64,000 bases of DNA. Origin: Chloroflexota bacterium (GTDB taxonomy: Bacteria > Chloroflexota > Dehalococcoidia > Bin125). The translations under genes and the position numbers were made by a program. Of this stretch, positions 1-64,000 are shown one piece after another (the stretch's first letter is position 1; the number at the start of each line of letters is the position of its first letter). The stretch covers positions 4,031 to 68,030 of the forward strand of contig JAPPBN010000046.1 of assembly GCA_026705025.1 (NCBI GenBank), read 5' to 3'. The notes beneath the pieces were generated by a model that was not told the origin of the DNA, did no database searches, and was given only the letters and a program-made list of their open reading frames with translations.

Positions 1-113
1 CGACTCGCCTGATGGGCTGATCGGGCCGTTGATCGACGGGTTGGTGTTAGGCGGCCTGGCGATGTTGCTCTTTGTCTTTGGTCTTCGGCGTGCGCCCCGG
101 GCGGTGTAGGAAT

Positions 114-1007
114 ATGTACCGGCCCGCTCGTCCACTCGCGCTCTGTGGCGGCGCCATTGGGTTCGCGCTGGCAGTGCTGGCGACCGTGGGCTGCGGCGGT
201 TCGACCGATCGCCTGGTCATCACCTCATCGGAGGCGGCGTTCGTGCCGGTCATCGAGTCCTCGGACATCCACGTCGGCGTCCCGCGCCTGGTGCTGACCT
301 TGCTGGAACGCGACGCGCAGCCACAGTTCCCCGAGGACGCCGCGTTCCGCATCCGATACTTCGACCCGACCGAAGACGGGATCAAATTTCACTCCGAGGC
401 AGAGCTCCGAGAGATCGACGTTGAGGGATTGCGCTATCTGATCGCCTCGGATCCACCCTTCGATACGGCCGGACAATGGGCGCTCGCGGTGACCGTCGAA
501 CTGCCTGACGGTACAGCCGAGAGCACGCCTCGCTTGCCATTTCTGGTCCGAGGCAATGCAACGGGCCTTGCGCGAGGCGATCCGGCGCCCAGGGTCGCCA
601 CGCCGACGACTGCCGACGGCGTGCTTGAGCGCATGGCGGAGCCGGGACCGGAGGCTGGTGGTCTGTACGAACGCTCCGCCACTGAACTGATCTCCGTTGG
701 AGAGCCGTTTCTCATCGTCTGGGCGTCAGCGGAACGGTGCGCCGGTAGGCGCGTCTGTGCGCGTGCCCTGGAACAGGCCAGTGCCGTGCTGGAGCAGGGC
801 ACGATTGCGGTTCTGCATGTAGAACCCTTCGGCAGGCCGCGTCCGCAGCCGCTGCAAGGGCTGATCGATGAGGCCAGCGAGGCCTGGTCGATTGAGGCGG
901 AGCCGCAGTTCTTCCTTGTCGACCAAGACGGCACAATCGCGGCGCGATTCGAGATCGTCGTGGAACAGGCGGAACTGGAAGCGGCTGTTGAGGCGCTGGC
1001 CCCTTAG
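114..1007 (+). CDS. Putative lipoprotein with C-terminal thioredoxin-like domain
   Basis: Signal peptide with lipobox (ATVGC); C-terminal FLIVWASAERCAGRRVC...VLHVEP...EPQFFLVDQDG resembles a thioredoxin-like fold; ATG 114 chosen over 72. Confidence 0.65.
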   Translation: MYRPARPLALCGGAIGFALAVLATVGCGGSTDRLVITSSEAAFVPVIESSDIHVGVPRLVLTLLERDAQPQFPEDAAFRIRYFDPTEDGIKFHSEAELREIDVEGLRYLIASDPPFDTAGQWALAVTVELPDGTAESTPRLPFLVRGNATGLARGDPAPRVATPTTADGVLERMAEPGPEAGGLYERSATELISVGEPFLIVWASAERCAGRRVCARALEQASAVLEQGTIAVLHVEPFGRPRPQPLQGLIDEASEAWSIEAEPQFFLVDQDGTIAARFEIVVEQAELEAAVEALAP

Positions 1008-1933
1008 ACCAGCACGTCCAGGCCGACGGCAGCGAAGACGATGAAGAGGTAGGCGATCGAGGCGAAGAAGAGACGCATCGGCGGGGCCTGGTTGCGCCAG
1101 ACCTGCCAGGCAATCCAGATGAATGCGGCGCCCGAAATGGCGCACGTCGTCAGGTAGCACCAACTGAGGTGTCCGCCCAGCGGTCCAAGCAGGCTCACCG
1201 CAACGAGGCCGACCGAGTAGATCATGAGCTGCTTGCGTGTTTCGCGTTCGCCGGAGACGACTGGCAGCATCGGCACGTCGGCCCTGGCGTAGTCCTCGCG
1301 GTACTTCAGCGCCAGCGCCCAGAAGTGTGGCGGCGTCCACATGAAGATGACCAGGAACAGGATGAACGGCGTCCAGGTGACTTCGCCGGTCACGGCAGCC
1401 CAGCCGACCAGCGGAGGAATCGATCCGGCTGCTCCGCCAATCACAATGTTTTGAGTCGTCGAGCGCTTAAGCCAGACCGTGTAGACGAGGACGTAGAAGA
1501 GCACGGCGGCCTCGGCCAGCAGCGCCGCCAGCAGGTTGACCGTCAGTGCGAGCTGAATCCCGCCCAGGGTCGCCAGCAATACGCCCCAGGTCAGCGCCTG
1601 CCAGGGCTGGACCACGCCGGCCGGCAGTGGTCGCCCTGCGGTCCGCTCCATGATCGCGTCGATATCGCGATCGAACCATTGATTGAAGGTGTTGGCGCCG
1701 CCAGCTGTCAGGATTCCTCCCAGCAGCGTGAGCAGGATCAACACCAGTCCCTCGCCAAAGCTGCCCCTCGGCCAACCGTCAGCAGCGACAAGCATGGTCG
1801 GAACCGTGGTGACCAACAGCAGACCGATGATGCCGGGCTTGGTCAGGTCCCAGAGTCCACGCGAGAATTCAAGTGCGCGCCTCGAGCTCGGGAGTGAGGC
1901 CGTTCGTTCGAGCGTGAGCGGACGATCAGTCAT
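1004..1933 (-). CDS. ctaB: Protoheme IX farnesyltransferase (heme O synthase)
   Basis: LTKPGII, DRDIDAIMERTAGRPL and FMWTPPHFWAL motifs; located in the cox cluster. Confidence 0.97.
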   Translation of the reverse strand: MTDRPLTLERTASLPSSRRALEFSRGLWDLTKPGIIGLLLVTTVPTMLVAADGWPRGSFGEGLVLILLTLLGGILTAGGANTFNQWFDRDIDAIMERTAGRPLPAGVVQPWQALTWGVLLATLGGIQLALTVNLLAALLAEAAVLFYVLVYTVWLKRSTTQNIVIGGAAGSIPPLVGWAAVTGEVTWTPFILFLVIFMWTPPHFWALALKYREDYARADVPMLPVVSGERETRKQLMIYSVGLVAVSLLGPLGGHLSWCYLTTCAISGAAFIWIAWQVWRNQAPPMRLFFASIAYLFIVFAAVGLDVLV

Positions 1934-3072
1934 CCGTTGCTCTCACTCTCCGCCGACACGCCCGCATCGGCGATACCGGCTGGTTGCAACGCCGTGGCCG
2001 GCTCGCTGTGCCGTCGCAGGCCACCGGCGCGATAGATCGCCACCAATGCCGCTCCGGAGACCAGCAACCAGGTGATTGAGCCCATCGAAAGGTGTAGCGC
2101 TCTGGCCCAGGCATCGAAGTTGATCCAGATCATCGCCGCGCCGATAAAGATCTGTGCCACGTAGAGCGTCGCCGCCCCATGGACCATGAACGTCAGGCCG
2201 CGCGCGCGAGGTCGCAGCATGACCACGCCCATCGAGGAGGCGAACAGGGCGATCGCGCCGAACAGAACCAGGAATCGATGTCCCATGTTCCATTGAGCGT
2301 ACTCTCCGTCGGGGAACAGCCCGCCATAGCAGAACGGCCAGTTGTTGCCGCAGGCCGCGCCGCCGGGCCCGACGTGTGCGCCCGCGTCTGGTCCAGCCCC
2401 GACATGGGTGACATAGGAACCAACCACCACGACGGCATAGACGAGCACCGCCGTGAATAATGCCACCCAGGCGTAGTTCCGCGCCTGCGAGGGCGAATCG
2501 GATCCGAGCGGCGCCTCGTCGTCGCTGCTGACGACGCGCCACTGGAATGTACTCAGCCAGGAGAATGCGACCACCATCAGAATCAGCATCGCGGTGGCGA
2601 GATGCAGCGTGACGATCAGCTCCTCGAGACGCTCGGTCACAGTCAGGCCGCCGAGTACGACCTGCACGGCCAGCAGTGGAATCGAGAGCACTGCGGGCAG
2701 CCAGATCCGCACCTGATCTCGACGCTTCAGCCAGGCCACGATGGCGTAGCCGAGGATGATCAATCCCATGATCGCGGCGACCAGCCGGTGGGTCCATTCG
2801 AGCCAGACCTGATGCGCAGCGAACTCGCCGAAATCGCCCGACGGGATGACGGCGCCGTAGCAACCGGGCCAGTCGGGGCAGGCGAGCCCTGAGCCGGTCA
2901 CGCGAACAATCCCGCCCAGCGCCGTCAGCACGAGCAGGCCGATCACCAGCCCGAGGCCGACACGCTGAAATCTGGTCATCGATGCCATCTGAACCCGCTC
3001 TGGTTGCCGACCGGCACGAGTCGGCGCTGCACCCCCTAGTGTCTCACTTCTGGGCGTACTGGCGATAACCAC
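1930..3072 (-). CDS. ctaA: Heme A synthase (COX15/CtaA)
   Basis: GGIVRVTGSGLACPDWPGC, EWTHR, second Cys pair CGNNWPFC and conserved His residues; start could be 2988. Confidence 0.93.
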   Translation of the reverse strand: MVIASTPRSETLGGAAPTRAGRQPERVQMASMTRFQRVGLGLVIGLLVLTALGGIVRVTGSGLACPDWPGCYGAVIPSGDFGEFAAHQVWLEWTHRLVAAIMGLIILGYAIVAWLKRRDQVRIWLPAVLSIPLLAVQVVLGGLTVTERLEELIVTLHLATAMLILMVVAFSWLSTFQWRVVSSDDEAPLGSDSPSQARNYAWVALFTAVLVYAVVVVGSYVTHVGAGPDAGAHVGPGGAACGNNWPFCYGGLFPDGEYAQWNMGHRFLVLFGAIALFASSMGVVMLRPRARGLTFMVHGAATLYVAQIFIGAAMIWINFDAWARALHLSMGSITWLLVSGAALVAIYRAGGLRRHSEPATALQPAGIADAGVSAESESNG

Positions 3073-3139
3073 CGCGCCTCATGGTTGCCTGCTTGGCGGC
3101 AGTCAGCTCGCCGTGTCGTGGGCAGCGAGCGGGCAAGTT

Positions 3140-3432
3140 TCAGGTTCTGGGCGAACTTTTTTTTCGGGCCCTGAAACTGTGAACCGCTAGGCTGATCTTC
3201 AATGTATTGCTGAAGATCGTGGTGGTTCGGCGTCGAAATCCTTTCAGGTTTCTTCAGGCAAGTTCGGGGTAGAGCTGTTCGATCTTGTTCGGTTGCGTTC
3301 GGATGGCGGTGAGTCGATGCAGGAAGGATTGGCGAGGGTCGAGTCGGTTTGCCGGCGTGGGATGACGGGCACTGGGCGCTCCTGTCGGGGTTCAGAGGAT
3401 CGAGTACGGAGATCGTATACGGACATACGTTC
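3140..3432 (-). repeat. Dispersed SOS-box/10-bp-repeat element, ORF-less or remnant copy
   Basis: Aligns by eye with 40400-40475 (A-tract and GATCTyC-N11-GrAGATC dyad); GAAC repeats at 10-bp spacing at 3277-3300; LexA-like box at 3421-3432. Confidence 0.6.
3412..3432 (-). promoter_or_regulatory. LexA-like box GAACgtatGTCC 3 nt upstream of -10 TACGAT
   Basis: One mismatch to GAAC-N4-GTTC; same box/-10 geometry as at 40973-40992. Confidence 0.5.
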
Positions 3433-3522
3433 GCTTATCCGTCCCGCCTGTTATCCAGGTGACGAATGGGAGGGGGGGGTCTGCGCCCGGCCCGGACGCA
3501 TGAGCCGAATGCAGGCGATCGG

Positions 3523-4533
3523 CTACTGCTCGCCCGGTCGGGGGCCAAGGGTCGGAACTTCGCCATGGACGCGGATCTGCATGTCGCGGACCGTGTCGTT
3601 GCGGCGATCCTTGAATCCCTCGCGTTCCGCCCAGTAGTAAACCGTGACGATGATCGCCAGCGCGAACATCATCGATCCGGGCACCCACATGATCCCGGCG
3701 CCGATTCGTTGGTCGAGCAGCGCGTCGGGTCCCCATTCTCTGACCGCAGCCGCGGTCGCGTAGGTGTCGTAGACGGGCTCGCCGACGTTGATCAGGATGA
3801 GTCCGAGCCCGATGTTCTGCAGGATTGCCACCACCAGCAGCGCACAACGCCAGACGTGATGCGGCCGGAGCTTGGTCGCGTCGACGCCGATCACCAACCA
3901 CCAGAGCAACACCGCCCCGAGCAGGAAGACGCCGTGTTCGACGAAGTGGACCGCCTCTGAAGCAATCGCCGCGTCGTACGCGTCGGGCCAGTGCCAGCTC
4001 CAGACGCTGGCGATGTAGATCACAATCGCCGCCGGCGGCCAGGTCAGCGCGCGGACGAGCCTAGAGTTGAGGAACGGAACGAGATAGGTCGTGCGGACTC
4101 GAGGTGACGCGGCGCGCAGGGCCAGGGTCGCCGGCGCGCCGAGCAGCATCAACGGCGCGACGATCATCGTAATCATCACGTGCTGGATCATGTGCATCCA
4201 GAAGAGGTCGTCCGAGTACGTGTCGACCGGCGACATCAACCCCAGCAGCATGACCAGCCAGCCTGCGGCGAACGACCAGGCATGCCAGCGGGGAAAGTGG
4301 AAGCTGGGCGAGTCTCGGCGCAGCCGGTAGTAACCCCAGGCGTAGAGTCCGCCGACGACAATCACGATCGCCAGACCGGGCGCGTCGATGCTCCAGACCT
4401 GGAGCGCATTCAGGAGCTCGCCCGACTCGGCATAGCGCCCGTCGTGGGCCAGCAGGACCGTCGGAATCAGGGCTGCCGCGAAAGCAGCGATTGCCGCGAC
4501 CAGCGCTATCAGCGCTCGCGGTCTCCTGGTCAC
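3523..4533 (-). CDS. ctaG: Cytochrome c oxidase assembly factor, caa3-type CtaG
   Basis: HMIQH, WSWHWP.AYDAA, HFVEH and DQRIGAGIMW motifs. Confidence 0.92.
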   Translation of the reverse strand: MTRRPRALIALVAAIAAFAAALIPTVLLAHDGRYAESGELLNALQVWSIDAPGLAIVIVVGGLYAWGYYRLRRDSPSFHFPRWHAWSFAAGWLVMLLGLMSPVDTYSDDLFWMHMIQHVMITMIVAPLMLLGAPATLALRAASPRVRTTYLVPFLNSRLVRALTWPPAAIVIYIASVWSWHWPDAYDAAIASEAVHFVEHGVFLLGAVLLWWLVIGVDATKLRPHHVWRCALLVVAILQNIGLGLILINVGEPVYDTYATAAAVREWGPDALLDQRIGAGIMWVPGSMMFALAIIVTVYYWAEREGFKDRRNDTVRDMQIRVHGEVPTLGPRPGEQ

Positions 4534-4546
4534 GGACCGTTCCGCG

Positions 4547-5167
4547 TCAGCTGAGGAAGAAGACGAGCGGGAAGATCACCAGCAACCACACGAAACCCAC
4601 GAAGTGCCAGTAGAGCGTCGCCGCCTCAATCGCCGTATTGCGTTTGGCGTCAAAGTGTCCAAGCAGACCGCGCAGCCACTGAGCGAAGATGAACACCAGC
4701 CCGCCGATCACGTGCGCGCCGTGGAAGCCGGTCAGCGTGTAGAACGTCGCCGCGTAGGGACCGTCGGAGATGCCGAATCCGGCGTGGCTCCACTCGAAGT
4801 ACTGGTTGATGATGAACGCCGTGCCAACCACCAGCACGATGCCCATGTTGATCAGCATCGCCTTGCGGTTGCCCTTGCGAATCGCGAACGCCGCGAACTG
4901 CATCGGGATACTGGTCGAGACCAGCAGCACCGTGAACAGGATCGGCAGGAGGTGAGCACCCTCGACTCGGTGGGCGCCATTGGTCGGTTCCCAAAGCAGG
5001 GTGTCGCTGTGTAGGGCGAGCATCGCCGCGATCAGTCCGGCGAAGAACATGATCTCGGAGAAGATGAAGAAGATGATGCCCCACAGGCCGGTCGTCATCG
5101 GCTCGTCGCCGACGAGGAAACTGCGGACGGGGTGAACGCGCTTGTGCGGGATGGCGCTGGCTGCCAT
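4547..5167 (-). CDS. ctaE: Cytochrome c oxidase subunit III
   Basis: FIFSEIMFF, TFYTLTGFHGAHV and LYWHFV motifs. Confidence 0.95.
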   Translation of the reverse strand: MAASAIPHKRVHPVRSFLVGDEPMTTGLWGIIFFIFSEIMFFAGLIAAMLALHSDTLLWEPTNGAHRVEGAHLLPILFTVLLVSTSIPMQFAAFAIRKGNRKAMLINMGIVLVVGTAFIINQYFEWSHAGFGISDGPYAATFYTLTGFHGAHVIGGLVFIFAQWLRGLLGHFDAKRNTAIEAATLYWHFVGFVWLLVIFPLVFFLS

Positions 5168-5169
5168 GA

Positions 5170-6909
5170 CTACGCCTCCTCCCGCGTAGACGCAGTGGGC
5201 GCCTTGGCGCCGCCCCCGCGGCCGTTGCCGTTGTGACCGTTGTTGACGTGGTAGTGCGGGTCGTCCTGCAGTTTCTCGCCGAAGCGCAGGTCGAACAGCG
5301 GCCGCTCAGAGCGAATCTCGGGCAACGAGTCGAAGTTGTGCGCCGGCGGCGGCGAGGTCGTCGCCCACTCGAGCGTCGTGCCTTCCCACGGGTCGGAGCC
5401 GGCGCGTTCGCCCCACTTGAGTGAGTAGAAGACGTTGTAGAGGAAGACCATCATTCCGGCGGCCGACACGAACGCGCCGATCGTAGTCAGCATGTTCATC
5501 AGCTCCCAGCCGGGGTTGTCGACGTAGTCGTTGATCCGGCGAGGCATGCCGTCGAGGCCGAGCAGCAGCTGGGTGAAGAAGATCAGGTTGACGCCGATGA
5601 ACACCAGCCAGAAGTGCAGCTTGCCCAGACCCTCGTTCATGAACTTGCCGAACATCTTGGGGAACCAGTAGTAGCAACCGGCGAGGAAGCCGAAGGTGGC
5701 CGCAATCGACATCGTGTAATGGAAGTGGCCGACGACGAAGTATGTGTCGTGCAGGGCGAAGTCAACCGGCACGGCGGCGTGGAAGACGCCGGTGATCCCG
5801 CCGATCAGGAAAAGCATCAGGAAGCCGACGCTGAACAGCATCGCGGTGGGGAAGATGTTGGAACCGCGCCACATGGTGGCGATCCAGTTGAACATCTTGA
5901 CCCCGGTCGGCACCGCGATCAGGAAAGTCGCGCCCATGAAGAACGGCAGGAACACGCCGCCCGTCGTGAACATGTGGTGCGCCCAGACGATGAATCCGAG
6001 CAGCCCAATGGCGATCAAGGCCAGGACCATCGATCGGTAACCGAAGACCGGACGCCTCGTGAAGACGCCGAAGACGTCGGAGACGATGCCCATCGCGGGC
6101 AAGATCATGATGTAGACGGCCGGATGCGAATAGAACCAGAACAGGTTCTGCCAGAGCAGCGGCTGTCCGCCGGCGGCCGGGTCGAAGAATGCGCCCCCGG
6201 CGCCGTTGCGGTCGATGAAGCCCAGCACCAGCGCGGCGGCCAGCACCGGGGTCGAGAGCAGAATCAGCAGACCCGTGACCAGCGTCGTCCAGGTGAACAG
6301 CGGCAAGCGCCACATGGTCATCCCCGGCGCGCGCATTTTGAAGATCGTGACCAGGAAGTTCACGGAACCAAAGATGGACGCCTGGCCCAACAGGATGACA
6401 CCAACCAACCACATGTCCATCCCGGCGCCGGGCGGCTCGGCATTGTTGCCGGTGTCTAGCGTGACCGGCGGGTAGGCGGTCCATCCGGCCGAGGCGGTCC
6501 CGCCCTCGGCGGCGAAGCTCAGCGTGATCAGCACGCCGCCAAACAGGAAGATCCAGAAGGACAGCGCGTTGATCCTGGGAAAGGCCATGTCGAGCGCGCC
6601 GATTTGCAGCGGCATCGAATAGTTCATGAACGCCGCGCCGATTGGCAGCAGGAAGAGGAAGATCATCACGCTGCCGTGCATCGTGAAAATCGAGTTGTAC
6701 GTCTCCGCGGAGATGATCGTGCCGGTCTGGGCCAGTTCGGTCCGCATGACGAGGGAGAAAGCCATGCCGACCAGACCGAATGCGCCGGCCGTCCAGAGGT
6801 ACATGATGCCGATCTTCTTGTGGTCGACCGTGGTCAACCACTCGAGGATCACACGCCAGGCATTCGCCCCGGCATAGCTGCTCGTCTGTGCCCCCGCCAG
6901 TGTCGCCAT
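5170..6909 (-). CDS. ctaD: Cytochrome c oxidase subunit I (A2 type)
   Basis: TVDHKKIG, FTMHG, FWFYSHPAVY (A2 YS motif), VWAHH, GHFHY and GMPRR. Confidence 0.98.
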   Translation of the reverse strand: MATLAGAQTSSYAGANAWRVILEWLTTVDHKKIGIMYLWTAGAFGLVGMAFSLVMRTELAQTGTIISAETYNSIFTMHGSVMIFLFLLPIGAAFMNYSMPLQIGALDMAFPRINALSFWIFLFGGVLITLSFAAEGGTASAGWTAYPPVTLDTGNNAEPPGAGMDMWLVGVILLGQASIFGSVNFLVTIFKMRAPGMTMWRLPLFTWTTLVTGLLILLSTPVLAAALVLGFIDRNGAGGAFFDPAAGGQPLLWQNLFWFYSHPAVYIMILPAMGIVSDVFGVFTRRPVFGYRSMVLALIAIGLLGFIVWAHHMFTTGGVFLPFFMGATFLIAVPTGVKMFNWIATMWRGSNIFPTAMLFSVGFLMLFLIGGITGVFHAAVPVDFALHDTYFVVGHFHYTMSIAATFGFLAGCYYWFPKMFGKFMNEGLGKLHFWLVFIGVNLIFFTQLLLGLDGMPRRINDYVDNPGWELMNMLTTIGAFVSAAGMMVFLYNVFYSLKWGERAGSDPWEGTTLEWATTSPPPAHNFDSLPEIRSERPLFDLRFGEKLQDDPHYHVNNGHNGNGRGGGAKAPTASTREEA

Positions 6910-6960
6910 CGTTTCGCCTCCCTCTGCGAGTTCCCCTGAACGCGTCGCGCCGTGGCGGGG

Positions 6961-8364
6961 CTAGCCGCCGGCCTCAATCAGTGCTGCGAGTTTGCTTGGA
7001 ATGACGTCGGCGTCGGGCGGTCGGGGGACCGTCTGCAGCCAGGCGTAAATGTCGGCGATCTCCTCGTCCGAGACCTGATCCGGCGGGAACGCCGTCATCG
7101 CCTCGAGCGGCTCGCGATACTGCGTGATCACGCGGTCGAGCGGAACGACGGTCATCGCGATCGTCGGGCCGACCAGACCTTCGCCACGATCGCCGTGACA
7201 GACGTTACAGCCCATCTCGAAGAACAGGCTCTGCCCGTTGGCGGCGTTGCCGACCGCGCCTTCTTCCTGCTCAACCTCTTCTTCGCCGCCAAAGTCTCCC
7301 TCGATCGGCGCCGGCGCCTCGCCGGCTTTCTCCTCGAACCACGAGTTGTACTCACCCTCGGGCAGGGCGCGGACGGTGTAAATCATGCGGGCGTGGTCGC
7401 GTCCGCAGAACTCAGCGCACTGACTCATGAAGTCGCCCGCGTCGGTGATTCGCACCCATAGGGTCTGTACCCGGCCCGGGACGGCGTCGAGTTTGGTCAG
7501 GAACTGCGGGGTGTAGAACGCGTGCAGCACATCGGCCGAAGCGATGTTGAAGCGGATCATCTGACCCACCGGCACGGTCACGATCGGCGTGTTGTCCGCG
7601 GCCTGCAGCCGACCTTCAGCAACCGTGTCGGTACCGTTGAAGACGCGTTCGATGGGGCTGCCGGCCGCGTGACGGATCGGCACCGTGCCATTGACCGCGC
7701 GGTCCACCGTTACCACGTACCCGGTGCGCGCCACGACGCGCATGTGCTCAATGCCGATCTTGATCGTCATGAATGGCACGACCAGTGACGGATCCTTCAG
7801 GTGAATCTCGGTCTCGGCCGGATCGGGCGAGATGCCCTCGGCCAGTTCGGTGCCGAGCGGCACGCCGTAGTTGAAGGCCCATGCCCACTGACGGCCCTGG
7901 ACGTCAACAATCGTGACGTCCTCATCCTCATCCGCCGCCGCCTGGATGTCCTGCAGGACGAAGAAGGACACGACAAACAGCACGACCACGATGACCAGTG
8001 GGATCCCGGTCCAGAGGATCTCGGCCGTGGTGTTATGGGCGACCTGGGTCGGCAGCTCGTCGTCGGACTTGCGCTTGTAGCGGAACACGACCCAGATGAT
8101 CATCGCCTCGACGATGACGAAGACGATCACCCCTATGGCGAGCACGACGAAGTACAACGCCCGAATCGAGTCTCCTTGTTCGGTGACCGCTTCGGGAAGC
8201 GCGACCTGCGCATTCGCCAGTCCGGAGAAGGCGAGCAGCGCCAGGGCGGCAACGCCCATGATCAGCGAGAGACGCCCGATCCGGGTTCGCCATAGCCGTA
8301 CGTATGCCCTCATCCGCCCGCTCCGTTCGCTCCCAGTTTCAGTCCCGTATTCATGCAGATTCAT
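6961..8364 (-). CDS. ctaC: Cytochrome c oxidase subunit II with internal insertion and fused C-terminal cytochrome c (caa3 type)
   Basis: Two TM helices, GRQWAW, CuA ligands DVLH and CAEFCGRDHARM, heme c motif CNVCH; start could be 8313. Confidence 0.95.
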   Translation of the reverse strand: MNLHEYGTETGSERSGRMRAYVRLWRTRIGRLSLIMGVAALALLAFSGLANAQVALPEAVTEQGDSIRALYFVVLAIGVIVFVIVEAMIIWVVFRYKRKSDDELPTQVAHNTTAEILWTGIPLVIVVVLFVVSFFVLQDIQAAADEDEDVTIVDVQGRQWAWAFNYGVPLGTELAEGISPDPAETEIHLKDPSLVVPFMTIKIGIEHMRVVARTGYVVTVDRAVNGTVPIRHAAGSPIERVFNGTDTVAEGRLQAADNTPIVTVPVGQMIRFNIASADVLHAFYTPQFLTKLDAVPGRVQTLWVRITDAGDFMSQCAEFCGRDHARMIYTVRALPEGEYNSWFEEKAGEAPAPIEGDFGGEEEVEQEEGAVGNAANGQSLFFEMGCNVCHGDRGEGLVGPTIAMTVVPLDRVITQYREPLEAMTAFPPDQVSDEEIADIYAWLQTVPRPPDADVIPSKLAALIEAGG

Positions 8365-8382
8365 GACTGCCGAGGCAGCCGG

Positions 8383-9528
8383 TTAGCTGGCGCGTTGCTC
8401 AGCGCCGCCGTCGCTGTGCATCTGCGGCGCATCTGGTTCATGGTCGTCGTGATGCTCGTCGTGAGCCGGCTCCTCGAACGACTGGATGTCCTCCAGGAAC
8501 CAGCCCACTCCGCCGAACACGATCAGCGTGATACCGGCGCCCAACACCTGGTCGGTGAAGACGGCCCCGGCCGCGGTGATGATCAGACCGGCGGCGAAGA
8601 TCAGTGGAGAGAGACTGGGTGGCGGCATGTGCACACCGGGAGGCGGCGGCGCCACGTCAGGCATGACCTGCAGCGGGCGCTGACGGAACTCGGCCGGTCC
8701 ACCCGCTTCGAAGTAACCCATGTCCTCCAGGAACCAGCGAGCGGCTCCCAGCACGATCAGCGTGATCCCCACGCTGAGCATCTCACCGACGAAGATCGCC
8801 CCGGCGGCCATCACGATCAGGCCGAGGGCGAACAGGATCGGTGCGAGGCTGGGCGGCGGCAGATGCGACTCGGGCGAGTCGTGCTCGCCATGGCCGTGTT
8901 CGTCGTCAAGTCCGGAGGGCAAAGCGAGCGTCGCTGCCGGCTGTTCCGCCGGCGCGGCGATCGCCGGAATGTCACCGCTGCGGGCGGCGGGCAGCGGCTG
9001 CAGATACGCGTCGGCGACCACCTTGCGTTCGTTGCGGTACGCCATCGGTCGCAGCGCCGGCGGCAGCAGTCCCGCGATCGGCTTGAGCAGATCGGGGCCG
9101 CTGTAGGCCTGTTGCAGATCGATGCCGAAGCCCGCAGGCCGCTGCCGGTACGTCATCAGTTTGTGCAGCTTGATCCCGTTCATTCGGCACAGGCGGATCG
9201 CGCGGCCGCTCTGTCCCATGGGCACGTAGAGGATCAGTGGAGCGGCCTGGGCGAGCGGCTTCCAGCGTTCAATGGCGGTCTCATTGGTGACCTCATGAGT
9301 CAGGGCCAGATCGGCAGCCATGGCGATGAAGTGGCCCGGTTCGTCGGTCACGACGATGTCGGGGTACAGCCAGCCGCCCGACCTGACTCGCACGCCCATC
9401 TGTTCGCTGGGAAAGTTGGTTGTGATTTCACGATCGGGGAACTCGTCGTTCGGATAGCCGTACGACGCTTCAGCAATCTGCTGAAGGACACTGGCGCGCT
9501 TCTGCCTCGCCGATTCCAGCGTGGGCAT
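8383..9528 (-). CDS. Fusion of a soluble N-terminal domain with two tandem cytochrome c oxidase subunit IV-like TM hairpins
   Basis: Two repeats H(L/M)PPPSL.P..FA.GL...GITLIV.G...WFLED; first gene of the cox operon. Confidence 0.7.
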   Translation of the reverse strand: MPTLESARQKRASVLQQIAEASYGYPNDEFPDREITTNFPSEQMGVRVRSGGWLYPDIVVTDEPGHFIAMAADLALTHEVTNETAIERWKPLAQAAPLILYVPMGQSGRAIRLCRMNGIKLHKLMTYRQRPAGFGIDLQQAYSGPDLLKPIAGLLPPALRPMAYRNERKVVADAYLQPLPAARSGDIPAIAAPAEQPAATLALPSGLDDEHGHGEHDSPESHLPPPSLAPILFALGLIVMAAGAIFVGEMLSVGITLIVLGAARWFLEDMGYFEAGGPAEFRQRPLQVMPDVAPPPPGVHMPPPSLSPLIFAAGLIITAAGAVFTDQVLGAGITLIVFGGVGWFLEDIQSFEEPAHDEHHDDHEPDAPQMHSDGGAEQRAS

Positions 9529-9658
9529 TGCCGTCTGTTCGCCTCTCGCTCAGCCGCTCCCTGTGCGGGACGTACGGTCGATCTCCGATCCTAACCCAGC
9601 CCTGCGACAGAGGCTATCCCCCGCCGGGGCAACGTCCACAGGATTCGCGTCGCAGCAT

Positions 9659-10834
9659 CTAGTCCGAGAGCGAGCGAGCAGGTTGGTTGATCGGGATGTA
9701 GCGAGGACGATAGATCGCCACGCCGCGGCCGCCGCGAGCGCGCGTGCGCTCGTCGACGATCTGCGCTCCGATGCCGGAGATCCGCGACCAGCCGAACAGG
9801 GTCGTGTAGTAGTCGGGATCGGAGAAGCCCAGGGCATTGACCAGGCTCCCCGAGATCAGGTCCACGTTCGGGTACGGATTCGACACCTTCGGGTTCTCCT
9901 TGAGCGCCCGGATACCGCCCTCGCGAACCGCCTTGACGACCTTGAACCAGTGGTCGTCCGGGCAAAGTTCTTCCCCGACGCCGAGTTGCACCTTGGCGCG
10001 CGGGTCCTCCTGGCGCAGCACCGCGTGACCGAAGCCGAAAATCAACCCGCCGTCAGCCAGCCGCTGCTTCAGGATCTGATAGACCTCGTCCGGGTCCTCG
10101 CTGTCCACCTCGCGCACCATCTTGAAGGCGTCCTGGTTGGCCATCCCGTGTCGCGGTCCGGCCAGCGCGTTCATGCCCGAGGCCATCGAGCGGTACATGT
10201 CGGCCAAACCCGAAGCAACCGCGCGGCCCGTAAAGGTCGACAGATTGCCGCCGCCGTGGTCGGCGTGCAGGTTGTAGTAAACCGAGAGCAGTCTCGTCAG
10301 GGCGTCCTCGTCGCCGCCGGGCATGCCCAGCATGTGGACGAAGTTGTTCACGTAGCCGCGCGCCGGCTCTGAGGGAATCAACTCGCCCCAGCCCTCTCGC
10401 TTGCGGAAGATCGCCGCCAGCGCGGTGGGAATCCGCGCGACGAGGTTGAGCGCGTCCTCGTAGTAGTCGTCGGTTTTGCCGGTCATGCCGAGAATCTGGA
10501 TGCCCGCGCAAAACAGGTCCATCGGATGGCCCGACATCGGCATCGCCGAAATTGCCGCCAGCGCATCCTCGGACACCTCGGAGCGTTCAGCGATGTCGTC
10601 GGCCACCGCCTGCCGCTCGGCGTCGGTCGGTAGCGACTTGTTGAACAGCAGATGGATGATGTCCTCGGCCGGCAGGAACGCCAGATCGGCGATCGGATAA
10701 CCGACGTATGAGACACCCTCCTGCGGATCGACATAACTGGTTTCGCAGGTGCCGACCGGGTAGCCCCTGAGGCCGGTATCGAGCTGGTCGTTGGTGATCG
10801 TGAACTCAATGGTCGGGATGTCGGACATCGGCAT
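9659..10834 (-). CDS. gltA: Citrate (Si)-synthase, eukaryote-like type
   Basis: HADHGGGNLS, LAGPRHGMANQ, GFGHAVLR..DPR, NPYPNVD and YYTTLFGWSR. Confidence 0.92.
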   Translation of the reverse strand: MPMSDIPTIEFTITNDQLDTGLRGYPVGTCETSYVDPQEGVSYVGYPIADLAFLPAEDIIHLLFNKSLPTDAERQAVADDIAERSEVSEDALAAISAMPMSGHPMDLFCAGIQILGMTGKTDDYYEDALNLVARIPTALAAIFRKREGWGELIPSEPARGYVNNFVHMLGMPGGDEDALTRLLSVYYNLHADHGGGNLSTFTGRAVASGLADMYRSMASGMNALAGPRHGMANQDAFKMVREVDSEDPDEVYQILKQRLADGGLIFGFGHAVLRQEDPRAKVQLGVGEELCPDDHWFKVVKAVREGGIRALKENPKVSNPYPNVDLISGSLVNALGFSDPDYYTTLFGWSRISGIGAQIVDERTRARGGRGVAIYRPRYIPINQPARSLSD

Positions 10835-10950
10835 CACTTTCCCCGCGCGCACGCTGCAGACGTGGATGTTGACCGCGACCCGGTGCGCACGGGGCGCGGA
10901 ACATCTCGCTCGTTGATTGTCTCGCTCAGGTTGCCGGTGATCCCGTCCGG

Positions 10951-11982
10951 CTAGCCCGTGACCGCGAGCAGACGGAACCGTTTGCGACCGCTCGGGGCCT
11001 GGATTTCAATCTGCCGATCGGCAGGTTGGTCAAGCAGTCCACGGCCCAGCGGACTCTCCACAGAGATTCGCCGCGCCGCCGCATTCGCTTCGGTGGTTCC
11101 TACCAGAGTGTACTCTCTGGCTTCGCCGAGATCGGCGCCGCTGTCGTCGACCTCGACGACTGAGACGCGGCTGCCCAGCTTGGCCCGGCCGGTGGCCCGC
11201 TCCTCGCGAACCACCGCGTGAGCAATCTGGTACTCAAGCTCGTCAATCCGCGACTTGAGCCGTTCCTGGTACTCGCGCGCCGCTTCCAGCGGAGCGTTCT
11301 CGCGGATGTCCTTGTCTTCCCGCGCCGCGGCGACCGCTTGCACGGCTTCCGGCATTTCCGCATTCAGCTGTCCCAGCTCCTCATTCAACGACTCCAGCCC
11401 GTCGGCCGTCATCTCGAACGTCTGCGCCTGCTCATGCTGGAAGCGCGAATCATCCCGAACCACCGAGGTCGGTCGCTTGATCCGCAGATAGTTGCCCAGG
11501 TTCTGCGCGCTGGAGTTGCCTTCGGCGTCAATCGTGACGGTGTACTCCTGCTTCCAGCAATAGCGCAGGAATTCCTTGACCGGCTGCAGCCGCGAGGCGA
11601 GGTCCATCGTGTTCGTGCCAACCGTCTCCTGAAATCCCTCCATGGACTTCGGTGAGAGGTCGGAAATCGGTGTGCTCGGTCCGAAGTGCCAGAGAAACCG
11701 TGTGACCGCTTCACGGGCCGGTTCATCCAGGACGAAGGTGCCTCGCCGTGCCCGGACATTGCTGGCCGTCTTGCGCCGCGAACGCTTGGCTTCGCGCTCT
11801 TCCTCCCAGGAGAAATACTCCATCACCGCCGTGTCCAGCGTCACCGGCTGCAGTGCAGCGACGCTATGACCCGCTTCCTCAGCCCTGGCGCCCTCGTCGA
11901 AAAAGTCCGAGTCACCCTCAACCACGTCGTCCATCGCTTCCTCAAGCGTGTCCGTCGTCTGTTCGTCGTCAAAGAATGCCAT
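10951..11982 (-). CDS. greA: Transcription elongation factor GreA with long N-terminal extension
   Basis: C-terminal MTADG...AREDKDIRENA...ISVESPLGRGLL GreA domain. Confidence 0.88.
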   Translation of the reverse strand: MAFFDDEQTTDTLEEAMDDVVEGDSDFFDEGARAEEAGHSVAALQPVTLDTAVMEYFSWEEEREAKRSRRKTASNVRARRGTFVLDEPAREAVTRFLWHFGPSTPISDLSPKSMEGFQETVGTNTMDLASRLQPVKEFLRYCWKQEYTVTIDAEGNSSAQNLGNYLRIKRPTSVVRDDSRFQHEQAQTFEMTADGLESLNEELGQLNAEMPEAVQAVAAAREDKDIRENAPLEAAREYQERLKSRIDELEYQIAHAVVREERATGRAKLGSRVSVVEVDDSGADLGEAREYTLVGTTEANAAARRISVESPLGRGLLDQPADRQIEIQAPSGRKRFRLLAVTG

Positions 11983-12110
11983 CGGTCGTCTCCAACCATC
12001 GAGCAGCGTTTGAGAGGTTCCTGGTCGCACGCACAGCAACGAATTCGATTGGCACGCGGCACAACCAGAGCGTCACCCGGCTCCGACACCCCTATCCTAC
12101 TCCCTTGTCG

Positions 12111-12842
12111 ATGCCATACCTGATAGACGAGCAGCAGATTCGCGCAGCGCTTCGTCTCTCCGGGTTGAGTTATGTGGAGGACCTGAACCCGGATCTGCCC
12201 CGCCAGGCCGCTCTCTGGCTAACCATGATGCTGGCCGCGCCACGCAATCTGACCGCGATCCGGGACCCGGAGACCGCGATCAACAAGCATCTGATCGAAC
12301 CCCTGACCGGTCGACATCGCCTGATCGCCGCCGATCTGGCGATCCCCCACGGGCCGTTGATCGACATCGGCAGCGGCAACGGCGCTCCTGGACTAACGCT
12401 GGCCCTCTGCGAGCCCGACCGCAACGCAACGTTGCTCGATTCACGCCAGGCCGCTGCCCGGTTCCTTATCCAGGTCATTGAGCAGATCGATGCGCCGCAA
12501 ATCACGGTCCGGCATCAACGGGCGGAGCAGGCCGCCCACTCCGGACTACGAGAGCAGTTTGCTGTCGCCGTAACGCGGGCAGCCGCGCCGCCAACCGTCG
12601 CCCTGGAGCTCACCGTGCCCTTCCTCCAGATCGGCGGTATCGCCGCCGCCTGGACCGGAGAACTTTCGGTCGACGAGAAGGAGGCGGTATCGCGCGCGCT
12701 CAGGGAGCTCGGCGCAGAGCCGACGCCGATCGACCCGCCGGCTGACATCATCGTCGCCACCAGGACTCACCAGACCGAGGCCAGATTTCCTCGCTCCTGG
12801 AACCGGATTCGGCGTCAACCGCTGGGCCTGCGTCGCCCATAA
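12111..12842 (+). CDS. rsmG: 16S rRNA m7G527 methyltransferase RsmG
   Basis: NLTAIRDP...KH, DIGSGNGAPGL, RAE...LREQF.VAVTRA. Confidence 0.9.
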   Translation: MPYLIDEQQIRAALRLSGLSYVEDLNPDLPRQAALWLTMMLAAPRNLTAIRDPETAINKHLIEPLTGRHRLIAADLAIPHGPLIDIGSGNGAPGLTLALCEPDRNATLLDSRQAAARFLIQVIEQIDAPQITVRHQRAEQAAHSGLREQFAVAVTRAAAPPTVALELTVPFLQIGGIAAAWTGELSVDEKEAVSRALRELGAEPTPIDPPADIIVATRTHQTEARFPRSWNRIRRQPLGLRRP

Positions 12843-12882
12843 CGCAGACAACGGCAACCTCGTCCCCATACCTTGGTCAGGT

Positions 12883-14328
12883 ATGTCCGCTGCTGCTCCC
12901 ACGCCGGCCACCTTCGCCCCCGGACGCTACCGGCGCAACATCCGCGTGTACTACCTGTTCATGGCCTCGACCGGCTTCATGATCTTCCTGCCGGTCTGGA
13001 TCATCTACCTCATCGACGGGCGCGGCCTCTCGCTGACCGAGGTCGGCGTGATCGAATCGTTCTTCTGGCTCACCGTCATCATCGCCGAGGTGCCGACCGG
13101 AGCCATCGCCGACCGCTTCGGCCGCCGAATCTCCCTCGCGCTCGGCGCGATCATGTTTGCCCTCTCCACGGTGATCTTCGCCATCGCCGACGGATTCCCC
13201 CTCTTGCTCGGCTCCTACCTGGTCATGGGCATCGGCATGACGCTCTATTCGGGCGCCGGCGACGCGTTGCTCTTCGACACCCTCCGCGTCCTCGGTCGGA
13301 CGCGCGATTACGAGCATCACGCCGGCCGATCGCACGGCCTCTTCTTCGCCGCCATGGTGCTCGCCACCGCCGTCGGCGGACCGGCCGCCTACCTCCTGGG
13401 CTACACCGTGACGATCCTGATCTCGTCCGCCGTCTTCCTCGGATCCGCTGTCGCCGCCATGCTCCTGCGCGAGCCGCCCCGCCGCGAGTCCGATTTCCCG
13501 GTCGATCCCCTCAACGCTGCGCCGGCCAGTGTCCGCCATACCGCCTCCGACATCGCCCAGCATGAGGCGAGCGGCGTACCGATTTTCCAGGAAATGACCA
13601 AGGGGTTCGGAATCGTCTGGCGCAATCGCCCCATTCGCTACCTGATCCCGTTTGCCGCAATCACCATGACCCTGTTCGGTCTGCCGCACTTCATGGCCCA
13701 GCCTTACGTCGCCCAGCACGGCCTCAACCCGTTGGCGGGCGCTGTCGACGGATTTGTCTGGTCCGCCCTGCTGATTCCCGGACAGATCGGAACGGTGCTG
13801 GGCATGCTCGTCGCCGCCCGTCTGATCGGCAGACTCGGCGAACGCCGCTCGTTCCCGGCCATCCTCGTCTACGGCGCGGTCTTCCTGATCCCCCTCGCGA
13901 TCTGGAACCACCTCGGGCTCCTGGGCGCCATCTTCATGGTCAGCATCGCCCAGGCCGCGATCAGGCCAATCACCAACGGGTACATCAACCGGCGGATCAG
14001 CTCCGACCAGCGCGCCACCGTGCTCTCCATTTTCTCGCTGGCCCATGGCATTGCCATGAGTGTCGCCGTAGTGGTCATCTTGCCGGCCGCCGATCTCATC
14101 TCGTTCCCGGTCGCATTCGGCATCTGCCTACTGGCGATAGTGACCCTGGGCGCCGGTCTCTGGCTGCTCTGGCATTTGGCCCACCGGCGCGACCAGACCG
14201 AACGCATCCGCCGATGGTCCATTTCCGTGGCCAAACCGCAAGCGCCGCAGCGACCTCCCTCGGCAAGTCAGAACGGAAACAATGGCGAGGGCTCGGCTCT
14301 GTACCGCAATGTGCAGAACCTCGACTGA
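12883..14328 (+). CDS. MFS transporter (paralog 1 of 3)
   Basis: About 12 TM segments; EVPTGAIADRFGRR motif A. Confidence 0.93.
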   Translation: MSAAAPTPATFAPGRYRRNIRVYYLFMASTGFMIFLPVWIIYLIDGRGLSLTEVGVIESFFWLTVIIAEVPTGAIADRFGRRISLALGAIMFALSTVIFAIADGFPLLLGSYLVMGIGMTLYSGAGDALLFDTLRVLGRTRDYEHHAGRSHGLFFAAMVLATAVGGPAAYLLGYTVTILISSAVFLGSAVAAMLLREPPRRESDFPVDPLNAAPASVRHTASDIAQHEASGVPIFQEMTKGFGIVWRNRPIRYLIPFAAITMTLFGLPHFMAQPYVAQHGLNPLAGAVDGFVWSALLIPGQIGTVLGMLVAARLIGRLGERRSFPAILVYGAVFLIPLAIWNHLGLLGAIFMVSIAQAAIRPITNGYINRRISSDQRATVLSIFSLAHGIAMSVAVVVILPAADLISFPVAFGICLLAIVTLGAGLWLLWHLAHRRDQTERIRRWSISVAKPQAPQRPPSASQNGNNGEGSALYRNVQNLD

Positions 14329-14429
14329 ATAGCGGGCGCGCCTGCCCCTCGTTTTCGTAGGATTGACTGCGTTGTCGGTCTCGCCGCCCGCCCGATCCCC
14401 GTCAGACGCCCCGTCAGACACCAGGTCTC

Positions 14430-15908
14430 ATGTCTCGCCCTGAACGCTACGCGCGCAACATACCGATCTACTACCTGTTCCAGTTCGCCACTGGATTCCT
14501 GATCTGGGTGCCCGTCTGGATCATCTTCCTGCAGGACGAGCGCGGCCTCTCCTTGACCCAGGTTGGACTGATGGAAGCCGTTTTCTGGGCCTGCATGATG
14601 CTCTTCGAGGTGCCCACCGGCGCAATCGCCGACCGGTTCGGGCGGCGCACCTCGCTGGCCCTGGGTGGGTTCCTCTTCACCGGCGGCACGATCTTCTTCG
14701 TCCTCTCCGACGGCTTCGCCGGCCTCGCCATCAGCTACGTGATCATGGCGATCTCGATGACGCTCTATTCAGGCTCGGGTCACGCCCTGCTCTACGACAG
14801 TTTGCGCGTCCTCGGCCGTACCCGAGAGTACGAAAAGCACATGGGTCGCTCCGAGGCGCTGATGACCGGCGCTCTGCTCGGCGCGGCGCTGTTCGGCGGG
14901 CCCATGGCCGGTCTCTGGGGGCTCGAGACCGTCTTCCTCATCGGAGCCGGCACCATGGCCGCCGCCGGATTCGTGGCGCTCATGCTGCGCGAACCGCCGC
15001 GGACCGAAGCCGAGTTCGGTCCCGATGGCCTCCATGCGGCGCCGATCTCCGCCGCCGACGCGGCTTCCGACATGCACGGGTCCTCCGGCTTTGTTGGCTA
15101 CGTGTTCGAAGGCTTCCGCATCGTCCTGCGCCAGCGGCCGATCCTCTGGATCATCCTGCTCGCCGGGATCGTCACGGTCGCCTACGAAATGCCCAGCTTC
15201 TTCGTGCAGCCGTTCCTCCGCAGCCACGGGCTCAGCCCATCCGGCGGGCTGCTCGACGGCGCGATCTGGAGCGGTCTCATCGTGCCCGCGTTCGCCGCCA
15301 TGTCCGCCGGCTCATTGCTCGCCGCTCCGTTTGTCGCCCGCGTCGGCGAGCGTCGCGCCATCCCCCTGCTGATGTTCGGCGGAGCCTTCCTCTTCATCCC
15401 CCTGCTCATCTTCAACCACATCAGCATCGTCGCTCCGATCGCCATTCTCGGTGGCATCCACGCCGCGATCCGGCCCATCGCCACCGGCTACATCAACCGC
15501 CGAATCCGCTCCGATCAACGCGCCACCGTGCTCTCGATCTTCGAGTTGATGATGGCGGCCCAGATGGCCGTGATCGTGCCGTTGATCTCCGCCTCGGCCG
15601 ATGTCATCGACTTCCGCTTCGCCTACGCACTGTCGATCGGGGTCGTCCTGACGGTCGGCGTCGTGTTCCTCCTGTACTGGCGTCGTTCACACCGCCGCGA
15701 GCAGACGGACGCGCTCCGCCGAATCAGCTTGCGCCCAGCACCCCAGGCTGTGCCCCACGCGATCGCGCTGACGCCCGACGGCACGACGATCGGCGTCCAT
15801 CCGACCGGGATTCCCGTCCCTGGCAACGGCGTCGGCAGCGGCCCTGACTACAGGAATGGGACAGACGCCACCCCGGAGAGGGTTCCGACCCGCCAAGATC
15901 GATCGTGA
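14430..15908 (+). CDS. MFS transporter (paralog 2 of 3)
   Basis: About 12 TM segments; EVPTGAIADRFGRR; GYINRRIRSDQRATVLS. Confidence 0.93.
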   Translation: MSRPERYARNIPIYYLFQFATGFLIWVPVWIIFLQDERGLSLTQVGLMEAVFWACMMLFEVPTGAIADRFGRRTSLALGGFLFTGGTIFFVLSDGFAGLAISYVIMAISMTLYSGSGHALLYDSLRVLGRTREYEKHMGRSEALMTGALLGAALFGGPMAGLWGLETVFLIGAGTMAAAGFVALMLREPPRTEAEFGPDGLHAAPISAADAASDMHGSSGFVGYVFEGFRIVLRQRPILWIILLAGIVTVAYEMPSFFVQPFLRSHGLSPSGGLLDGAIWSGLIVPAFAAMSAGSLLAAPFVARVGERRAIPLLMFGGAFLFIPLLIFNHISIVAPIAILGGIHAAIRPIATGYINRRIRSDQRATVLSIFELMMAAQMAVIVPLISASADVIDFRFAYALSIGVVLTVGVVFLLYWRRSHRREQTDALRRISLRPAPQAVPHAIALTPDGTTIGVHPTGIPVPGNGVGSGPDYRNGTDATPERVPTRQDRS

Positions 15909-17194
15909 GCGATCCCGCGCCGGCCGATTCTGCGCCGGGCAGCGCCTTCGCGCGCAACATCCCTCTCTACTACCTCTTCCAGTTCGTGCGCGGCTTCCAT
16001 TTCTGGCTGCCCATCTGGTTTCTCTTCCTCCAGTCCCAGCATGGACTCTCATACGTGCAGATCGGCCTGATGGAGGTGCTCTTCGGGATCGCGACGATCC
16101 TCGCCGAGGTACCGACCGGAGCGATCGCCGATCGCTTCGGACGCCGTGTGGCGCTGGGCTTCGGGGCGCTCGGATTTGCCGGCGCGACCGTCCTCTTCGC
16201 CCTGCTCAACTTCCCCGCCCTGATCGTCGGCCACCTGTTCATGTCGATCACGCGCACATTAATGTCCGGCTCGGACGATGCGCTGCTCTTCGACAGCCTC
16301 AGACAGCTCAAGAAGACCGATGAGTATGAGCGTCATGCCGGACGCGCCAGCGCCGTCGCTACCGCTTCGCTCCTGGCCGCCACCATTCTCGCCGGACCGC
16401 TGGTCTCGGTGCTCGACTTCCGCACGGTCATCATCATCAGCGCCGTCGGTATGGGGCTGGCCGGCCTGATCGCGCTTTCCCTGCGCGAGCCGCCTCGCCG
16501 GGAAGCTGATCTCAGCGGAGGCGCGGAGCAGCACCCGACGCCCCCCTCGGGCGCTGCGGTCCTCACCGAGATTCGCCTCGGAATGCGGATCGCGCTGCGC
16601 ACGCCGCAGGTGCTCTGGGCCATCCTCTTTGGCGGCATCCTCCTCGCCACGCTCGACCTGCCGGAGTTCTTCATTCAGCCCTTCGTGCGCTCGCACGGCG
16701 TCGATCCCTCCCTCGACCTCACACAGGGCCTGACCTATTCCAGCCTCATGCTGCCCTCCTTCGTCGGTCTCATGGCGGGTGCGATCCTGGCCGAACCCCT
16801 GGCCAAGCGACTCGGCGAGCGTTGGTCCCTGCCCGCCGTGTTCATCGCCGGTCTGCTGGTCTTCATCCCGCTGCTGCTCGTCGATCATCTGGGCCTGGTC
16901 GCCTCGTTGGCGCTCCTGGCCACCGCAACCGCCGCCGTGCACCCGCTCGCCGGCGGCTACATCAACCGCCGCATCCCCTCCGACCAACGCGCCACCGTGC
17001 TCTCCATCTTCTCGCTCTGCACTGCCGTGATGATCACCATCGTCATCGGATCAGCCTCCGCCCTCGTCGACGCCTTCGACTTCCAGGCCGGCTTCACCCT
17101 CGCCTTCGCCCTCCTCGCCATCGGAGGACTCATCCTCTACCTCACCTGGCGCCGTGCCCACCTCCGCCAGTCCCCTCTCCAGACCTCCGCGTAG
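15905..17194 (+). CDS. MFS transporter (paralog 3 of 3)
   Basis: About 12 TM segments; EVPTGAIADRFGRR; GTG start overlaps the upstream stop codon. Confidence 0.93.
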   Translation: MSDPAPADSAPGSAFARNIPLYYLFQFVRGFHFWLPIWFLFLQSQHGLSYVQIGLMEVLFGIATILAEVPTGAIADRFGRRVALGFGALGFAGATVLFALLNFPALIVGHLFMSITRTLMSGSDDALLFDSLRQLKKTDEYERHAGRASAVATASLLAATILAGPLVSVLDFRTVIIISAVGMGLAGLIALSLREPPRREADLSGGAEQHPTPPSGAAVLTEIRLGMRIALRTPQVLWAILFGGILLATLDLPEFFIQPFVRSHGVDPSLDLTQGLTYSSLMLPSFVGLMAGAILAEPLAKRLGERWSLPAVFIAGLLVFIPLLLVDHLGLVASLALLATATAAVHPLAGGYINRRIPSDQRATVLSIFSLCTAVMITIVIGSASALVDAFDFQAGFTLAFALLAIGGLILYLTWRRAHLRQSPLQTSA

Positions 17195-17205
17195 TCCCCT
17201 CCGGT

Positions 17206-17240
17206 CCCCTCTCCCCGAGGGAGAGGGATAGGGTGAGGGC
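17206..17240 (-). repeat. REP-like palindromic repeat (CCCTCACCC.a.CCCTCTCCC...GAGAGGG family)
   Basis: Hairpin ccctctccc-cga-gggagaggg with GGGTGAGGG tail; related copies at 19358, 40151 and 41022. Confidence 0.8.
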
Positions 17241-17370
17241 CTCGACCGCTTCGAGAAGAGGCATCGAGCGGATAGCTGCGTTCAATGGAACGTCGCCCCT
17301 GTGCACTCCTGATGGGAGATGGAGCGTTTCCGAGGGGAGATCACGCGCAGTTCGCCGACAGGAGAGTGTC

Positions 17371-18063
17371 ATGAAGATCGTCAGCTGGAACATGGAGAAC
17401 AGACGTGACAGCTGGAACTATCTGATCGAACATCACGCCGACGACGATCTCGGCGTCCTCCAGGAGGCCTGCACGCCCACTAAAGTTGCGGTTGCCGCCT
17501 GTATGGACATCGATCTCTCACCTTGGCAACGCAAACCCGTCAAGCGCCAGCGAGCAATCGTTGGACTGTCGGATCGGGTGAGGATCACGCGTGACAGACT
17601 CATAGATGCGGGACCATCAGAGCCAACGCGGATGAAAGCGTGGCTAGGGCATCTTGCAGTGGCGCTCGTCGATTTCACTAGCCGTTCTCCGATCTGCGTC
17701 ATTTCCGTCGAGAAGTACCTCGAACCGGCGCGACACTTGCCTGAGCTAGTCGGTTGCGTCCAACGTGTAGTGGGAAGAGATACGCCCGTTCTTGTCGCCG
17801 GTGACCTGACCACTCCGCGCCAGACGACCAAGTCCAGCGTCTTCGAGGACATGCGCGCTCTCGGCTTTCCACTGGTCGAAACCAATGGTCCAACGTTCTT
17901 TAGTCGACCCCACCGACAATCTCCGAGCAGCGCCGTCCGACGTTACGACTACGTCTTCGCCTCGCGGGACCTCGCCTCATCGGTGAAAGCGACAGCACTC
18001 AACGATCCGCATGATTGGGGTCCTTCCGACCATTGCCGCATCCTCATAGAGATTGATGAGTAG
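17371..18063 (+). CDS. Endonuclease/exonuclease/phosphatase (EEP) family protein
   Basis: MKIVSWN, VLQEA, VAGDL, YDYVF and GPSDH motifs; GGAG RBS; codon usage looks atypical. Confidence 0.88.
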   Translation: MKIVSWNMENRRDSWNYLIEHHADDDLGVLQEACTPTKVAVAACMDIDLSPWQRKPVKRQRAIVGLSDRVRITRDRLIDAGPSEPTRMKAWLGHLAVALVDFTSRSPICVISVEKYLEPARHLPELVGCVQRVVGRDTPVLVAGDLTTPRQTTKSSVFEDMRALGFPLVETNGPTFFSRPHRQSPSSAVRRYDYVFASRDLASSVKATALNDPHDWGPSDHCRILIEIDE

Positions 18064-18104
18064 GTGACCGCCTGCGTCCTGGAAGACAGCCCCGATTCTC
18101 GCTC

Positions 18105-18133
18105 CTGAAACAGATTGCATGTTCTGATACGAT
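18105..18133 (+). promoter_or_regulatory. Sigma70-like promoter CTGAAA-N17-(TGn)TACGAT with a degenerate LexA-like site in the spacer
   Basis: Exact 17-nt spacing, extended -10, GATTgcatGTTC at 18113-18124. Confidence 0.4.
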
Positions 18134-18240
18134 CGGCCGCCTCAACCGACGAGACTAAGTGCGATGGAGCCTGACATGATCCCTGCACGCAACTCAGACA
18201 TCTCCGGACAACCACGTACTCACCCTGCAAATCCCCGGAA

Positions 18241-18308
18241 CCATCCGGACTCATCCAGACAAATCTGGACAAATCTGGACAAACCCGGACGGAATTCCGC
18301 CGAATTCC
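18241..18308 (+). repeat. Five tandem degenerate 10-mers ending in GAC, followed by a GGAATTC/GAATTCC inverted repeat
   Basis: ccatccggac tcatccagac aaatctggac aaatctggac aaacccggac. Confidence 0.8.
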
Positions 18309-18408
18309 CTGCAAAACTATGCATTTCTAACCCATACCGCCCAAATTCCGCCCCCAAGCCCGCGCGTATACTCGATTTCGATTTCCAGTCACCTCAAAGG
18401 ACAACCCC

Positions 18409-19332
18409 ATGAGCTACGACAACATCCTCTACGACACCGACGGCCGCGTTGCCACCGTGACCCTCAACCGGCCCGAAAAGCTGAACGCGCTCTCCAACGA
18501 GCTGCGCGGTGAAATGTTCCATGCCCTCAAAGCGGCCGAGGCCGACGCGGGCATCGCCGTGGTCATCATCAAGGGCGCGGGCCGCGCCTTCTCGGCCGGC
18601 TACGACCTCCAGCCATCGCCCGACCCGAACCATCCACACACCAACGACTGGACCGGCCTGCCCGACACCGGTACCACTCACCCCCAGCATTACGACTGGT
18701 CACGACATGCCGTGATGGGCAACTTCATCATCTGGGAGCTGGCCAAGCCGGTGATCGGTCAGATCCACGGTTACTGCCTCGCCGGCGCGACCGAGCTCGC
18801 CTCGGCCTGCGATCTGCGGATCATCGCCGAGGATTGCCAGGTTGGCTACCCGCCGGTCCGCGCCATGGGCACGATGGACGCCATGTGGGCGCCCTGGCAT
18901 CTGCCTCAGGCCAAGGCGCGCGAGTTCGCCTACCTCGGCGACCCGCACTCTGGCGCCGACATGTACCGCTGGGGCTGGGCCAACTACGCCCTCCCGGCCG
19001 ACGACCTGGACGAGTTCACGATGGAGTTCGCCCAGCGCATGGGCCACATCGACAACCACCTGCTGATGTACTCCAAGCGATCGGTCAACCGCGCCTACGA
19101 AATCCAGGGCTACAAGACCGCGATGATCTCCGGCACCGATGTCGAGGCGATGTCCAAGCATCGTCCCGAGGCCGGTGAATGGGGAGAGCGCGTTCAGCGC
19201 GACGGCCTCAAGTCGGCCCTCGAATGGCGCGACGGTCCATTCCGCGACTTCCGCGGCGCCCGCTCCAACGCCCCGCACGACCGCGAATTGATGCGCGGCG
19301 CTTCGGCCCCGTCGAAGCCCAGTTGGGACTAG
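18409..19332 (+). CDS. Enoyl-CoA hydratase/isomerase family protein
   Basis: VTLNRPEKLNAL, GAGRAFSAGYDL, KPVIGQIHGYCLAG. Confidence 0.95.
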   Translation: MSYDNILYDTDGRVATVTLNRPEKLNALSNELRGEMFHALKAAEADAGIAVVIIKGAGRAFSAGYDLQPSPDPNHPHTNDWTGLPDTGTTHPQHYDWSRHAVMGNFIIWELAKPVIGQIHGYCLAGATELASACDLRIIAEDCQVGYPPVRAMGTMDAMWAPWHLPQAKAREFAYLGDPHSGADMYRWGWANYALPADDLDEFTMEFAQRMGHIDNHLLMYSKRSVNRAYEIQGYKTAMISGTDVEAMSKHRPEAGEWGERVQRDGLKSALEWRDGPFRDFRGARSNAPHDRELMRGASAPSKPSWD

Positions 19333-19357
19333 CCACCGAGCACGCGAACGGCGGAGA

Positions 19358-19392
19358 GCCCTCACCCTGACCCTCTCCCCGAGGGAGAGGGA
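19358..19392 (+). repeat. REP-like palindromic repeat
   Basis: gccctcaccctgaccctctccccgagggagaggga. Confidence 0.8.
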
Positions 19393-19434
19393 ACCAGAGG
19401 GATCGCAGCCTGGGTCAGGGCAGGACCGACGCTG

Positions 19435-20457
19435 ATGGCATTGCTGTGGCTTCAGTTCGTCGCGTCCGCCGTTCTGATTCTGCTCGCCGCCCACTTCCTC
19501 GCCAGCTCGGCCGACACCGTCGCCGAACGTACCGGGCTGGGCCGTTCCTTCATCGGCGTGGTCATGCTCGCCACGGCGACGTCGCTGCCCGAGCTCGCCA
19601 CCGGAATCAGTGCCATCGCCTGGCTCGACGCGCCCGACCTCGCCATCGGTGACGCCTTCGGCAGCAACCTCTTCAACCTGCTGATCATCGGCCTGGCCGA
19701 TCTCTACTGGCAGAACGGTCCCGTCCTCAACGCCGTCACGAGGACCTCGGTCATGATCGGCGCCCTGGGAGCCGGGTTGATCGGCCTCGCCACGCTGGCA
19801 ATCTTCGTCTACAGCGCCACCGACCTCACCTCAGACTGGTACCTCAGCCCGTTCACGATCGTGCTCATCCTCGGGTTCATCGCTGCGATGTTCCTCATCT
19901 ATCGCCATGACCGACAAATGCAGGAAGCAGCCGAGACGACCGAACCGGGTCCGCAACCCGAAACTGGTCGAACGCACCAGTCGCTGTCGAGAGCCCTCCT
20001 GATCTACACCCTCTCTGCCGCAGTCGTCGTGGCGGCCGCCGTCTGGCTCTCCAACACCGGCGAACAGATCGCCGAGACCATGCACTGGGAAGAGAGCTTC
20101 GTCGGCACCCAGTTCCTTGCAATCAGCACATCGTTGCCCGAGATCGGTACATCCTTCGCCGCCCTGCGGCTCAACGCACCCGACCTGGCAATCACCAATG
20201 TCCTGGGCAGCAATGTGTTCAACATGGGAATCGTGCTCTTCTTCGACGACATCGCCTTCACCGATGGCGCCATCTGGTCGGCCGTCTCGACGGTGCACAT
20301 CATTTCCGGTTTGATTGCCCTGCTGATGACGATGATCGTCATCGTCGGGATCATGACCAGACCCAGGCAACGAATCAGAAACCTGTGGACGCCGGAAGGA
20401 GGGTTGCTCGTCGGCGGATACGCCGGCGCCAGCGCCCTGCTCTTCTTTCTCGCCTGA
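19435..20457 (+). CDS. Sodium:calcium (CaCA family) antiporter
   Basis: Two alpha repeats, ATSLPE...GSNLFN and STSLPE...GSNVFN. Confidence 0.93.
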   Translation: MALLWLQFVASAVLILLAAHFLASSADTVAERTGLGRSFIGVVMLATATSLPELATGISAIAWLDAPDLAIGDAFGSNLFNLLIIGLADLYWQNGPVLNAVTRTSVMIGALGAGLIGLATLAIFVYSATDLTSDWYLSPFTIVLILGFIAAMFLIYRHDRQMQEAAETTEPGPQPETGRTHQSLSRALLIYTLSAAVVVAAAVWLSNTGEQIAETMHWEESFVGTQFLAISTSLPEIGTSFAALRLNAPDLAITNVLGSNVFNMGIVLFFDDIAFTDGAIWSAVSTVHIISGLIALLMTMIVIVGIMTRPRQRIRNLWTPEGGLLVGGYAGASALLFFLA

Positions 20458-20484
20458 CGCTCAGGCTCGGAGACTCTGAGTTCG

Positions 20485-21579
20485 CTACTCTTCCGGCCCC
20501 GGTCCGATCGCAGCGCGGCGCGCTCGCTTCCGCGATGCATAGCGTCCGGTCCCTGTGTAGAAGTCGAGCAGCGAGACGGCAATCGCCGTCAACGGCACCG
20601 CCACGAACGCTCCCATGATCCCCCACAGAGCCCCGCCCGTGGCGACCGCCAGAATGACCAGCATCGGGTGCAATGAGATTGACCGCCCCAGGATGAACGG
20701 CGCCATCACGTTGCCCTCGATCTGCTGAACCGCGAGCACCAGCCCGCCAACGATCAATGCGGCCGTCACACCCTCGGTTGCCAGCGCAATCAGGAACGCC
20801 GCGAGTCCGGCCAGGACCGCGCCCAGCACGGGAATGAACGCCCCGAAGAACGTCAACACGGCCAGCGGCAAGGCGAACGGGATGCCGATGATCACCAGGC
20901 CGACGCCGATCAACAGAGCGTCCATGAAGGCCACGATCGTGACCCCGCGGAAATACTTGCCCAGGGTGTCGAACAGGCCCGAAGACAACACCAGGAAATT
21001 GCGCCGGCGATCGGGGCCGAGCCGCCTGGCAATGCTGCGCTGCATCGATTCGGCGTCCTTGACCAGCAGAAACGTCAGCACCGCTAGCAAGATGATTCCG
21101 GCAAGCAGTTCGGCGGCGATCCGAACGCCGGAGAAGACTCCTCCGGCAATCGTGTCGGCGTTGCCCCGGGCGCTTTCTAGCACGTCGTCAATCGCCTCGT
21201 CGACCTGTTCATCCGAGACACCGGCCCAGTCGCCGATCGACTGAAGTACCTCGGTGAATCCCGCTTCGATGTCAACTTCGAGGTCCGCGAACTCAGATGT
21301 GAGCGTCGTAATCGTGAAGTATCCAATCACGCCCAACACCGCGAGACCGCTGATCACCACCGCAATCGCCGCGACCGCGTTGTTGACGCCCCGGCGGGTG
21401 AGCAGGTGTTTCGCCGGCAGCAGCGCTGCGGACAGAATCAACGCGGCCAGCAAGGGCAGGAAGATGAGCCGCAGACGATCGATCGCCAGGCCAAGCAGAA
21501 TCAGGAACCCGGCAACGAACACGACGCGCAGGGCCAGCTCCGAAACAGTCTGAAGCCAACGCGGCGAGAGCGAACTCAT
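20485..21579 (-). CDS. AI-2E family transporter
   Basis: FIPVLGA, QQIEGNVMAP, LHP and GAFVAVP motifs. Confidence 0.92.
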   Translation of the reverse strand: MSSLSPRWLQTVSELALRVVFVAGFLILLGLAIDRLRLIFLPLLAALILSAALLPAKHLLTRRGVNNAVAAIAVVISGLAVLGVIGYFTITTLTSEFADLEVDIEAGFTEVLQSIGDWAGVSDEQVDEAIDDVLESARGNADTIAGGVFSGVRIAAELLAGIILLAVLTFLLVKDAESMQRSIARRLGPDRRRNFLVLSSGLFDTLGKYFRGVTIVAFMDALLIGVGLVIIGIPFALPLAVLTFFGAFIPVLGAVLAGLAAFLIALATEGVTAALIVGGLVLAVQQIEGNVMAPFILGRSISLHPMLVILAVATGGALWGIMGAFVAVPLTAIAVSLLDFYTGTGRYASRKRARRAAIGPGPEE

Positions 21580-21616
21580 GGGCCGAACCAACGAATACGG
21601 GCCAACGGTGCGCCAA

Positions 21617-21820
21617 TCATAGTGCCGGGGTAGTCGCTGATTGATCGCTGTTCGGATCGAATCCGTCGCAATGCCGGACCGGCAACGCCGGATACCTAGG
21701 GAACCGAGGGTCTACGTCTGCTCGCCCACAGCGGAGGTAGGTCGATCCCCGCCGAGTCGGTACCAGGCGCGCAAACTGACATTCGCTGCACAGCCCCAGT
21801 TGCTGACTGGAAAGTGTCAC
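21617..21820 (-). CDS. Small Cys-rich putative metal-binding protein
   Basis: GLCSEC...RGSTYLRC...DPRFPRYP.LPV..CDGF; four Cys; start uncertain. Confidence 0.7.
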   Translation of the reverse strand: MTLSSQQLGLCSECQFARLVPTRRGSTYLRCGRADVDPRFPRYPALPVRHCDGFDPNSDQSATTPAL

Positions 21821-21951
21821 AGGCGCTGCTTTCTGAGGCGGACTTGATTGAAGCCGCGCGACGCGGCTGCATAGCATAGATTCAACGTTCGGCAATCGCG
21901 CACCCGGCCACTGGCGTAGATGGTGTGCCTTGGATCAGAGATTGATTCAGG

Positions 21952-22710
21952 ATGCGACTGACAGTACTTGGTTCCGGGGCGGCGTGTGCCGGTGGGGGCG
22001 GCAACAGCTCGGGATATCTGGTCGAGGATGCGGGCGTCCAGATCCTGCTGGATTGTGGTCACGGAGTGGCCAGCTCGCTCGTCGCCATGATGTCTGCCGA
22101 CGAGATTGACCATATCTTCGTCTCTCACATGCACGCCGATCACTTTATCGACCTGCTGCCGCTGCGCTTCGCTGTCACCAAGGAAATGGACGGCCGGTCA
22201 CCGCCCCGCGGATGGCTGCATCTCCCTCCCGGAGGTCGCGATGCGCTATCCCGGATTCTCGCCGCCGTCAGCTTCCCAGCCGACTTCTTCGACAATGTCT
22301 GGCAGATCCAGGAGTATCGATCTGGTGAGACATACGAACTCTCCACCGGACTGCAGGTGCGACTCGCCGGCGGGGTGCACTACATCCCCGGCTGGGCGAT
22401 TCGGATCGACGGCACCCGCAGCCTGACCTACACCGGCGACACCGCCCCCTCACTCGCGATCTGCGATCTGGCCCGCGGCTCCGATCTCCTCCTCGCCGAG
22501 GCGACCCTGGATGAACCGGAGGTCGGTCCTGTGCAGGGCCACCTGACCGCGACCCAGGCGGCCGAACTGGCCGAGGCGGCCGCAGTACGGCAATTGATGC
22601 TGACTCACTTCTGGCACGACGCCGACCGCGATCTTGCCGCTCGATCCGCTCGAAGTGTCCTGGGCTGCGATGTAGCGATCGCGTACGACGGCGCGGTGCT
22701 GGACCTGTAG
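21952..22710 (+). CDS. MBL-fold metallo-hydrolase (RNase Z/YhfI-like)
   Basis: LTVLGSG, LLDCG, SHMHADH, YTGDT, GHLT and LTH motifs. Confidence 0.93.
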   Translation: MRLTVLGSGAACAGGGGNSSGYLVEDAGVQILLDCGHGVASSLVAMMSADEIDHIFVSHMHADHFIDLLPLRFAVTKEMDGRSPPRGWLHLPPGGRDALSRILAAVSFPADFFDNVWQIQEYRSGETYELSTGLQVRLAGGVHYIPGWAIRIDGTRSLTYTGDTAPSLAICDLARGSDLLLAEATLDEPEVGPVQGHLTATQAAELAEAAAVRQLMLTHFWHDADRDLAARSARSVLGCDVAIAYDGAVLDL

Positions 22711-22825
22711 GCTGACCAGCTTCGCGGTACGACTGAGCGACCGACATCAAATCACTCTGCACTGTTCGACACTGGGGCCCGGACCTGGGGACGGTGTAGA
22801 GGACCGGTGACGGTAAGCTACACAC

Positions 22826-23632
22826 GTGCAATCCGGAGCGCCCGCGATCCGCGGGGAGAATCTGACTGTCAGCATCGACGACCAGACGCTGCTCGAACGC
22901 GTCAGCGTGGGCGTGCACGGCGGCGAACTGCTGGGCATCGTCGGACCGAACGGCGCCGGTAAGACCACGCTGTTGCGCGCATTGTCCGGCGATCTGGAAC
23001 TGTCCGAAGGAGCGGTCTACATCGATGATCGTCCATTGAGCGATTTCGATTCGCGCGAGCTGGCACGCCGCCGCGCGGTGATGCCGCAAAGCTCGTATCT
23101 GCCCTTCCTCTTCACCGCCCGCGAAGTCGTTCGCATGGGCCGCGCGCCCTGGGAGGGCGAGCGGGGCGAACGCGAGCACGGCGCCAAACTGACCGACTAC
23201 GCCATGGGTCTGACCGACACGCAGGAATACGCTATCCGCGCCTACCCGACGCTGTCCGGCGGCGAACAGTCGCGCGTCACCCTGGCACGCGTACTGGCCC
23301 AGGAAACGCCGATCTTGCTGATCGACGAGCCCACGGCGCACCTGGACCTACGCCACCAACATCTGGTGTTGCAACTGGCCCGGGAGCTCGCGTCGGAAGG
23401 CGCAGCGGTCGTCGCCGTGCTGCACGATCTCAACCTGGCGACAATGTATGTCGACACCGCCCTGGTCCTGCACCGCGGCAAGCTGGTGGCCTCGGGTCCT
23501 GTCGAGACGGCACTGCATCCTGATCTCCTCGGTCCGGTCTTTGGGCTTGAGTTCGTGCATCAACCGCATCCAGACCTCGATCGACCAATGCTGGTGCCCT
23601 TGCCCTCGACCGTTTCGCACGAACGAGGCTGA
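22826..23632 (+). CDS. hmuV: Heme/iron-chelate ABC transporter ATP-binding protein (HmuV-like)
   Basis: GPNGAGKT, LARRRAVMPQ, LSGGEQSRVTLARVLAQ, DEPTAHLD and VLHDLN. Confidence 0.85.
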   Translation: MQSGAPAIRGENLTVSIDDQTLLERVSVGVHGGELLGIVGPNGAGKTTLLRALSGDLELSEGAVYIDDRPLSDFDSRELARRRAVMPQSSYLPFLFTAREVVRMGRAPWEGERGEREHGAKLTDYAMGLTDTQEYAIRAYPTLSGGEQSRVTLARVLAQETPILLIDEPTAHLDLRHQHLVLQLARELASEGAAVVAVLHDLNLATMYVDTALVLHRGKLVASGPVETALHPDLLGPVFGLEFVHQPHPDLDRPMLVPLPSTVSHERG

Positions 23633-23819
23633 CGTCTGCCCACCCGATGAGCTTGCGTCACAGACGACAGACGACGCAGCGCTCTGCCAAAACAGCAGAG
23701 GAATTTCAGTGATTTGTGCATTTTTGCTTGTGGTTAGCGATAAACTCAGAAGTGCCACTCCATAGTCGGCGCACCATGGCATGTTCAGCCGGCTTGCAGA
23801 GTGGGGACGGGAGGCCCGG

Positions 23820-24467
23820 ATGCGGCCACGAGAAACTCGTACGAGTCTGCTGGAGCGCGTAGTCGAGCTCGGTGGGGCGACGGTCGCTCAGCTATCGAAT
23901 GAGCTTGATATCTCAGACGCGACGGTCCGCCGGCACCTGGATCGGCTCGAAGCCGAAGGACTGCTCCAGATCGAAGCGCTGCGGCGCGGACCAGGCCGAC
24001 CCTCATACCTCTATCGAGCAACCGACGCCGGCGTCAGGACAGTACGCGACCATACGCCGGAGTTGGCCGAACGCTTGCTGAGCGAAATGGTCCGCTTGCA
24101 GATTGAGCAATCGACAATCTCTGAGGCCCTCGCCGACCAGGTCGCCGATGCGCATCGCTCCGAGGTACCAAGCGGGTCGCTCGAGCAGCGCGTCAACGCT
24201 GTGGTTGACGCCTTGCGCCCTGAAGGGATTCTCGACCACTGGCAGCGGACCGAGAGCGAGCTGCAACTGGTCAACAATGCATGCCCGTACATCGGTGCGG
24301 CGAACACGAGCTCCTGCGTGTGCGATGCCGACCGCCTCGCAATCGAAAAACTCCTCGGCGTCGAGGTGGAACAGACCGAGAGGCTGGCCACGGGCGACGA
24401 CGGATGCGTCTATATCATCCCGCTGGAGCCGATTTCCCTCGATGCAGAATTCAAACACGCCGTCTAG
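23820..24467 (+). CDS. sufR: SufR-like Fe-S-sensing HTH transcriptional regulator
   Basis: N-terminal wHTH (TVRRHL...GRP); C-terminal CP..C..C ligands; directly upstream of sufC. Confidence 0.8.
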   Translation: MRPRETRTSLLERVVELGGATVAQLSNELDISDATVRRHLDRLEAEGLLQIEALRRGPGRPSYLYRATDAGVRTVRDHTPELAERLLSEMVRLQIEQSTISEALADQVADAHRSEVPSGSLEQRVNAVVDALRPEGILDHWQRTESELQLVNNACPYIGAANTSSCVCDADRLAIEKLLGVEVEQTERLATGDDGCVYIIPLEPISLDAEFKHAV

Positions 24468-24527
24468 CTCGGGCCGCAACGCCCACAGCTGGGACGGTGC
24501 TCCCGGACAACAGAAAGCACCCGGTGA

Positions 24528-25291
24528 ATGACATCACCACTGTTCGAGATCGATGCGCTGGAAGTCGCGGTTGAAGACAAGCAGATCGTGAACGGTCTGT
24601 CGCTGACCCTGCGCCCCGGTGAGGTGCACGCGATCATGGGTCCCAACGGATCCGGCAAGAGCACGCTGGCCAATTCGCTCATGGGCCATCCGCGTTACAC
24701 GATCAACGGCGGCGACATTCGGCTGTCCGGTCAAAGCGTGATCGAGATGGCGCCGGACGAGCGCGCCCGCGCCGGACTGTTTCTCGCCTTCCAGTACCCC
24801 ACCGACATTCCCGGCGTGTCGATGATCAACTTCCTGCGCCGCTCGATGAGCGCGCGGCGAGGCGAAGAGATTCCGGTGCGGGAGTTCCGCCAGGTGCTCA
24901 ACGATGTCCTCGGCCGCCTGCAGATGGACGAACAGTTCGTCCGCCGCTATGTCAACGACGGATTCTCCGGCGGCGAGAAGAAGCGCGCTGAGATTCTCCA
25001 GCTGGGATTGCTCCAGCCACGTGTCGCGGTGATGGACGAAACGGACTCCGGCCTCGATATCGATGCGCTCAGAATCGTCAGCGAAGGAATCAATACCTTC
25101 CATTCGGACCAGAACGCGATTCTGCTGATTACCCATTACCAGCGCATCCTGCGCTACGTCCAGCCAGACCATGTCCATGTCCTGATCGATGGCCGAATCG
25201 TCGAGTCAGGCGATGCCAGCTTGGCCGAGCGGCTCGAGCGGGACGGCTACGAACCGTTCATGGAACAGACCAAAGAGGGGGTCTTGAGCTC

Positions 25292-25295
<4 letters not shown>
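24528..25295 (+). CDS. sufC: Fe-S assembly ATPase SufC
   Basis: [37 protein letters not shown]. Confidence 0.98.
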
Positions 25296-26707
<1,412 letters not shown>

Positions 26708-26764
26708 CCCCGCCGAACCTGCCGCCGCTTCGATCCGGGCCGCCGTGCCTGCGAGGGGTGGGCG

Positions 26765-28126
26765 ATGACGCAAGCAACGCTGGAGGCCCCGGCGGACGCA
26801 GAGATCAAGCCGGACGAGCTGCGCGCTCAAGTCGCAGAGCTCAGTCGTACCAAGGGCGAGCCCGACTGGTTGCTCGCCTTCCGTCTCGCCAGTCTCGAGC
26901 AAGCTCTGGGCATGGAGTGGTGGACCGGCCAGGAAGAATCCTGGCGTCGCACGCCGCGCGAGCGCCTGCCACGACGCGCGCGCGTAGGACGGGTAGCCGG
27001 CGGATCAAATGGCACCGCGGTGACCGTGCCTCAGCATGTGTTTACCCCACATGCCCACGCCGGCTTGGTGCATCAGATCGACGGCCGGGTCGCCGCCTCC
27101 GACCTCGCCGATCAGGCTCGCGCCCAGGGCGTGATCGTCAAGCCCCTCGCAGCCGCCGCACGGGAGAACGCTGATCTGATCCAGCGATGGCTCGGCGCCG
27201 TCGGACCGCCCGCCGATCGTTACGATGCCTTCGGTCGCGCGCTCTGGACCCAGGGTGTCTTTGTCTACGCGCCCAGAGGTGCGGTCGTCGACGAGTCGTT
27301 GTTCTACCTGATCACGCAGGATGTCGCGCAGGGCGACCACTGGCACTACACCCTGGTCGTGGCCGAGCGGGAATCGCAGGTCTCGTTGATCGATGGCGGC
27401 GACGCCGACGATCGTCGGGCCAATCTGGAAGAATCGCCATTGATCCATGCGTCCGTAGAGCTGATTGCCGAGGATGGAGCCAATCTCCAGTTTGCCTCGG
27501 TCCAACGCTGGCATCGCCAGAGCGCTGCCATCTCCACGACCCGGGGACGCGTCGGCCGCGACGCCTCGCTTCGCGTGACCACGGCGGCCTTCGGCGCAGA
27601 CCTGGACAAGCAACGGATCGATCTGGACCTGTCCCAGAGCGGTGGGTTCGCCGAAATCCGCGGACTCTTTGTCGGCGACGGCAAGCAACACATCGAACAT
27701 GTCACCCGGCAGCATCACAAAGGAGTCGGGGCGACGAGTGATCTGCTCATTCGCGGCGTATTGACCGACGAATCGCAAGCCGTCCAATACGGCCTGATCC
27801 GGATTGAGCCTGAAGGCCAGAAGACCAGCGCCCATCAGACGATGCGCAATCTCCTGCTCGACGACGGCGCCGGCGCCGACCCGATTCCGATGCTGGAGAT
27901 CGAGGCGGACGATGTGAAATGCTCGCACGCCGCCGCAGTCGGTCCCGTTGACCCGGATCAACTCTTCTATCTCCAGGCGCGCGGCATCCCGCCCAACATC
28001 GCCGAGCGGATGGTGGTCCGCGGATTCCTCTCCGAAATCGCCGATGGCGTGCCGGATGAGCACATGCGCGAGGTGATCGACGAACTGGTCGAGATTCAGC
28101 TCGAGCCTGCGAAGGCAACGACATGA
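26765..28126 (+). CDS. sufD: Fe-S assembly protein SufD
   Basis: LEIEADDVKCSH, QLFYLQARGI. Confidence 0.95.
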   Translation: MTQATLEAPADAEIKPDELRAQVAELSRTKGEPDWLLAFRLASLEQALGMEWWTGQEESWRRTPRERLPRRARVGRVAGGSNGTAVTVPQHVFTPHAHAGLVHQIDGRVAASDLADQARAQGVIVKPLAAAARENADLIQRWLGAVGPPADRYDAFGRALWTQGVFVYAPRGAVVDESLFYLITQDVAQGDHWHYTLVVAERESQVSLIDGGDADDRRANLEESPLIHASVELIAEDGANLQFASVQRWHRQSAAISTTRGRVGRDASLRVTTAAFGADLDKQRIDLDLSQSGGFAEIRGLFVGDGKQHIEHVTRQHHKGVGATSDLLIRGVLTDESQAVQYGLIRIEPEGQKTSAHQTMRNLLLDDGAGADPIPMLEIEADDVKCSHAAAVGPVDPDQLFYLQARGIPPNIAERMVVRGFLSEIADGVPDEHMREVIDELVEIQLEPAKATT

Positions 28127-28434
28127 GTATCGAACAGGTCGGAAATCTTGACGAAATCATGCCGGGCACGGCGCGAGTCGTCGAGGTTGGCGGACAGAGC
28201 ATCGCCCTCTGCCGGGTCGAGGACGGCGAACTGTACGCCATCGAGAATCGCTGCACCCACGACGACGGACCGCTCGGCGAGGGCGAGCTGGAAGGCGACC
28301 GGATCGAGTGTCCGCGTCACGGCGCGTTGTTCGATGTGACCACCGGTCGAGCCGTCACCCTGCCCGCGATCGGCAGGGTTCGCTGCTTCGCCGTGTCCGT
28401 CAGCGACGGTCGGGTCCAGGTCGAAGTTGACTGA
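28123..28434 (+). CDS. Rieske-type [2Fe-2S] ferredoxin
   Basis: CTH...CPRHG Rieske ligands. Confidence 0.95.
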   Translation: MSIEQVGNLDEIMPGTARVVEVGGQSIALCRVEDGELYAIENRCTHDDGPLGEGELEGDRIECPRHGALFDVTTGRAVTLPAIGRVRCFAVSVSDGRVQVEVD

Positions 28435-28435
28435 A

Positions 28436-29686
28436 ATGACAGCCGCTGCCCCGCTCGACACCGCGGCGATCCGCGAGCAGTTTCCAATCCTCGCTCGCGA
28501 GGTTCACGGCCGGCCCCTGGTCTATCTCGACAACGCGGCGACAACGCAGAAGCCGCAGTCGGTGATCGACGCGCTCTCCCACTACTACTCAACCATGAAC
28601 GCCAACATCCATCGCGGCCTCCACACGTTGGCCGAAGAGGCGACCGCCGCCTACGAAGATGTGCGCAAGCAGGTCGCCGACTTCATCGGAGCCGGAAGCC
28701 ACCGCGAGGTCGTGTTCACCCGCAACACGACCGAATCCCTGAACCTGCTCGCCTATACGCTCGGCTCCCGCTTGCGACCGGGCGACGAGATCGTCCTGAC
28801 GACCGCTGAGCATCATTCCAACCTCGTTCCCTGGCAATTGGTCACGCAGCGGACCGGCGCCGTCCTCCGCTTTATCGAACTCAACGACGATCAGCAGGTT
28901 GACGTCGACACCGCCCGAGCCGCGATTAACGCCAACACCCGGATCGTTTCGATCGTGCACATGTCCAACGTGCTCGGCAGCGTCGCGCCTGTGGCCGAAA
29001 TCTCCGAAATGGCCCGCTCCGTCGGCGCCACCATGATTGTCGACGCCGCCCAGAGCGCTCCGCACATGCCCGTGGACGTCTCGCAGCTTGGTGCCGATTA
29101 CCTGGCCTTCTCCGCCCACAAAATGCTCGGACCGACCGGCGTCGGCGTGCTCTGGGGACGGCAGGAACTCCTCGCCGACCTTGATCCGTTCCTCGGGGGC
29201 GGCGAGATGATCAGCGTCGTCACCCGCGAAGAATCGTCCTGGGCTGCCCTCCCGCACAAGTTCGAGGCCGGCACGCCCAACATCGCCGACGTCGTCGCCT
29301 TTGGCGCAGCGCTCGACTTCCTCAACGATGTCGGCATGGACGCGATCGCTGCTCACGACGCTGACCTGACTCACTACGCCGTCGAGCGGCTGTCGCGGCT
29401 CGAGGGCTTGGACATCTATGGACCCTCCGATCCCGCCGAGCGCTCGGCCGTGATCGCCTTCAACTACCGCGATATCCACTCCCACGACGTCGCCACGATT
29501 CTCGACCGTTCCGGCATCGCGATTCGGGCCGGACACCACTGCGCTCAACCCTTGATGCGTACGCTTGAAGTGCCGGCGACCGCGCGAGCGTCGTTCTATC
29601 TCTACAACGAACGCTCGGAAGTGGACGCCCTCGTCGATGGACTGTTGGAAGCAGGCGAGCGCTTTGGGTTCGAGCGAGGAGTGTAG
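28436..29686 (+). CDS. sufS: Cysteine desulfurase SufS
   Basis: YLDNAATTQKP, FSAHK, RAGHHCAQP. Confidence 0.97.
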   Translation: MTAAAPLDTAAIREQFPILAREVHGRPLVYLDNAATTQKPQSVIDALSHYYSTMNANIHRGLHTLAEEATAAYEDVRKQVADFIGAGSHREVVFTRNTTESLNLLAYTLGSRLRPGDEIVLTTAEHHSNLVPWQLVTQRTGAVLRFIELNDDQQVDVDTARAAINANTRIVSIVHMSNVLGSVAPVAEISEMARSVGATMIVDAAQSAPHMPVDVSQLGADYLAFSAHKMLGPTGVGVLWGRQELLADLDPFLGGGEMISVVTREESSWAALPHKFEAGTPNIADVVAFGAALDFLNDVGMDAIAAHDADLTHYAVERLSRLEGLDIYGPSDPAERSAVIAFNYRDIHSHDVATILDRSGIAIRAGHHCAQPLMRTLEVPATARASFYLYNERSEVDALVDGLLEAGERFGFERGV

Positions 29687-29688
29687 GG

Positions 29689-30198
29689 ATGACCAGCAGT
29701 CGGGAATCGCAGAACCCTGTTGATCTGGACGATCTGTACAGAGACGTCATCCTCGATCACTACCGCAGTCCCCGCAATCGCGGGGTGCGCGAAGATGCCA
29801 CCATCTCCGCCGAGGGGTTCAACCCGTCCTGCGGTGACGAGATCCAGCTCTCGGTCGCAATCGTCAACCAGACGCTGAACGGACTCGGATTCGGCGGCAG
29901 CGGCTGCTCGATCTCCCAGAGTTCCGCTTCAATGATGACCGAAGCGTTGACCGGTCGGAGCCTCGAATCGGCTCGGGAAATGTCCAGGCATGTCCAGCAA
30001 ATGTTGACCGACGACACCTTCGACCTCGACGCGGTCGACCTCGGCGACCTCGAAGCGCTCTCCGGCGTCGCAAAGTTCCCGGTGCGGATCAAGTGTGGGT
30101 TGCTCGCCTGGAAGGTGCTCGACCAGGCGCTCGCCAACGCTAGTGGTGAAGCGCTCAATGACGACAGCGACATTCCCACCCGCGTCACCAGCGGCTAG
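29689..30198 (+). CDS. sufU: SUF system NifU-family protein SufU
   Basis: NPSCGD, GCSIS, PVRIKC. Confidence 0.95.
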   Translation: MTSSRESQNPVDLDDLYRDVILDHYRSPRNRGVREDATISAEGFNPSCGDEIQLSVAIVNQTLNGLGFGGSGCSISQSSASMMTEALTGRSLESAREMSRHVQQMLTDDTFDLDAVDLGDLEALSGVAKFPVRIKCGLLAWKVLDQALANASGEALNDDSDIPTRVTSG

Positions 30199-30232
30199 AT
30201 TCTGAATACGACTTCAGGGACAGGAGACCGAC

Positions 30233-30538
30233 ATGGCCAGTGAACAGGAAGTGCTCGAAGCGCTGAAGACGGTCTTCGACCCCGAAATCGGGATCAACAT
30301 CGTCGACCTGGGACTTGTCTACGCCATCGAGACGCCGACGGATGACAGCGTCAAGGTCGAGTTCACCCTCACCTCGCCCGCGTGCCCGGTCGGACCGATG
30401 ATCAAGGCCCAGATCGAACAGGCCGCCTCAACCGTCGAAGGCGTTGACCACGTCGAGTCCGAGATCGTCTTCTCCCCACCATGGGATCCCCGCGAAATGT
30501 GCTCCGACGAAGCCAAGTTTGAGTTGGGCATCTTTTAG
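30233..30538 (+). CDS. sufT: Fe-S assembly factor SufT (DUF59)
   Basis: DPEIGINIVDLGLVY, TLTSPACP, PPW. Confidence 0.92.
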   Translation: MASEQEVLEALKTVFDPEIGINIVDLGLVYAIETPTDDSVKVEFTLTSPACPVGPMIKAQIEQAASTVEGVDHVESEIVFSPPWDPREMCSDEAKFELGIF

Positions 30539-31935
30539 CCCCGACTCGAAACCCCCGGTTCTCGCCCAGCAGCCGCCTCGGCGCCGTTGCCAGACGCCGC
30601 CCGCGCGCCGTTGGCAAACTGGTGTTGCGGTTCGGTTCGAGCGATCAGGCTCGCAACCACGGGTCGCAGGAACCTGAGCGACGGACTTGGAATACGCGGA
30701 TTCGGCAGATAGTGAGCAATCGTGAAGAAGCCCATCGATGCAATCGCCGAGCCGATGAAGAGGATGAGCAGGATGTCGTAGGCGCCGGTTCGGTCGAAAA
30801 TCCAGCCGCCGATGTAGGGCGCGAGCACCTGACCAACTGTTTCGACCATGAACATCGTGCCCATGATCGCGCCGAAATGCGCCAATCCGAAGACGCGGGG
30901 CAGGATCAACGGCTCAAGCACTGGCCCGCCGGCGGAGCCGATCCACCAGCAGGCGATGAAGAGTCCGATACCGAGCCATGACGCATCGGTCAGCAGCAGT
31001 ATGCCGATGCCTACGCTCATGAAAACGGCGAGCACGACGGACGCAATCTCGATCGAAGGGATGCGTTCGGCGAGGTAGCCGAATGTTGGTCGAGAGATGA
31101 GCCCGCCCATTCCACCGGCGAGCAGGATGGTGGAGATCTGGGTGCGCGGGATACCGTAGGACTCCAACACTGGGGTGCCGTTGACCATCCAGCCGAACAT
31201 GCAGAAGAAGAAGGTTGCGAAGGCAAAAGCGATGATCCAGAAGTTGAATGTGCGCAGAGCCTGACGGACCGTCAGTCCTGCGACAGCCGCCGGCGCTGAG
31301 CGCGAGCCGGCACAGGGCGGCGGCCGCTCACCGTCGACCTCCAGGCCCTTGTCGCGCGGGTGGTTGCGGACTACGAAGAGGCCAATCGGGATGAAGACGA
31401 CCGCCAGCAGCACGGCGACGAATACGAACGACGCTTGCCAACTCACATCGTCGATGATGCGCTGCATGATCGGCACCATGATCACGCCCAGCGAGAATCC
31501 GGTCGCCATGATTCCAACAGCCCGCCCGCGCTTGCGCATGAACCAGCGCGAGATCAGCACCTGGAAGGGTATGTAGAACATGAACCCGCGAAAGAACGCG
31601 TTGATCGACTGATAGAGGTACCACTCGAACAGGGAGGACGTGGTGCTGAGCAGGAGATAGCTGGCGCAAGTCGCGACGGTACCCCAGATCACCGCCTGGC
31701 GAGCGCCGTAGCGGTCAATCAGCCGGCCAGCCAGCGGCGACACTAGACCACTCATGGCAAGCGAGGCGGAAAGGCCGCCCTGCAGCAGCGCCCGCGACCA
31801 GCCGAACTCGCGCTCCAGCGGATCAACATAGAAGCCCAGTGACCAGAACGACGTCCCGGCCGCCACCGCCATGCAGAGTACGGCTGCGGCCAGCAGGTAC
31901 CAGCCGTAGTAGGCGTTGCGGAGTTTAGTGATCAC
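30535..31935 (-). CDS. MFS transporter (OFA/MCT-like)
   Basis: YYGW, EFGWSR, GRLIDRYGAR, SRWF..KRGRAVG. Confidence 0.92.
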   Translation of the reverse strand: MITKLRNAYYGWYLLAAAVLCMAVAAGTSFWSLGFYVDPLEREFGWSRALLQGGLSASLAMSGLVSPLAGRLIDRYGARQAVIWGTVATCASYLLLSTTSSLFEWYLYQSINAFFRGFMFYIPFQVLISRWFMRKRGRAVGIMATGFSLGVIMVPIMQRIIDDVSWQASFVFVAVLLAVVFIPIGLFVVRNHPRDKGLEVDGERPPPCAGSRSAPAAVAGLTVRQALRTFNFWIIAFAFATFFFCMFGWMVNGTPVLESYGIPRTQISTILLAGGMGGLISRPTFGYLAERIPSIEIASVVLAVFMSVGIGILLLTDASWLGIGLFIACWWIGSAGGPVLEPLILPRVFGLAHFGAIMGTMFMVETVGQVLAPYIGGWIFDRTGAYDILLILFIGSAIASMGFFTIAHYLPNPRIPSPSLRFLRPVVASLIARTEPQHQFANGARAASGNGAEAAAGREPGVSSRG

Positions 31936-32102
31936 AGGGGTCTCTAGTGGCCCTTCGACTTACGAACTTGGGCAACTCGAAGTTCAATGGCCGCATCGTA
32001 TCGCGGCCTCGAGCAAGACGCGGACTACACCCAGACTTCTGGGGCCACCTGGCTAAGGGAAGTGGTCTTGGGACTCCTCTTCATGTTGGGAATTGCTAGC
32101 AG

Positions 32103-32135
32103 CCTTGGGACCACTCGAACAGAGTGGTCCCAAGG
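32103..32135 (-). terminator. Perfect 14-bp stem-loop just downstream of the 32147-32716 gene
   Basis: ccttgggaccactc-gaaca-gagtggtcccaagg; no U-tract. Confidence 0.6.
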
Positions 32136-32146
32136 ACGCCCAGCTA

Positions 32147-32716
32147 CTAGCAATCGGGCCAAAGTACTTGGCCAGGAGTGCTAGAGCTAGGCGCAATGCA
32201 AGAGTTGTCTGTTTGAGCGTCGTCGGGTTTGGAGTCGTAATGAGTATCTCCAGTGCCGACTCTGCCGTCTGGCAATCCATCCGGCATTTGAGGCTCGTTC
32301 CCACCGAGAACCTCGTGCACCCGATCCTCGACTTCGGTCGATGCGAACTCTGGGCCCGATTCTCGGTCGCTGATCACTCCGGCTGTGACGCTGATGTCTT
32401 CTGCCGCCCTCATCAGGCTGCAAGCTCCATGATCGCCTTGACAGGCGACTATGTCTCCGACGCGCTGTGAACCGGTTTCCACGACATGGTCGCGTAGCGG
32501 GTCTGGTTCTGGATCAGCAGGAGTTGGTGATTGCCCAACGTATTGGTTGATCGTTGTCTCGTCGAGAACGCAACGTTCCCAATTGCCAGGCGACTCTCCA
32601 CACTCTGGAGCGGCTGAAAGCGCGCTCGCCGCACCAAATGCGGCTGTAGCCATGATGACGATTGCAGCCAACCTCCCAAACCAGCGCAAAAGGCCTACTG
32701 GGGATTCCTGGTGCAT
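32147..32716 (-). CDS. Hypothetical secreted acidic protein with six Cys
   Basis: AGGAG RBS, signal peptide (..AAFGAASALSA), downstream hairpin. Confidence 0.6.
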   Translation of the reverse strand: MHQESPVGLLRWFGRLAAIVIMATAAFGAASALSAAPECGESPGNWERCVLDETTINQYVGQSPTPADPEPDPLRDHVVETGSQRVGDIVACQGDHGACSLMRAAEDISVTAGVISDRESGPEFASTEVEDRVHEVLGGNEPQMPDGLPDGRVGTGDTHYDSKPDDAQTDNSCIAPSSSTPGQVLWPDC

Positions 32717-33132
32717 GTCTGCTCCTGTCTCTCTGAGAGGCGGTCATGTTGCGCCTCGAAGAGAGAGTGAGAGCTAGCGGTGTAGAATGTCGCACACTAG
32801 TGCTCACATTCGCAGACAAGCGAACACATCTGGGCACAAGGTGTGCCATATCGTCCGTGTGCGAAGAGTGTTGAAAGGGGTGTTGATTGATGGTTCGCTC
32901 AGAGCACTTACACGTGCGACTCAGCGTCAACGATCGCGAGGCAGTTCGCCGCTTGGCAGCCATTGAAGATACGAGCGAGAGCCACTGGGTGCGAACGGCG
33001 ATTCGACAGCGGCTCCGCCGGGAGCTGGAAAAGCGAAAGAGGCCGAAGATCGAATCAAACTAGTCCCGCGACAACTCCGCACGACAGCGTTTCGGAGGTC
33101 CACCGATCCCTGTCACGGCATGTGGGTCGTGT

Positions 33133-33846
33133 TCAGCGCCCGGGTAACTCGATGGCCGCGGCAGCCTCGATCGTCTGACCCTCGACTGCAGCCACCGCAG
33201 TAATTGCGTTCGACGACCGGAGTTGAATCCAGGGATGTCGGCGCGAGCCACCGTCGTAGCTCAGCGTGCTCGAGCGCGACAGCCAGGCCTGACGGACGTC
33301 GTGTTCACAGGGAATCTCCGAGGCCGCTCCGCTGCCGTTGCTCGGCTGCACGACCAGCAACGGGTCGTACCTGACGATTGCCACCGCCGCCGCGTCGGTG
33401 GTCGGAGAGTGCAGTGTCACCGTCAGTCCGTCGCCGACGTCGAAGCTCGACGTGATCGCATCGTCGTCGCGCTGCACGTTGATCTCTCCGACGCTGGGCA
33501 GGTACCTCCAGTGCGCGGCGATCGCGTCGCGGGCTGCCACCGAGTTGACTACCGCGTCGACGACGTAGAGCGCCGGGATGATCCCAACTCGGCAGCCGAC
33601 CATCAGCAGCTCCTCGCGGTAGGGGCCGACCGGGCTGTCGCTGCGGTCGATCATGCTCACCCGACCGTAGGTCGGCGCCGAGCGGGTGACGATGTCTGGC
33701 AGGTTTCGCCGCGCGTTCGGCACGGGAATCTCGAAAGTGATGTGTTGGACCAACGCCTCGCCAATCTCCCAGGGAGGAGCGGGCGCATCGCTGGCGACAT
33801 CCACGGCGGGAAGGGCCGAACTGTCAATCAGACCGGACTCTGGCAT
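33133..33846 (-). CDS. Acetoacetate decarboxylase-like family protein
   Basis: LPDIVTRSAPTY...DSPVGPYRE pattern; AGGAAGG RBS. Confidence 0.7.
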   Translation of the reverse strand: MPESGLIDSSALPAVDVASDAPAPPWEIGEALVQHITFEIPVPNARRNLPDIVTRSAPTYGRVSMIDRSDSPVGPYREELLMVGCRVGIIPALYVVDAVVNSVAARDAIAAHWRYLPSVGEINVQRDDDAITSSFDVGDGLTVTLHSPTTDAAAVAIVRYDPLLVVQPSNGSGAASEIPCEHDVRQAWLSRSSTLSYDGGSRRHPWIQLRSSNAITAVAAVEGQTIEAAAAIELPGR

Positions 33847-33869
33847 GGTGCGTTCCTTCCTGCCGTGCG

Positions 33870-34730
33870 CTACATCGACGGCGTCTGGCAGAATCCCATG
33901 CCCCACGCGCCGGCGCCGAGCAGACCGCCGACTGTAGGTCCGAGTTCCGTCACATGAATCTCATCGACAGACAACCGCGCGGACGCTTTGTCGCGCAGCC
34001 GCTCGGCATTATCGGGTGCGAGCGCGTGAGTGACCACGAGGATGGCCGGCTGACCGCCCAGGATGTCTGCGGCGCGGTCGAGCAACAAGTCCTCGGCCTG
34101 TTCGGCGTCGTCCGCCAGTTCAACCGCCTTGATTCGGTCGCGAGCGCGGAAGACGGGGACGCCGAAGTCCAGGGAACCGATTCCGCTCTGCGACTGCACC
34201 GCCGACAGCTCGCCAGCCCGGTCGAGGCCGTCGACATCGGGCGCAAGCATGAAAATGTCGGCGCTGGCCGAGACGTCGTCGAGTGCGTGCTCTACTGCTG
34301 CTCGGTCGCCGCCGGCCTGTGAGACGCGTGCAACAGCGAGGGCGATCGCTGCCTGCCCCGCCGTTGAGCGTGGCGTCTGGTGAATTCGCACTTGCTGCTC
34401 ATGGAAGTGTTCGATGCGCCGCGACGCGTACTCCGCTGAGTCGAATGAGGGACTGGATGATCCGAACGCCTGGCACAGGCAGATCACACCTTCGTCGTGT
34501 CCTTCCGCCGCCTCCAGGAAGACGGACTCCCAGTCCTCGGAGGTCACCCCGTTCAGGGTCAGCCGCTCTCCCCGTCCGAGGGCGTCGTAGAACTCAGCGT
34601 GGGTCTGTTCACCCTGGCTGTGGTACGTCGCGCCCAGGCTGTAGCCGACCGGAGCGACGCGCAGGCCGCGTTCCTCCAGCAGCGCATCCGGCAGGTCGAC
34701 GGATGAGTCACAGACGATGCCGACCGACAT
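33870..34730 (-). CDS. DegV family fatty-acid-binding protein
   Basis: IVCDSSVDLP N-terminus; ELGPTVG..LG.GA C-terminus. Confidence 0.85.
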   Translation of the reverse strand: MSVGIVCDSSVDLPDALLEERGLRVAPVGYSLGATYHSQGEQTHAEFYDALGRGERLTLNGVTSEDWESVFLEAAEGHDEGVICLCQAFGSSSPSFDSAEYASRRIEHFHEQQVRIHQTPRSTAGQAAIALAVARVSQAGGDRAAVEHALDDVSASADIFMLAPDVDGLDRAGELSAVQSQSGIGSLDFGVPVFRARDRIKAVELADDAEQAEDLLLDRAADILGGQPAILVVTHALAPDNAERLRDKASARLSVDEIHVTELGPTVGGLLGAGAWGMGFCQTPSM

Positions 34731-34875
34731 GATGCCTCTCGCCTCTCGTCGGATAGCGGAGCGTCGCAGCGCGGTCAGAATGCTAGCATCTTCGCGCGTC
34801 GCCTATCCGTTCTGGATAGTGCGATCGGACCGTGGAATCGATCAATGATTCCACCCGGAGAGCAGCAGGTCAGCT

Positions 34876-36027
34876 ATGAAATTCGGCATCTTCTACGAGC
34901 ATTCCGTCCAGCGTCCCTGGACCGAGACCTCGGAATGGCGCGTCTATCACCAGGCGCTTGAACAGATCTGCCTCGCCGATGAACTCGGCTTCGACCAGGT
35001 CTGGGAGGTCGAGCACCATTTCCTCGAGGAGTACAGCCATTCGCCAGCGCCTGAGGTCTTCCTCTCTGCGGCTGCCACGATGACCGAGAACATCCACATC
35101 GGCCAGGGCATCGCGCTCTGCCTGCCCCAGGTCAATCACCCGGCCCGCGTCGCCGAGCGCGCCGCCGCGCTCGACATCATCTCCAACGGACGGCTCGAGT
35201 TCGGCACCGGCCGCGCCGCGACCTGGACCGAGCTGGGCGGCTTCCAGGTCGAGCCGGACGACACCAAGGACATGTGGGACGAGGTGATCCGCGCCATCCC
35301 GCACATGTGGACCAACGAGGTCGCCGGCTGGGACGGCAAGTACTTCTCGATGCCCGAGCGCGCCGTCCTGCCCAAGCCGGTCCAGCAACCGCACCCGCCC
35401 ATGTGGGTTGCCGTCTCCAGCCCCGAGACCGCGATCCAGGCGGCCGAGCGTGGCATGGGACTGCTCGGCGTCTCGATTGGCACGCCAGACCAGTACGAGC
35501 AGCGCATCGCGGACTACCGCCGTGTGATCCGCAACGCCGACCCGGTCGGCAAGTTCGTCAACAACCAGGTCAACGGCGTCGGCTGGATGTACTGCGGCGA
35601 CACCGACGAGGAAGCGCTCGCCCTGGGCGGCGCCGGCGCGGCCGCCTTCATGAGCGCCGCCGCCCATCTCGTCGGCGTCGGCAGCATCTACCCCTCACCC
35701 GCCTACAGCTCACAGGCCTCGGCGATCCAGCTTCGCAACCGGCCCGGCGACGTGATCAACCCGCTCCAGCAGGGCACGCCGATCGGCAATCCCGAGACCG
35801 TGATCGCCGCCTTGCGCCAATGGGAAGAGATCGGCGTTGACCGCATGGTCTTCCTGATCAACTTCGACCAGGTCGTGCCCCACGAGAAGATCCTCGCTTC
35901 GCTCAAACTCTTCGCTCGCGAGGTGATGCCCGCCTTCGAGGAGCCCGAGCGCCCGCCGCTGACCCGGCTGCCCGACTTCGACGCGGTCGAGGAGGTCGGC
36001 CTGCTCGCCGCTGCCGGCGGCGACTAG
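34876..36027 (+). CDS. LLM-class flavin-dependent oxidoreductase (luciferase-like)
   Basis: MKFGIFYE, VEHHFLEEYSHS, GRLEFGTGR, PKPVQQPHPP. Confidence 0.95.
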   Translation: MKFGIFYEHSVQRPWTETSEWRVYHQALEQICLADELGFDQVWEVEHHFLEEYSHSPAPEVFLSAAATMTENIHIGQGIALCLPQVNHPARVAERAAALDIISNGRLEFGTGRAATWTELGGFQVEPDDTKDMWDEVIRAIPHMWTNEVAGWDGKYFSMPERAVLPKPVQQPHPPMWVAVSSPETAIQAAERGMGLLGVSIGTPDQYEQRIADYRRVIRNADPVGKFVNNQVNGVGWMYCGDTDEEALALGGAGAAAFMSAAAHLVGVGSIYPSPAYSSQASAIQLRNRPGDVINPLQQGTPIGNPETVIAALRQWEEIGVDRMVFLINFDQVVPHEKILASLKLFAREVMPAFEEPERPPLTRLPDFDAVEEVGLLAAAGGD

Positions 36028-36245
36028 TGGTTCAGAAGTCCGCCCCACGGCGCTGACCGTGGTTCGAACGACCCGTTCGCGCAGCTCAGGGATGCTCAAA
36101 CGTAAACTGCGCGATTGATGGCGTCCTCGATCCCACCGCGTTGACTCTGGCGCGAGCCGGTCGCGTTTATATTCTGGTGCAGTCAGGGTTTGATAGTTCG
36201 TGCAGAATTTCACACGCATCCTTCCAGGTTGAGAGGCTCGCCACC

Positions 36246-36836
36246 ATGGCCGACTCAGTGTCCGAGGCACACCAGCAGATTGCCGTCCGCTATCCACGCT
36301 CCGCGTCGTTGCGAGACGGCCACCGGATATCGCTGCGGCTCATGGCGCCCGGCGATGAGGAACTGATCCTCAACTTCGCCCGCTCGCTGCCCGCCGACGA
36401 TCTGCTCTTCCTGCGCCGGGACATTACCCAGCAGTTCGCGGTCGACCGCTGGATGCAGGAGATCGTCGAACAGCGCACCTTCACGGTGTTGGGCTTCGAC
36501 GGCGACGAACTGCTGGGCGAAGGCGACCTCAACTACTCCTCCGCCGACTGGACGCGCCATCTCGGCGAGATCCGGCTGCTGCTCTCTCCGGCGGCGCGAG
36601 GCCGCGGCCTGGGACGCGTGCTGGCTGAGGAGATCTACGCGATCGCCCAGCTGCTCGAGCTGCAACTGCTGACCGCCCGCATGGTGCTGGACCAGGCGGC
36701 CGCGCAATCGGTCTTCCGGCGGCTCGGCTTCCAGCGCGAGGCCGTGCTCTGGGACTACGTGATCGACGCCGACGGCAAGACGCACGACCTGCTGATCGCG
36801 ACGCGGAGGATGAAGTCGCCGCGCTCCGGTTCCTAG
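36246..36836 (+). CDS. GNAT family N-acetyltransferase
   Basis: ARGRGLG acetyl-CoA motif; VFRRLGF. Confidence 0.9.
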   Translation: MADSVSEAHQQIAVRYPRSASLRDGHRISLRLMAPGDEELILNFARSLPADDLLFLRRDITQQFAVDRWMQEIVEQRTFTVLGFDGDELLGEGDLNYSSADWTRHLGEIRLLLSPAARGRGLGRVLAEEIYAIAQLLELQLLTARMVLDQAAAQSVFRRLGFQREAVLWDYVIDADGKTHDLLIATRRMKSPRSGS

Positions 36837-36851
36837 GTTTCCCGGCCGCCG

Positions 36852-38040
36852 TCAGTCGACCAGGCCGTGCAGCCGGTTGAAGTCGACGTGCTGATCCGCA
36901 TTCAACTCCCGGCCCGCCAATCCTGAGTAATCGGCTCCGTATCTCCAGGCGCGGAAGACCCAGTTGGCCAGGTCGCCGCGTTGCTTCATCTGGAACGGCG
37001 AGACCCACTCCCAGACGACTGTTCCCTGTGAGTCTACCTCGAACAGACGTCCTGCGGCGCCTTCGGTGACCAGATGATTGTCGTTGGGCAGTCTGGCGAC
37101 GCCGGAGATGTGGGCGGAGAAGAACTGTTCTCGCGGATCGCCCTGGAAGACGACGTCGAACTCGTCCGTTTCCGGGTCGATCGAGAGGATGCGGGAGTAG
37201 GCCAGGTCCTGCAAGCGGTGCATCCCGTTGTCGTAGACCAGTACGCGGCCGTCGTCCTGCCACGAGGCGTGGTGCTGATGGGAGATCTCGGGTTGGCCGA
37301 ATCGCCAGCGCAGCGTGCCGGGGCCGTCGCCCTCTGGTGGATCGACGATGCCGATCGTGCTGACGTTTCGGGCTGAGAAGAGCAGGCCGCCATCCGGGGT
37401 CTGTTCGATGCTGTTGACGTGGGTCCACTCCCAGGTGTTCTCAAGCGGACAGATGATGGCATCCTCGGGCTTGAGCACTTTCCAGAGGTTGATCCGGCTG
37501 ACTTCGGCGCCCTCGGCGTCGATTTCGATGATGTCGTCGCCCATCATGTTGGGCGGCATCGGTTGCTCGGGCTGACGTCCGCCGCCGATCACGGCCTCTT
37601 CGATGTCCTTGGTCATCTCGACCCACTCGAGGGTCACAGTGTGTCCGTTGTCGAGGCGGTGGAAGTCGTGGTGGATGCCCGGGTTGTCGTACTCCCAGAC
37701 GATGTTGCCGTCCCAGTCGAGCTCGCGCAGGCCGTTGCCGCGGCCGCCCAGCATGTTGAAGATTTCGGGCGGACCGCCGGGATCGACGGCAAAGCGGGAT
37801 TCGGTCCCGCTGGTTCGCGGCGCGGGCGGATGCTCGGGCGCGACCAATGCCAGCAGGTTGCCGTTGGGCAACAGCTCGACAGTGAAGAAGCGCCGGTCGT
37901 CGATGTGCCAGCGGTGGACGACGCGGCCCTGCATGTCGATCAGTACCGCGTCGTTGGAGTTGGTGCCGCAGGTAGCCCTTGGATGAACGGGCCGGATTGT
38001 GATGAGTCAGTCCTGTCGGGCGATGGATTGGCCAACCCAT
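36852..38040 (-). pseudogene. Aryl-sulfate sulfotransferase family gene, frameshifted near 37971
   Basis: AGGAGG RBS then MGWPIHRPTGLTHHNPARSSKGY in one frame; ...DAVLIDMQGRVVHRW and the propeller (HHD, WTHVN, HQH, DNG) continue in another frame. Confidence 0.75.
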
Positions 38041-38044
38041 GTTC

Positions 38045-39154
38045 TCAGGCCTCCTCTGCGTGCATGGTGTTTCCGGCCTCAATGAGCGGCAGCACCTCAT
38101 GAGCAATCCGCTCCGCCTCTTCCAGATGTGGGTAGGCAGAGAGGATGAATTCGTCGAAGCCCATCCGCCGGTAGGCGCTCAGTTCGTCGGCGGCCTGTTG
38201 TGGCGTGCCGACGATCGCCGTGCCGAGGTTGACGCGGACGCGGGAGATTCCGTTCCAGAGCCGCTCGCCGAGGCGGTCGTCATCGACCCGTCGGGCCTGT
38301 GCCGCCGCGCCGACCATCGCCGTTGACTTGACCGCCGCCGCACGTTGAGCGAGAACGTCGGGATGCGCTTCGGAGAGCAATTCTGACGCCGCAGCCCAGG
38401 CTTCGGCTTCGGTCTCTCGCACGACGAGGTGGGTGCGCAGTCCGAACCGAGGCCGTCGCCCGGCGCGCGCGTATGCGTCGCGGGCCCGATCGAGCAGGGC
38501 GGCCATCGCATCCTCGGGCTGAATCCAGCAGAGCAGGACATCGCCGCGCTCGGCGGCGAGGCGCAGTGCGGCGTCCGAGGCGCCGCCGAGGTACCACTCG
38601 GGGGCCGGTGGCGACGGGGTTGGCGCGACGATCGCGCCATTGAGCTGGATCGATTGGCCGCCGAAGTCGAGCGGGCCGCCGGTTGCCCAGAGTTGGGCGC
38701 AGGCATCGATGAATTCGTCGGCTTGCGCATAGCGGTCGGCGTGGGAGCCGCCGATGCCGAGGCGCTCATTGTCGCCCTGGATCCCGCCGGGCACGATGTT
38801 GATATCGATCCGGCCGCCCGAGATTTCGTGCAGCGTCGCCGCCTGCTGGGCGAAGAGTCCAACCGGCGTGATGCCGGGACGGACGGCGATCAGCAGCCGG
38901 ATGCGCGATGAGACGGCGCAGAGGGCGGAGGCGGTGGTCCAGGTCTCGGCGAGCGGGGCGGCATGTTCGAAGGAGCCGTTGGCGAAGCGGGTCGGGATCA
39001 GCAGCGAGTGGTAGCCGAGCCGCTCGGCGTTGAGCACGACGTCCCGGAGGTAGGTGAAGGTCGGCTCGCGCTGCGCGCGAAGTGAGCCGATCCGGTCGCC
39101 GTCTCCGTCAATCGGGACGAACCAGCTGAACTTCGGCGGCGGGCGCTCGCTCAT
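38045..39154 (-). CDS. LLM-class monooxygenase, alkanesulfonate monooxygenase (SsuD)-like
   Basis: WFVPIDGD, LLIPT, LIAVRPG, YLGGAS, FILSAYPHLEEA. Confidence 0.88.
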   Translation of the reverse strand: MSERPPPKFSWFVPIDGDGDRIGSLRAQREPTFTYLRDVVLNAERLGYHSLLIPTRFANGSFEHAAPLAETWTTASALCAVSSRIRLLIAVRPGITPVGLFAQQAATLHEISGGRIDINIVPGGIQGDNERLGIGGSHADRYAQADEFIDACAQLWATGGPLDFGGQSIQLNGAIVAPTPSPPAPEWYLGGASDAALRLAAERGDVLLCWIQPEDAMAALLDRARDAYARAGRRPRFGLRTHLVVRETEAEAWAAASELLSEAHPDVLAQRAAAVKSTAMVGAAAQARRVDDDRLGERLWNGISRVRVNLGTAIVGTPQQAADELSAYRRMGFDEFILSAYPHLEEAERIAHEVLPLIEAGNTMHAEEA

Positions 39155-39163
39155 GGCCCAAGT

Positions 39164-40042
39164 CTATGCATCGAGGAAGTCGTTGACCTCCTGGAGGAAG
39201 CAATCGAGCTGGTCGTGGTGGACCCAGTGACCGGCCTCGGCGATACCGACCCTCCTGGCCTGGGGGAAGGAGTTGGTCCGCTCATCATCGTTGGGGTCGC
39301 CCTGCGACTCGAGACCGGCGATCAGGAGGGTGGGCATTCGTACGCGGCCCCAGATTTCCTCGGCGTCGGTCTCGTTGAACGGATACGGCGACGACGAGCG
39401 GGCGTAGTTGTCGAACTTCCAGATGAAGGTGCCGTCCTCGTTCTGGTGGACGGCGTGGGTGGTCAGGTGCAGCGCCTGTTCGTCCGAGAGCCGCGGGTTG
39501 GCCTCCTGCATTCGCTCGACCGCGTCCTCCAGCGTCGGATAGCGGCGCGGCAGGCGTCCGGCGAAGCGGTGGGTGTCCGAGATCCACTCGGACATGCGCT
39601 GGTGCGCGGGGACGGCCGAGTGGGAGTCGGTGACGCGGCGCGAGGGGCTGAGGCCTTCGATCGCGATCAGCTTCGCCACCCGTTCGGGATAGATGCCGGC
39701 GTACTCGAGGCAGATGCGTCCGCCGAGCGAGTGCCCGAGCAGGGTGACCGGAGCCAGGTGCTTCTGTCGCACCAGCTGGGCCAGGTCGTAGACGTAGTCG
39801 ATCATCGAGTAGCCGGATCCATTCACCCACTCGGAGTCGCCGTGGCCGCGCAGGTCGGGAGCGATGACGTGGTAGCGGTCCTTGAGCGCCAGCGCGACCC
39901 AATCCCAGGAGCGGCAATGGTCGCGGCCGCCATGGACAAGGATCAGCGGCGGCGCGGTCGGATTGCCCCAGTCGACGTAATGCAGTCGGAGGCGCTGGGA
40001 GAAATAGATCTGTGATGCCGGGTAGTCGGTGAGTTGGGTCAT
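39164..40042 (-). CDS. Alpha/beta hydrolase
   Basis: HGGRDH, DLRGHGDS, GHSLGG nucleophile, AGHWVHHD. Confidence 0.95.
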   Translation of the reverse strand: MTQLTDYPASQIYFSQRLRLHYVDWGNPTAPPLILVHGGRDHCRSWDWVALALKDRYHVIAPDLRGHGDSEWVNGSGYSMIDYVYDLAQLVRQKHLAPVTLLGHSLGGRICLEYAGIYPERVAKLIAIEGLSPSRRVTDSHSAVPAHQRMSEWISDTHRFAGRLPRRYPTLEDAVERMQEANPRLSDEQALHLTTHAVHQNEDGTFIWKFDNYARSSSPYPFNETDAEEIWGRVRMPTLLIAGLESQGDPNDDERTNSFPQARRVGIAEAGHWVHHDQLDCFLQEVNDFLDA

Positions 40043-40150
40043 GGGAGGATCGTAAAGGGTGGGTTGGTAACGGAGCGTCGGGGAGGGCACGGGGAAGCCG
40101 GCAGCGGTGGGAGTGTTGCCAGTCGGCCGCTTTGGTGTTGATGGCGGGCG

Positions 40151-40210
40151 GCCCTCACCCCAACCCCCCGCATCAAGTGCGGGGCAGGCTTCTCCCTCAG
40201 TGAGAGGGGG
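40151..40210 (+). repeat. REP-like repeat interrupted by a second hairpin (ccccgcatcaagtgcgggg)
   Basis: Same arms as 41022-41056 with a 24-nt insert matching 41107-41127. Confidence 0.75.
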
Positions 40211-40234
40211 CCAGAAGGGGGGGGCGGAGGGAGG

Positions 40235-40933
40235 TTAGCCGGCGGCCTGGGCGTAGATCTGGGGTGGGATCTCCGGGTTCTGGCTGTCGGGATCGGTGAG
40301 TTGGTCGAGGAATAGGAGAATTTGTTGCTCGGATTGTCCCTTGAGGTGGGGGAAATGTTCGACGGCTTCGGCGATCAGGGCGTGGATGTCGGGTGATGGT
40401 GCGGTTTCTGCGGGAATTTTTTCTTCGGAGGGCTGAGATTCGACGATCTCCTGCTCTGGACTGGAGATCGTGGAATTGGAGGGTTCAATTTGTGCTGATT
40501 TGGTGATGGTTTCTGCCAGTTTTTGCGGCTCTTCGTCGAACAGATCGGGTTGGTCGGGGCGCTGGGCGGCTCGGCGGTGGACATCGTGGGCGGTGCGGCG
40601 GATTTCTCGGGCGAGGTGGTTGAGCTGGGTCTCCTGGGCGTCGCGGGCGCGGAGATAGTCGACCGGGGTGAGGCGGCTGGCATTGTCGGCGACGTAGTCG
40701 CGCTTGATGGCGAGGGTGAGGCGGATCTGGAGCAAATGGAGCGACTCGAGCAGGAGGTCGTCGGCCGAGGCGGCTGCGATGGTGGCCCAGTGGGTCTGGG
40801 CGAGCTTGAGATCGGCGCGGACGGTGGCGACGGAGATGTTGAGCTTCTCGGCGATCTGGCGCAAGGTGTGTCCTTGCTGGCGGAGGTGGTGGGCGCGCAT
40901 GATGCGTCGGCGGCGTTTGGGCGGGATGAACAT
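40235..40933 (-). CDS. Orphan HTH DNA-binding protein with low-complexity tail, LexA-boxed
   Basis: GHTLRQIAEKLNISVATVRADL HTH; helical middle region; QPDLF motif; AAAGG upstream. Confidence 0.8.
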   Translation of the reverse strand: MFIPPKRRRRIMRAHHLRQQGHTLRQIAEKLNISVATVRADLKLAQTHWATIAAASADDLLLESLHLLQIRLTLAIKRDYVADNASRLTPVDYLRARDAQETQLNHLAREIRRTAHDVHRRAAQRPDQPDLFDEEPQKLAETITKSAQIEPSNSTISSPEQEIVESQPSEEKIPAETAPSPDIHALIAEAVEHFPHLKGQSEQQILLFLDQLTDPDSQNPEIPPQIYAQAAG

Positions 40934-40955
40934 GATCGGGGCCTTTCGCGGTACG

Positions 40956-40992
40956 GAACGGACGTTCTGTTAACTGTAGCGAAAGGATGTTC
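40956..40992 (-). promoter_or_regulatory. Two LexA (SOS) boxes flanking -10 TACAGT
   Basis: Perfect GAACgtccGTTC at 40956-40967 and GAACatccTTTC at 40981-40992; GAAC-N4-GTTC is the known Gram-positive/Dehalococcoides LexA consensus. Confidence 0.75.
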
Positions 40993-41021
40993 GGTGTTGG
41001 TGTGTTGTGGGTGACGGAGGG

Positions 41022-41056
41022 GCCCTCACCCCAACCCTCTCCCAGAGGGAGAGGGA
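41022..41056 (+). repeat. REP-like palindromic repeat
   Basis: gccctcaccccaaccctctcccagagggagaggga. Confidence 0.8.
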
Positions 41057-41106
41057 GTCGGAACGAGAGGGGGACGGTGGGGCTGCGTGGGAGGATCGCG
41101 GTCTGG

Positions 41107-41127
41107 GCCCCGCATCAAGTGCGGGGC
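41107..41127. repeat. Second REP-like hairpin gccccgca-tcaag-tgcggggc
   Basis: 8-bp perfect stem; identical core at 40166-40185; may also act as the proB terminator. Confidence 0.7.
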
Positions 41128-41144
41128 ATCGGAGAGGGGTCGGG

Positions 41145-42272
41145 TCAATCGGTTCTTGGGAGGAGGGCGAGATTGTTGCGGTGGACGACGGCGGAGCCGT
41201 AGCTGTAGCCGAGTGCTTCGGCGATCTCGGAGGATTTCTTGCCGCGGATCTTCATCGTTTCGGCGGAGGAATAGTTGCTGATGCCGACGGCGACGGGGAT
41301 GTCGTCGGCGTCGTACAGCTGGATGATGTCGCCGCGTTCGAACTGGCCGCGGACATTGGTGATTCCGGCCGGCAGCAGGCTGCGGCCCTGCCGGGTCAGT
41401 GCGGTCACCGCGCCCTGGTCGAGGTCGATGCCTTCGCCGTTGTGGAGACCGGCGAGCAGCCAGCGTTCGCGGCTGTCGCGGATCGTGGTGTCGGCGGGGA
41501 CGAGCGTGCCCAGGCGTTCTCCGCCCGCGATCCGGCTGATCACGTTGGGCTCGTGTCCGGAAGCGATCACCACTTCGGTTCCGCCCGCGGACGCGCGGCG
41601 CGCGGCCTCCAGCTTGGCCCGCATGCCGCCCCGGCTGCGTTCGTCGACGTCGCCGGCCGCTTGCATCATCGAGCCGGGATTGTGCAGAACGGGAATCAGC
41701 TTCGCCTCCTCGTGCGAACGCGGGTCGTGATCGTAGACGCCGTCGACGTCGCTGAGCAGGATCAGCAGGTCGGCGTCGATCAGGTTGGCGATCAGCGCCG
41801 ACAGGGCGTCGTTCTCGCCGAAGGCGCCGCCGCGGAGCTCCTCGTCGGCGACGACGTCGTTCTCGTTGATGATCGGCACGACGCCGTACTGGAGCAGGCG
41901 GAGCAGCGTGTTGCGCACGTTGAGGTACCCGCGGCGCTCGGTCACATCGCCGCGCGTGATCAGCGCCTGGGCGGCGGTCAGGCTGTAGCGCTGGAGCAAC
42001 GAGTCATAACGCTGCACGAGCTGAGCCTGTCCGATCGCGGCCAGGGCCTGGCGGGCGCCGACCGAGGAACGGGTCTTGCTGACGCCGACCCGGGCGCGTC
42101 CGGCGGTCACCGCGCCGGAGGTGACGACCGCGACCTGGGCGCCCTCGAGGCGCAGTTCCGCGACCTGCCGGACGACTGCTTCGAGCACTCCGGGGTCGAG
42201 GCGGTCGCTGCCGGAGGTGAGCAGGTTGGTACCGAGCTTGCAGATGATGCGGCGAGGTTGGCTGTCGGTCAT
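41145..42272 (-). CDS. proB: Glutamate 5-kinase
   Basis: CKLGT, VTSGAV, PIINEND, ENDALSA, GGMRAK, C-terminal PUA domain. Confidence 0.97.
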   Translation of the reverse strand: MTDSQPRRIICKLGTNLLTSGSDRLDPGVLEAVVRQVAELRLEGAQVAVVTSGAVTAGRARVGVSKTRSSVGARQALAAIGQAQLVQRYDSLLQRYSLTAAQALITRGDVTERRGYLNVRNTLLRLLQYGVVPIINENDVVADEELRGGAFGENDALSALIANLIDADLLILLSDVDGVYDHDPRSHEEAKLIPVLHNPGSMMQAAGDVDERSRGGMRAKLEAARRASAGGTEVVIASGHEPNVISRIAGGERLGTLVPADTTIRDSRERWLLAGLHNGEGIDLDQGAVTALTRQGRSLLPAGITNVRGQFERGDIIQLYDADDIPVAVGISNYSSAETMKIRGKKSSEIAEALGYSYGSAVVHRNNLALLPRTD

Positions 42273-42325
42273 CGAATCACCGCCAGCCGGCCCCGTTGGC
42301 TCCGTCTTGGGCTGATAATGGCGAC

Positions 42326-43453
42326 ATGCGATGGTCGCCACAGATGGATCTCGAGGCGCTGCGCGAGCGCGGGTTGCGCTGGCGTCGCTGGTTGGTGCTG
42401 CATCTCGGCTGGTGGCGGACCGATCTGCAGCTGCTGGCCAAACGGTCGGTCTCCGAGTTCCTCGACGACCACTGCGCCCAACTCGCGGCGTCGATGTCGT
42501 ACTACGTGTTCTTCTCGCTGTTCCCGCTGGCGATCCTGGTGGTCTCGATCGCCGGGGTGCTGCTGACCGATGACAGTTTGCGCGAGGAGGTCGTGGACGG
42601 GTTGTTCGAGCTGCTGCCGTTGCAGTCGGGGGCGGGCAAGGAGGATCTGGAGCAGTTGATCGAGCCGATCGCCGACGGCCGGTCGGCGGTCGGCGTGATA
42701 TCCGTGCTCGGTCTGATCTGGGCGGCGACGGGGATGATGTCGGCGCTGCGCTTCAGCCTCGACTCGGCCTGGGACCTGGAGTTCCGCCGGCCGTTCGTGC
42801 GCGGCAAGCTGGTCGACCTGGGGCTGGTCCTGGGCGTGGGCGGGTTGCTGACGATCTCGATCGGCGCGACGGCGGTGCTGCAGGTCGGCACCGATGTGTC
42901 GGACTCGGTGTCGGACTCGCTGGGTCCGTTCGGCGCTGAGGCGACAGGATTCTTCCGCCTGGTCACGGTGCTGCTGCCGTTCCTGCTGACCTGGACGACG
43001 TTCACGATCATCTACAAGGTCGTGCCCAGCGTCACGACGCGGGTGCGCGATGTGGTCGCCGGGGCGCTGGTCGGCGCGCTGCTGTTCGAGGCGCTGAAGC
43101 ACGGATTCGCCTTCTACCTGCGCAACTTCTCCAACTATGACGCGGTGTACGGATCGCTGGGCGCAGCGATTGCCCTGCTCTTCTTCGTCTATCTCGCTGC
43201 CTGTGTGCTGCTGTTCGGCGCGGAGATCGCGGCGGAGTGGCCGCGAGTGATGTACGGCCACTACGACGATGAGGACGACGAAGCAGAGGAAGAAACCGGG
43301 CCGACGACGCTGCGCGAACGGGTGCGTCAGGCGGCGGCCCGGCAGTTGGTCCACGATCAACCGATTCCGACGAACGCTCCGGACGAAGGCGCGCGAACCG
43401 CGCGCCAGGAGCGGCGATCGGCGGAGCGCAGCCAGCGGCTCGGCGACGAGTGA
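42326..43453 (+). CDS. YihY/virulence factor BrkB family membrane protein
   Basis: AASMSYY.FFSLFP, YDAVYGSLGA, LLFGAEI. Confidence 0.92.
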   Translation: MRWSPQMDLEALRERGLRWRRWLVLHLGWWRTDLQLLAKRSVSEFLDDHCAQLAASMSYYVFFSLFPLAILVVSIAGVLLTDDSLREEVVDGLFELLPLQSGAGKEDLEQLIEPIADGRSAVGVISVLGLIWAATGMMSALRFSLDSAWDLEFRRPFVRGKLVDLGLVLGVGGLLTISIGATAVLQVGTDVSDSVSDSLGPFGAEATGFFRLVTVLLPFLLTWTTFTIIYKVVPSVTTRVRDVVAGALVGALLFEALKHGFAFYLRNFSNYDAVYGSLGAAIALLFFVYLAACVLLFGAEIAAEWPRVMYGHYDDEDDEAEEETGPTTLRERVRQAAARQLVHDQPIPTNAPDEGARTARQERRSAERSQRLGDE

Positions 43454-43460
43454 CGGCCGG

Positions 43461-46400
43461 TCAGGCGCGGTCGAGCGCGAGGGTGATAGCTGCCCCATCG
43501 ATGTCCGCTTCGGTGTGGTGTTCCCCGAGTTGCATGTCTGCGCCGTCGACGGAGATGCTGGTGGCGAGCGTCTCGGCGGCAATCAGTGATTCAAACTCTG
43601 ACACAGCAGAGGCGAGCTGGTGATCGTCGGACGACAATTGCAGGGAGATTCGGTCGTCGGGGTCGAGTCCCGAGTCGCGGCGCAGGCCCTGGATCCGGTT
43701 GATCACCTCGCGCGCCATGCCCTCGGCGATCAGTTCGGCGGTCAGTTCGGTCGTGAGCTGCACGGCGCAGCGATCGTCCTCGGCCGAAGCGGCGCTCGCC
43801 GCGGCGTCGGTGTCGACCTCGATCAGCAGGTCGCCGGCCTGCAGTTCGATGCCTTCGATCTCAATCGCCTGTCCCGATTCAGCGGCCTGCGCGATCTGCG
43901 AGGCCAGTTCGGGCGACAGGTCGCCCAACGCGGAGCGCAGGGCCGGCAGTTTCGGCCCGAGACGCGGTCCGAGAACTCGGAGGTTGGGCTTGATCGTGTA
44001 GCGGCGCGAGTCAGCTGCGGCGTCGGCGAGGGTGACGGACTTGACGTTGAGTTCCTCAGCGATCGTGGCGCGATGCCGCTGAACCGCTTTGGCGTCCTGC
44101 TCCGAACGGACGGCGACGCTGACGGCCGGCAGGGGCTGGCGCACCTTGATCCCGGCTCCGCTGCGGGCCGAGCGTCCCAGTGAGGCGACGCGCTGCACGA
44201 GTTGCATCTCGTGGTTGAGGGCCTCGTCGATCAACGAAGCATCGGCGACCGGCCAGTTGGCGAGATGGACCGACTCGGCGGCGTCGGCGTCGGTCTCGGC
44301 GGCCAGGTTGCGCCAGATGTCTTCGGCTAGGTAGGGCGTCATCGGGGCGAGCAATCGGGCCAGCGTGGTGAGCACGGTGTGCAGTGTCTGGTAGGCGCTG
44401 CGCTTGGCGTCGAGGTCCGCGGCTGCGCCGCCTCGGGCGGACGACCAGAATCGGCGCCGGCTGCGGCGGACGTACCAGTTGGAGAGGGAGTCGACGAAGC
44501 CGTCGATCTCGCGGGCGGCGGTGGTCGGGTCGTAGTCGTCCAGCGCTTCGGTCACGCGGGCGATCAGGGCGTGTAGCTCGCTGATGATCCAGCGGTCCAG
44601 CTCGACCGTCGGCGGGGCCGGATCGGGATTAGGATGCCAGCCGTCGATGTTGGCGTAGGTGACGAAGAAGGAGTAGGTGTTCCAAAAGGTATGCAGGAAT
44701 CGGCGCTGGGCCTCGGTGACCAGTCGTGGCGAGAATCGGCGCGGATTGCCGGCCGGCGAGGCGACGTAGCAATACCAGCGCAGGGCGTCGGCGCCGCTCT
44801 GGTCGAGCACGGTCCAGGGATCGACGACGTTGCCCTTGGACTTGGACATCTTCTCGCCGGCTTCGTCGAGGATGTGTCCCAGTGAGATCACGTGGCGGAA
44901 GGAAATCGGTTCGGGCACGGCCTCGGCGCGGTGGAGCATCGCAGCTTCGGCATGGAGCGAGTAGAACCAGCCGCGCGTCTGGTCGACGGCTTCGCAGATG
45001 AAGTCGGCAGGGAAGCGCTCGTCGAAGCGATCCTGGTTCTCGAACGGATAGTGCCACTGCGCGTAAGGCATCGCGCCGGAGTCGAACCATGCGTCCGCGA
45101 CCTCAGGGCAGCGCCGAGCGGCGCCGTCGCAATGGTCGCAGCCGATCTCGATCTCGTCGACGAAGGGCCGGTGCGGATCGGTGAGGTCCGGCTCGACGCC
45201 GCTGAACGCTTTGGCCCGCTCTCGGAGTTCGTCGAAGGAGCCGACGCAGCACACGTAGTTGCATTCGTCGCAGCGCCAGAACGGGAGCGGCGTACCCCAG
45301 TAGCGCTCGCGGCTGACGGCCCAGTCGACGTTGTTGGCCAGCCAGTCGCCGTAGCGTCCGGTGCCTGTGTGCTCGGGGTGCCAGTTGATGAGCTCGGCGT
45401 TGGAGCTGGTGAGTGAATCCTTGGCCTGCGATGTGGCGATGTACCAGCTCGGCTTGGCGTAGTAGAGCAGCGGCGTATCGCAGCGCCAGCAGTAAGGATA
45501 CGTGTGCTCGTAGACATCTTTGCGCAGCAGGAGGCCGCGCGAGTCGAGGTCGTCCATGATGATCGAGTCTGCGTCCTTGACCCACTTGCCGACGAAGGCC
45601 GGTGCGCCTTCGGCCTCGGGATCTCCGACGATGCGGCCGCTGAGATCGACGGGTTGGCGGAAGAGCAATCCGACCTCTCGGCCGAGGAGGTAGTCGTCCT
45701 CGCCGAAGGCGGGCGCGATGTGGACGATGCCGGTACCGCTGTCCATCTCGACGAAGCCGGCCGCCGCCACCTTGCGCAGCGGCAGCGGTCCCTCGTCCTC
45801 GTGACATTCAATGAGGCGCGCGCCATCGAAGCGGTAGGTCGGCACGCCCCAGTGGTCAGGATCGTAGAGGCCGTCGTAGGTGACGTTGACCAACTCGGAA
45901 CCTGGCACCGTGGCGACGATCGACTGGTTCTCGATCACACCCTCGAGCGATGCGCCGACGAGTTGTTCGGCCAGGATCAGGCGCTCATCGGCGGAGATCC
46001 GGACGACGGCGTAGGTCTCGTCGGCGTTGAGCGCCAGTCCCGAGTTGGCCGGCAGCGTCCAGGGTGTAGTGGTCCAGGCGAGGAAGTCGGTGGCTCCGTC
46101 CCAGCGAAGTCGCTCGGGGAGGGAGTCGTTGTGGGCGCGGAAGCGGACGGTGACGGCCTGATCGCGGACGCCGTCCTGCATGCCCTGCGAGAGTTCGTGG
46201 CTGGAGAGGGAGGATTCGCAGCGCGGACAGTGGGGCGTGGTGCGGCGGGCTTCGTAGATCAATCCGGCGTCCCACAATGTCTTGAAGATCCACCAGCAGG
46301 ACTCGACATACTCGGGCGTGTAGGTGCGGTAGGCGTCGGACATGTCGATCCAGAACGCGACACGCTCGGTCATGTCCTCCCACTGTTGGACGTACTCCAT

Positions 46401-46853
46401 CACCGATTCGCGGCAGTGGCGATTGAACTCGGCGATGCCGTACTCCTCGATCGCCGGTTTGCTGTCGAGGCCGAGCATCTTCTCGACTTCGATCTCGACC
46501 GGCAGGCCGTGGGTGTCCCAGCCGCCCTTGCGCGGGACGCGCTTGCCGCGCATGGTCTGGTAGCGGGGGAAGAGGTCCTTGAACACGCGCGAGAGCACGT
46601 GGTGGACGCCGGGGGTGCCGTTGGCGGTCGGCGGGCCTTCGTAGAAGGAGTAGACGTCGTCCTCGGGCCGTTCTTCGACCGAGCGGCGGAAGATATCGCG
46701 GTCGCGCCAGAACTCGCGGATGCGCCGCTCGAGCTCGAGATGGGGCATCAGCGACCCGACGGGTCGGAATGGTTGGTCGCTGGCGGTTGGGGTCGACGAA
46801 TCGGGTTCGGAGCCTGCGGCTTCGGTAGCGGACTGGTTAGCTGTTTGAGCCAT
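43461..46853 (-). CDS. ileS: Isoleucyl-tRNA synthetase (type 2)
   Basis: EGPPTANG.PGVHH, GWDTHGLP, WTTTPWTL, DQTRGWF, KMSKS. Confidence 0.98.
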   Translation of the reverse strand: MAQTANQSATEAAGSEPDSSTPTASDQPFRPVGSLMPHLELERRIREFWRDRDIFRRSVEERPEDDVYSFYEGPPTANGTPGVHHVLSRVFKDLFPRYQTMRGKRVPRKGGWDTHGLPVEIEVEKMLGLDSKPAIEEYGIAEFNRHCRESVMEYVQQWEDMTERVAFWIDMSDAYRTYTPEYVESCWWIFKTLWDAGLIYEARRTTPHCPRCESSLSSHELSQGMQDGVRDQAVTVRFRAHNDSLPERLRWDGATDFLAWTTTPWTLPANSGLALNADETYAVVRISADERLILAEQLVGASLEGVIENQSIVATVPGSELVNVTYDGLYDPDHWGVPTYRFDGARLIECHEDEGPLPLRKVAAAGFVEMDSGTGIVHIAPAFGEDDYLLGREVGLLFRQPVDLSGRIVGDPEAEGAPAFVGKWVKDADSIIMDDLDSRGLLLRKDVYEHTYPYCWRCDTPLLYYAKPSWYIATSQAKDSLTSSNAELINWHPEHTGTGRYGDWLANNVDWAVSRERYWGTPLPFWRCDECNYVCCVGSFDELRERAKAFSGVEPDLTDPHRPFVDEIEIGCDHCDGAARRCPEVADAWFDSGAMPYAQWHYPFENQDRFDERFPADFICEAVDQTRGWFYSLHAEAAMLHRAEAVPEPISFRHVISLGHILDEAGEKMSKSKGNVVDPWTVLDQSGADALRWYCYVASPAGNPRRFSPRLVTEAQRRFLHTFWNTYSFFVTYANIDGWHPNPDPAPPTVELDRWIISELHALIARVTEALDDYDPTTAAREIDGFVDSLSNWYVRRSRRRFWSSARGGAAADLDAKRSAYQTLHTVLTTLARLLAPMTPYLAEDIWRNLAAETDADAAESVHLANWPVADASLIDEALNHEMQLVQRVASLGRSARSGAGIKVRQPLPAVSVAVRSEQDAKAVQRHRATIAEELNVKSVTLADAAADSRRYTIKPNLRVLGPRLGPKLPALRSALGDLSPELASQIAQAAESGQAIEIEGIELQAGDLLIEVDTDAAASAASAEDDRCAVQLTTELTAELIAEGMAREVINRIQGLRRDSGLDPDDRISLQLSSDDHQLASAVSEFESLIAAETLATSISVDGADMQLGEHHTEADIDGAAITLALDRA

Positions 46854-47157
46854 CGTCGGATGAATCCTCGGGGAATCGTTTCGCGATCTGCACACGGGCC
46901 AGTTGGGCGATGCGGTCGCGGGTTGGTTGGTCGAGCAGTTCGGCAGCTTCATCGAGCTGCCGGCTAATCCAGCCGCGGGCCTGTCGGGCGGAGGCTGCCT
47001 GGCCCTGGCGTCGGGACTGGTCGACCAGCGCCTGGGCGGCGCGTTCCGGATAGCGGGCCACGTTGTCGGCGACGTCGGCGTCGCTCGGCGGACGGGCGGT
47101 GGGCCGACCCTGGCCGCCCATCAGGCGCATCCAGCGTTGCGCCGTCGTGTCTGCCAT
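46837..47157 (-). CDS. Hypothetical protein
   Basis: AAGGA RBS; fills the gap upstream of ileS and overlaps its start. Confidence 0.55.
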   Translation of the reverse strand: MADTTAQRWMRLMGGQGRPTARPPSDADVADNVARYPERAAQALVDQSRRQGQAASARQARGWISRQLDEAAELLDQPTRDRIAQLARVQIAKRFPEDSSDDGSNS

Positions 47158-47185
47158 GTGGTCCTTCTTGGTGAACGGAGAATGT

Positions 47186-47659
47186 CTAGGAGCGTGTGCG
47201 TTCGAAGTCCGGGATCTCGACGCCCGGCTTGGGCGGGATCAGGCCGCGGCGCAGGTCCTGGTTGATGCCTTCGACCTGGCACGGGTGGATCCCCCAGCGC
47301 TGTTGAATCTCATCCATCTGGTAGCCGAGCGTCATAATCCGCTTGACGGTGGTGCAGAAGACGGGGCGATCGCCGCGGGGCAGGAAGGGCACCTCGATCA
47401 TGTCGCCGCACATGGCGCAGGCGGCGGGGTGCATCTGTCGCGGCGTGCGACCGCCGAACGATGCGGCGCCGCCGTAGCGGACGTAGCCGGCTTCGGCCTC
47501 GGGCGAGGTGCGGATCGACTTGCGCACCGAGCGGCACTCGGGGCAGCGGACCGGATCATTCTGCAGTCCCTTGGACTGGTAGAACTCCTGCTCGCCGGAG
47601 GTGAAGACGAACTCGCGTCCGCAGTCGCGGCATACGATCAAGCGATCCTGCAAGGCCAT
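47186..47659 (-). CDS. Zinc-ribbon / CxxC-x17-CxxC domain protein
   Basis: CRDCG.EFVFT.GEQEFY..KG..N.P.RC.EC followed by CAMCG..EVPF.PRGDRPVFC. Confidence 0.88.
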   Translation of the reverse strand: MALQDRLIVCRDCGREFVFTSGEQEFYQSKGLQNDPVRCPECRSVRKSIRTSPEAEAGYVRYGGAASFGGRTPRQMHPAACAMCGDMIEVPFLPRGDRPVFCTTVKRIMTLGYQMDEIQQRWGIHPCQVEGINQDLRRGLIPPKPGVEIPDFERTRS

Positions 47660-47771
47660 GGTTTCTCGCAACTGTTGTCGGTGACTGGGTGTATGTGAAT
47701 CCGAGAGCGCCGAAGCAGCAGCGCCGGAACATGCTCAACTCTATCAGAGGCAGCGCGGCGCTCCCGAGCCG

Positions 47772-49403
47772 TCAGCGTCGGAATGCACGCGACAGCACAG
47801 ACTCGACCCGGAGGATCAGCGCCTCCGCTTCTTCCTGTCTCATGATCAGACTGAGCACGAAGTAGACCACGGCGCCTCCGCTGACACAGAGCAGCAGCGT
47901 GATCCAGGAGTCGCGGGCGATGTCGAGCCCGATCAGCACCTCGATCAGGAGCCAGACCAGTTGCGCCATGATCACGGTCGCCACGATCGTTTTGGCCGTT
48001 GACCACCAGACAGCGCCGGAGAGCAACTGGCGACTCAACCGGCCATGGAGCAACAGCGTGAGCAGCAGAAACTCGGCGATTGCCGAGATCGAGAGCGCCA
48101 GGGCCAACCCCTTGAGCTCCAGGGGCCCGACCAGCACGGCGCAGAGGATGATGTTGAGCAGCATTGAGGAAATCGCGAGCGCGACAGGGGTGCGCGTATC
48201 GCCCAGGACATAGAACCCGCGGGAGACGATCTCGATGGCGGCGTGGGCGAAGACCCCAATCGAGTAGAACAGCAACGCGTCGCTGACCAGCTCGGTCGCG
48301 ACGGCGTCGAAAGCTCCGTGCTCGAGCAGGGTGGCGACGATTGAGTCGCGTAGCAGGAACATGCCGACTGACGCTGGAATGGCGAGGAACAGCGTGAAGC
48401 GAAGGGTTTGCGAGACCATCGCATTGACGGCGCTAGGCCCGGCGAGCGCGGCGCGCTCGGCCAGGCTGGGGAAGACTGCGGTGGCCAGCGACATGCCGAA
48501 CAGGCCGACGGGAAACATCAAGAGCAACCAGGCGAAGTTGAGCGCGGAGATCGACGAATCGCCGACCAGTGAACCGAAGAAGGTGAGCACGATCAGGTTG
48601 ATCTGGGCAGCGGCCAGCCCCAGCGTGCGAGGCGCCATCAGGCGCAGCACCTCGCGCGCCTCGAGGTCGCCCAGATTGAAATGCAGGCCGAGCCCGCCTC
48701 CGGATCGCCGCAGCGCAGTGGAGAGGGCCGGCAACTGGATCATCAGATGCAGCCCCGATCCGGCAACCACGCCGATGACGAGGGCCTCGACGCCCAGCTG
48801 TTCCGGCAGCAGCAAGGCGCCGAGGATGATCGCGAGGTTGTAGAGCATCGGCGAGATCGCCGGCAAGAGGAAGTGGCGGCGGGCGTGCAGGATGCCGGTC
48901 AGCATGCCGCTGATGGAGAAGAGGATGGGCGAGAGGAGCAGCACGCGGGTGAGGAAGATGGCGTCTTCGGTAATCGAGTCCTGAATCCCGGAGTCTTCAC
49001 CCAGTCCCGGCGCGAGGGCAGGAACGATCCACTCGGCAGCGAAGAAGACACCAATCGAGAGGGCGAGAGTGCCGATCAGCACCCAGTTCAGCACGATGCT
49101 GGCGAGTCGCCAGGCCGAGCGCTCGCCTCGGTGTTGCAGGACGCGGGCGTAGACGGGTATGAAGGCAGAGGCCAGCGTGGCGCCGGCCAACAGCTGAAAG
49201 ACGAGATCAGGCAGCCGCATCGCGACCCAGAAGGCGTCGAGCTCGACCGACGTGCCGTACTGGTCGGCGATCACGGCGGTGCGGGCGACGCCCAGCAGGC
49301 GAGAACCGAGGAACGAGACGCCGATCAGCAGCACCGCGCCGATAATGCCGCTACGGCTGCCGAAGAGTCGTCCACCAATCGATACCGGGGCGTTGAGGCT
49401 CAC
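47772..49403 (-). CDS. murJ: Lipid II flippase MurJ (MviN)
   Basis: SRLLGVAR, AFIPVY, SRGFY.LGDTRTP; about 14 TM segments. Confidence 0.95.
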   Translation of the reverse strand: MSLNAPVSIGGRLFGSRSGIIGAVLLIGVSFLGSRLLGVARTAVIADQYGTSVELDAFWVAMRLPDLVFQLLAGATLASAFIPVYARVLQHRGERSAWRLASIVLNWVLIGTLALSIGVFFAAEWIVPALAPGLGEDSGIQDSITEDAIFLTRVLLLSPILFSISGMLTGILHARRHFLLPAISPMLYNLAIILGALLLPEQLGVEALVIGVVAGSGLHLMIQLPALSTALRRSGGGLGLHFNLGDLEAREVLRLMAPRTLGLAAAQINLIVLTFFGSLVGDSSISALNFAWLLLMFPVGLFGMSLATAVFPSLAERAALAGPSAVNAMVSQTLRFTLFLAIPASVGMFLLRDSIVATLLEHGAFDAVATELVSDALLFYSIGVFAHAAIEIVSRGFYVLGDTRTPVALAISSMLLNIILCAVLVGPLELKGLALALSISAIAEFLLLTLLLHGRLSRQLLSGAVWWSTAKTIVATVIMAQLVWLLIEVLIGLDIARDSWITLLLCVSGGAVVYFVLSLIMRQEEAEALILRVESVLSRAFRR

Positions 49404-49488
49404 CCGCCCACTGTCGCAAACTGCGGCGGAAGATGCACGCCGGGCCAGATGACGTCGCGATGTTGGTCATTCTTGGACCGAAGAACGG

Positions 49489-49516
49489 TAGACACTCGCG
49501 GATCGGCTGATACGAT
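49489..49516 (+). promoter_or_regulatory. Putative rpsT promoter TAGACA-N16-(TGn)TACGAT
   Basis: Near-consensus hexamers upstream of a GAGGGG RBS. Confidence 0.5.
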
Positions 49517-49543
49517 GAGGCGGACTCAGAAAGAGGGGAAGTT

Positions 49544-49876
49544 GTGGCCAACAAGGCTGCCGCCGTCAAATATCTACGCCAGAGCCAGAAGCGGCGCATG
49601 CGCAACAAGCCGGTGCGCACATTTGCCCGCAGCACGGTTCGCGATGCGTTGGACGCCATCGACGATGCGCTCGACACGCAGGAGTGGACGGACGCCGACG
49701 ACGCCATCCAGCGCGCAGTCAGCGCCCTGGATCGAGCCGCGCAACGGGGCGTCATTCACGCCAACACCGCCGCTCGGCGCAAGTCGCGGCTGCTGCGTCA
49801 ATATCACGCGTCGCGGAATCCCGAGGCAACGTTTCGCCCCCGGAGTCGACCGCCTGAGCCGGCGCGCACGCCATAA
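49544..49876 (+). CDS. rpsT: 30S ribosomal protein S20
   Basis: K..RQS.KRR.RN; LDRAAQRGVIHANTAARRKSRL. Confidence 0.96.
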   Translation: MANKAAAVKYLRQSQKRRMRNKPVRTFARSTVRDALDAIDDALDTQEWTDADDAIQRAVSALDRAAQRGVIHANTAARRKSRLLRQYHASRNPEATFRPRSRPPEPARTP

Positions 49877-49927
49877 CTGAGCCCGCGCGGTGTCCTTGAC
49901 ACCGATATCTGGGCGATGGGCCCACCC

Positions 49928-50962
49928 ATGCGAGCACTGATTTTCGACCGCCCCGGTGAGATTCGGGTTGGCGATCTGCCGTCTCCGAATCCGGGCCCCG
50001 GCGAGGCGGTGATCGAAGTCGGCGCGGCGAGCGTCTGCGCGTCCGACCTGCGCGTCTACCGGGGCGAGAAGTACGCCAAGGCCGGCGTGGTGCCGGGGCA
50101 CGAGTTCGCCGGTCAGGTCGTCGCGCTCGGTGAAGGCGTCAGCGATCTGAGCCTGGGCGACGGTGTCGCCGTCTATCCGATCATTTCCTGCGGCGGATGT
50201 GAGTTCTGCCGCCGCGGTCTACGCAACCGCTGTACCTCGCGCCAAACACTTGGCTATGACGCCAACGGCGGCCTGGCCGAGCAGGTTCTGTTGCCCGCAC
50301 CGCTGGTCGCCCAGGGACATGCGGTCAAACTCCCCGACGGGGCCGACTGGGGACGGGCGGCGCTGACGGAGCCGACCGCCTGCGTGCTCAACTCGTTGGA
50401 GTCCTGTCGCTTTCGCGCTGGCGCGTCAGTGGCGATCCTCGGCGCCGGACCGATGGGGCTGCTCCATGTGTTGCTCGCGAGGGCGCTCGGCGCCGGCGAG
50501 ATTATCGTCTCGGAACCGGTCGATGTGCGCCGCGCGGCGGCAGCCGAGGTTGGCGCTTCGCGGGTATGCGGCGGCGATCCGGACGAACTGCGGGCGACCG
50601 TCGACGAGGCGACCGGCGGCAATGGCTGTGATGTCGTGATTGTCTCGGTGGGTCTGGGTGGTCTGACGGAGGCGGCGCTGCAGGTCGCCGGACGACAGAG
50701 CAGCGTCAACCTGTTTGCCGGTTTCCCGCCCGAGTCGTCGGCGATCGTCGACGTCAATGACCTGCACTATCGAGAGGTGTCGCTGACCGGCACACAGAAC
50801 GCCACGCCCGACCAGTTTCGCCGTACGGCGGCGATCTTGCCGACGCTCGACGCGGTCGATCACATCGTGTCGCATCGATTCGCGCTGTCGGAGGCCGATC
50901 AGTCGTACACCTCGCGTGAGGATCCATCGGTGCTCAAGACCGCCGTGTTACCGGACGCCTGA
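49928..50962 (+). CDS. Zinc-dependent alcohol/polyol dehydrogenase (MDR family)
   Basis: CASD, GHE, CGGCEFC...C, GAGPMG. Confidence 0.95.
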   Translation: MRALIFDRPGEIRVGDLPSPNPGPGEAVIEVGAASVCASDLRVYRGEKYAKAGVVPGHEFAGQVVALGEGVSDLSLGDGVAVYPIISCGGCEFCRRGLRNRCTSRQTLGYDANGGLAEQVLLPAPLVAQGHAVKLPDGADWGRAALTEPTACVLNSLESCRFRAGASVAILGAGPMGLLHVLLARALGAGEIIVSEPVDVRRAAAAEVGASRVCGGDPDELRATVDEATGGNGCDVVIVSVGLGGLTEAALQVAGRQSSVNLFAGFPPESSAIVDVNDLHYREVSLTGTQNATPDQFRRTAAILPTLDAVDHIVSHRFALSEADQSYTSREDPSVLKTAVLPDA

Positions 50963-50964
50963 TC

Positions 50965-51741
50965 ATGGTGGGCCGAGGCGACGGCTATCTGACCGGCATC
51001 GGCGAGGAACTGCGCCAGGCCAGGATTCGCCGCGGCCGCTCGATCGCACAGGCGCACCAGGCCACCAGAATTGCCCGGCACTATCTTGAGGCGCTCGAGG
51101 CCGAGGACTGGCGGCGCATGCCGGCCGCACCGTTCGCGCGAGGATTCCTCAGTTCGTACGCGCAGTACCTGGGCCTTGACGAGGGGCCGCTGCTGGCCCG
51201 TTTCCCATTTGAGCCCAGCGCCCCGGGGGAGGGGTTGCAGCTCAGCGATGAGACGATTGAGTCGTATCAGTCGGTGGAACGCAGCGGCACGCCGCGTGAG
51301 GAGCTGCGGCCCTCGCGAGTCCACCTGGGGCCGTGGCTGGTTGCCGCTGTTGTCGTCCTGGTGATTATCGGCGCGGTCGTGGCAGTCGTCAGTTTGCGCG
51401 AAGAGGCGTTGCCGGTGGAGGAAACCCGCGACGTGCCGGGAATCGACACGGTGGCGGAGACGCTGGATCAAACGAATGCCCCGCAGATCAACACGAACGC
51501 GGATTTCCAGCCATTGCCCGACCTTCGGCAATTCACATCGCGCGAGGCCGTCAGCTACATCAAGCTGCTCAACGCGCCCTATGTGGTCGTCTCGATTTAT
51601 GACGATTCGCCGGTCGGAACCGTGCTGGAGCAGTCTCCAGCGCCCGGCGCTGAACCGCCCGAGGACGCGGTGATCACACTGGTCGTCAGCCGCGGGCCGC
51701 GTCCCGGCGCGTCGACCGATACCGGGTCGGGCGGCGGTTGA
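50965..51741 (+). CDS. RodZ-like HTH membrane protein with C-terminal PASTA domain
   Basis: IGEELRQAR...YLEALE...FARGFLSSYA.YLGL, one TM, then LPDL...GTVLEQSPAPG...ITLVVSRGP. Confidence 0.85.
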   Translation: MVGRGDGYLTGIGEELRQARIRRGRSIAQAHQATRIARHYLEALEAEDWRRMPAAPFARGFLSSYAQYLGLDEGPLLARFPFEPSAPGEGLQLSDETIESYQSVERSGTPREELRPSRVHLGPWLVAAVVVLVIIGAVVAVVSLREEALPVEETRDVPGIDTVAETLDQTNAPQINTNADFQPLPDLRQFTSREAVSYIKLLNAPYVVVSIYDDSPVGTVLEQSPAPGAEPPEDAVITLVVSRGPRPGASTDTGSGGG

Positions 51742-53027
51742 TGCGTTACCAGATCGTCACCCTGGGCTGTCCGAAGAACACGACCGACTCGGATCGGATT
51801 GCCCGCGAGTTGGAGCAAGCCGGTCACCGTTCGACTGGCGATCGGCAGGCGGCGGACCTGGTGATTCTCAACACTTGCGGCTTCATCGACGACGCACGCG
51901 ACGAGTCGCGCCAGGCGGCGGAGCTGCTGGCTGCCGAGCGTTTGCCGAGTCAGCAAGTGGTCGTGACCGGATGTTGGTCACAGATTGAGCGCGAACAGGT
52001 GATCGCGATCGACGGCATTGGAGCCACATTCGGGATCGAGGCCTGGCAGCAGATCGCCGAGCACGCGGGCGCTGTCGAACCCGAACGAGACATACCCGAA
52101 ACCTCAATCGGGATCGGTCCGTCGGCGTACCTGAAGATCTCCGACGGCTGCGCGCGGCCCTGCACTTTCTGCAACATCCCGGCGATCAAGGGGCGACAGT
52201 TCCGCAGCGTTGAGCCCGATGCGCTGGTCCGGGAGGCCCGCGACCTTGTGGGGCGCGGGGCGCGAGAGGTCGTGCTGGTTGCCCAGGACAGTACGGCGTA
52301 CGGCGCCGAATGGGGCGACGCGAACGGGCTGGCGCGCCTGATCGAGCGGCTCGCGGTGGAGTCGGGCGCCGACTGGCTGCGCCTGATGTACGCCTATCCC
52401 GGATTCGTCACGCCGAGCCTGGTCGAGGTGATGGCGAATACACCGCAGGTGTGCCGCTACCTCGACATCCCGTTGCAGCACGGGTCGCCATCGGTCCTGC
52501 GGCGGATGAAACGCCCGCACAACATGAGCATGGTCCGGGGAACCCTGGATCGGCTGCGCCAGGCGATGCCCGACATCGCGATTCGGACGACGTTTATTGT
52601 CGGCTTCCCCGGCGAAACGGATTCTGAGTTTCAGGAGTTGCTCCAATTTGCATCCGACGCGGAGTTCGACCGGGCCGGCGCGTTCGTCTACTCGCCGCAG
52701 GACGGCACTCCTGCCGCCGTCATGTCCGAGCAGATTGCGGAGGATGTGAAGCAACGTCGGCACGAAGAACTGATGCTGCTGCTGGCCGATGTGTCGGCCC
52801 GCAAGAACGAGCGCCAGGTTGGCCGGCGGATGACGATGCTGGTCGAGTCGGAGCCGGGCCAGACCACTGAAGACGGGGAGCCGATCATCGCCGGACGGAC
52901 GTATCGCGAAGCGGCTGAAGTGGACGGGCTCGTCTTCGCGCTGGGCGAGGCGGCGCCGGGAGAGTTCCGGCCGGTCGAAATCGTCGAGGCGATGGGCCAC
53001 GATCTGTGGGCCGAGTTGGTCGACTAG
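51741..53027 (+). CDS. rimO: Ribosomal protein S12 methylthiotransferase RimO
   Basis: LGCPKN, NTCGFI, CARPCTFC, YLDIPLQH, TRAM (AEVDG). Confidence 0.95.
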   Translation: MRYQIVTLGCPKNTTDSDRIARELEQAGHRSTGDRQAADLVILNTCGFIDDARDESRQAAELLAAERLPSQQVVVTGCWSQIEREQVIAIDGIGATFGIEAWQQIAEHAGAVEPERDIPETSIGIGPSAYLKISDGCARPCTFCNIPAIKGRQFRSVEPDALVREARDLVGRGAREVVLVAQDSTAYGAEWGDANGLARLIERLAVESGADWLRLMYAYPGFVTPSLVEVMANTPQVCRYLDIPLQHGSPSVLRRMKRPHNMSMVRGTLDRLRQAMPDIAIRTTFIVGFPGETDSEFQELLQFASDAEFDRAGAFVYSPQDGTPAAVMSEQIAEDVKQRRHEELMLLLADVSARKNERQVGRRMTMLVESEPGQTTEDGEPIIAGRTYREAAEVDGLVFALGEAAPGEFRPVEIVEAMGHDLWAELVD

Positions 53028-53317
53028 AGCGCGATCGTCTCGGTCGACACCGTCCGCACCTGGCAATCCAGACGCAGATCCTCGACGAATGCCAACACTC
53101 GTTGCGCCGTGGCGTGGGAAATCTGGGAGTCGGACGAGATGGCGGCGAACGCCAGAGTGGCGCGGGCGGCATCGTTCTGACTCTCGACCTCTGCTGCCGC
53201 CACGGGAAATTTGTTGCGTGTCCGTTGGATGACCTGGCGAATCACGGCGCGCTTATCCTTGAGCGAGGCCGACTCGAAGATCAGCAGCTCCAGCGTGAGC
53301 ACTGTAATGAAGGTCAT
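53024..53317 (-). CDS. DUF503 (YlxP-like) protein
   Basis: SLKDKR.VI...NKF.VAAAEV. Confidence 0.88.
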   Translation of the reverse strand: MTFITVLTLELLIFESASLKDKRAVIRQVIQRTRNKFPVAAAEVESQNDAARATLAFAAISSDSQISHATAQRVLAFVEDLRLDCQVRTVSTETIAL

Positions 53318-53907
53318 GTCTGGTCTCCGGCAGTGTCCTGGGGTTTGAGCGGAAGGACTGCTTGCTCTGCCGGCGGTGCCAACTGTTCGAGCGGCGGGAG
53401 TTGATCAAGCGCGCTGAGTCCAAAGTGGTCGAGGAAGCGCGGCGTGACGCTCCAGAGCAGCGGCTGTCCGGGCGTATCCAGGCGCCCGCTGGGCGTGATC
53501 AGATCACGCGCGCGCAGCGAGCGGATCACGCCCGAGGCGCCGACGCCGCGGACTCGCTCGACCTGGTCTCGCGTGACCGGCTGGTGATAGGCGATGATTG
53601 CCAGGGTCTCCAGAGACGCCCTGGACAGCCGCGGCGGCGTGTCCAGTCCGAGCAGCCGCTCGACGTACGGCGCCGCTTCGGGGGCCGAGACCAGGGCCAC
53701 GCTGTGTTCGTGCCGGCGGATTCGGATGCCGCCCGAATGGTCGGCTTCCATCTCCTCGATCATCGACTGGACCTTGGCGTCTGAGACTCCCGTCACCCGC
53801 GCCAGGGTGCGAATGCTCGGCGGCGATTCAGCCACCAGCAGGAGTGCCTCCAACGTGAGCCGCAGATTCTCGGGCGGCGGCAAGGAGGCCGGTTCTTCGG
53901 TTGTCAT
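53314..53907 (-). CDS. scpB: SMC-Scp complex subunit ScpB
   Basis: LSRASLETLAIIAYHQPVTR, FLDHFGL..L.QLP. Confidence 0.95.
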   Translation of the reverse strand: MTTEEPASLPPPENLRLTLEALLLVAESPPSIRTLARVTGVSDAKVQSMIEEMEADHSGGIRIRRHEHSVALVSAPEAAPYVERLLGLDTPPRLSRASLETLAIIAYHQPVTRDQVERVRGVGASGVIRSLRARDLITPSGRLDTPGQPLLWSVTPRFLDHFGLSALDQLPPLEQLAPPAEQAVLPLKPQDTAGDQT

Positions 53908-55190
53908 CCCAGGAGCTCGCCGAACAGACCGGTCTCATCGGCAGAGTTGATGCTCACGCCGCGGAGTTGGTTTGTGAGATCTGCTTCGGACCTGGCCCGG
54001 ACCGGCAGGTACGTGTCGGTCAGACCGGAATCGGCTGACTCGAACAACACGGACTGCACCGTTCCGACGCAGCGTTCGAGCGCAGCGGTTCGATGAATTG
54101 CGCCCATTGCCCGTAGCTCCGCCGCGCGGCTCTGCTTGGTTTGTGGTGAGACGTCATCCTCCAGTAAGCCGGCCGAGGTGCCAGGCCGAGGAGAGTAGGG
54201 AAACACATGTACATCGGTGAAGCGCAGTTCCTCCATCAGACGCATCGTCTGTCGATGGTCGGTTTCGGTCTCGCCGGGAAATCCGGCGATGATGTCAGTC
54301 GTGATCGACGCCCTCGGCACAGCGCCGCGGATCGTGTGGACGGCGTCTCGGAACTGATCCGACGTGTATCGGCGTCGCATGCGCGCGAGCACGGGGTCCG
54401 ACCCGCTCTGCAAGGCCACATGGAAGTGCCGGCACATCCGCGAATCGTCCCAGCAGGCGAGCAATTGCGGTGTGATGTCCTGGGGTTGAATCGACGAGTA
54501 GCGAATGCGCGGCGCGTCGGTCTGGGTCAGGAGCGCTTCGATCAGCGCCGCCGCCGATGCGCCGTCCGAGCGGTCGCGCCCGTATGCGCCCGGTTGGGTG
54601 CCGGTCAGTACGACTTCCTGGACGCCGTCTTCGACCCGCTCCTGGGCCTGCGCCACGATCTGATCGATTGGCAGGGCCCGCTCGCGCCCGCGGACATAGG
54701 GGACGATGCAGAATGCGCAGACGTCGTCGCAGCCTTCCTGGATCTTGATGAACGACCTGGTTCGCCCAACAGAGACGCATGCATCGCCGTTGGATGCCGA
54801 ACTCCAGTCGTTTCGGGTGATTGCGGCGAGCAGTGCGTCCGCCGCCTCGTGTTTGCGTTCGTTGCCGACGATTTGCACCTGCCCCAGCTCGCTAAGCGCT
54901 GCCGCGTCTCGCTCGGCGTAGCAACCGGTGACGATCACCGGCGCCTGCGGCGAGAGCCGATTGGCCATCCGAATCAGTCGGCGTGCCTTGCGGTCGGCAA
55001 CGTGTGTGATCGTGCAGGTGTTAATCAGATAGGCATCGGCGCGAGTCGGACGGTCGGTCGTGAGGCAACCCTGTCGCTGCAGTTCGCGGGCGGCCTGTTG
55101 TGTTTCGGCCTGGTTCAGTTTGCAACCCAGGGTCAGGGTCGCGACCACCGGAGGGCGCGGAGAGACATCGGAGGATGCACGGCGGCTCAT
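53904..55190 (-). CDS. mtaB: tRNA methylthiotransferase MtaB
   Basis: TLGCKLNQAET, INTCTIT, KIQEGCDDVCAFC, HVFPYSPRPGT. Confidence 0.93.
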   Translation of the reverse strand: MSRRASSDVSPRPPVVATLTLGCKLNQAETQQAARELQRQGCLTTDRPTRADAYLINTCTITHVADRKARRLIRMANRLSPQAPVIVTGCYAERDAAALSELGQVQIVGNERKHEAADALLAAITRNDWSSASNGDACVSVGRTRSFIKIQEGCDDVCAFCIVPYVRGRERALPIDQIVAQAQERVEDGVQEVVLTGTQPGAYGRDRSDGASAAALIEALLTQTDAPRIRYSSIQPQDITPQLLACWDDSRMCRHFHVALQSGSDPVLARMRRRYTSDQFRDAVHTIRGAVPRASITTDIIAGFPGETETDHRQTMRLMEELRFTDVHVFPYSPRPGTSAGLLEDDVSPQTKQSRAAELRAMGAIHRTAALERCVGTVQSVLFESADSGLTDTYLPVRARSEADLTNQLRGVSINSADETGLFGELLG

Positions 55191-55233
55191 GCCAACCTAC
55201 GATACTGACAGCAAGCGCTGACGGAGGTGTGAG

Positions 55234-55365
55234 ATGGTGGAGATCGGCCTGGCAATTCTGTTCGTCAGCATCCTCGTCGCCGCCGACCGAGGTCGCTACG
55301 ACACGCTGAATGAGAAGATGCGCGACTTCGTCGACTGGCTGGACCGTCCGGAAGATCAGCAATAG
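55234..55365 (+). CDS. 43-aa small membrane protein (absent from the ORF track)
   Basis: GGAGGT RBS; MVEIGLAILFVSILVAADRGRYDTLNEKMRDFVDWLDRPEDQQ; followed by a palindrome. Confidence 0.65.
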   Translation: MVEIGLAILFVSILVAADRGRYDTLNEKMRDFVDWLDRPEDQQ

Positions 55366-55368
55366 CCA

Positions 55369-55388
55369 CGGCAGCCCCGGGGCTGCCG
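55369..55388 (+). terminator. Perfect 20-bp GC palindrome after the small ORF
   Basis: cggcagcccc|ggggctgccg. Confidence 0.5.
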
Positions 55389-55431
55389 GGGTCGCTGCCT
55401 TCCTCGCGTGTCAAGCAGACAACGGACACAA

Positions 55432-55482
55432 TTGACAACGCCGTACGTGCGTACTACGTTCAACCTAACCGAACGTACGTAC
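55432..55482 (+). promoter_or_regulatory. Sigma70 promoter TTGACA-N17-TACGTT with two LexA-like boxes
   Basis: GTACgtgcGTAC at 55443-55454 in the spacer; GAACgtacGTAC at 55471-55482. Confidence 0.7.
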
Positions 55483-55493
55483 AGGATGATCCG

Positions 55494-55724
55494 ATGGCGA
55501 GCAAGCGTCCCGGTTCGAGTGCAGGCTTCATCGCTCGCGGCGCTCAACTGCCGCTGATGATGGAATCCTCGCCCACCGCTCGGGTTTCGTATCCGGGTCC
55601 GCGACGGGGAAGTTCCGTCTGTCCTCGCTGCGCCGGTCCGACGGCGAGTCACGGGAGGCGCGTTGTCTGTGTGATCTGTGGGTTCGGATCACGGCCGCGA
55701 AAAGGTCGGAGGCGCGTACGATAG
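55494..55724 (+). CDS. Small Zn-ribbon protein, putatively SOS-induced
   Basis: CPRC...CVICG; AGGA upstream; directly behind the promoter. Confidence 0.6.
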   Translation: MASKRPGSSAGFIARGAQLPLMMESSPTARVSYPGPRRGSSVCPRCAGPTASHGRRVVCVICGFGSRPRKGRRRVR

Positions 55725-55728
55725 AGCG

Positions 55729-55914
55729 GTGAGCATCCTCATCGCCATCGTGATCCTGGCCCTGCTAATCGCCGTGTTATACATGCGCGGCCTGCTGACA
55801 TTTGGAAACTTGCTATCCGTCTATCGACGGATTCTGCTCGCGCTTCTACTGGCGGTCGTGGCCATTCTGGTCATCGGCATTCTGCGCATTCTGGGCATCG
55901 GCGCGGGCGACTGA
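55729..55914 (+). CDS. Small two-TM membrane protein
   Basis: Two hydrophobic helices; TACGAT 6 nt before the GTG suggests a leaderless start. Confidence 0.65.
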   Translation: MSILIAIVILALLIAVLYMRGLLTFGNLLSVYRRILLALLLAVVAILVIGILRILGIGAGD

Positions 55915-55917
55915 ACG

Positions 55918-57036
55918 ATGCGCGTCGTCATCGCGCCGCAAGAGTTCAAGGGCAGCTTGACTGCCGTCGCAGCGGCGTCCACGATTCAGACCGGCGTGAT
56001 GTCCGTGTTCACCAATGCCGTGATTGACAGCGCACCGATGGCGGATGGCGGTCCGGGGACGGTTGACGCGATTGTTCACGCGGCCGGGGGGCGCACGTCC
56101 ATTGCCCGGGTGGACGGTCCACTGGGTGGCCCGGTAGACGCCCGCTGGGGCCGGATCGACGAGGGTCGCACCGCCGTGATCGAAATGGCTGCGGCGTCTG
56201 GGTTGACGCTGCTGCGCCGGGACGAGCTGGATCCGCGCCGGGCGTCGACCTACGGCACGGGCCAACTGATCAAGCACGCACTTGACGCCGGCGTCGAACG
56301 AATCCTGATCGGCGTGGGCGGCAGCGCGACGAACGACGGCGGAGCGGGCATGGCCGAAGCGTTAGGCGCCGTCTTCCTCGACGAGCAGGGTCAACGGCTG
56401 GCTCCCGGAGGAGCATCGTTGGCCGGACTGGCGGCAATCGACGTCGACCAACTCGATTCCCGACTCGACGACGTGGGTATGACTGTCCTCTGTGATGTAC
56501 AGAATCCCCTCCTGGGGCCGGAGGGCGCGAGCGCTGTTTACGGACCGCAAAAGGGGGCGGACCCTGTCTGTGTCGGCGAGCTCGACCGTGCGTTGTCGAA
56601 CTTTGCAGCGATCCTGGAGCGGGATCTGGAAGCCAAGGTCGCCGACGTGCCCGGAGCGGGAGCGGCCGGGGGACTCGCGGCGGGTCTGATGGCATTCTGC
56701 GGCGCGACACTGCAGTCAGGCTTTGCGGCGGTATCGGAAGCTGTTCACTTGCCTGAGAGGATCGCTCGGGCGGACCTCGTGATCACCGGTGAGGGACGGC
56801 TGGACACACAATCGGCCTACGGCAAGACAGTGGCCGGCGTTGCAGAGCTGGCGAAGGCAGCGAACGTTCCCTGTCTCGCTATTGCCGGCCTGATTGAGGG
56901 TGAGGCGGAACTGCCCGGTCTGATCGACTGTGAAGCGTCGACGCCTTCCGGAATGCCCGTCGAGGAGGCAATGGCTCGAACCGGGGAACTGATTCCGGCC
57001 GCCGTCGTTCGGCTGCTGGAGCGTTATTCGAGGTAG
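55918..57036 (+). CDS. glxK: Glycerate kinase
   Basis: IAPQEFKGSL, PMADGG.GT, GGSATNDGG, ITGEGRLD. Confidence 0.95.
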   Translation: MRVVIAPQEFKGSLTAVAAASTIQTGVMSVFTNAVIDSAPMADGGPGTVDAIVHAAGGRTSIARVDGPLGGPVDARWGRIDEGRTAVIEMAAASGLTLLRRDELDPRRASTYGTGQLIKHALDAGVERILIGVGGSATNDGGAGMAEALGAVFLDEQGQRLAPGGASLAGLAAIDVDQLDSRLDDVGMTVLCDVQNPLLGPEGASAVYGPQKGADPVCVGELDRALSNFAAILERDLEAKVADVPGAGAAGGLAAGLMAFCGATLQSGFAAVSEAVHLPERIARADLVITGEGRLDTQSAYGKTVAGVAELAKAANVPCLAIAGLIEGEAELPGLIDCEASTPSGMPVEEAMARTGELIPAAVVRLLERYSR

Positions 57037-57455
57037 GGCGTCCGGCGCTCGCTCAGCTTGATTGCACCACGAACGTGGTTCCTGGGCGGCGGCGAGATGC
57101 CGATTTCGTCCAGCCGATCGTCGTCGATACCGAAATGGTGCGCCACCTCGTGCAACACCGTTTCGCGGACCTGCTCGACGATGTCGTCCTCGCTCCGGCA
57201 AATGCTCTCGATTGGTTGCTGATAGATCATGATTCGGTCGGGCAAGGTCTCCCCGTACCAACCACGATTGGTCAGCGGCTGGCCCACATACAGGCCCAGC
57301 AGCGTCTGACGCGGTCCGAGTCCGACGGATTCTCGTTCTTCCGGCGTCGGTTGATTGCGGAGCAGGATGACGACATTCTCCATTCGATCGGCCAACTCGT
57401 CCGGGATCTCGTCCAGGGCACGCTCAACCAGGCGGCGAAAGCGGGAACGTCGCAT
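57024..57455 (-). CDS. Zincin-like metallopeptidase (Zincin_1/DUF1025)
   Basis: LLGLY.G.PL, PDRI.IY, HEVAHHFG. Confidence 0.9.
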   Translation of the reverse strand: MRRSRFRRLVERALDEIPDELADRMENVVILLRNQPTPEERESVGLGPRQTLLGLYVGQPLTNRGWYGETLPDRIMIYQQPIESICRSEDDIVEQVRETVLHEVAHHFGIDDDRLDEIGISPPPRNHVRGAIKLSERRTPYLE

Positions 57456-57460
57456 GGACC

Positions 57461-59854
57461 TCAGGGTACCCAGTTGTTGAGGAGTGCACCCTCGAGGACC
57501 TGGCGGACGAGCGGCCCGGCGTCGTCGGATCCCGATTTGGCGTTGTCCAGAACCACCGTGACGACCAATCGCGGTTCCTCAAAGTTCGCCCATCCGGTGA
57601 ACCAGACATGGTTGAGCGATTGTTCATCTTCCTCGTCATCTGCTTCGTCGGCCGACTCCTCCGATTCGTCCTGCCCGGTTTGCTCGCTGTTCAGTTCGAC
57701 GTCGATCTCTTCGTCCTGCTCAGACTCTTCGTCGCCGATGTCGGCCTGAGCGTCGGACTCAACGATCTGATCCTCCGACGTTCCGGACTTGCCGGCCGCT
57801 CGCAGGATGCTGCCCTGGAAGACGTAAAAGCCCGTGCCGTAGGGCTGAGAGATCGTGGTGCGCAGCGCGGCCTGGAGTTGCTCCAGTGTGTCGGCGGAGA
57901 CCGGCAGGACGCTGATCGATCGGCGATCGATGACTTCCGGCGGTCGCCCGTGCGGTTCGATCGATTGGGCGATGATCGGCGTACTGACGACGCCGTTTGT
58001 CGCCAGCGCGGCGTAGGCATTGGCCATCTGCAAGACCGTCACGGCGACGAACCCCTGTCCGATGGACATGTTCAGGGTGTCGCCGGTGAACCAGGCCTCG
58101 TTGTAGTGTTCGTTCTTCCATTCCGGTCCGGGATTGAAGCCGGGTTCCTCGTTGAGACCCAGGATGCCGGTCGGTTGGCCGAATCCAAATCCGGAAGCGA
58201 CGGACGGCAGGAGTCGCTCGTCGACCCGATCGAGATTCAGACCGACCTCGAAGAAGACCGTGTTACAGGACTCGGCCAGGGCCTGAGAGAGCGTGAGCCG
58301 ACCCTGGTCGACGTCCTTCCAGTTGCGCAGCGGCTGGTCGCCGACTTTCATCCACTGGGCCGGACAGGAGATGCGGTCGGTGATCTCGTAACCGCCCCCT
58401 TCGAGGGCCGCTGCGAGCGTGATTGCTTTGAACGTCGACGCTGGCGCATAGAGTTGCTCGACCGCCCGGTTGATGAAGGGCTGGCGTTCGTCGAAGAAGT
58501 AGGTCTCGTACTCCTCCTGGGTGACGCCGTCGACGATGGTGTTGGGATCGATACGGGGATAGGAGGCCATAGCCAGGATGTGTCCGCTGCGCGGATCGAT
58601 CGCGACGACAGCGCCCGGCTGCTCACCCAGCGCCGCTTCGGCCAGCTCCTGCACGCGAATGTCGAGCGTGAGTCGGATGTCGGCGCCCGGGATCGGGGCG
58701 CGAGTGATGATTTCCCGCACCGGACGGCCAATCGGATCGACGACCAGGAGGCTGCCTCCCCGACGACCGGCCAGGGCGCGCTCGAAACTCTGCTCAATGC
58801 CGTCCCGTCCGACCATGTCGCCGGCGCGGTATCCCTCGACGAACCACGCGGCCAGCTCCTCGGGATTGATCTCCTGCAGGTAACCGATCACATGGGCGGC
58901 GACGCTGCCGAATGGATAGAAGCGACGGGTTTGCCGGGTTAGCAGGATGCCATCCGAGGCCAGACGTTCGAACTCGCCGATCGACTCGGGCGGCGTGTCA
59001 ATTGGCAGAACAGCGACCGGGATGAACTGATAGGAGGGCAGATCCTGGTAGATCAGCGCCCTGACGTCTTCTTCCGCCATGTTCAGACGCTCAACGAAGA
59101 AATTCAGCACAGCCACTTCATCGGTGATTGAATCCCAGTGGACGCCGACGATGGTCACATCGGTCTCACCGGCAAGTACGACGCCGTTGCGGTCGATGAT
59201 CTGACCTCGAGGCGGGGTCTCGATCAGCGCGTTGATCAGGTAGCCGGGGGAACCCAGCCCGGTGAACATCAGGTCGGGCGTCCAGTCGACGACCCAATGA
59301 GGCTGACGCAAGGTTCGGGCTTGCACGATCTCTTCGATCTCGCCGAAGAACGTGGTCTGGTAGCGAATGATCACCTCATGCGACGACGCGTTCTCGTCAT
59401 CTTGGGGAATCACTTCCCAGGTGAATCCGCGGATCGTCGCCTCGGCCCAAACATCCCGGTAGCGCTGCTCGAAGGCATCGATGGTGATTCGTTCCCGGGT
59501 TTCTGTTGAAGTTCGTTGATAGGCGCTGCGCAGGTCTCCGGTTGCGATCAGGTGGAAGAAACTCTGCACCGCAAAGCGAGCGCTGGGCGGCGCGACCTCC
59601 AGGTTTTCCAGCTCTTCGGCCGGCGGCGTGTATGCCTGCGAGGCATCGGCGGTCCCGTCAACGGACGCAGCGGTTCCTGCTGCCTGGTCTTGGGTCTGCT
59701 GGGTGCCTTCCTGGGGCGGAGGCGGGAAGTACTGCGAGAGATCGCGTTCGGATTCGCCGCCGAATATGCAGCCGCTGAGCGCCCATGCCGCGATGAGCAG
59801 CGTCGCGACCCAGATTCCCAGAGACAGGTGTTGTCGTCGAGGCACGTCGCCCAT
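57461..59854 (-). CDS. mrdA: Class B penicillin-binding protein (PBP2-like) with NTF2-like N-terminal domain; probable lipoprotein
   Basis: Lipobox LSGC; RGQIIDRNG; catalytic STFK, SCN and KSG motifs. Confidence 0.88.
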   Translation of the reverse strand: MGDVPRRQHLSLGIWVATLLIAAWALSGCIFGGESERDLSQYFPPPPQEGTQQTQDQAAGTAASVDGTADASQAYTPPAEELENLEVAPPSARFAVQSFFHLIATGDLRSAYQRTSTETRERITIDAFEQRYRDVWAEATIRGFTWEVIPQDDENASSHEVIIRYQTTFFGEIEEIVQARTLRQPHWVVDWTPDLMFTGLGSPGYLINALIETPPRGQIIDRNGVVLAGETDVTIVGVHWDSITDEVAVLNFFVERLNMAEEDVRALIYQDLPSYQFIPVAVLPIDTPPESIGEFERLASDGILLTRQTRRFYPFGSVAAHVIGYLQEINPEELAAWFVEGYRAGDMVGRDGIEQSFERALAGRRGGSLLVVDPIGRPVREIITRAPIPGADIRLTLDIRVQELAEAALGEQPGAVVAIDPRSGHILAMASYPRIDPNTIVDGVTQEEYETYFFDERQPFINRAVEQLYAPASTFKAITLAAALEGGGYEITDRISCPAQWMKVGDQPLRNWKDVDQGRLTLSQALAESCNTVFFEVGLNLDRVDERLLPSVASGFGFGQPTGILGLNEEPGFNPGPEWKNEHYNEAWFTGDTLNMSIGQGFVAVTVLQMANAYAALATNGVVSTPIIAQSIEPHGRPPEVIDRRSISVLPVSADTLEQLQAALRTTISQPYGTGFYVFQGSILRAAGKSGTSEDQIVESDAQADIGDEESEQDEEIDVELNSEQTGQDESEESADEADDEEDEQSLNHVWFTGWANFEEPRLVVTVVLDNAKSGSDDAGPLVRQVLEGALLNNWVP

Positions 59855-59991
59855 GCCAGGCTTGTCCGGTCACCCCGCTCATCGTCACCTTACCAGCCGA
59901 TCGGCTCTGTAACGCCGCGGAATCGGACCAATCAGGCGTTAGACTTGATCCGATTGCACGATCCGCAGATGACCCGCAGAGGGGGCTCAGC

Positions 59992-61167
<1,176 letters not shown>

Positions 61168-61198
61168 TCCGCCGCTTCCGCGAACCTGTTGACGAGCG

Positions 61199-63184
61199 GT
61201 GGTCCGCCGCGCGGTTCCATATGCTCTGCTGGCCTTCCTGACGTCGGGCGTCGTTGCCGGCTTCTTGGCTGTACAGCCAGGGGACGGGTTCGTCCGCGAA
61301 GCGCGGGCGCAGTGGCAATACGCCGCGGAAGTGCGGATCGCCGCACAGCGGCTGGAGAGCGGCGCGACTGAGTTTGCGCTGCAACAGCGGCAGCGGGACG
61401 GCTGGGGCGAGCTGCGGCTGCCCAGCCCGCGCTTCTTGCCGCCGGACTCACCGATCGACGTATGGAGACACTCGGGCACGTTGCAGCTCGGCAACGAAGT
61501 CGAGGTGCGGATCGCCGCGCGGAGAATCACCAACGACCAGATCGAATTCTCTCTGCAGGTCCTTGACGTGGGTGAGTGGTCCGAGCGATTGCTGCCAGTC
61601 GCGAGACTGTTCCCCGCGCTTCCGACCCCGGAGACCTGGCTCTACAGTTCCTCGTTACGTGCGCCTCCACCTACGCACGTGCCCCTTGCATATGTCAACA
61701 GCTGTCACATCGGCCAAGCGATCGATTGTCGTACCTGGACGGATTCCCAAGGTCGCGTCACAACCTCGTTGCATGCCACATCTAGCCAATCGAGTGAGCC
61801 AGGCGTAAGGCTCGAAATCACTTGTCACCAGGGCGACCTCCTCAGAATCGAGCTTCGCAGGTTGCCGATCACCGAACTCGGAAACACCACCTCAGTGCAC
61901 ATGAGACTGGAAACCGGCGCGGTGGACATTGCCGACTGGTTCGTCTGGCAGAGCCAGGATGGTCTGTTCAGCGTCGTGAAATCGCAAAGGCTGTACGGCC
62001 ACATGGAGTTCTTGCACAGCGGCCAGGTTGTTGAGATCGAGTTGCCGGGTACCGGATTACCTCGATACACGTTCAGCATCATGGGACTGTTCAGCACGCC
62101 AATTCAGGACAACATCGAGCACTGCGGCAACTACAGGGACGAAGCGCCCAGACCGCTGCCTCCTCCGCATTCAGCCAGCGGGCTCAGCGTGGCGACAATC
62201 GTCGATGACCGGTTGTTCGGCAATTCCTGGTGGCGGGAGGCTGGTCCAAGGGCGCTGAATGCGATCGGCATACGGCAACAAGCGCCCCTACGTTTGAACG
62301 TGCAGTCCGATGATTCAGAGAACCAACTCATCTGGTTCGACGTGCAGTGTGGGCCGGACGGCCTATCCGGTGGAGTCGGTACTGATTCCGCCTTGGAGTC
62401 GCAGCTTTCGCCGGAACGGTTGTCGACCGGCGCTCAACTACGTGTTCTGTGGAGTGTCGACGGCGAAGAAGTGCATGACGAAGTCTGGGTCAAGTCGTGG
62501 GACGGATACCGGCCAATCGACCTGAGGACGTTCCTCGACGCCGCGATGAAGGGGAGCGTGCTTCGATTGACCATCGGCAATGATCTTCAACTAAGTGCTG
62601 TCGTGATACTCGACGCACTGTTCAGCACGCCTGTGCAGGGTCTCCTGGAACACTGCCTGTCCTTCCCCGCTTCTCCCGATGTCCTTCGTTCGGGTCGCTT
62701 CGCGGACTCACAACCTGGCATCATCTACCGCTGGGGAACATCCATCCTTGGTCGCTGGGACGGGTGGGTGAAGGTAGAGGTCGATTCGCTGGCCGTTCAT
62801 CCCGAGGAGTCCAGCGAGCCGTCGCCCAGGCTGGTCCTGTCCTGCGGGATCGATGGCCTCGGCATCGTCATCTACGGCCTGGAGCGAGATTTCCCATTCG
62901 CCGCCGCGGACGCCAGCGTCGAAGTCTCGTGGACCGCCGATCAGACGACCGCGACTGAGACCTGGAACCTCTGGACCAGCAATCGCTCCTCCCTGGGACG
63001 AGCCATCTCTCCGCGAAATGACAGCGACTTCTATGCGGCGATCAGGAGCGCGGACCGACTGACGGTCAGCAGCGCCTCCAATCCAAGAATCACGGACTCG
63101 TTCGACCTTGCCGGCCTCGGCGTCTGGGAATTGCCTGTCATTGACGGACTCGATGGCTGTGCCGATGCGCCGAGGGAACACTAG
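61199..63184 (+). CDS. Exported multi-repeat hypothetical protein
   Basis: Signal peptide; two EVRIAA.R...EF.LQ...W.E..LP..R..P...W..S repeats; three approximately 150-aa Cys-pair repeats. Confidence 0.75.
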   Translation: MVRRAVPYALLAFLTSGVVAGFLAVQPGDGFVREARAQWQYAAEVRIAAQRLESGATEFALQQRQRDGWGELRLPSPRFLPPDSPIDVWRHSGTLQLGNEVEVRIAARRITNDQIEFSLQVLDVGEWSERLLPVARLFPALPTPETWLYSSSLRAPPPTHVPLAYVNSCHIGQAIDCRTWTDSQGRVTTSLHATSSQSSEPGVRLEITCHQGDLLRIELRRLPITELGNTTSVHMRLETGAVDIADWFVWQSQDGLFSVVKSQRLYGHMEFLHSGQVVEIELPGTGLPRYTFSIMGLFSTPIQDNIEHCGNYRDEAPRPLPPPHSASGLSVATIVDDRLFGNSWWREAGPRALNAIGIRQQAPLRLNVQSDDSENQLIWFDVQCGPDGLSGGVGTDSALESQLSPERLSTGAQLRVLWSVDGEEVHDEVWVKSWDGYRPIDLRTFLDAAMKGSVLRLTIGNDLQLSAVVILDALFSTPVQGLLEHCLSFPASPDVLRSGRFADSQPGIIYRWGTSILGRWDGWVKVEVDSLAVHPEESSEPSPRLVLSCGIDGLGIVIYGLERDFPFAAADASVEVSWTADQTTATETWNLWTSNRSSLGRAISPRNDSDFYAAIRSADRLTVSSASNPRITDSFDLAGLGVWELPVIDGLDGCADAPREH

Positions 63185-63250
63185 CTTCATCCTGAGCGTC
63201 AATTGTCAAAGAGGCGGCGTTGCCCCGCCACCGACCGACGGGAGCTTCCC

Positions 63251-64000
63251 ATGACCCGATCCCGACTCTGGCTGCTCGCAGCCAGTCCGATACTTGCGCT
63301 CGCCATTGTGGCGACCCAGCACTTCGCGCTGGCGCAGACGACCGAGGCTGCGGCGCTACGCGGCTTCAACACCTGCGACGAGTTGCACGACCATTACGTG
63401 CGGCTGGCCGTGGAATCGGCAGAGGAGGAGCGGTACGAAGAGGAAGCGGAGGCGGAAGAGGAAGCCGCCTTTGAAGAGGACGCGATGGCCGATGATTCCG
63501 GCGTCGGAGGCGACGCGGAGTTGCCAAACACCGGTACCGGTCCCGTGGATGAGGGTGAGGTGTCGGAGACCGGGACCAACATTCAGGAACGCGGCGTCGA
63601 CGAATCGGACATCATCAAGACCGACGGCACGCACTTCTACATCCTGCGTCCCCAATCCCTGCTGATTGCCGAGATCTCCGTGGACGGCCCGCTGGTCGAG
63701 GTTGGACGGATCGACTTCTCAGCGCGCGGCTACCGCCAGGAACTGCTGATCGGCAGCGGGAAGGCGATCGTGGTTCGTCAGCTGGCGGCCATCTCGACGG
63801 CGCTCGAAATCGACGATGACGAACTGGCCAAGCCTGCCCACGAGATCCTCTATGACCGCCATCAGGCAGAGCTGCTGGAGATTGACATCTCCGATCCGGC
63901 CTCGCCGACGTTGGTCCATGAACTCGATCTGGATGGCCGCTTCCTCAGTGCGCGGTTAGTGGGTAGCGATCTGCGAGTCGCGATGCAGCACAGCTCGGCC
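63251..64000 (+). CDS. Secreted beta-propeller domain-containing protein (truncated by the window end)
   Basis: GGAG RBS, signal peptide, TNIQERGVDESDIIKTDG signature; frame open to the window end. Confidence 0.85.
   Translation, partial: MTRSRLWLLAASPILALAIVATQHFALAQTTEAAALRGFNTCDELHDHYVRLAVESAEEERYEEEAEAEEEAAFEEDAMADDSGVGGDAELPNTGTGPVDEGEVSETGTNIQERGVDESDIIKTDGTHFYILRPQSLLIAEISVDGPLVEVGRIDFSARGYRQELLIGSGKAIVVRQLAAISTALEIDDDELAKPAHEILYDRHQAELLEIDISDPASPTLVHELDLDGRFLSARLVGSDLRVAMQHSSA

Follow-up and report, generated by a model that had tools for sequence, protein, structure and literature searches.

A dispersed, ORF-less repeat with a LexA-type box between ctaG and ctaA, a candidate portable SOS promoter in a sponge-associated Dehalococcoidia lineage

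What is the repeat-rich DNA that separates ctaG from ctaA in an uncultured Dehalococcoidia bacterium, and what might it do to the gene that it precedes? We analyzed a stretch of 64,000 nt of contig JAPPBN010000046.1 (hereafter the window) together with the rest of this 3.1-Mb genome and related genomes. The reading that we prefer, with a probability of about 0.55, is that positions 3138 to ~3475 are an ORF-less (“solo”), non-autonomous “portable SOS promoter” cassette, dispersed in a sponge-associated Dehalococcoidia lineage.

The dyad, the GAAC/GTTCG repeats and the LexA-like box 3 nt from TACGAT, which a preliminary description of this DNA had listed, were all recovered at their positions (Table 1). 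Read on the minus strand toward ctaA, the box is followed after 3 nt by TACGAT, a spacer of ~110 nt, four CGAAC units with a phase of ~10 nt, two 11-nt CCTGAA units, the 25-nt dyad and finally the head (the A8 tract and a small hairpin), which lies 149 nt from the ctaA ATG. Alignment with relatives and gene calling placed the true start of ctaA at ATG 2988 and not at the longest-ORF start (3072). The insertion stretch between the two genes amounts to ~0.4 kb and the cassette to ~340 nt. The GTTCG units start at 3262, 3277, 3287, and 3297 (spacing 15, 10, 10) and correspond on the gene strand to CGAAC, a LexA-type half-site. Most full copies of the family have three to four 11-nt units versus two in the window copy, and in the strains of runs X9 and X10 an additional unit follows 3241 (10 nt, TTTCAGGTTT, inserted). 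The family consensus of the dyad is CGATCTCCAG-TGTTTTR-CTGGAGATCG, its 3′ arm being far better conserved than its 5′ arm. The head of the window copy has an extra arm, AGTTTCAGG (3136–3144), pairing with CCTGAAACT (3170–3178), found as repeat I2 in an inverted-repeat search. Both the copy alignments and the comparison of the SDR locus identified TTTCAGG as a sharp family boundary at the head end. An extension of the element past the head toward the gene (a CGAACAGGC-like motif) was rejected because the flank conserved with the empty SDR allele reaches to ~12 nt from the head. A consensus two-hexamer scan of 2800–3700 detected no promoter and no intrinsic terminator, and the T8 run of the head is preceded in most copies by a stem of only 4–5 bp, short of an intrinsic terminator.

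Table 1. Coordinates of the features discussed in the text (positions in the window).
Feature	Position	Strand	Description	Evidence
Whole block missing from “empty” alleles	3052–3524	−	Flanked by the ctaG stop and by the conserved leader of ctaA	
Cassette proper	3138–~3475		Within the inserted block (~3052–3524)	
Head	3138–3183	+	TTTCAGGTT, GAAC, T8 tract (A8 on the gene strand)	Profile alignment and alignments of 15 and 21 copies
Dyad	3194–3218	strandless	GATCTTCA-N9-TGAAGATC; arms 3194–3201 and 3211–3218	
11-nt tandem units	3242–3258	+	TTTCAGGTTTC/TTCAGG; two in the window copy	
GTTCG units (four)	3262–3303	+	10-nt tandem TGTTCGGnTC module of the family	Alignments
−10-like hexamer	3412–3417	−	TACGAT, 3 nt downstream of the LexA-type box, directed at ctaA	
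LexA-type box	3421–3432	−	GAACGTATGTCC; one core mismatch (GTCC)	
ctaA (heme A synthase family)	1930–2988	−	COX15-CtaA; gene toward which the cassette points	Pfam
ctaG (Caa3_CtaG)	3523–4533	−	Upstream neighbor of the cassette	Pfam
HTH-family gene (P0001, 232 aa)	40235–40933	−	N-terminal HTH, long helical hairpin, disordered linker, small C-terminal helical domain	
Family member in the HTH gene	40404–40503	+	Head, dyad, first 11-nt units (profile 7–106); antisense	
Promoter module of the HTH gene	40956–40992	−	GAACATCCTTTC (40992–40981), gc, TACAGT (40978–40973), taaca, perfect box GAACGTCCGTTC (40967–40956)	

The genome-wide nhmmer search that had been proposed as a check did turn up further copies. 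Successive rounds gave 46, 70, and 83 matches at E ≤ 1e-3, and the family comprised 83 members at this threshold after four rounds, including the window copy (3138–3303, E = 6.3e-27) and the 40.4-kb copy (E = 2.1e-13). Hundreds more copies were present in related genomes, which were searched with a sequence-only covariance model. The similarity between the gap and the HTH gene at 40.4 kb, on which the preliminary description was built, thus stands as common membership of a family according to the profile E-values; as a pairwise match it is marginal. Local alignment of 3140–3432 with 40400–40560 retained only a 23-nt A-tract stretch (score 26, z 2.4), equal or better scores were reached by 11/500 dinucleotide shuffles and 12/1000 random genome pieces, and the pair was reported neither by blastn (word size 7) nor by single-sequence nhmmer. 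A chance resemblance of two unrelated stretches would account for this marginal alignment and for the blastn failure, but it is already refuted by the two profile E-values and the number of copies here and in relatives, and is almost certainly wrong. The modular architecture was upheld in alignments of 15 and 21 copies, and ORF-less subfamilies differed in repeat sequence while keeping the period. The copies are only ~70–85% alike, suggesting that the spread of the family is old. A small ORF in the ORF-less copies was discarded, since no frame is favored (in 34 ORF-less copies, the longest frame spanning the dyad was split 12/11/11 among the three possibilities) and a frameshifting 1-nt indel separates the window copy from its ortholog L002. 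A blastn comparison of the window insert with the HTH loci outside the core gave nothing convincing.

The copy between ctaG and ctaA is an insertion that most relatives lack. The spacer between the two genes is 90 nt or less in 38 of 45 related loci, where the alignment shows a gap, and exceeds 400 nt in three, all of which contain a family member. A contig from run X17 has 47 other letters in place of the DNA between 3051 and 3525. The comparison of spacers, which had also been suggested, therefore revealed empty sites in most relatives, and the same was true elsewhere: the spacer of the SDR locus measures 554 nt here versus 41 nt in G024, and at the DinG-like locus the spacer is a few tens of nt long and box-free in five genomes lacking the element, where this genome has a ~400-nt insert in which TAGGAT comes after the perfect box GAACTAATGTTC. 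Filled and empty states, the presence/absence pattern of a mobile promoter, were thus found at three orthologous loci (cta, SDR, and DinG-like). Together with the 83 members and the lack of a consistent reading frame, these empty sites support the earlier proposal that the DNA is non-coding and belongs, as a non-autonomous member, to a dispersed element. In L011 the ctaG-ctaA site is occupied by an intact HTH cassette (228 aa) and in L006 by another ORF-less subtype, and the window, L011 and L006 inserts have no DNA similarity to each other.

Mobility is inferred from this distribution alone, since the usual traces of transposition were missing. No terminal inverted repeats linked the ends of 3040–3540, and the family ends are unlike, with TTTCAGG at one and the GTTCGG/promoter side at the other. 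When the two flanks of each of 25 full copies were locally aligned in search of target duplications, 24 copies had z < 2 versus shuffles; a 13-nt direct repeat (3106/3528) was rejected as a target duplication (chance level, z 0.7). The genome, 97.6% complete, had no match to Y1/RAYT (PF01797), which was detected in control genomes, and no TnpB or reverse transcriptase was found in it. Its mobility genes were one rve, one DDE_Tnp_1 and two tyrosine recombinases. We found no transposase-bearing parent element; the only coding relative was the HTH protein, which lacks a catalytic domain.

The copies are polar, the A/T-tract head being mostly turned toward the start of a gene directed away from the copy. 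Among the 69 ORF-less copies, the gene on the head side reads away in 53 cases and towards the copy in 14 (p = 1.8e-6), and between co-directional genes the same orientation prevails by 34 to 6. Start codons are a median of 80 nt away from the head, and for 43 ORF-less copies this distance is no more than 200 nt. This bias could partly reflect the replication strand, plus and minus copies in the genome G008 being clustered by position. The 23 downstream proteins examined belong to many Pfam families and are mutually unrelated, so that the repeat is not a by-product of gene duplication; homologous DNA thus precedes non-homologous genes, as in mobile promoters. Most of these genes (21/23) are not involved in DNA repair, and catabolic enzymes are in the majority.

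The operator of LexA known as Cheo-type, GAAC-N4-GTTC, occurs in Gram-positive bacteria and Dehalococcoides. We take it to be the LexA site of this organism as well, from the literature and from the perfect box GAACGGCCGTTC upstream of its own lexA; recA has a 1-mismatch box only. Compared with this operator, the boxes of the family share the dyad and its spacing, but in the window copy and in most of the ORF-less ones the sequence is GAAC-N4-GTCC or GAAC-N4-GTAC, and these are putative sites. The commonest form is GAAC-N4-GTCC, as in the window box GAACGTATGTCC, which has one core mismatch relative to the lexA-type GAAC-N4-GTTC. A perfect box is present in 5 of the 83 copies and a box with at most one mismatch in 31. 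Most boxes are imperfect, that of the window included, which counts against a portable promoter.

The putative operator and promoter are adjacent in the window copy, the box being located 3 nt upstream of a TACGAT that faces ctaA, the promoter itself being a motif match. This module (a box with at most one mismatch, 2–4 nt, TAnnnT) was recovered in 17/69 ORF-less copies versus 56/20000 random 300-nt pieces (0.28%); the other 52 copies lack it at this threshold. The arrangement box-N3-TAYNAT also occurs in 8/18 copies of a second genome, G008, and the module lies 104–182 nt from the repeats, a distance kept in both genomes. Orthologous copies retain the GAAC...GTAC half-sites, with a variable 4-nt box spacer, and a related strain has TACCAT in place of TACGAT (3414 C>G). 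Six of the 15 intergenic perfect boxes belong to five ORF-less loci, 98–173 nt past the repeat tail, and three precede HTH paralogs; five others lie near non-SOS genes (a binding protein with penicillin amidase, SIR2-like, ribosomal L9, SDR, and a small ORF). The LexA-like box with TACGAT, noted at first in one place, is therefore a recurrent and positioned part of the element in two genomes. As box and −10-like hexamer recur at a set position, a damage-controlled role of the element is plausible on sequence grounds.

The coding relatives belong to the family of the HTH gene at 40.4 kb. Ten of the 14 genic copies are situated within HTH paralogs and one in an HTH fragment, and a RecG-like ORF contains one piece. 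In the window, the reverse complement of the genic copy, which contains GATCTCC and GGAGATC at 40445–40451 and 40463–40469 within the ORF, encodes the disordered linker of the HTH protein (residues 133–180, pLDDT < 50). Its box GAACGTCCGTTC, 23 nt before the ATG, is the sole perfect GAAC-N4-GTTC within the window, and a box with at most one mismatch was present 6–59 nt from the start codon in 11 of 12 HTH paralogs. The protein has a confident predicted DNA-binding fold. In searches for its family, Pfam, PHROGs and NCBIfam gave generic HTH or sigma region 4 only, Foldseek against PDB returned nothing at E ≤ 1e-3, and the Atlas matches were below 0.9. The paralogs had no conserved gene neighborhood, their neighbors being mutually unrelated. 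A nhmmer profile of the 5′ regions of the HTH genes matched only 14 HTH loci and no ORF-less copies; what the two kinds of cassettes share as a promoter thus amounts to a short motif. For the same reason, the idea that ORF-less copies keep the first HTH codons was abandoned. Across 25 genomes of the genus, element and HTH counts are correlated (Spearman 0.92); the 11 genomes with at least five HTH genes have at least 27 elements, and the 10 with none have at most eight.

From a paired change in the dyad between the two copies of the window, it had been argued that selection acts on DNA or RNA structure instead of protein and that the element might be a damage-induced structured RNA. The covarying dyad turned out to be a single instance without excess pairing across the family. 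The T:A of the window at the changed pair occurs in 2/76 copies, and Watson-Crick pairs over 68 distinct dyads numbered 370/544 versus 360 ± 5.7 in column shuffles, the observed value being reached by 114/2000 shuffles. Pairing in the head hairpin was 37/60 versus 37.0 in shuffles. A structured RNA is not supported because the dyad does not covary across the family, and the argument for selection on structure is not supported either. The palindrome of the HTH genes codes for TISSPEQEIV, a conserved peptide, so that a protein-level constraint is possible there. A damage-induced sRNA, or a cis-acting leader with hairpins under selection, would agree with the two clean hairpins of the window copy, with a fold of its gene strand that surpasses those of shuffles (z −2.35; 1/200 as good) and with the excess of T:G over A:C mismatches in the dyad; however, this excess fits the G+T-rich composition of the strand, pairing in dyad and head is not above shuffles, and the 5′ arm is broken in many copies. 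The one Rfam match in 2800–3700 at E ≤ 10, the lncRNA bxd_5, scored 16.9 bits versus a gathering cut-off of 50, which is chance level. We consider a structured RNA very unlikely.

If the cassette is a portable promoter/operator, it would be repressed by LexA; upon DNA damage, transcription would be set free, cross the repeat-rich leader and enter the gene that follows, in this case ctaA-ctaB. The head, read on the opposite strand as a hairpin followed by T8, could stop antisense transcription; the reverse orientation would then be polar, which would help to explain the orientation bias. The ORF-less copies would be derivatives of the HTH cassette, free of coding capacity and multiplied independently, with the SOS-box-controlled HTH proteins as the only candidate partner seen for their movement. 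Alternatively, these copies could be inert, either decayed leftovers of HTH cassettes or REP-like junk, the box being a fossil of the HTH promoter and the orientation bias reflecting only selection against the polar orientation, or replication-strand effects. The mostly imperfect boxes, the 52/69 ORF-less copies without the module, the divergence of the copies, the downstream genes mostly unrelated to DNA damage, and the relatives that manage without an insert at the same loci would all suit such relics. A relic should hardly display what we observed in two genomes, a conserved modular order, box-N3-TAYNAT spacing and distance from the repeats, nor half-sites kept in orthologous copies while the box spacer changed, a strong polarity on the promoter side (53 to 14), and perfect boxes in the inserts before the DinG-like helicase. 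An inert relic is thus rather unlikely in our opinion.

The 10-nt CGAAC and 11-nt CCTGAAA units could also form, with the dyad, an array of iteron-like sites bound by the SOS-induced HTH paralogs or by a nucleoid protein, in which case the cassette would be a cis target for regulation or mobilization more than a promoter. The units are spaced in phase with the helical turn and their number varies, ORF-less subfamilies change the repeat sequence and keep the period, HTH and element numbers co-vary, and the predicted fold of the HTH protein is a DNA-binding one. On the other hand, the shared DNA encodes a disordered linker in the HTH genes, and co-occurrence among kin is non-independent evidence, and we regard a protein-binding array as improbable. 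With equally little confidence, one may imagine that a lineage of sponge symbionts built a large, fast-changing damage regulon from a mobile cassette, in which SOS-box-controlled HTH paralogs made upon damage would recognize the phased 10- and 11-nt arrays, common to them and to dozens of ORF-less cassettes, and then mobilize the cassettes or tune their promoters. Mobilization of this kind would imply a new kind of element without a classical transposase, and the tuned genes would include ctaA-ctaB, the DinG-like helicase and uvrB.

The portable promoter reading invites comparison with several known systems. Putative mobile promoters are homologous non-coding DNA located before non-homologous genes in one genome and are thought to rewire regulation (Nijveen, Matus-Garcia & van Passel 2012, PMC3575422). 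They are mostly pairs, with at least 80% identity over 50–100 nt (PMC3575422), whereas the present family has at least 80 modular members of ~340 nt and differs from them by its operator-like box, by the fixed polarity of its copies and by having a relative that codes for a protein. Dispersed palindromic intergenic repeats without terminal inverted repeats or target duplications are represented by the REP/REPIN sequences with their RAYT transposases (cited in PMC3575422; see also PMC8049555). Here there is no Y1/RAYT, and the unit is long, polar and modular instead of a pair of palindromes. In Rickettsia palindromic elements, repeat DNA also occurs in frame within protein genes and specifies a surface or linker peptide there; our family resembles them by its in-frame genic copies and differs in that these are concentrated in one gene family (HTH). 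Correia elements are short, non-autonomous, high-copy and intergenic, have terminal inverted repeats and a TA target duplication, and can give promoters to their neighbors. Unlike such MITEs, the family described here has no terminal inverted repeats, target duplications or transposase-encoding parent that we could find. The Correia elements of Neisseria are cited in PMC3575422 as MITEs with outward promoters.

The 13E12 copies of Mycobacterium tuberculosis are gene-bearing, ~1.4 kb long and present in a handful of copies, whereas the present family is mostly ORF-less and points at host genes. There is no sign of homology between P0001 and 13E12, the Pfam match of P0001 being a generic HTH only. 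According to Smollett et al. 2012 (PMC3381160), the majority of the 13E12 repeat family is under direct control of LexA. SOS boxes are thus multiplied via a repeat in that case. Our literature search found no paper joining LexA with miniature inverted repeats, nothing on LexA with dispersed or intergenic bacterial repeats beyond this M. tuberculosis case, and nothing on repeats in sponge Chloroflexi or on the Dehalococcoides LexA box.

Judging from motifs and their distribution, the repeat may have changed the regulation of numerous genes in this uncultured sponge bacterium. Provided that box and −10 are functional, dozens of unrelated genes would come under LexA through a single repeat family, among them those for respiratory heme A/O synthesis, many catabolic enzymes, the DinG-like helicase and uvrB, in a set that differs for each species of the genus. 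This would be a countable example of regulon growth via promoter spread, for which mostly pairs of similar upstream regions have been available so far. It also raises the question of how a ~340-nt cassette and its HTH-coding relative multiplied in genomes with almost no transposases. For annotation, the family accounts for a class of long “intergenic” gaps and of low-complexity linkers in these uncultured genomes.

The gap of about 530 nt between ctaG and ctaA, inside a cytochrome oxidase cluster on the minus strand, is occupied by an insertion. Among the 45 related loci having both genes, the spacer was at most 90 nt in 38 and exceeded 400 nt in three, all of which contained a member of the repeat family analyzed here. 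Alignment with relatives shows a clean gap at the empty site, and one contig of sequencing run X17 connects position 3051 to 3525. We also found filled and empty states at an SDR locus (spacer of 554 nt here versus 41 nt in genome G024) and ahead of a DinG-like helicase gene (insert of about 400 nt, absent from five element-free genomes). At the ctaG-ctaA site, the related locus L011 carries an intact 228-aa HTH gene with a two-box promoter, following two REP-like units, and L006 another ORF-less subtype. No DNA similarity was found among the inserts of the window, L011 and L006; either insertion was repeated at this site or one old insert has diverged past recognition. The closest CtaG loci are all in uncultured Chloroflexota/Dehalococcoidia assemblies, and the window DNA occurs in sponge-metagenome sequencing runs. 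Comparison with relatives placed the ctaA start at ATG 2988; the longest ORF overruns a conserved leader of about 60 nt before this ATG, which is kept in all close relatives, with or without insert, and is possibly a cis element native to ctaA.

Positions of the features discussed (window coordinates, or contig coordinates of this genome, G000, where a contig is named)
Feature	Position	Strand	Basis or remark
ctaD	5170-6909	-	Pfam
ctaE	4547-5167	-	Pfam
ctaG	3523-4533	-	Pfam
ctaA	1930-2988	-	Pfam; start from alignment with relatives and gene calling
ctaB	1004-1933	-	Pfam
Longest ORF over ctaA	1930-3072		380 aa from GTG 3072
ctaA leader	2990-3050	-	hairpin GCCGAC-tcgtgcc-GGTCGGC
Window copy	3138-3303		iterated nhmmer profile, E 6e-27
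40.4-kb copy	40404-40503		iterated nhmmer, E 2e-13, profile positions 7-106
HTH gene P0001	40235-40933	-	232 aa
Sole perfect box of the window	40956-40967		before the HTH gene
Two short hairpin repeats	41020-41055, 41103-41130	-	CTCCCTCTCCCTCTGGGAGAGGG...GGTGAGGGCCC and GATGCCCCGCACTTGATGCGGGGCCCAG
Third short repeat	40144-40235		directly downstream of the HTH gene
Element piece in RecG-like ORF	G000:C16:118663-118734		outside the window; profile positions 53-125
Y-family polymerase (IMS) gene	G000:C54:32555-34063		
Perfect box at IMS gene	G000:C54:34077		GAACTAAAGTTC
Loop-inverted copies	G000:C45:309026-308851, C10:4015-3873, C44:62251-62123, C48:42297-42466		AAAACA in place of TGTTTT

The motifs listed in the preliminary description were all found where it had placed them, and its claim that 3140-3432 resembles the DNA at 40.4 kb holds as family membership, while as a pairwise relation the likeness was marginal. 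Local alignment retained a 23-nt A-tract piece only (z 2.4), with a score also reached in 11 of 500 shuffles and, among random pieces of the genome, in 12 of 1000, and the 40.4-kb partner was not reported by blastn or single-sequence nhmmer, searches that returned many other partial matches across the genome (54 contigs, 3,099,424 bases, 64% G+C). Iterations of genome-wide nhmmer gave 46, 70 and then 83 matches at E<=1e-3; both stretches match the profile and the similarity is therefore real, via the family.

Full copies, aligned in sets of 15 and 21, had a constant order of modules: a head with a sharp boundary (TTTCAGGTTTyngnGAAAyTTTTTTTCT), a spacer of 10-25 nt, the dyad (CGATCTCCAG-TGTTTTR-CTGGAGATCG), three to four 11-nt tandem units (TTTCAGGTTTT, or subfamily variants of equal period) and three to four 10-nt tandem units (TGTTCGGnTC). 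The number of units differs among strains, sequencing runs X9 and X10 having one extra unit after 3241. In four copies the dyad loop is inverted with the arms in place, as if flipped via recombination between them.

Gene prediction from codon usage by a simple caller yielded 2671 genes (87% coding) and placed 69 of the 83 copies between genes; these intergenic copies are polar. Of the head-side genes, 53 pointed away from the element and 14 pointed towards it (p=1.8e-6); for copies between co-directional genes the numbers were 34 and 6. The start codon of the head-side gene lay at a median of 80 nt from the head (IQR 46-148). The 23 downstream proteins examined, which include CtaA, SDR, DinG-like helicase, UvrB, amidase, EthD, enoyl-CoA hydratase, two luciferase-like monooxygenases, two CoA-transferases and GltX, are mutually unrelated, so that we rejected gene duplication as the source of the repeats.

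A LexA-type box with at most one mismatch and, 2-4 nt beyond it (3 nt in nearly all cases), a gene-ward TAnnnT (TACGAT, TACAAT, TATAAT or TATGAT) recur together in the family, in 17 of 69 ORF-less copies versus 56 of 20000 random 300-nt pieces, and in 8 of the 18 copies fetched from genome G008. The window module, GAACGTATGTCC-gta-TACGAT, is typical; in alignment, its orthologues keep GAAC...GTAC and TACGAT/TAACAT as the box spacer changes. The module lay inside the inserted DNA in all three filled/empty comparisons, and the copy near uvrB has the same layout with two mismatches. Within 350 nt past the tail, a box with at most one mismatch was present in 31 of 83 copies (13.6% of random pieces) and a perfect one in 5 of 83 (0.34%), most element boxes having a core mismatch. 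The genome contains 44 perfect GAAC-N4-GTTC sites, 15 of them intergenic: three lie 11-23 nt ahead of HTH paralogues, six at five ORF-less loci 98-173 nt past the GTTCGG tail, five beside genes without obvious SOS role, and one is that of lexA itself (LexA_DNA_bind and Peptidase_S24), GAACGGCCGTTC, 62 nt upstream of the start codon. The best recA box has one mismatch, and a stricter two-hexamer promoter scan of 2800-3700 found no promoter. A perfect box lies 14 nt from the start of the IMS gene and, at the same time, 158 nt past the tail of an element copy facing the opposite way; one palindromic box may thus serve a classical SOS gene and a cassette divergently.

Ten of the 14 genic copies are antisense in paralogues of P0001, and an eleventh lies in a fragmentary paralogue. 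This HTH family, with about 17 loci in the genome (tblastn), is alignable along its full length and has 183 database relatives, named no further than "HTH domain-containing" or "DeoR family, partial". The AlphaFold model of P0001 (mean pLDDT 74) comprises a confident HTH and long helical hairpin over residues 1-125 and a small C-terminal helical domain; between them, residues 133-180 are disordered, and these are exactly the part coded by element-like DNA. Searches of solved structures and curated families gave no match beyond the HTH. In these genes the dyad palindrome codes for the conserved TISSPEQEIV. Their promoters are laid out as box, 2 nt, TACAGT, 5 nt, box, with a box of at most one mismatch at 11 of 12 genes; their neighbours are unrelated between loci, and the next downstream gene is co-oriented in most loci examined, as at ORF-less copies. 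A profile of HTH 5' regions did not recover the ORF-less copies, and the promoter likeness is therefore at motif level only. A RecG-like helicase ORF (851 aa) also contains an element piece, in frame near its N-terminus (...NLDKSGQ...), a genic copy outside the HTH family.

A sequence-only covariance model matched 18 of the 24 further genomes searched from this genus, and the 16 genomes taken from other families of the class gave no match. Within the GTDB family it was present in 29 of 65 genomes: 24 of 36 in genus g1, 3 of 9 in g18 (weak matches, few copies), the single genome of g20 (at least 38 copies) and 0 of 18 in seven other genera. Counts per genome were bimodal, 0-10 or 25-56, the high values being floors since 41 or 65 candidates were scored. 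HTH and element counts correlated across 25 genomes (Spearman 0.92, or 0.91 once HTH-internal copies were subtracted), a correlation that overstates independence because these genomes are kin.

The reading best supported by these sequence comparisons places the window copy, non-autonomous and ORF-less, in a cassette family that is specific to this lineage and related to the SOS-box-controlled HTH genes; the copy's predicted LexA-type operator and -10 element face the downstream gene, making it a putative portable SOS promoter. Membership of a non-autonomous dispersed element, already proposed in the preliminary description, agrees with the 83 members, the empty sites and the lack of a preferred reading frame in ORF-less copies (12/11/11). 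The comparisons establish the insertion, the family, the polarity and the recurrence of the module. On this reading LexA would bind the operator, the -10 would act as promoter and transcription would run through into ctaA-ctaB, and the cassettes are presumably mobile, to judge from their distribution. The other proposal, a damage-induced structured RNA with a covarying dyad, was not supported. On the gene strand the window copy gave a somewhat better fold than its shuffles (z -2.35; -1.48 on the other), but pairing across the family was no higher than in column shuffles for either the dyad or the head hairpin; the 5' arm of the dyad is degenerate in many copies, and the paired change reported in it is one of two such cases among 76 copies. 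As to known mobile repeats, the element failed the defining tests of both MITEs and REP/RAYT systems: neither terminal inverted repeats nor target duplications at its flanks were found, and no Y1/RAYT, TnpB or reverse transcriptase gene was found in the genome (97.6% complete), where other transposase-type genes are very few. The closest published concepts are putative mobile promoters (PMC3575422) and the 13E12 repeat family of M. tuberculosis, reported to be under LexA control (PMC3381160).

Other repeats lie near P0001. The two short hairpin repeats upstream of P0001 are high-copy (dozens of blastn matches each in the genome, query 2290-2430), recur before HTH cassettes (in the ctaG-ctaA spacer, twice in L011 and once in L006) and are also present in element-free genomes, and the third short repeat has about 15 blastn matches elsewhere in the genome (query 3199-3290). 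In G008, complete in one contig, plus-strand element copies, apart from one at 1.70 Mb, are grouped at 0.47-0.83 Mb, and most of those on the minus strand lie at 1.38-2.71 Mb, which hints that element orientation also tracks the replication arm.

What the first reader, a model, noticed from the sequence alone, without database searches (positions are those of the whole stretch)
40151..41127. Candidate undescribed SOS-inducible mini-element: LexA boxes, orphan HTH gene, embedded dyad and A-tract, flanked by REP-like repeats
Seen: a perfect and a near-perfect GAAC-N4-GTTC box bracket the -10 of a 232-aa HTH gene. The low-complexity tail of that gene overlies loosely 10-bp-phased A-rich repeats, a 9-bp dyad ACGATCTCC-N11-GGAGATCGT (40443-40471) and an A-tract, and this DNA recurs without the ORF at 3.1-3.4 kb. 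Both flanks carry the same two REP-like hairpins in direct orientation. No transposase or integrase is present. Inference: the layout recalls replication initiators whose iteron origin lies inside the gene (lambda O style), or a terminase-small-subunit-like HTH with its cis site. It may be a damage-induced selfish or regulatory module with ORF-bearing and ORF-less copies.
Basis: partly seen in the sequence, partly recalled or inferred. Interest (0 to 1): 0.85.

Follow-up and report, generated by a model that had tools for sequence, protein, structure and literature searches.

The report
SOS-controlled single-gene cassette family
This is one copy of a many-copy DNA-binding gene, found in a single genus of sponge-associated Chloroflexota, that carries its own DNA-damage-controlled promoter and comes, goes and is swapped at fixed gaps between housekeeping genes with no visible enzyme to move it.

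Summary
The main observations hold. A 232-aa HTH gene (40235-40933, minus strand) has a perfect and a near-perfect GAAC-N4-GTTC box bracketing a TACAGT -10. It contains a 9-bp dyad and an A-tract, and generic REP-like hairpins flank it. One observation fails: the tail DNA does not recur at 3.1-3.4 kb.

- **LexA control:** The proximal box differs by one base in 16 from the box upstream of this genome's own lexA. The same motif precedes an ImuB-like gene and a radical-SAM gene.
- **Copy number and promoter:** The gene has about 17 paralogs here. Among 62 copies from 12 genomes, 54 keep the box, mostly 33-34 nt upstream of the start codon.
- **Distribution:** The family was found only in this genus (2 of 401 sampled phylum genomes). 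Within the genus it is patchy (11 of 18).
- **Site turnover:** Between proB and the hydrolase gene the cassette is present, absent or inverted among relatives. A second site holds this family, a divergent member, an unrelated LexA-box gene, or nothing.

I found no transposase, terminal repeats, iterons or ORF-less copies. The fold is an HTH plus a helical hairpin with no specific match.

Most likely this is an SOS-derepressed, proliferating promoter-plus-gene cassette. Its protein function and its mobility mechanism are unknown.

The parts
40150..40224 (.). REP-like units downstream of the gene: GGCCCTCACCCCAACCC, hairpin CCCCGCATCAAGTGCGGGGCA and hairpin TCTCCCTCAGTGAGAGGG. These are generic genome-wide repeats, not part of the conserved unit.
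   Evidence: D1, D3, D6, I1. Genome-wide strand-hit counts are 216, 72 and 104. Counts per genus genome range from 0 to 191 and are not coupled to the family.
40235..40933 (-). Gene for a 232-aa protein. It has an HTH (aa 5-45), a long helical hairpin (helices 35-77 and 90-123), a disordered acidic linker (aa 126-180) with conserved short motifs, a small helical C-terminal domain (aa 181-213), and ends in AAG.
   Evidence: AF2 pLDDT block means are above 90 for residues 1-120, about 36-49 for 131-180 and 74-80 for 181-210.
40538..40552 (-). QPDLF motif (aa 128-132) at the end of the folded domain. Q128 is invariant, and P129 and L131 are conserved in at least 90% of 68 sequences. From recall, it resembles a beta-clamp-binding pentapeptide.
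   Evidence: conservation. The resemblance is recalled, not tested by any tool result that counts.
40438..40476 (.). Dyad ACGATCTCC-N11-GGAGATCGT (core 40443-40471), which encodes TISSPEQEIV. Rare codons are retained, so there is a DNA- or RNA-level constraint of unknown nature.
   Evidence: I5. Codon retention: ACG 26 of 27 Thr (background 10%), AGT 25 of 29 Ser (2%), CCA 25 of 25 Pro (12%). RNA fold -17.8 kcal/mol, z = -2.9. No covariation.
40415..40426 (-). A-tract GAAGAAAAAATT encoding EEKI. GAA and AAA are kept in 24 of 29 copies at aa 171 and 172. Similarity between this copy and its 94%-identical paralog (C53) stops just 3' of it in gene sense, at about 40403.
   Evidence: (C53 match covers window 40403-41143).
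40289..40393 (-). C-terminal module (LIAEAVEHFPHLKGQS..ILxFLDQLTDP). It is present in the 'long' variants, replaced in the 203-aa 'short' variants, and also found on a distant paralog (C19).
40942..40947 (-). Ribosome-binding site GAAAGG, 8 nt upstream of the ATG.
   Evidence: Read; conserved in most copies.
40954..40969 (-). Proximal LexA-type box cAGAACgtccGTTCcg (perfect GAAC-N4-GTTC at 40956-40967), just downstream of the -10.
   Evidence: The box upstream of lexA is cAGAACggccGTTCcg. 54 of 62 family copies have GAAC-N4-GTNY within 90 nt upstream, against 131 of 20000 random windows.
40973..40978 (-). -10-like hexamer TACAGT (TAYAGT across the family).
   Evidence: The sigma-70 consensus scan found no full promoter.
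40981..40992 (-). Distal LexA-type box GAACATCCTTTC, with one mismatch to GAAC-N4-GTTC on the gene strand.
   Evidence: The tandem two-box arrangement occurs in 36 of 62 copies and in 0 of 20000 random windows.
40993..41020 (-). Conserved C/A-rich upstream element CCTCCGtCACCCACAACACACCAACACC, which marks the 5' edge of the repeated unit.
   Evidence: sharp onset of identity among five G008 copies at CCGCAAACCACGAC.
41021..41128 (.). REP-like units upstream of the gene: the same two types as on the other flank plus the CCTCTCCCAGAGGGAGAGG hairpin. These are generic repeats.
   Evidence: (D8).
39164..40090 (-). Flanking alpha/beta-hydrolase gene. Its start probably lies at the conserved TACGATCCTCCCATG near 40042. 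It forms one side of the insertion site.
41145..42341 (-). Flanking proB (glutamate 5-kinase, AA_kinase + PUA domains). It forms the other side of the insertion site.

Best explanation
The interval holds one copy of a genus-restricted, proliferating single-gene cassette, made of about 83 nt of promoter plus one ORF.

INFERRED: REGULATION. The promoter is built for LexA repression. One LexA-type box overlaps the spacer/-35 side and one sits just downstream of the -10. After DNA damage, RecA-stimulated self-cleavage of this genome's canonical LexA would derepress all copies at once.

SHOWN: PROTEIN ARCHITECTURE. The product has an HTH, a helical hairpin, a long acidic disordered tail with conserved short motifs, and a small C-terminal helical module.

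INFERRED: PROTEIN FUNCTION. It probably acts as a DNA-bound regulator or adaptor, possibly as a dimer via the hairpin. Its DNA target and any partners are unknown.

SHOWN: MOBILITY AT THE EVOLUTIONARY LEVEL. The family is not detected in the most divergent genomes of the genus that were searched. It has 5-17 copies where present. Copies cluster by genome rather than by locus. Two intergenic sites are occupied, empty, inverted, or occupied by a different LexA-box cassette in different species.

NOT SHOWN: MECHANISM OF SPREAD. The cassette encodes no recombinase and has no terminal repeats. Copying into REP-rich intergenic hot spots by host recombination or gene conversion, or by a factor acting in trans, is my guess.
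For: LEXA CONTROL
- One lexA gene is present (PF01726). Its ORF shows the AAG cleavage site, GDSM and KR motifs (read by eye; the motif names are recalled).
- The box upstream of lexA, cAGAACggccGTTCcg, differs from ours in 1 of 16 positions.
- AGAAC-N4-GTWC gives 47 strand hits against 21-29 in mononucleotide shuffles. Of these, 10 lie just upstream of family copies. Others precede lexA, an IMS/ImuB-like gene (PF00817, E = 8e-8), a radical-SAM gene (PF04055, E = 5e-15), and two further small multicopy families.
- GAAC-N4-GTNY occurs upstream of 54 of 62 copies from 12 genomes, mostly 33-34 nt from the start codon. Background is 131 of 20000.
- GAAC-N4-GTTC is the LexA motif of B. subtilis and M. 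tuberculosis (passage in PMC3323433).

FAMILY AND DISTRIBUTION
- 17 paralogous loci plus two contig-end fragments in this genome.
- Found in 11 of 18 same-genus genomes and 0 of 12 genomes from other families of the class.
- Profile search hits 2 of 401 phylum genomes, both in this genus.
- Only 102 of 1.84 billion representative proteins reach E <= 1e-3.

TURNOVER AT THE proB SITE (20 fetched relatives)
- Occupied in 6, one of them inverted (G035) and one without a promoter (G038).
- Without the gene in 12. Eight of these have proB and the hydrolase ORF 12-20 nt apart or overlapping.
- The contig ends right after proB in 2.
- In the flank-protein tree, occupied G008 sits with three empty genomes at 99/99 support.
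- proB-site copies are polyphyletic and group with same-genome paralogs (quick tree).

TURNOVER AT THE SECOND SITE
- Holds this family in G000 and G005.
- Holds divergent members in G013 and G010; in G010 the gene faces the other way.
- Holds a family-2 gene in G008, G017 and G040.
- Holds nothing in G006, G039, G044, G048, G038 and G016.

UNIT BOUNDARIES AND SOLITARY STATE
- Unit boundaries are sharp.
- No neighbouring gene recurs beside the 17 paralogs.

PROTEIN
- The fold is confident for residues 1-125. The HTH and hairpin contain invariant residues.
Against: - No experiment shows LexA binding or damage induction. No RNA run holding the sequence was available.
- The recA promoter has only a degenerate match (AGAAC-GTTT-GCTT by eye); the search pattern found none there.
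- In 18 of 62 copies the second half-site ends in T rather than C. 8 of 62 lack the box pattern, and 4 of those have a GTTC-N6-7-GAAC arrangement instead.
- The box could also, or instead, be an autoregulatory operator of the HTH family itself.
- No transposase, terminal inverted repeat or clear target-site duplication was found. A shared CAGG at both junctions of site 2 may be chance.
- Several deep subfamilies look orthologous across species. Part of the family is therefore stably inherited, and gene conversion plus loss could mimic some of the turnover.
- The family tree is the quick version with many open forks, and the flank tree rests on two proteins.
- The protein's function is not identified by any search.
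Confidence: 0.55

Rival explanations
1. An ordinary, vertically inherited paralog family of SOS-controlled transcription regulators. Copies arose by old duplications, are homogenised within genomes by gene conversion, and are often deleted. Nothing about them is mobile or selfish.
For: - Several subfamilies (C44a, C49 and C48 types) have one member per genome across species, as orthologs would.
- The proB-site copy is syntenic in at least 7 genomes.
- The HTH and hairpin are under clear purifying constraint.
- No mobility enzyme or terminal repeats were found.
Against: - The family was not found in 7 of 18 genus genomes, including the most divergent ones (G003, G014, G015, G012), nor outside the genus. 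Each of about 17 dispersed sites therefore had to be gained.
- Short unoccupied spacers are shared across both major clades.
- One copy is inverted (G035).
- One site holds members of different subfamilies or an unrelated LexA-box gene.
- All five aligned G008 copies share the same sharp unit boundaries with unrelated flanks.
Confidence: 0.25
2. The conserved GAAC-N4-GTNY boxes are operators of the HTH family itself (auto- and cross-regulation among paralogs), not LexA sites. The likeness to the lexA box is only partial overlap of specificity.
For: - The first half-site (AGAAC) is far better kept than the second.
- A family of about 17 HTH proteins needs targets, and every copy carries the site.
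- The recA promoter lacks a good box.
Against: - The same motif, at the same place relative to the -10, precedes lexA, an ImuB-like gene, a radical-SAM gene and two unrelated small-gene families.
- This gene set is typical of a LexA regulon, and the motif equals the LexA motif known from Gram-positive bacteria (PMC3323433 passage).
- Genomes of the genus that lack the family were not checked for the box at lexA.
Confidence: 0.1
3. One reading: a replication-initiator-like or small-terminase-like protein whose cis site (iterons or dyad plus an AT-rich tract) lies inside its own gene. The unit would then be a replicating or packaged selfish module.
For: - The dyad and A-tract keep rare codons, so some DNA- or RNA-level constraint exists inside the gene.
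- ESM Atlas lists Terminase_5 clusters at 0.88, below the tool's bar.
- A small terminase appears at Foldseek rank 47, E = 1.6.
Against: - No iterons: TRF gives 0 rows and no repeated unit appears in the gene.
- No match to any initiator or terminase family in Pfam, PHROGs, NCBIfam or PDB at a meaningful level.
- No ORF-less copies of the site exist.
- Arm changes are not compensated.
- No phage or plasmid genes lie nearby.
Confidence: 0.05

Closest known systems
REP13E12 (13E12) repeat family of Mycobacterium tuberculosis
   Same: A multicopy repeated element or gene family whose members are mostly under direct LexA control through GAAC-N4-GTTC-type SOS boxes. The authors describe them as insertion elements (passages of PMC3381160).
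   Different: No sequence or domain relation was seen in any search here. The 13E12 elements are said there to contain phage attachment sites. The present cassette is a promoter plus a single HTH gene with no att-like site identified, and it occurs in a different phylum.
Integron gene cassettes with an SOS-controlled integrase
   Same: Single-gene units that are gained, lost and swapped at a fixed place, linked to the SOS response. The abstract of PMC3323433 (search listing) mentions SOS regulation of integrases in Vibrio superintegrons.
   Different: Each cassette here has its own promoter. Cassettes are scattered singly rather than arrayed. No attC-like element specific to them was found. 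Only two tyrosine recombinase genes exist in the genome; I did not test whether either is an IntI.
REP / REPIN elements mobilised by RAYT transposases
   Same: Short GC-rich hairpin repeats, in up to about a hundred copies per type, fill intergenic regions and flank the gene on both sides.
   Different: No Y1/RAYT gene was found in this 97.6%-complete genome (PF01797, 0 hits). REP counts are not coupled to the presence of the HTH family. The REPs lie outside the conserved unit.
IS3-family OrfA-type proteins (transposase-type HTH plus coiled coil)
   Same: A small protein with an N-terminal HTH of the kind found in transposases and resolvases (HTH_7, HTH_23, HTH_28, HTH_38 hits), followed by long helices. 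It is multicopy. The OrfA architecture itself is recalled, not tested.
   Different: No orfB or DDE domain in any frame, no terminal inverted repeats, and no Pfam HTH_Tnp_1 hit. The A-run lies downstream of the hairpin, not upstream as at a frameshift site.

Membership tests
LexA (SOS) regulon member | The genome encodes a LexA of the self-cleaving type. | tested here: met
   PF01726 hit at C33, 46.7 bits. The ORF shows AAG, GDSM and KR motifs (read by eye; the motif names are recalled).
LexA (SOS) regulon member | The promoter carries an operator matching the organism's LexA motif, placed so as to block RNA polymerase. | tested here: met
   A perfect GAAC-N4-GTTC just downstream of TACAGT and a second box upstream of it. 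One mismatch in 16 to the box upstream of lexA.
LexA (SOS) regulon member | The same motif occurs at canonical SOS genes of the genome. | tested here: met
   Present at lexA, an IMS/ImuB-like gene and a radical-SAM gene. recA has only a degenerate match.
LexA (SOS) regulon member | The operator is conserved in orthologs and paralogs. | tested here: met
   54 of 62 copies against 131 of 20000 background windows.
LexA (SOS) regulon member | LexA binding, or induction by DNA damage, is demonstrated. | not testable with these tools
   No RNA run was listed. The organism is an uncultured symbiont.
Autonomous insertion sequence / transposon | It encodes a transposase or recombinase. | tested here: not met
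   The only ORF is the HTH protein. No enzymatic domain was found in it or in longer relatives.
Autonomous insertion sequence / transposon | It has terminal inverted repeats and target-site duplications. | tested here: inconclusive
   No inverted ends at the unit boundaries. A possible CAGG duplication at site 2 may be chance.
MITE / REPIN | The element is bounded by its own specific hairpin or inverted ends, with a cognate transposase in the genome. | tested here: not met
   The flanking hairpins are generic and uncoupled from the family. PF01797 gives 0 hits.
Integron cassette | A promoterless ORF plus attC, arrayed next to intI. | tested here: not met
   It has its own promoter. Copies are solitary and scattered. 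IntI was not specifically tested.
Iteron-type initiator with an origin inside the gene (lambda O-like) | Several direct-repeat iterons next to an AT-rich tract inside the gene. | tested here: not met
   TRF gives 0 rows. There is only one dyad and no repeated unit.
Iteron-type initiator with an origin inside the gene (lambda O-like) | Protein homology to a replication initiator. | tested here: inconclusive
   Nothing in Pfam, PHROGs, NCBIfam, the PDB profile search or the fold searches.
Small terminase subunit | Sequence or fold match to a TerS family. | tested here: inconclusive
   PHROG terminase small subunit E = 0.062. G20C TerS at Foldseek rank 47, E = 1.6. Atlas Terminase_5 clusters at 0.88.
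Pfam HTH_7 / sigma-70 region 4-like HTH | Score at or above the curated cut-off. | tested here: inconclusive
   HTH_7 23.9 against 23.8 bits (just over). HTH_11 23.7 against 25. Sigma70_r4_2 23.5 against 25.7. The fold agrees with a three-helix HTH: DeoR/LsrR N-terminal domains at Z 7.1-7.7.

The most novel reading that the evidence does not exclude
Promoter-plus-ORF units with LexA operators form a so far undescribed class of non-autonomous, SOS-triggered mobile gene cassettes. The class would include this HTH family and at least one unrelated small acidic-tailed family that can occupy the same hot spot. The cassettes are exchanged at fixed intergenic landing sites in a sponge-symbiont lineage by machinery supplied in trans. 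The HTH protein is the element's own DNA-binding factor, and the rare-codon-conserved dyad inside its gene is its cis site.
Probability: 0.15. Interest if true: 0.85.

Novelty: new variant of a known kind. Interest (0 to 1): 0.6.

Why it matters
LexA-controlled mobile DNA is known for prophages, integrating elements, integron integrases and the mycobacterial 13E12 repeats. All of these carry or depend on an identifiable recombinase or phage.

Here a gene of about 0.8 kb carrying only its own SOS promoter has spread to about 17 sites in a 3.1-Mb genome. Within one genus it is gained, lost, inverted and replaced by other LexA-box genes at the same sites. If that reflects real mobility, it points to a damage-linked way of moving single genes that needs no element-encoded enzyme.

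It also shows that roughly 25-30 promoters in this symbiont carry the box. Most of them drive lineage-specific genes of unknown function, so the SOS response of these uncultured sponge symbionts is largely uncharted.

Tried and rejected
ORF-LESS COPY AT 3.1-3.4 KB
- Rejected.

FOLD AND FAMILY SEARCHES (no specific relative)
- PDB profile search: only a DeoR HTH, E = 0.065.
- Foldseek against PDB: nothing at E <= 1e-3.
- VIA-align wide: best Z 8.1, generic helical hairpins.
- PHROGs, PADLOC and NCBIfam: generic HTH hits only.
- ESM Atlas: all scores below 0.9.
- Rfam over the whole window: 0 matches.
- Sigma-70 consensus scan: 0 promoters.

BETA-CLAMP IDEA
- I sent this genome's DnaN with residues 105-175 (QPDLF motif) to complex prediction. 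The result was no verdict (score 0.14, mark 0.32) and the controls were not run. This is evidence neither for nor against binding.

RNA HAIRPIN AT THE DYAD
- It folds at -17.8 kcal/mol, z = -2.9. Pair counts equal the shuffles (79.6% against 78.8 +/- 0.8; 113 of 500 shuffles as high), and seven C-A mismatches are uncompensated. Structure is therefore not supported, and the rare-codon conservation stays unexplained.

LONG AND SHORT TAILS AS FRAME-SHIFTED VERSIONS OF ONE DNA
- The alignment shows short blocks in other frames, but it is too weak to claim.

CANDIDATE MOBILISERS
- REP hairpins as a partner of the family: rejected.
- RAYT: none found.
- Recurrent neighbour gene: none.
- Two tyrosine and eight serine recombinase hits exist elsewhere in the genome, with no link seen to the cassettes.

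EXPRESSION
- No RNA holder was listed.

LAID CONTIGS OF FOUR SPONGE-METAGENOME RUNS
- They break at the REPs and inside the multicopy gene.
- Records with 0 differences cover 39300-40179, 40171-40471 and 41105-42300. No record spans the element.
- The many REP-to-REP 'joints' have short sides and probably come from other REP loci.
- None of this is used as evidence. The best holder may be the window's own sample.

LITERATURE
- Three searches found no description of such a family: LexA + Chloroflexi + SOS (19 papers listed, titles and abstract starts seen); LexA box + multicopy + repetitive element + SOS; and two Dehalococcoides + LexA searches (0 papers).
- My recollection that a Dehalococcoides LexA uses the Gram-positive box and that cyanobacterial boxes are related is recall only. 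Only a reference-list title was seen.
- Supplements were not consulted.

Full report
WHAT IS IN THE INTERVAL

The minus strand of 40235-40933 encodes a 232-aa protein. Its first ~45 residues match several helix-turn-helix models at borderline scores: HTH_7 scores 23.9 bits against a cut-off of 23.8, and HTH_11, Sigma70_r4_2 and HTH_23 fall just below their cut-offs. The neighbours, both on the same strand, are glutamate 5-kinase (proB, 41145-42341; AA_kinase + PUA) upstream and an alpha/beta hydrolase (39164-40090) downstream.

Reading the gene strand upstream of the ATG gives the following order:
- a GAAAGG ribosome-binding site
- a perfect GAAC-N4-GTTC box (40956-40967)
- a TACAGT -10-like hexamer (40973-40978)
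- a second box with one mismatch (40981-40992)
- a C/A-rich element (40993-41020)

The repeat finder extends it to 14-nt arms. The A-tract is at 40415-40426. Both flanks carry the same 17-nt and 21-nt REP-like units in direct orientation at 100% identity. Tandem Repeats Finder finds nothing.

WHAT DOES NOT HOLD

The tail DNA does not recur at 3.1-3.4 kb.
- Sensitive blastn of 40235-40600 against the whole genome finds no match there.
- The best local alignment scores 26. Shuffles give 21.1 +/- 2.2 and random segments of the window give 22.7 +/- 2.8.
- The 29-nt dyad occurs five times in the genome, always inside family copies, two of them truncated by contig ends.

The A-rich phasing exists but at about 11.5 nt, close to four codons, rather than 10. 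The REP-like hairpins are a generic repeat family. In this genome the three types give 216, 72 and 104 strand hits. Across 37 genomes of the genus the commonest type ranges from 0 to 191 hits per strand, with no relation to whether the HTH family is present. For example, G004 has 9 family matches and 5 hairpins, while G002 has no family match and 51 hairpins.

THE ORGANISM

The window is part of a 3.10-Mb, 54-contig, 64% G+C assembly rated 97.6% complete. Named homologs come from 'Chloroflexi/Chloroflexota bacterium' metagenome-assembled genomes. The runs that hold the sequence are labelled sponge metagenomes.

LEXA CONTROL

The genome has one lexA. Its product shows the Ala-Gly site and the Ser and Lys motifs of self-cleaving LexA (read by eye; the motif names are from memory).

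Upstream of lexA lies cAGAACggccGTTCcg. The proximal box of our gene is cAGAACgtccGTTCcg, one difference in 16.

Genome-wide, AGAAC-N4-GTWC gives 47 strand hits against 21-29 in mononucleotide shuffles. The hits distribute as follows:
- 10 lie just upstream of paralogs of our gene
- others precede lexA, an IMS/ImuB-like gene (PF00817) and a radical-SAM gene (PF04055)
- 5 precede members of a second small multicopy family
- 2 precede members of a third

In all of these the box directly follows a -10-like TAnnnT. The recA promoter has only a degenerate version.

Across 62 family copies taken from 12 genomes, 54 have GAAC-N4-GTNY within 90 nt upstream, and 36 of those have the stricter GTNC. The box is mostly 33-34 nt from the start codon. 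Thirty-six copies have the tandem two-box arrangement. Random 90-nt windows give 131, 83 and 0 of 20000 respectively.

GAAC-N4-GTTC is the LexA motif of Bacillus subtilis and Mycobacterium tuberculosis (passage in PMC3323433). I conclude that LexA control is very likely, though it rests on comparison only.

A MULTICOPY, GENUS-RESTRICTED FAMILY

tblastn finds 17 paralogous loci plus two contig-end fragments in this genome. They fall into two sets:
- a closer set (94% to 43% identity)
- a distant set that shares the HTH and the box but has other C-terminal parts, some with Cys-x-x-Cys pairs

The family was found as follows:
- 11 of 18 other genomes of the genus, with up to 12 matches each, and none of 12 genomes from other families of the class
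- with a 68-sequence profile, 2 of 401 sampled genomes of the phylum, both in this genus
- 102 of 1.84 billion representative proteins at E <= 1e-3

The longer hits checked carry no domain beyond the HTH.

TURNOVER AT THE proB SITE

I fetched the region downstream of proB in 20 relatives.
- Six carry a family member between proB and the hydrolase gene. One is in the opposite orientation (G035). One has its ATG only 14 nt after the proB stop and no promoter (G038).
- An eighth occupied genome, G018, is seen from match coordinates at a contig end.
- Twelve lack the gene. In eight of these the proB stop and the extended hydrolase ORF are 12-20 nt apart or overlap, which leaves a spacer of about 57 nt before the conserved TACGATC..ATG. 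Four others have unrelated inserts of 76-271 nt.
- In two genomes the contig ends right after proB.

A tree of the two flanking proteins places occupied G008 with three empty genomes at 99/99 support. It places empty G013 and G040 among occupied genomes. In a quick tree of the N-terminal 130 residues of 61 copies, the proB-site copies do not group together. Each groups with other copies from its own or a sister genome. This tree has many unresolved forks.

A SECOND SITE SHOWS CASSETTE REPLACEMENT

I examined the 94%-identical paralog on contig C53 in the same way. The same gap lies between a gene start (..GGTATTCCAT) and the stop of the next gene (GAATGTTATCGCAGG). Its contents differ by genome:
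- a close family member in G000 and G005
- a divergent member in G013
- a divergent member facing the other way in G010
- a family-2 gene with its own AGAAC-N4-GTAC box in G008, G017 and G040 (tblastn 54-77% identity)
- nothing in G006, G039, G044, G048, G038 and G016 (no HTH or family-2 match in any; flanking matches 8-102 nt apart)

Most occupied genomes share the right-hand junction TCAGGTGCGGGC. That suggests one old insertion followed by exchange of the content.

THE REPEATED UNIT

Five G008 copies with 450-nt flanks align at about 90-95% identity from CCGCAAACCACGAC, about 83 nt before the ATG, exactly to the stop codon. Outside that span they share nothing except assorted REP hairpins. 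There are no inverted ends. No gene family recurs next to the 17 paralogs. The genome has no Y1/RAYT gene. It has two tyrosine recombinases and eight serine recombinase hits with no visible link to the cassettes.

THE PROTEIN

AlphaFold2 with the 68-sequence alignment gives:
- pLDDT above 90 for residues 1-120, comprising a three-helix HTH and a long helical hairpin
- a disordered acidic stretch at 126-180
- a small helical module at 181-213

Neither Foldseek nor the exhaustive aligner finds a specific relative. They return only DeoR/LsrR-type HTH domains and generic helical hairpins.

The disordered part holds three conserved motifs: QP[DG]L[FY], TISSPEQEIV and EEKxP. The first resembles a beta-clamp-binding peptide by my recollection. 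The one complex prediction gave no verdict and counts for nothing.

THE DYAD

The dyad encodes TIS...EIV. Among 29 copies the codons are nearly fixed, including rare ones:

| Residue | Codon kept | Share of that codon elsewhere in these genes |
|---|---|---|
| Thr | ACG in 26 of 27 | 10% |
| Ser | AGT in 25 of 29 | 2% |
| Pro | CCA in 25 of 25 | 12% |
| Ile (next to the A-tract) | ATT in 11 of 15 | 6% |

So there is a constraint on the nucleotides as well as on the peptide. It is not shown to be a hairpin. Seven GAG-to-GAA changes and two changes in the Val codon are not compensated. Pair counts do not exceed shuffles. The cause is unexplained. Similarity between this copy and its closest paralog ends just 3' of the A-tract, where 'long' and 'short' C-terminal variants diverge.

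READING

The best-supported account is a LexA-repressed, single-gene cassette family that has multiplied within one symbiont genus and turns over at intergenic hot spots. Regulation and architecture are read from sequence and comparison. Evolutionary mobility follows from the distribution. The mechanism of movement and the protein's role are inferred at best.

The main rival is an ordinary paralog family with gene conversion and loss. Orthologous-looking subfamilies and the lack of any mobility signature favour it. Four findings argue against it:
- the family's absence from the divergent genus members
- the inverted copy
- the shared empty sites
- the replacement by unrelated cassettes

COMPARISON WITH KNOWN SYSTEMS

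The nearest described case is the 13E12 repeat family of M. tuberculosis. Most of its members are directly LexA-controlled, and the authors call them insertion elements (PMC3381160, passages). There is no sequence relation. Integron cassettes, REPIN/RAYT systems, IS3 OrfA proteins, lambda O-type initiators and small terminases each share one trait but fail defining features (see the membership table). Three literature searches found no description of this family. The search covers open-access texts only.

VERDICT

The finding is real and more interesting than a stray regulator, but less exotic than an origin-bearing mini-replicon. I rate it a new variant of a known kind (an SOS-controlled repeated gene or element family), interest 0.6.

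Noticed in passing
G000 contigs outside the window: C15:17950-18249, C15:68722-68934, C3:77691-77957, C1:33170-33463, C2:24011-24271, C18:58732-59034, C17:6442-6780: A second multicopy family (7 copies, about 100-119 aa, starting MPNPYHFRANIDRLWR). At least 5 copies have an AGAAC-N4-GTAC box right after a -10-like hexamer. They end in an acidic tail (..EEDADPL..DEDDDPL) that, from recall, resembles the SSB C-terminal tip. No Pfam, PADLOC or NCBIfam match. One occupies the same hot spot as the HTH cassette in G008, G017 and G040.
   Followed up: partly
G000 C45: box at 28415 (-) and C54: box at 60811 (+), outside the window: A third small family (111 and 143 aa, sharing ..LQ..ATxGPxY[IV]Q). Both have an AGAACATATGTAC box and acidic C-termini (..EEDDDYP..MDDDDVP). 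No family match.
   Followed up: no
G000 C14:509 and C14:3597, C15:6166, C40:1588, C42:2875, C11:418, C4:27544 (mostly near contig ends): Seven near-identical large serine recombinase genes (Resolvase domain, open frames up to about 650 aa). Five are preceded by a (GA)TGTTTCGAACA near-palindrome and a sixth by only the CGAACAT half; the palindrome contains the same CGAACAT half-site as the LexA-type box but in tail-to-tail arrangement. No link to the cassettes was seen.
   Followed up: partly
window 12918-17011: Three tandem paralogous units of about 1.5 kb (63-72% identity over 300-nt and 163-nt blocks, spacing 1469-1520 nt). This looks like a tandem gene triplication (D1, D2, D9).
   Followed up: no
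window 3073-3522: A G+C-poorer gap of about 450 nt (by eye) between two minus-strand membrane-protein ORFs (1930-3072 and 3523-4533), with a T8 run at about 3154-3168. No similarity beyond chance and no Rfam match.
   Followed up: partly
L014 (G038:C2:2286600-2290600), positions 199-800: In one relative the proB-site copy starts 14 nt after the proB stop codon, with no box or -10. It is probably co-transcribed with proB and has escaped LexA control.
   Followed up: no
family-wide; G000 C53 and C5a; L007, L012, L034: 203-aa 'short' variants replace the C-terminal module by ..IRPPVxLPRPxRNGAKPxPIQxPAAG yet end in the same AAG-stop. Parts of the 3' DNA align to the long form in other reading frames, but only weakly.
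   Followed up: partly
L003 (G035:C22:147500-151500), about 1490-1640: Next to the inverted proB-site copy lies a tandem array of a unit of about 21-22 nt (GGGCGCGGGAATGACGGAGTT, about 5 copies by eye). This is another repeat type of the genus.
   Followed up: no
G000 C54, ORF downstream of the box at 34077 (-): The LexA-box ImuB-like protein contains QLSFF (read by eye). From recall this is a classical beta-clamp-binding motif, for comparison with QPDLF in the HTH family.
   Followed up: no
G008:C1:631125-631775 and 2005049-2005621; G018:C24:111570-111749: Some family copies in relatives carry an in-frame TAA stop, so the family includes decaying members.
   Followed up: no
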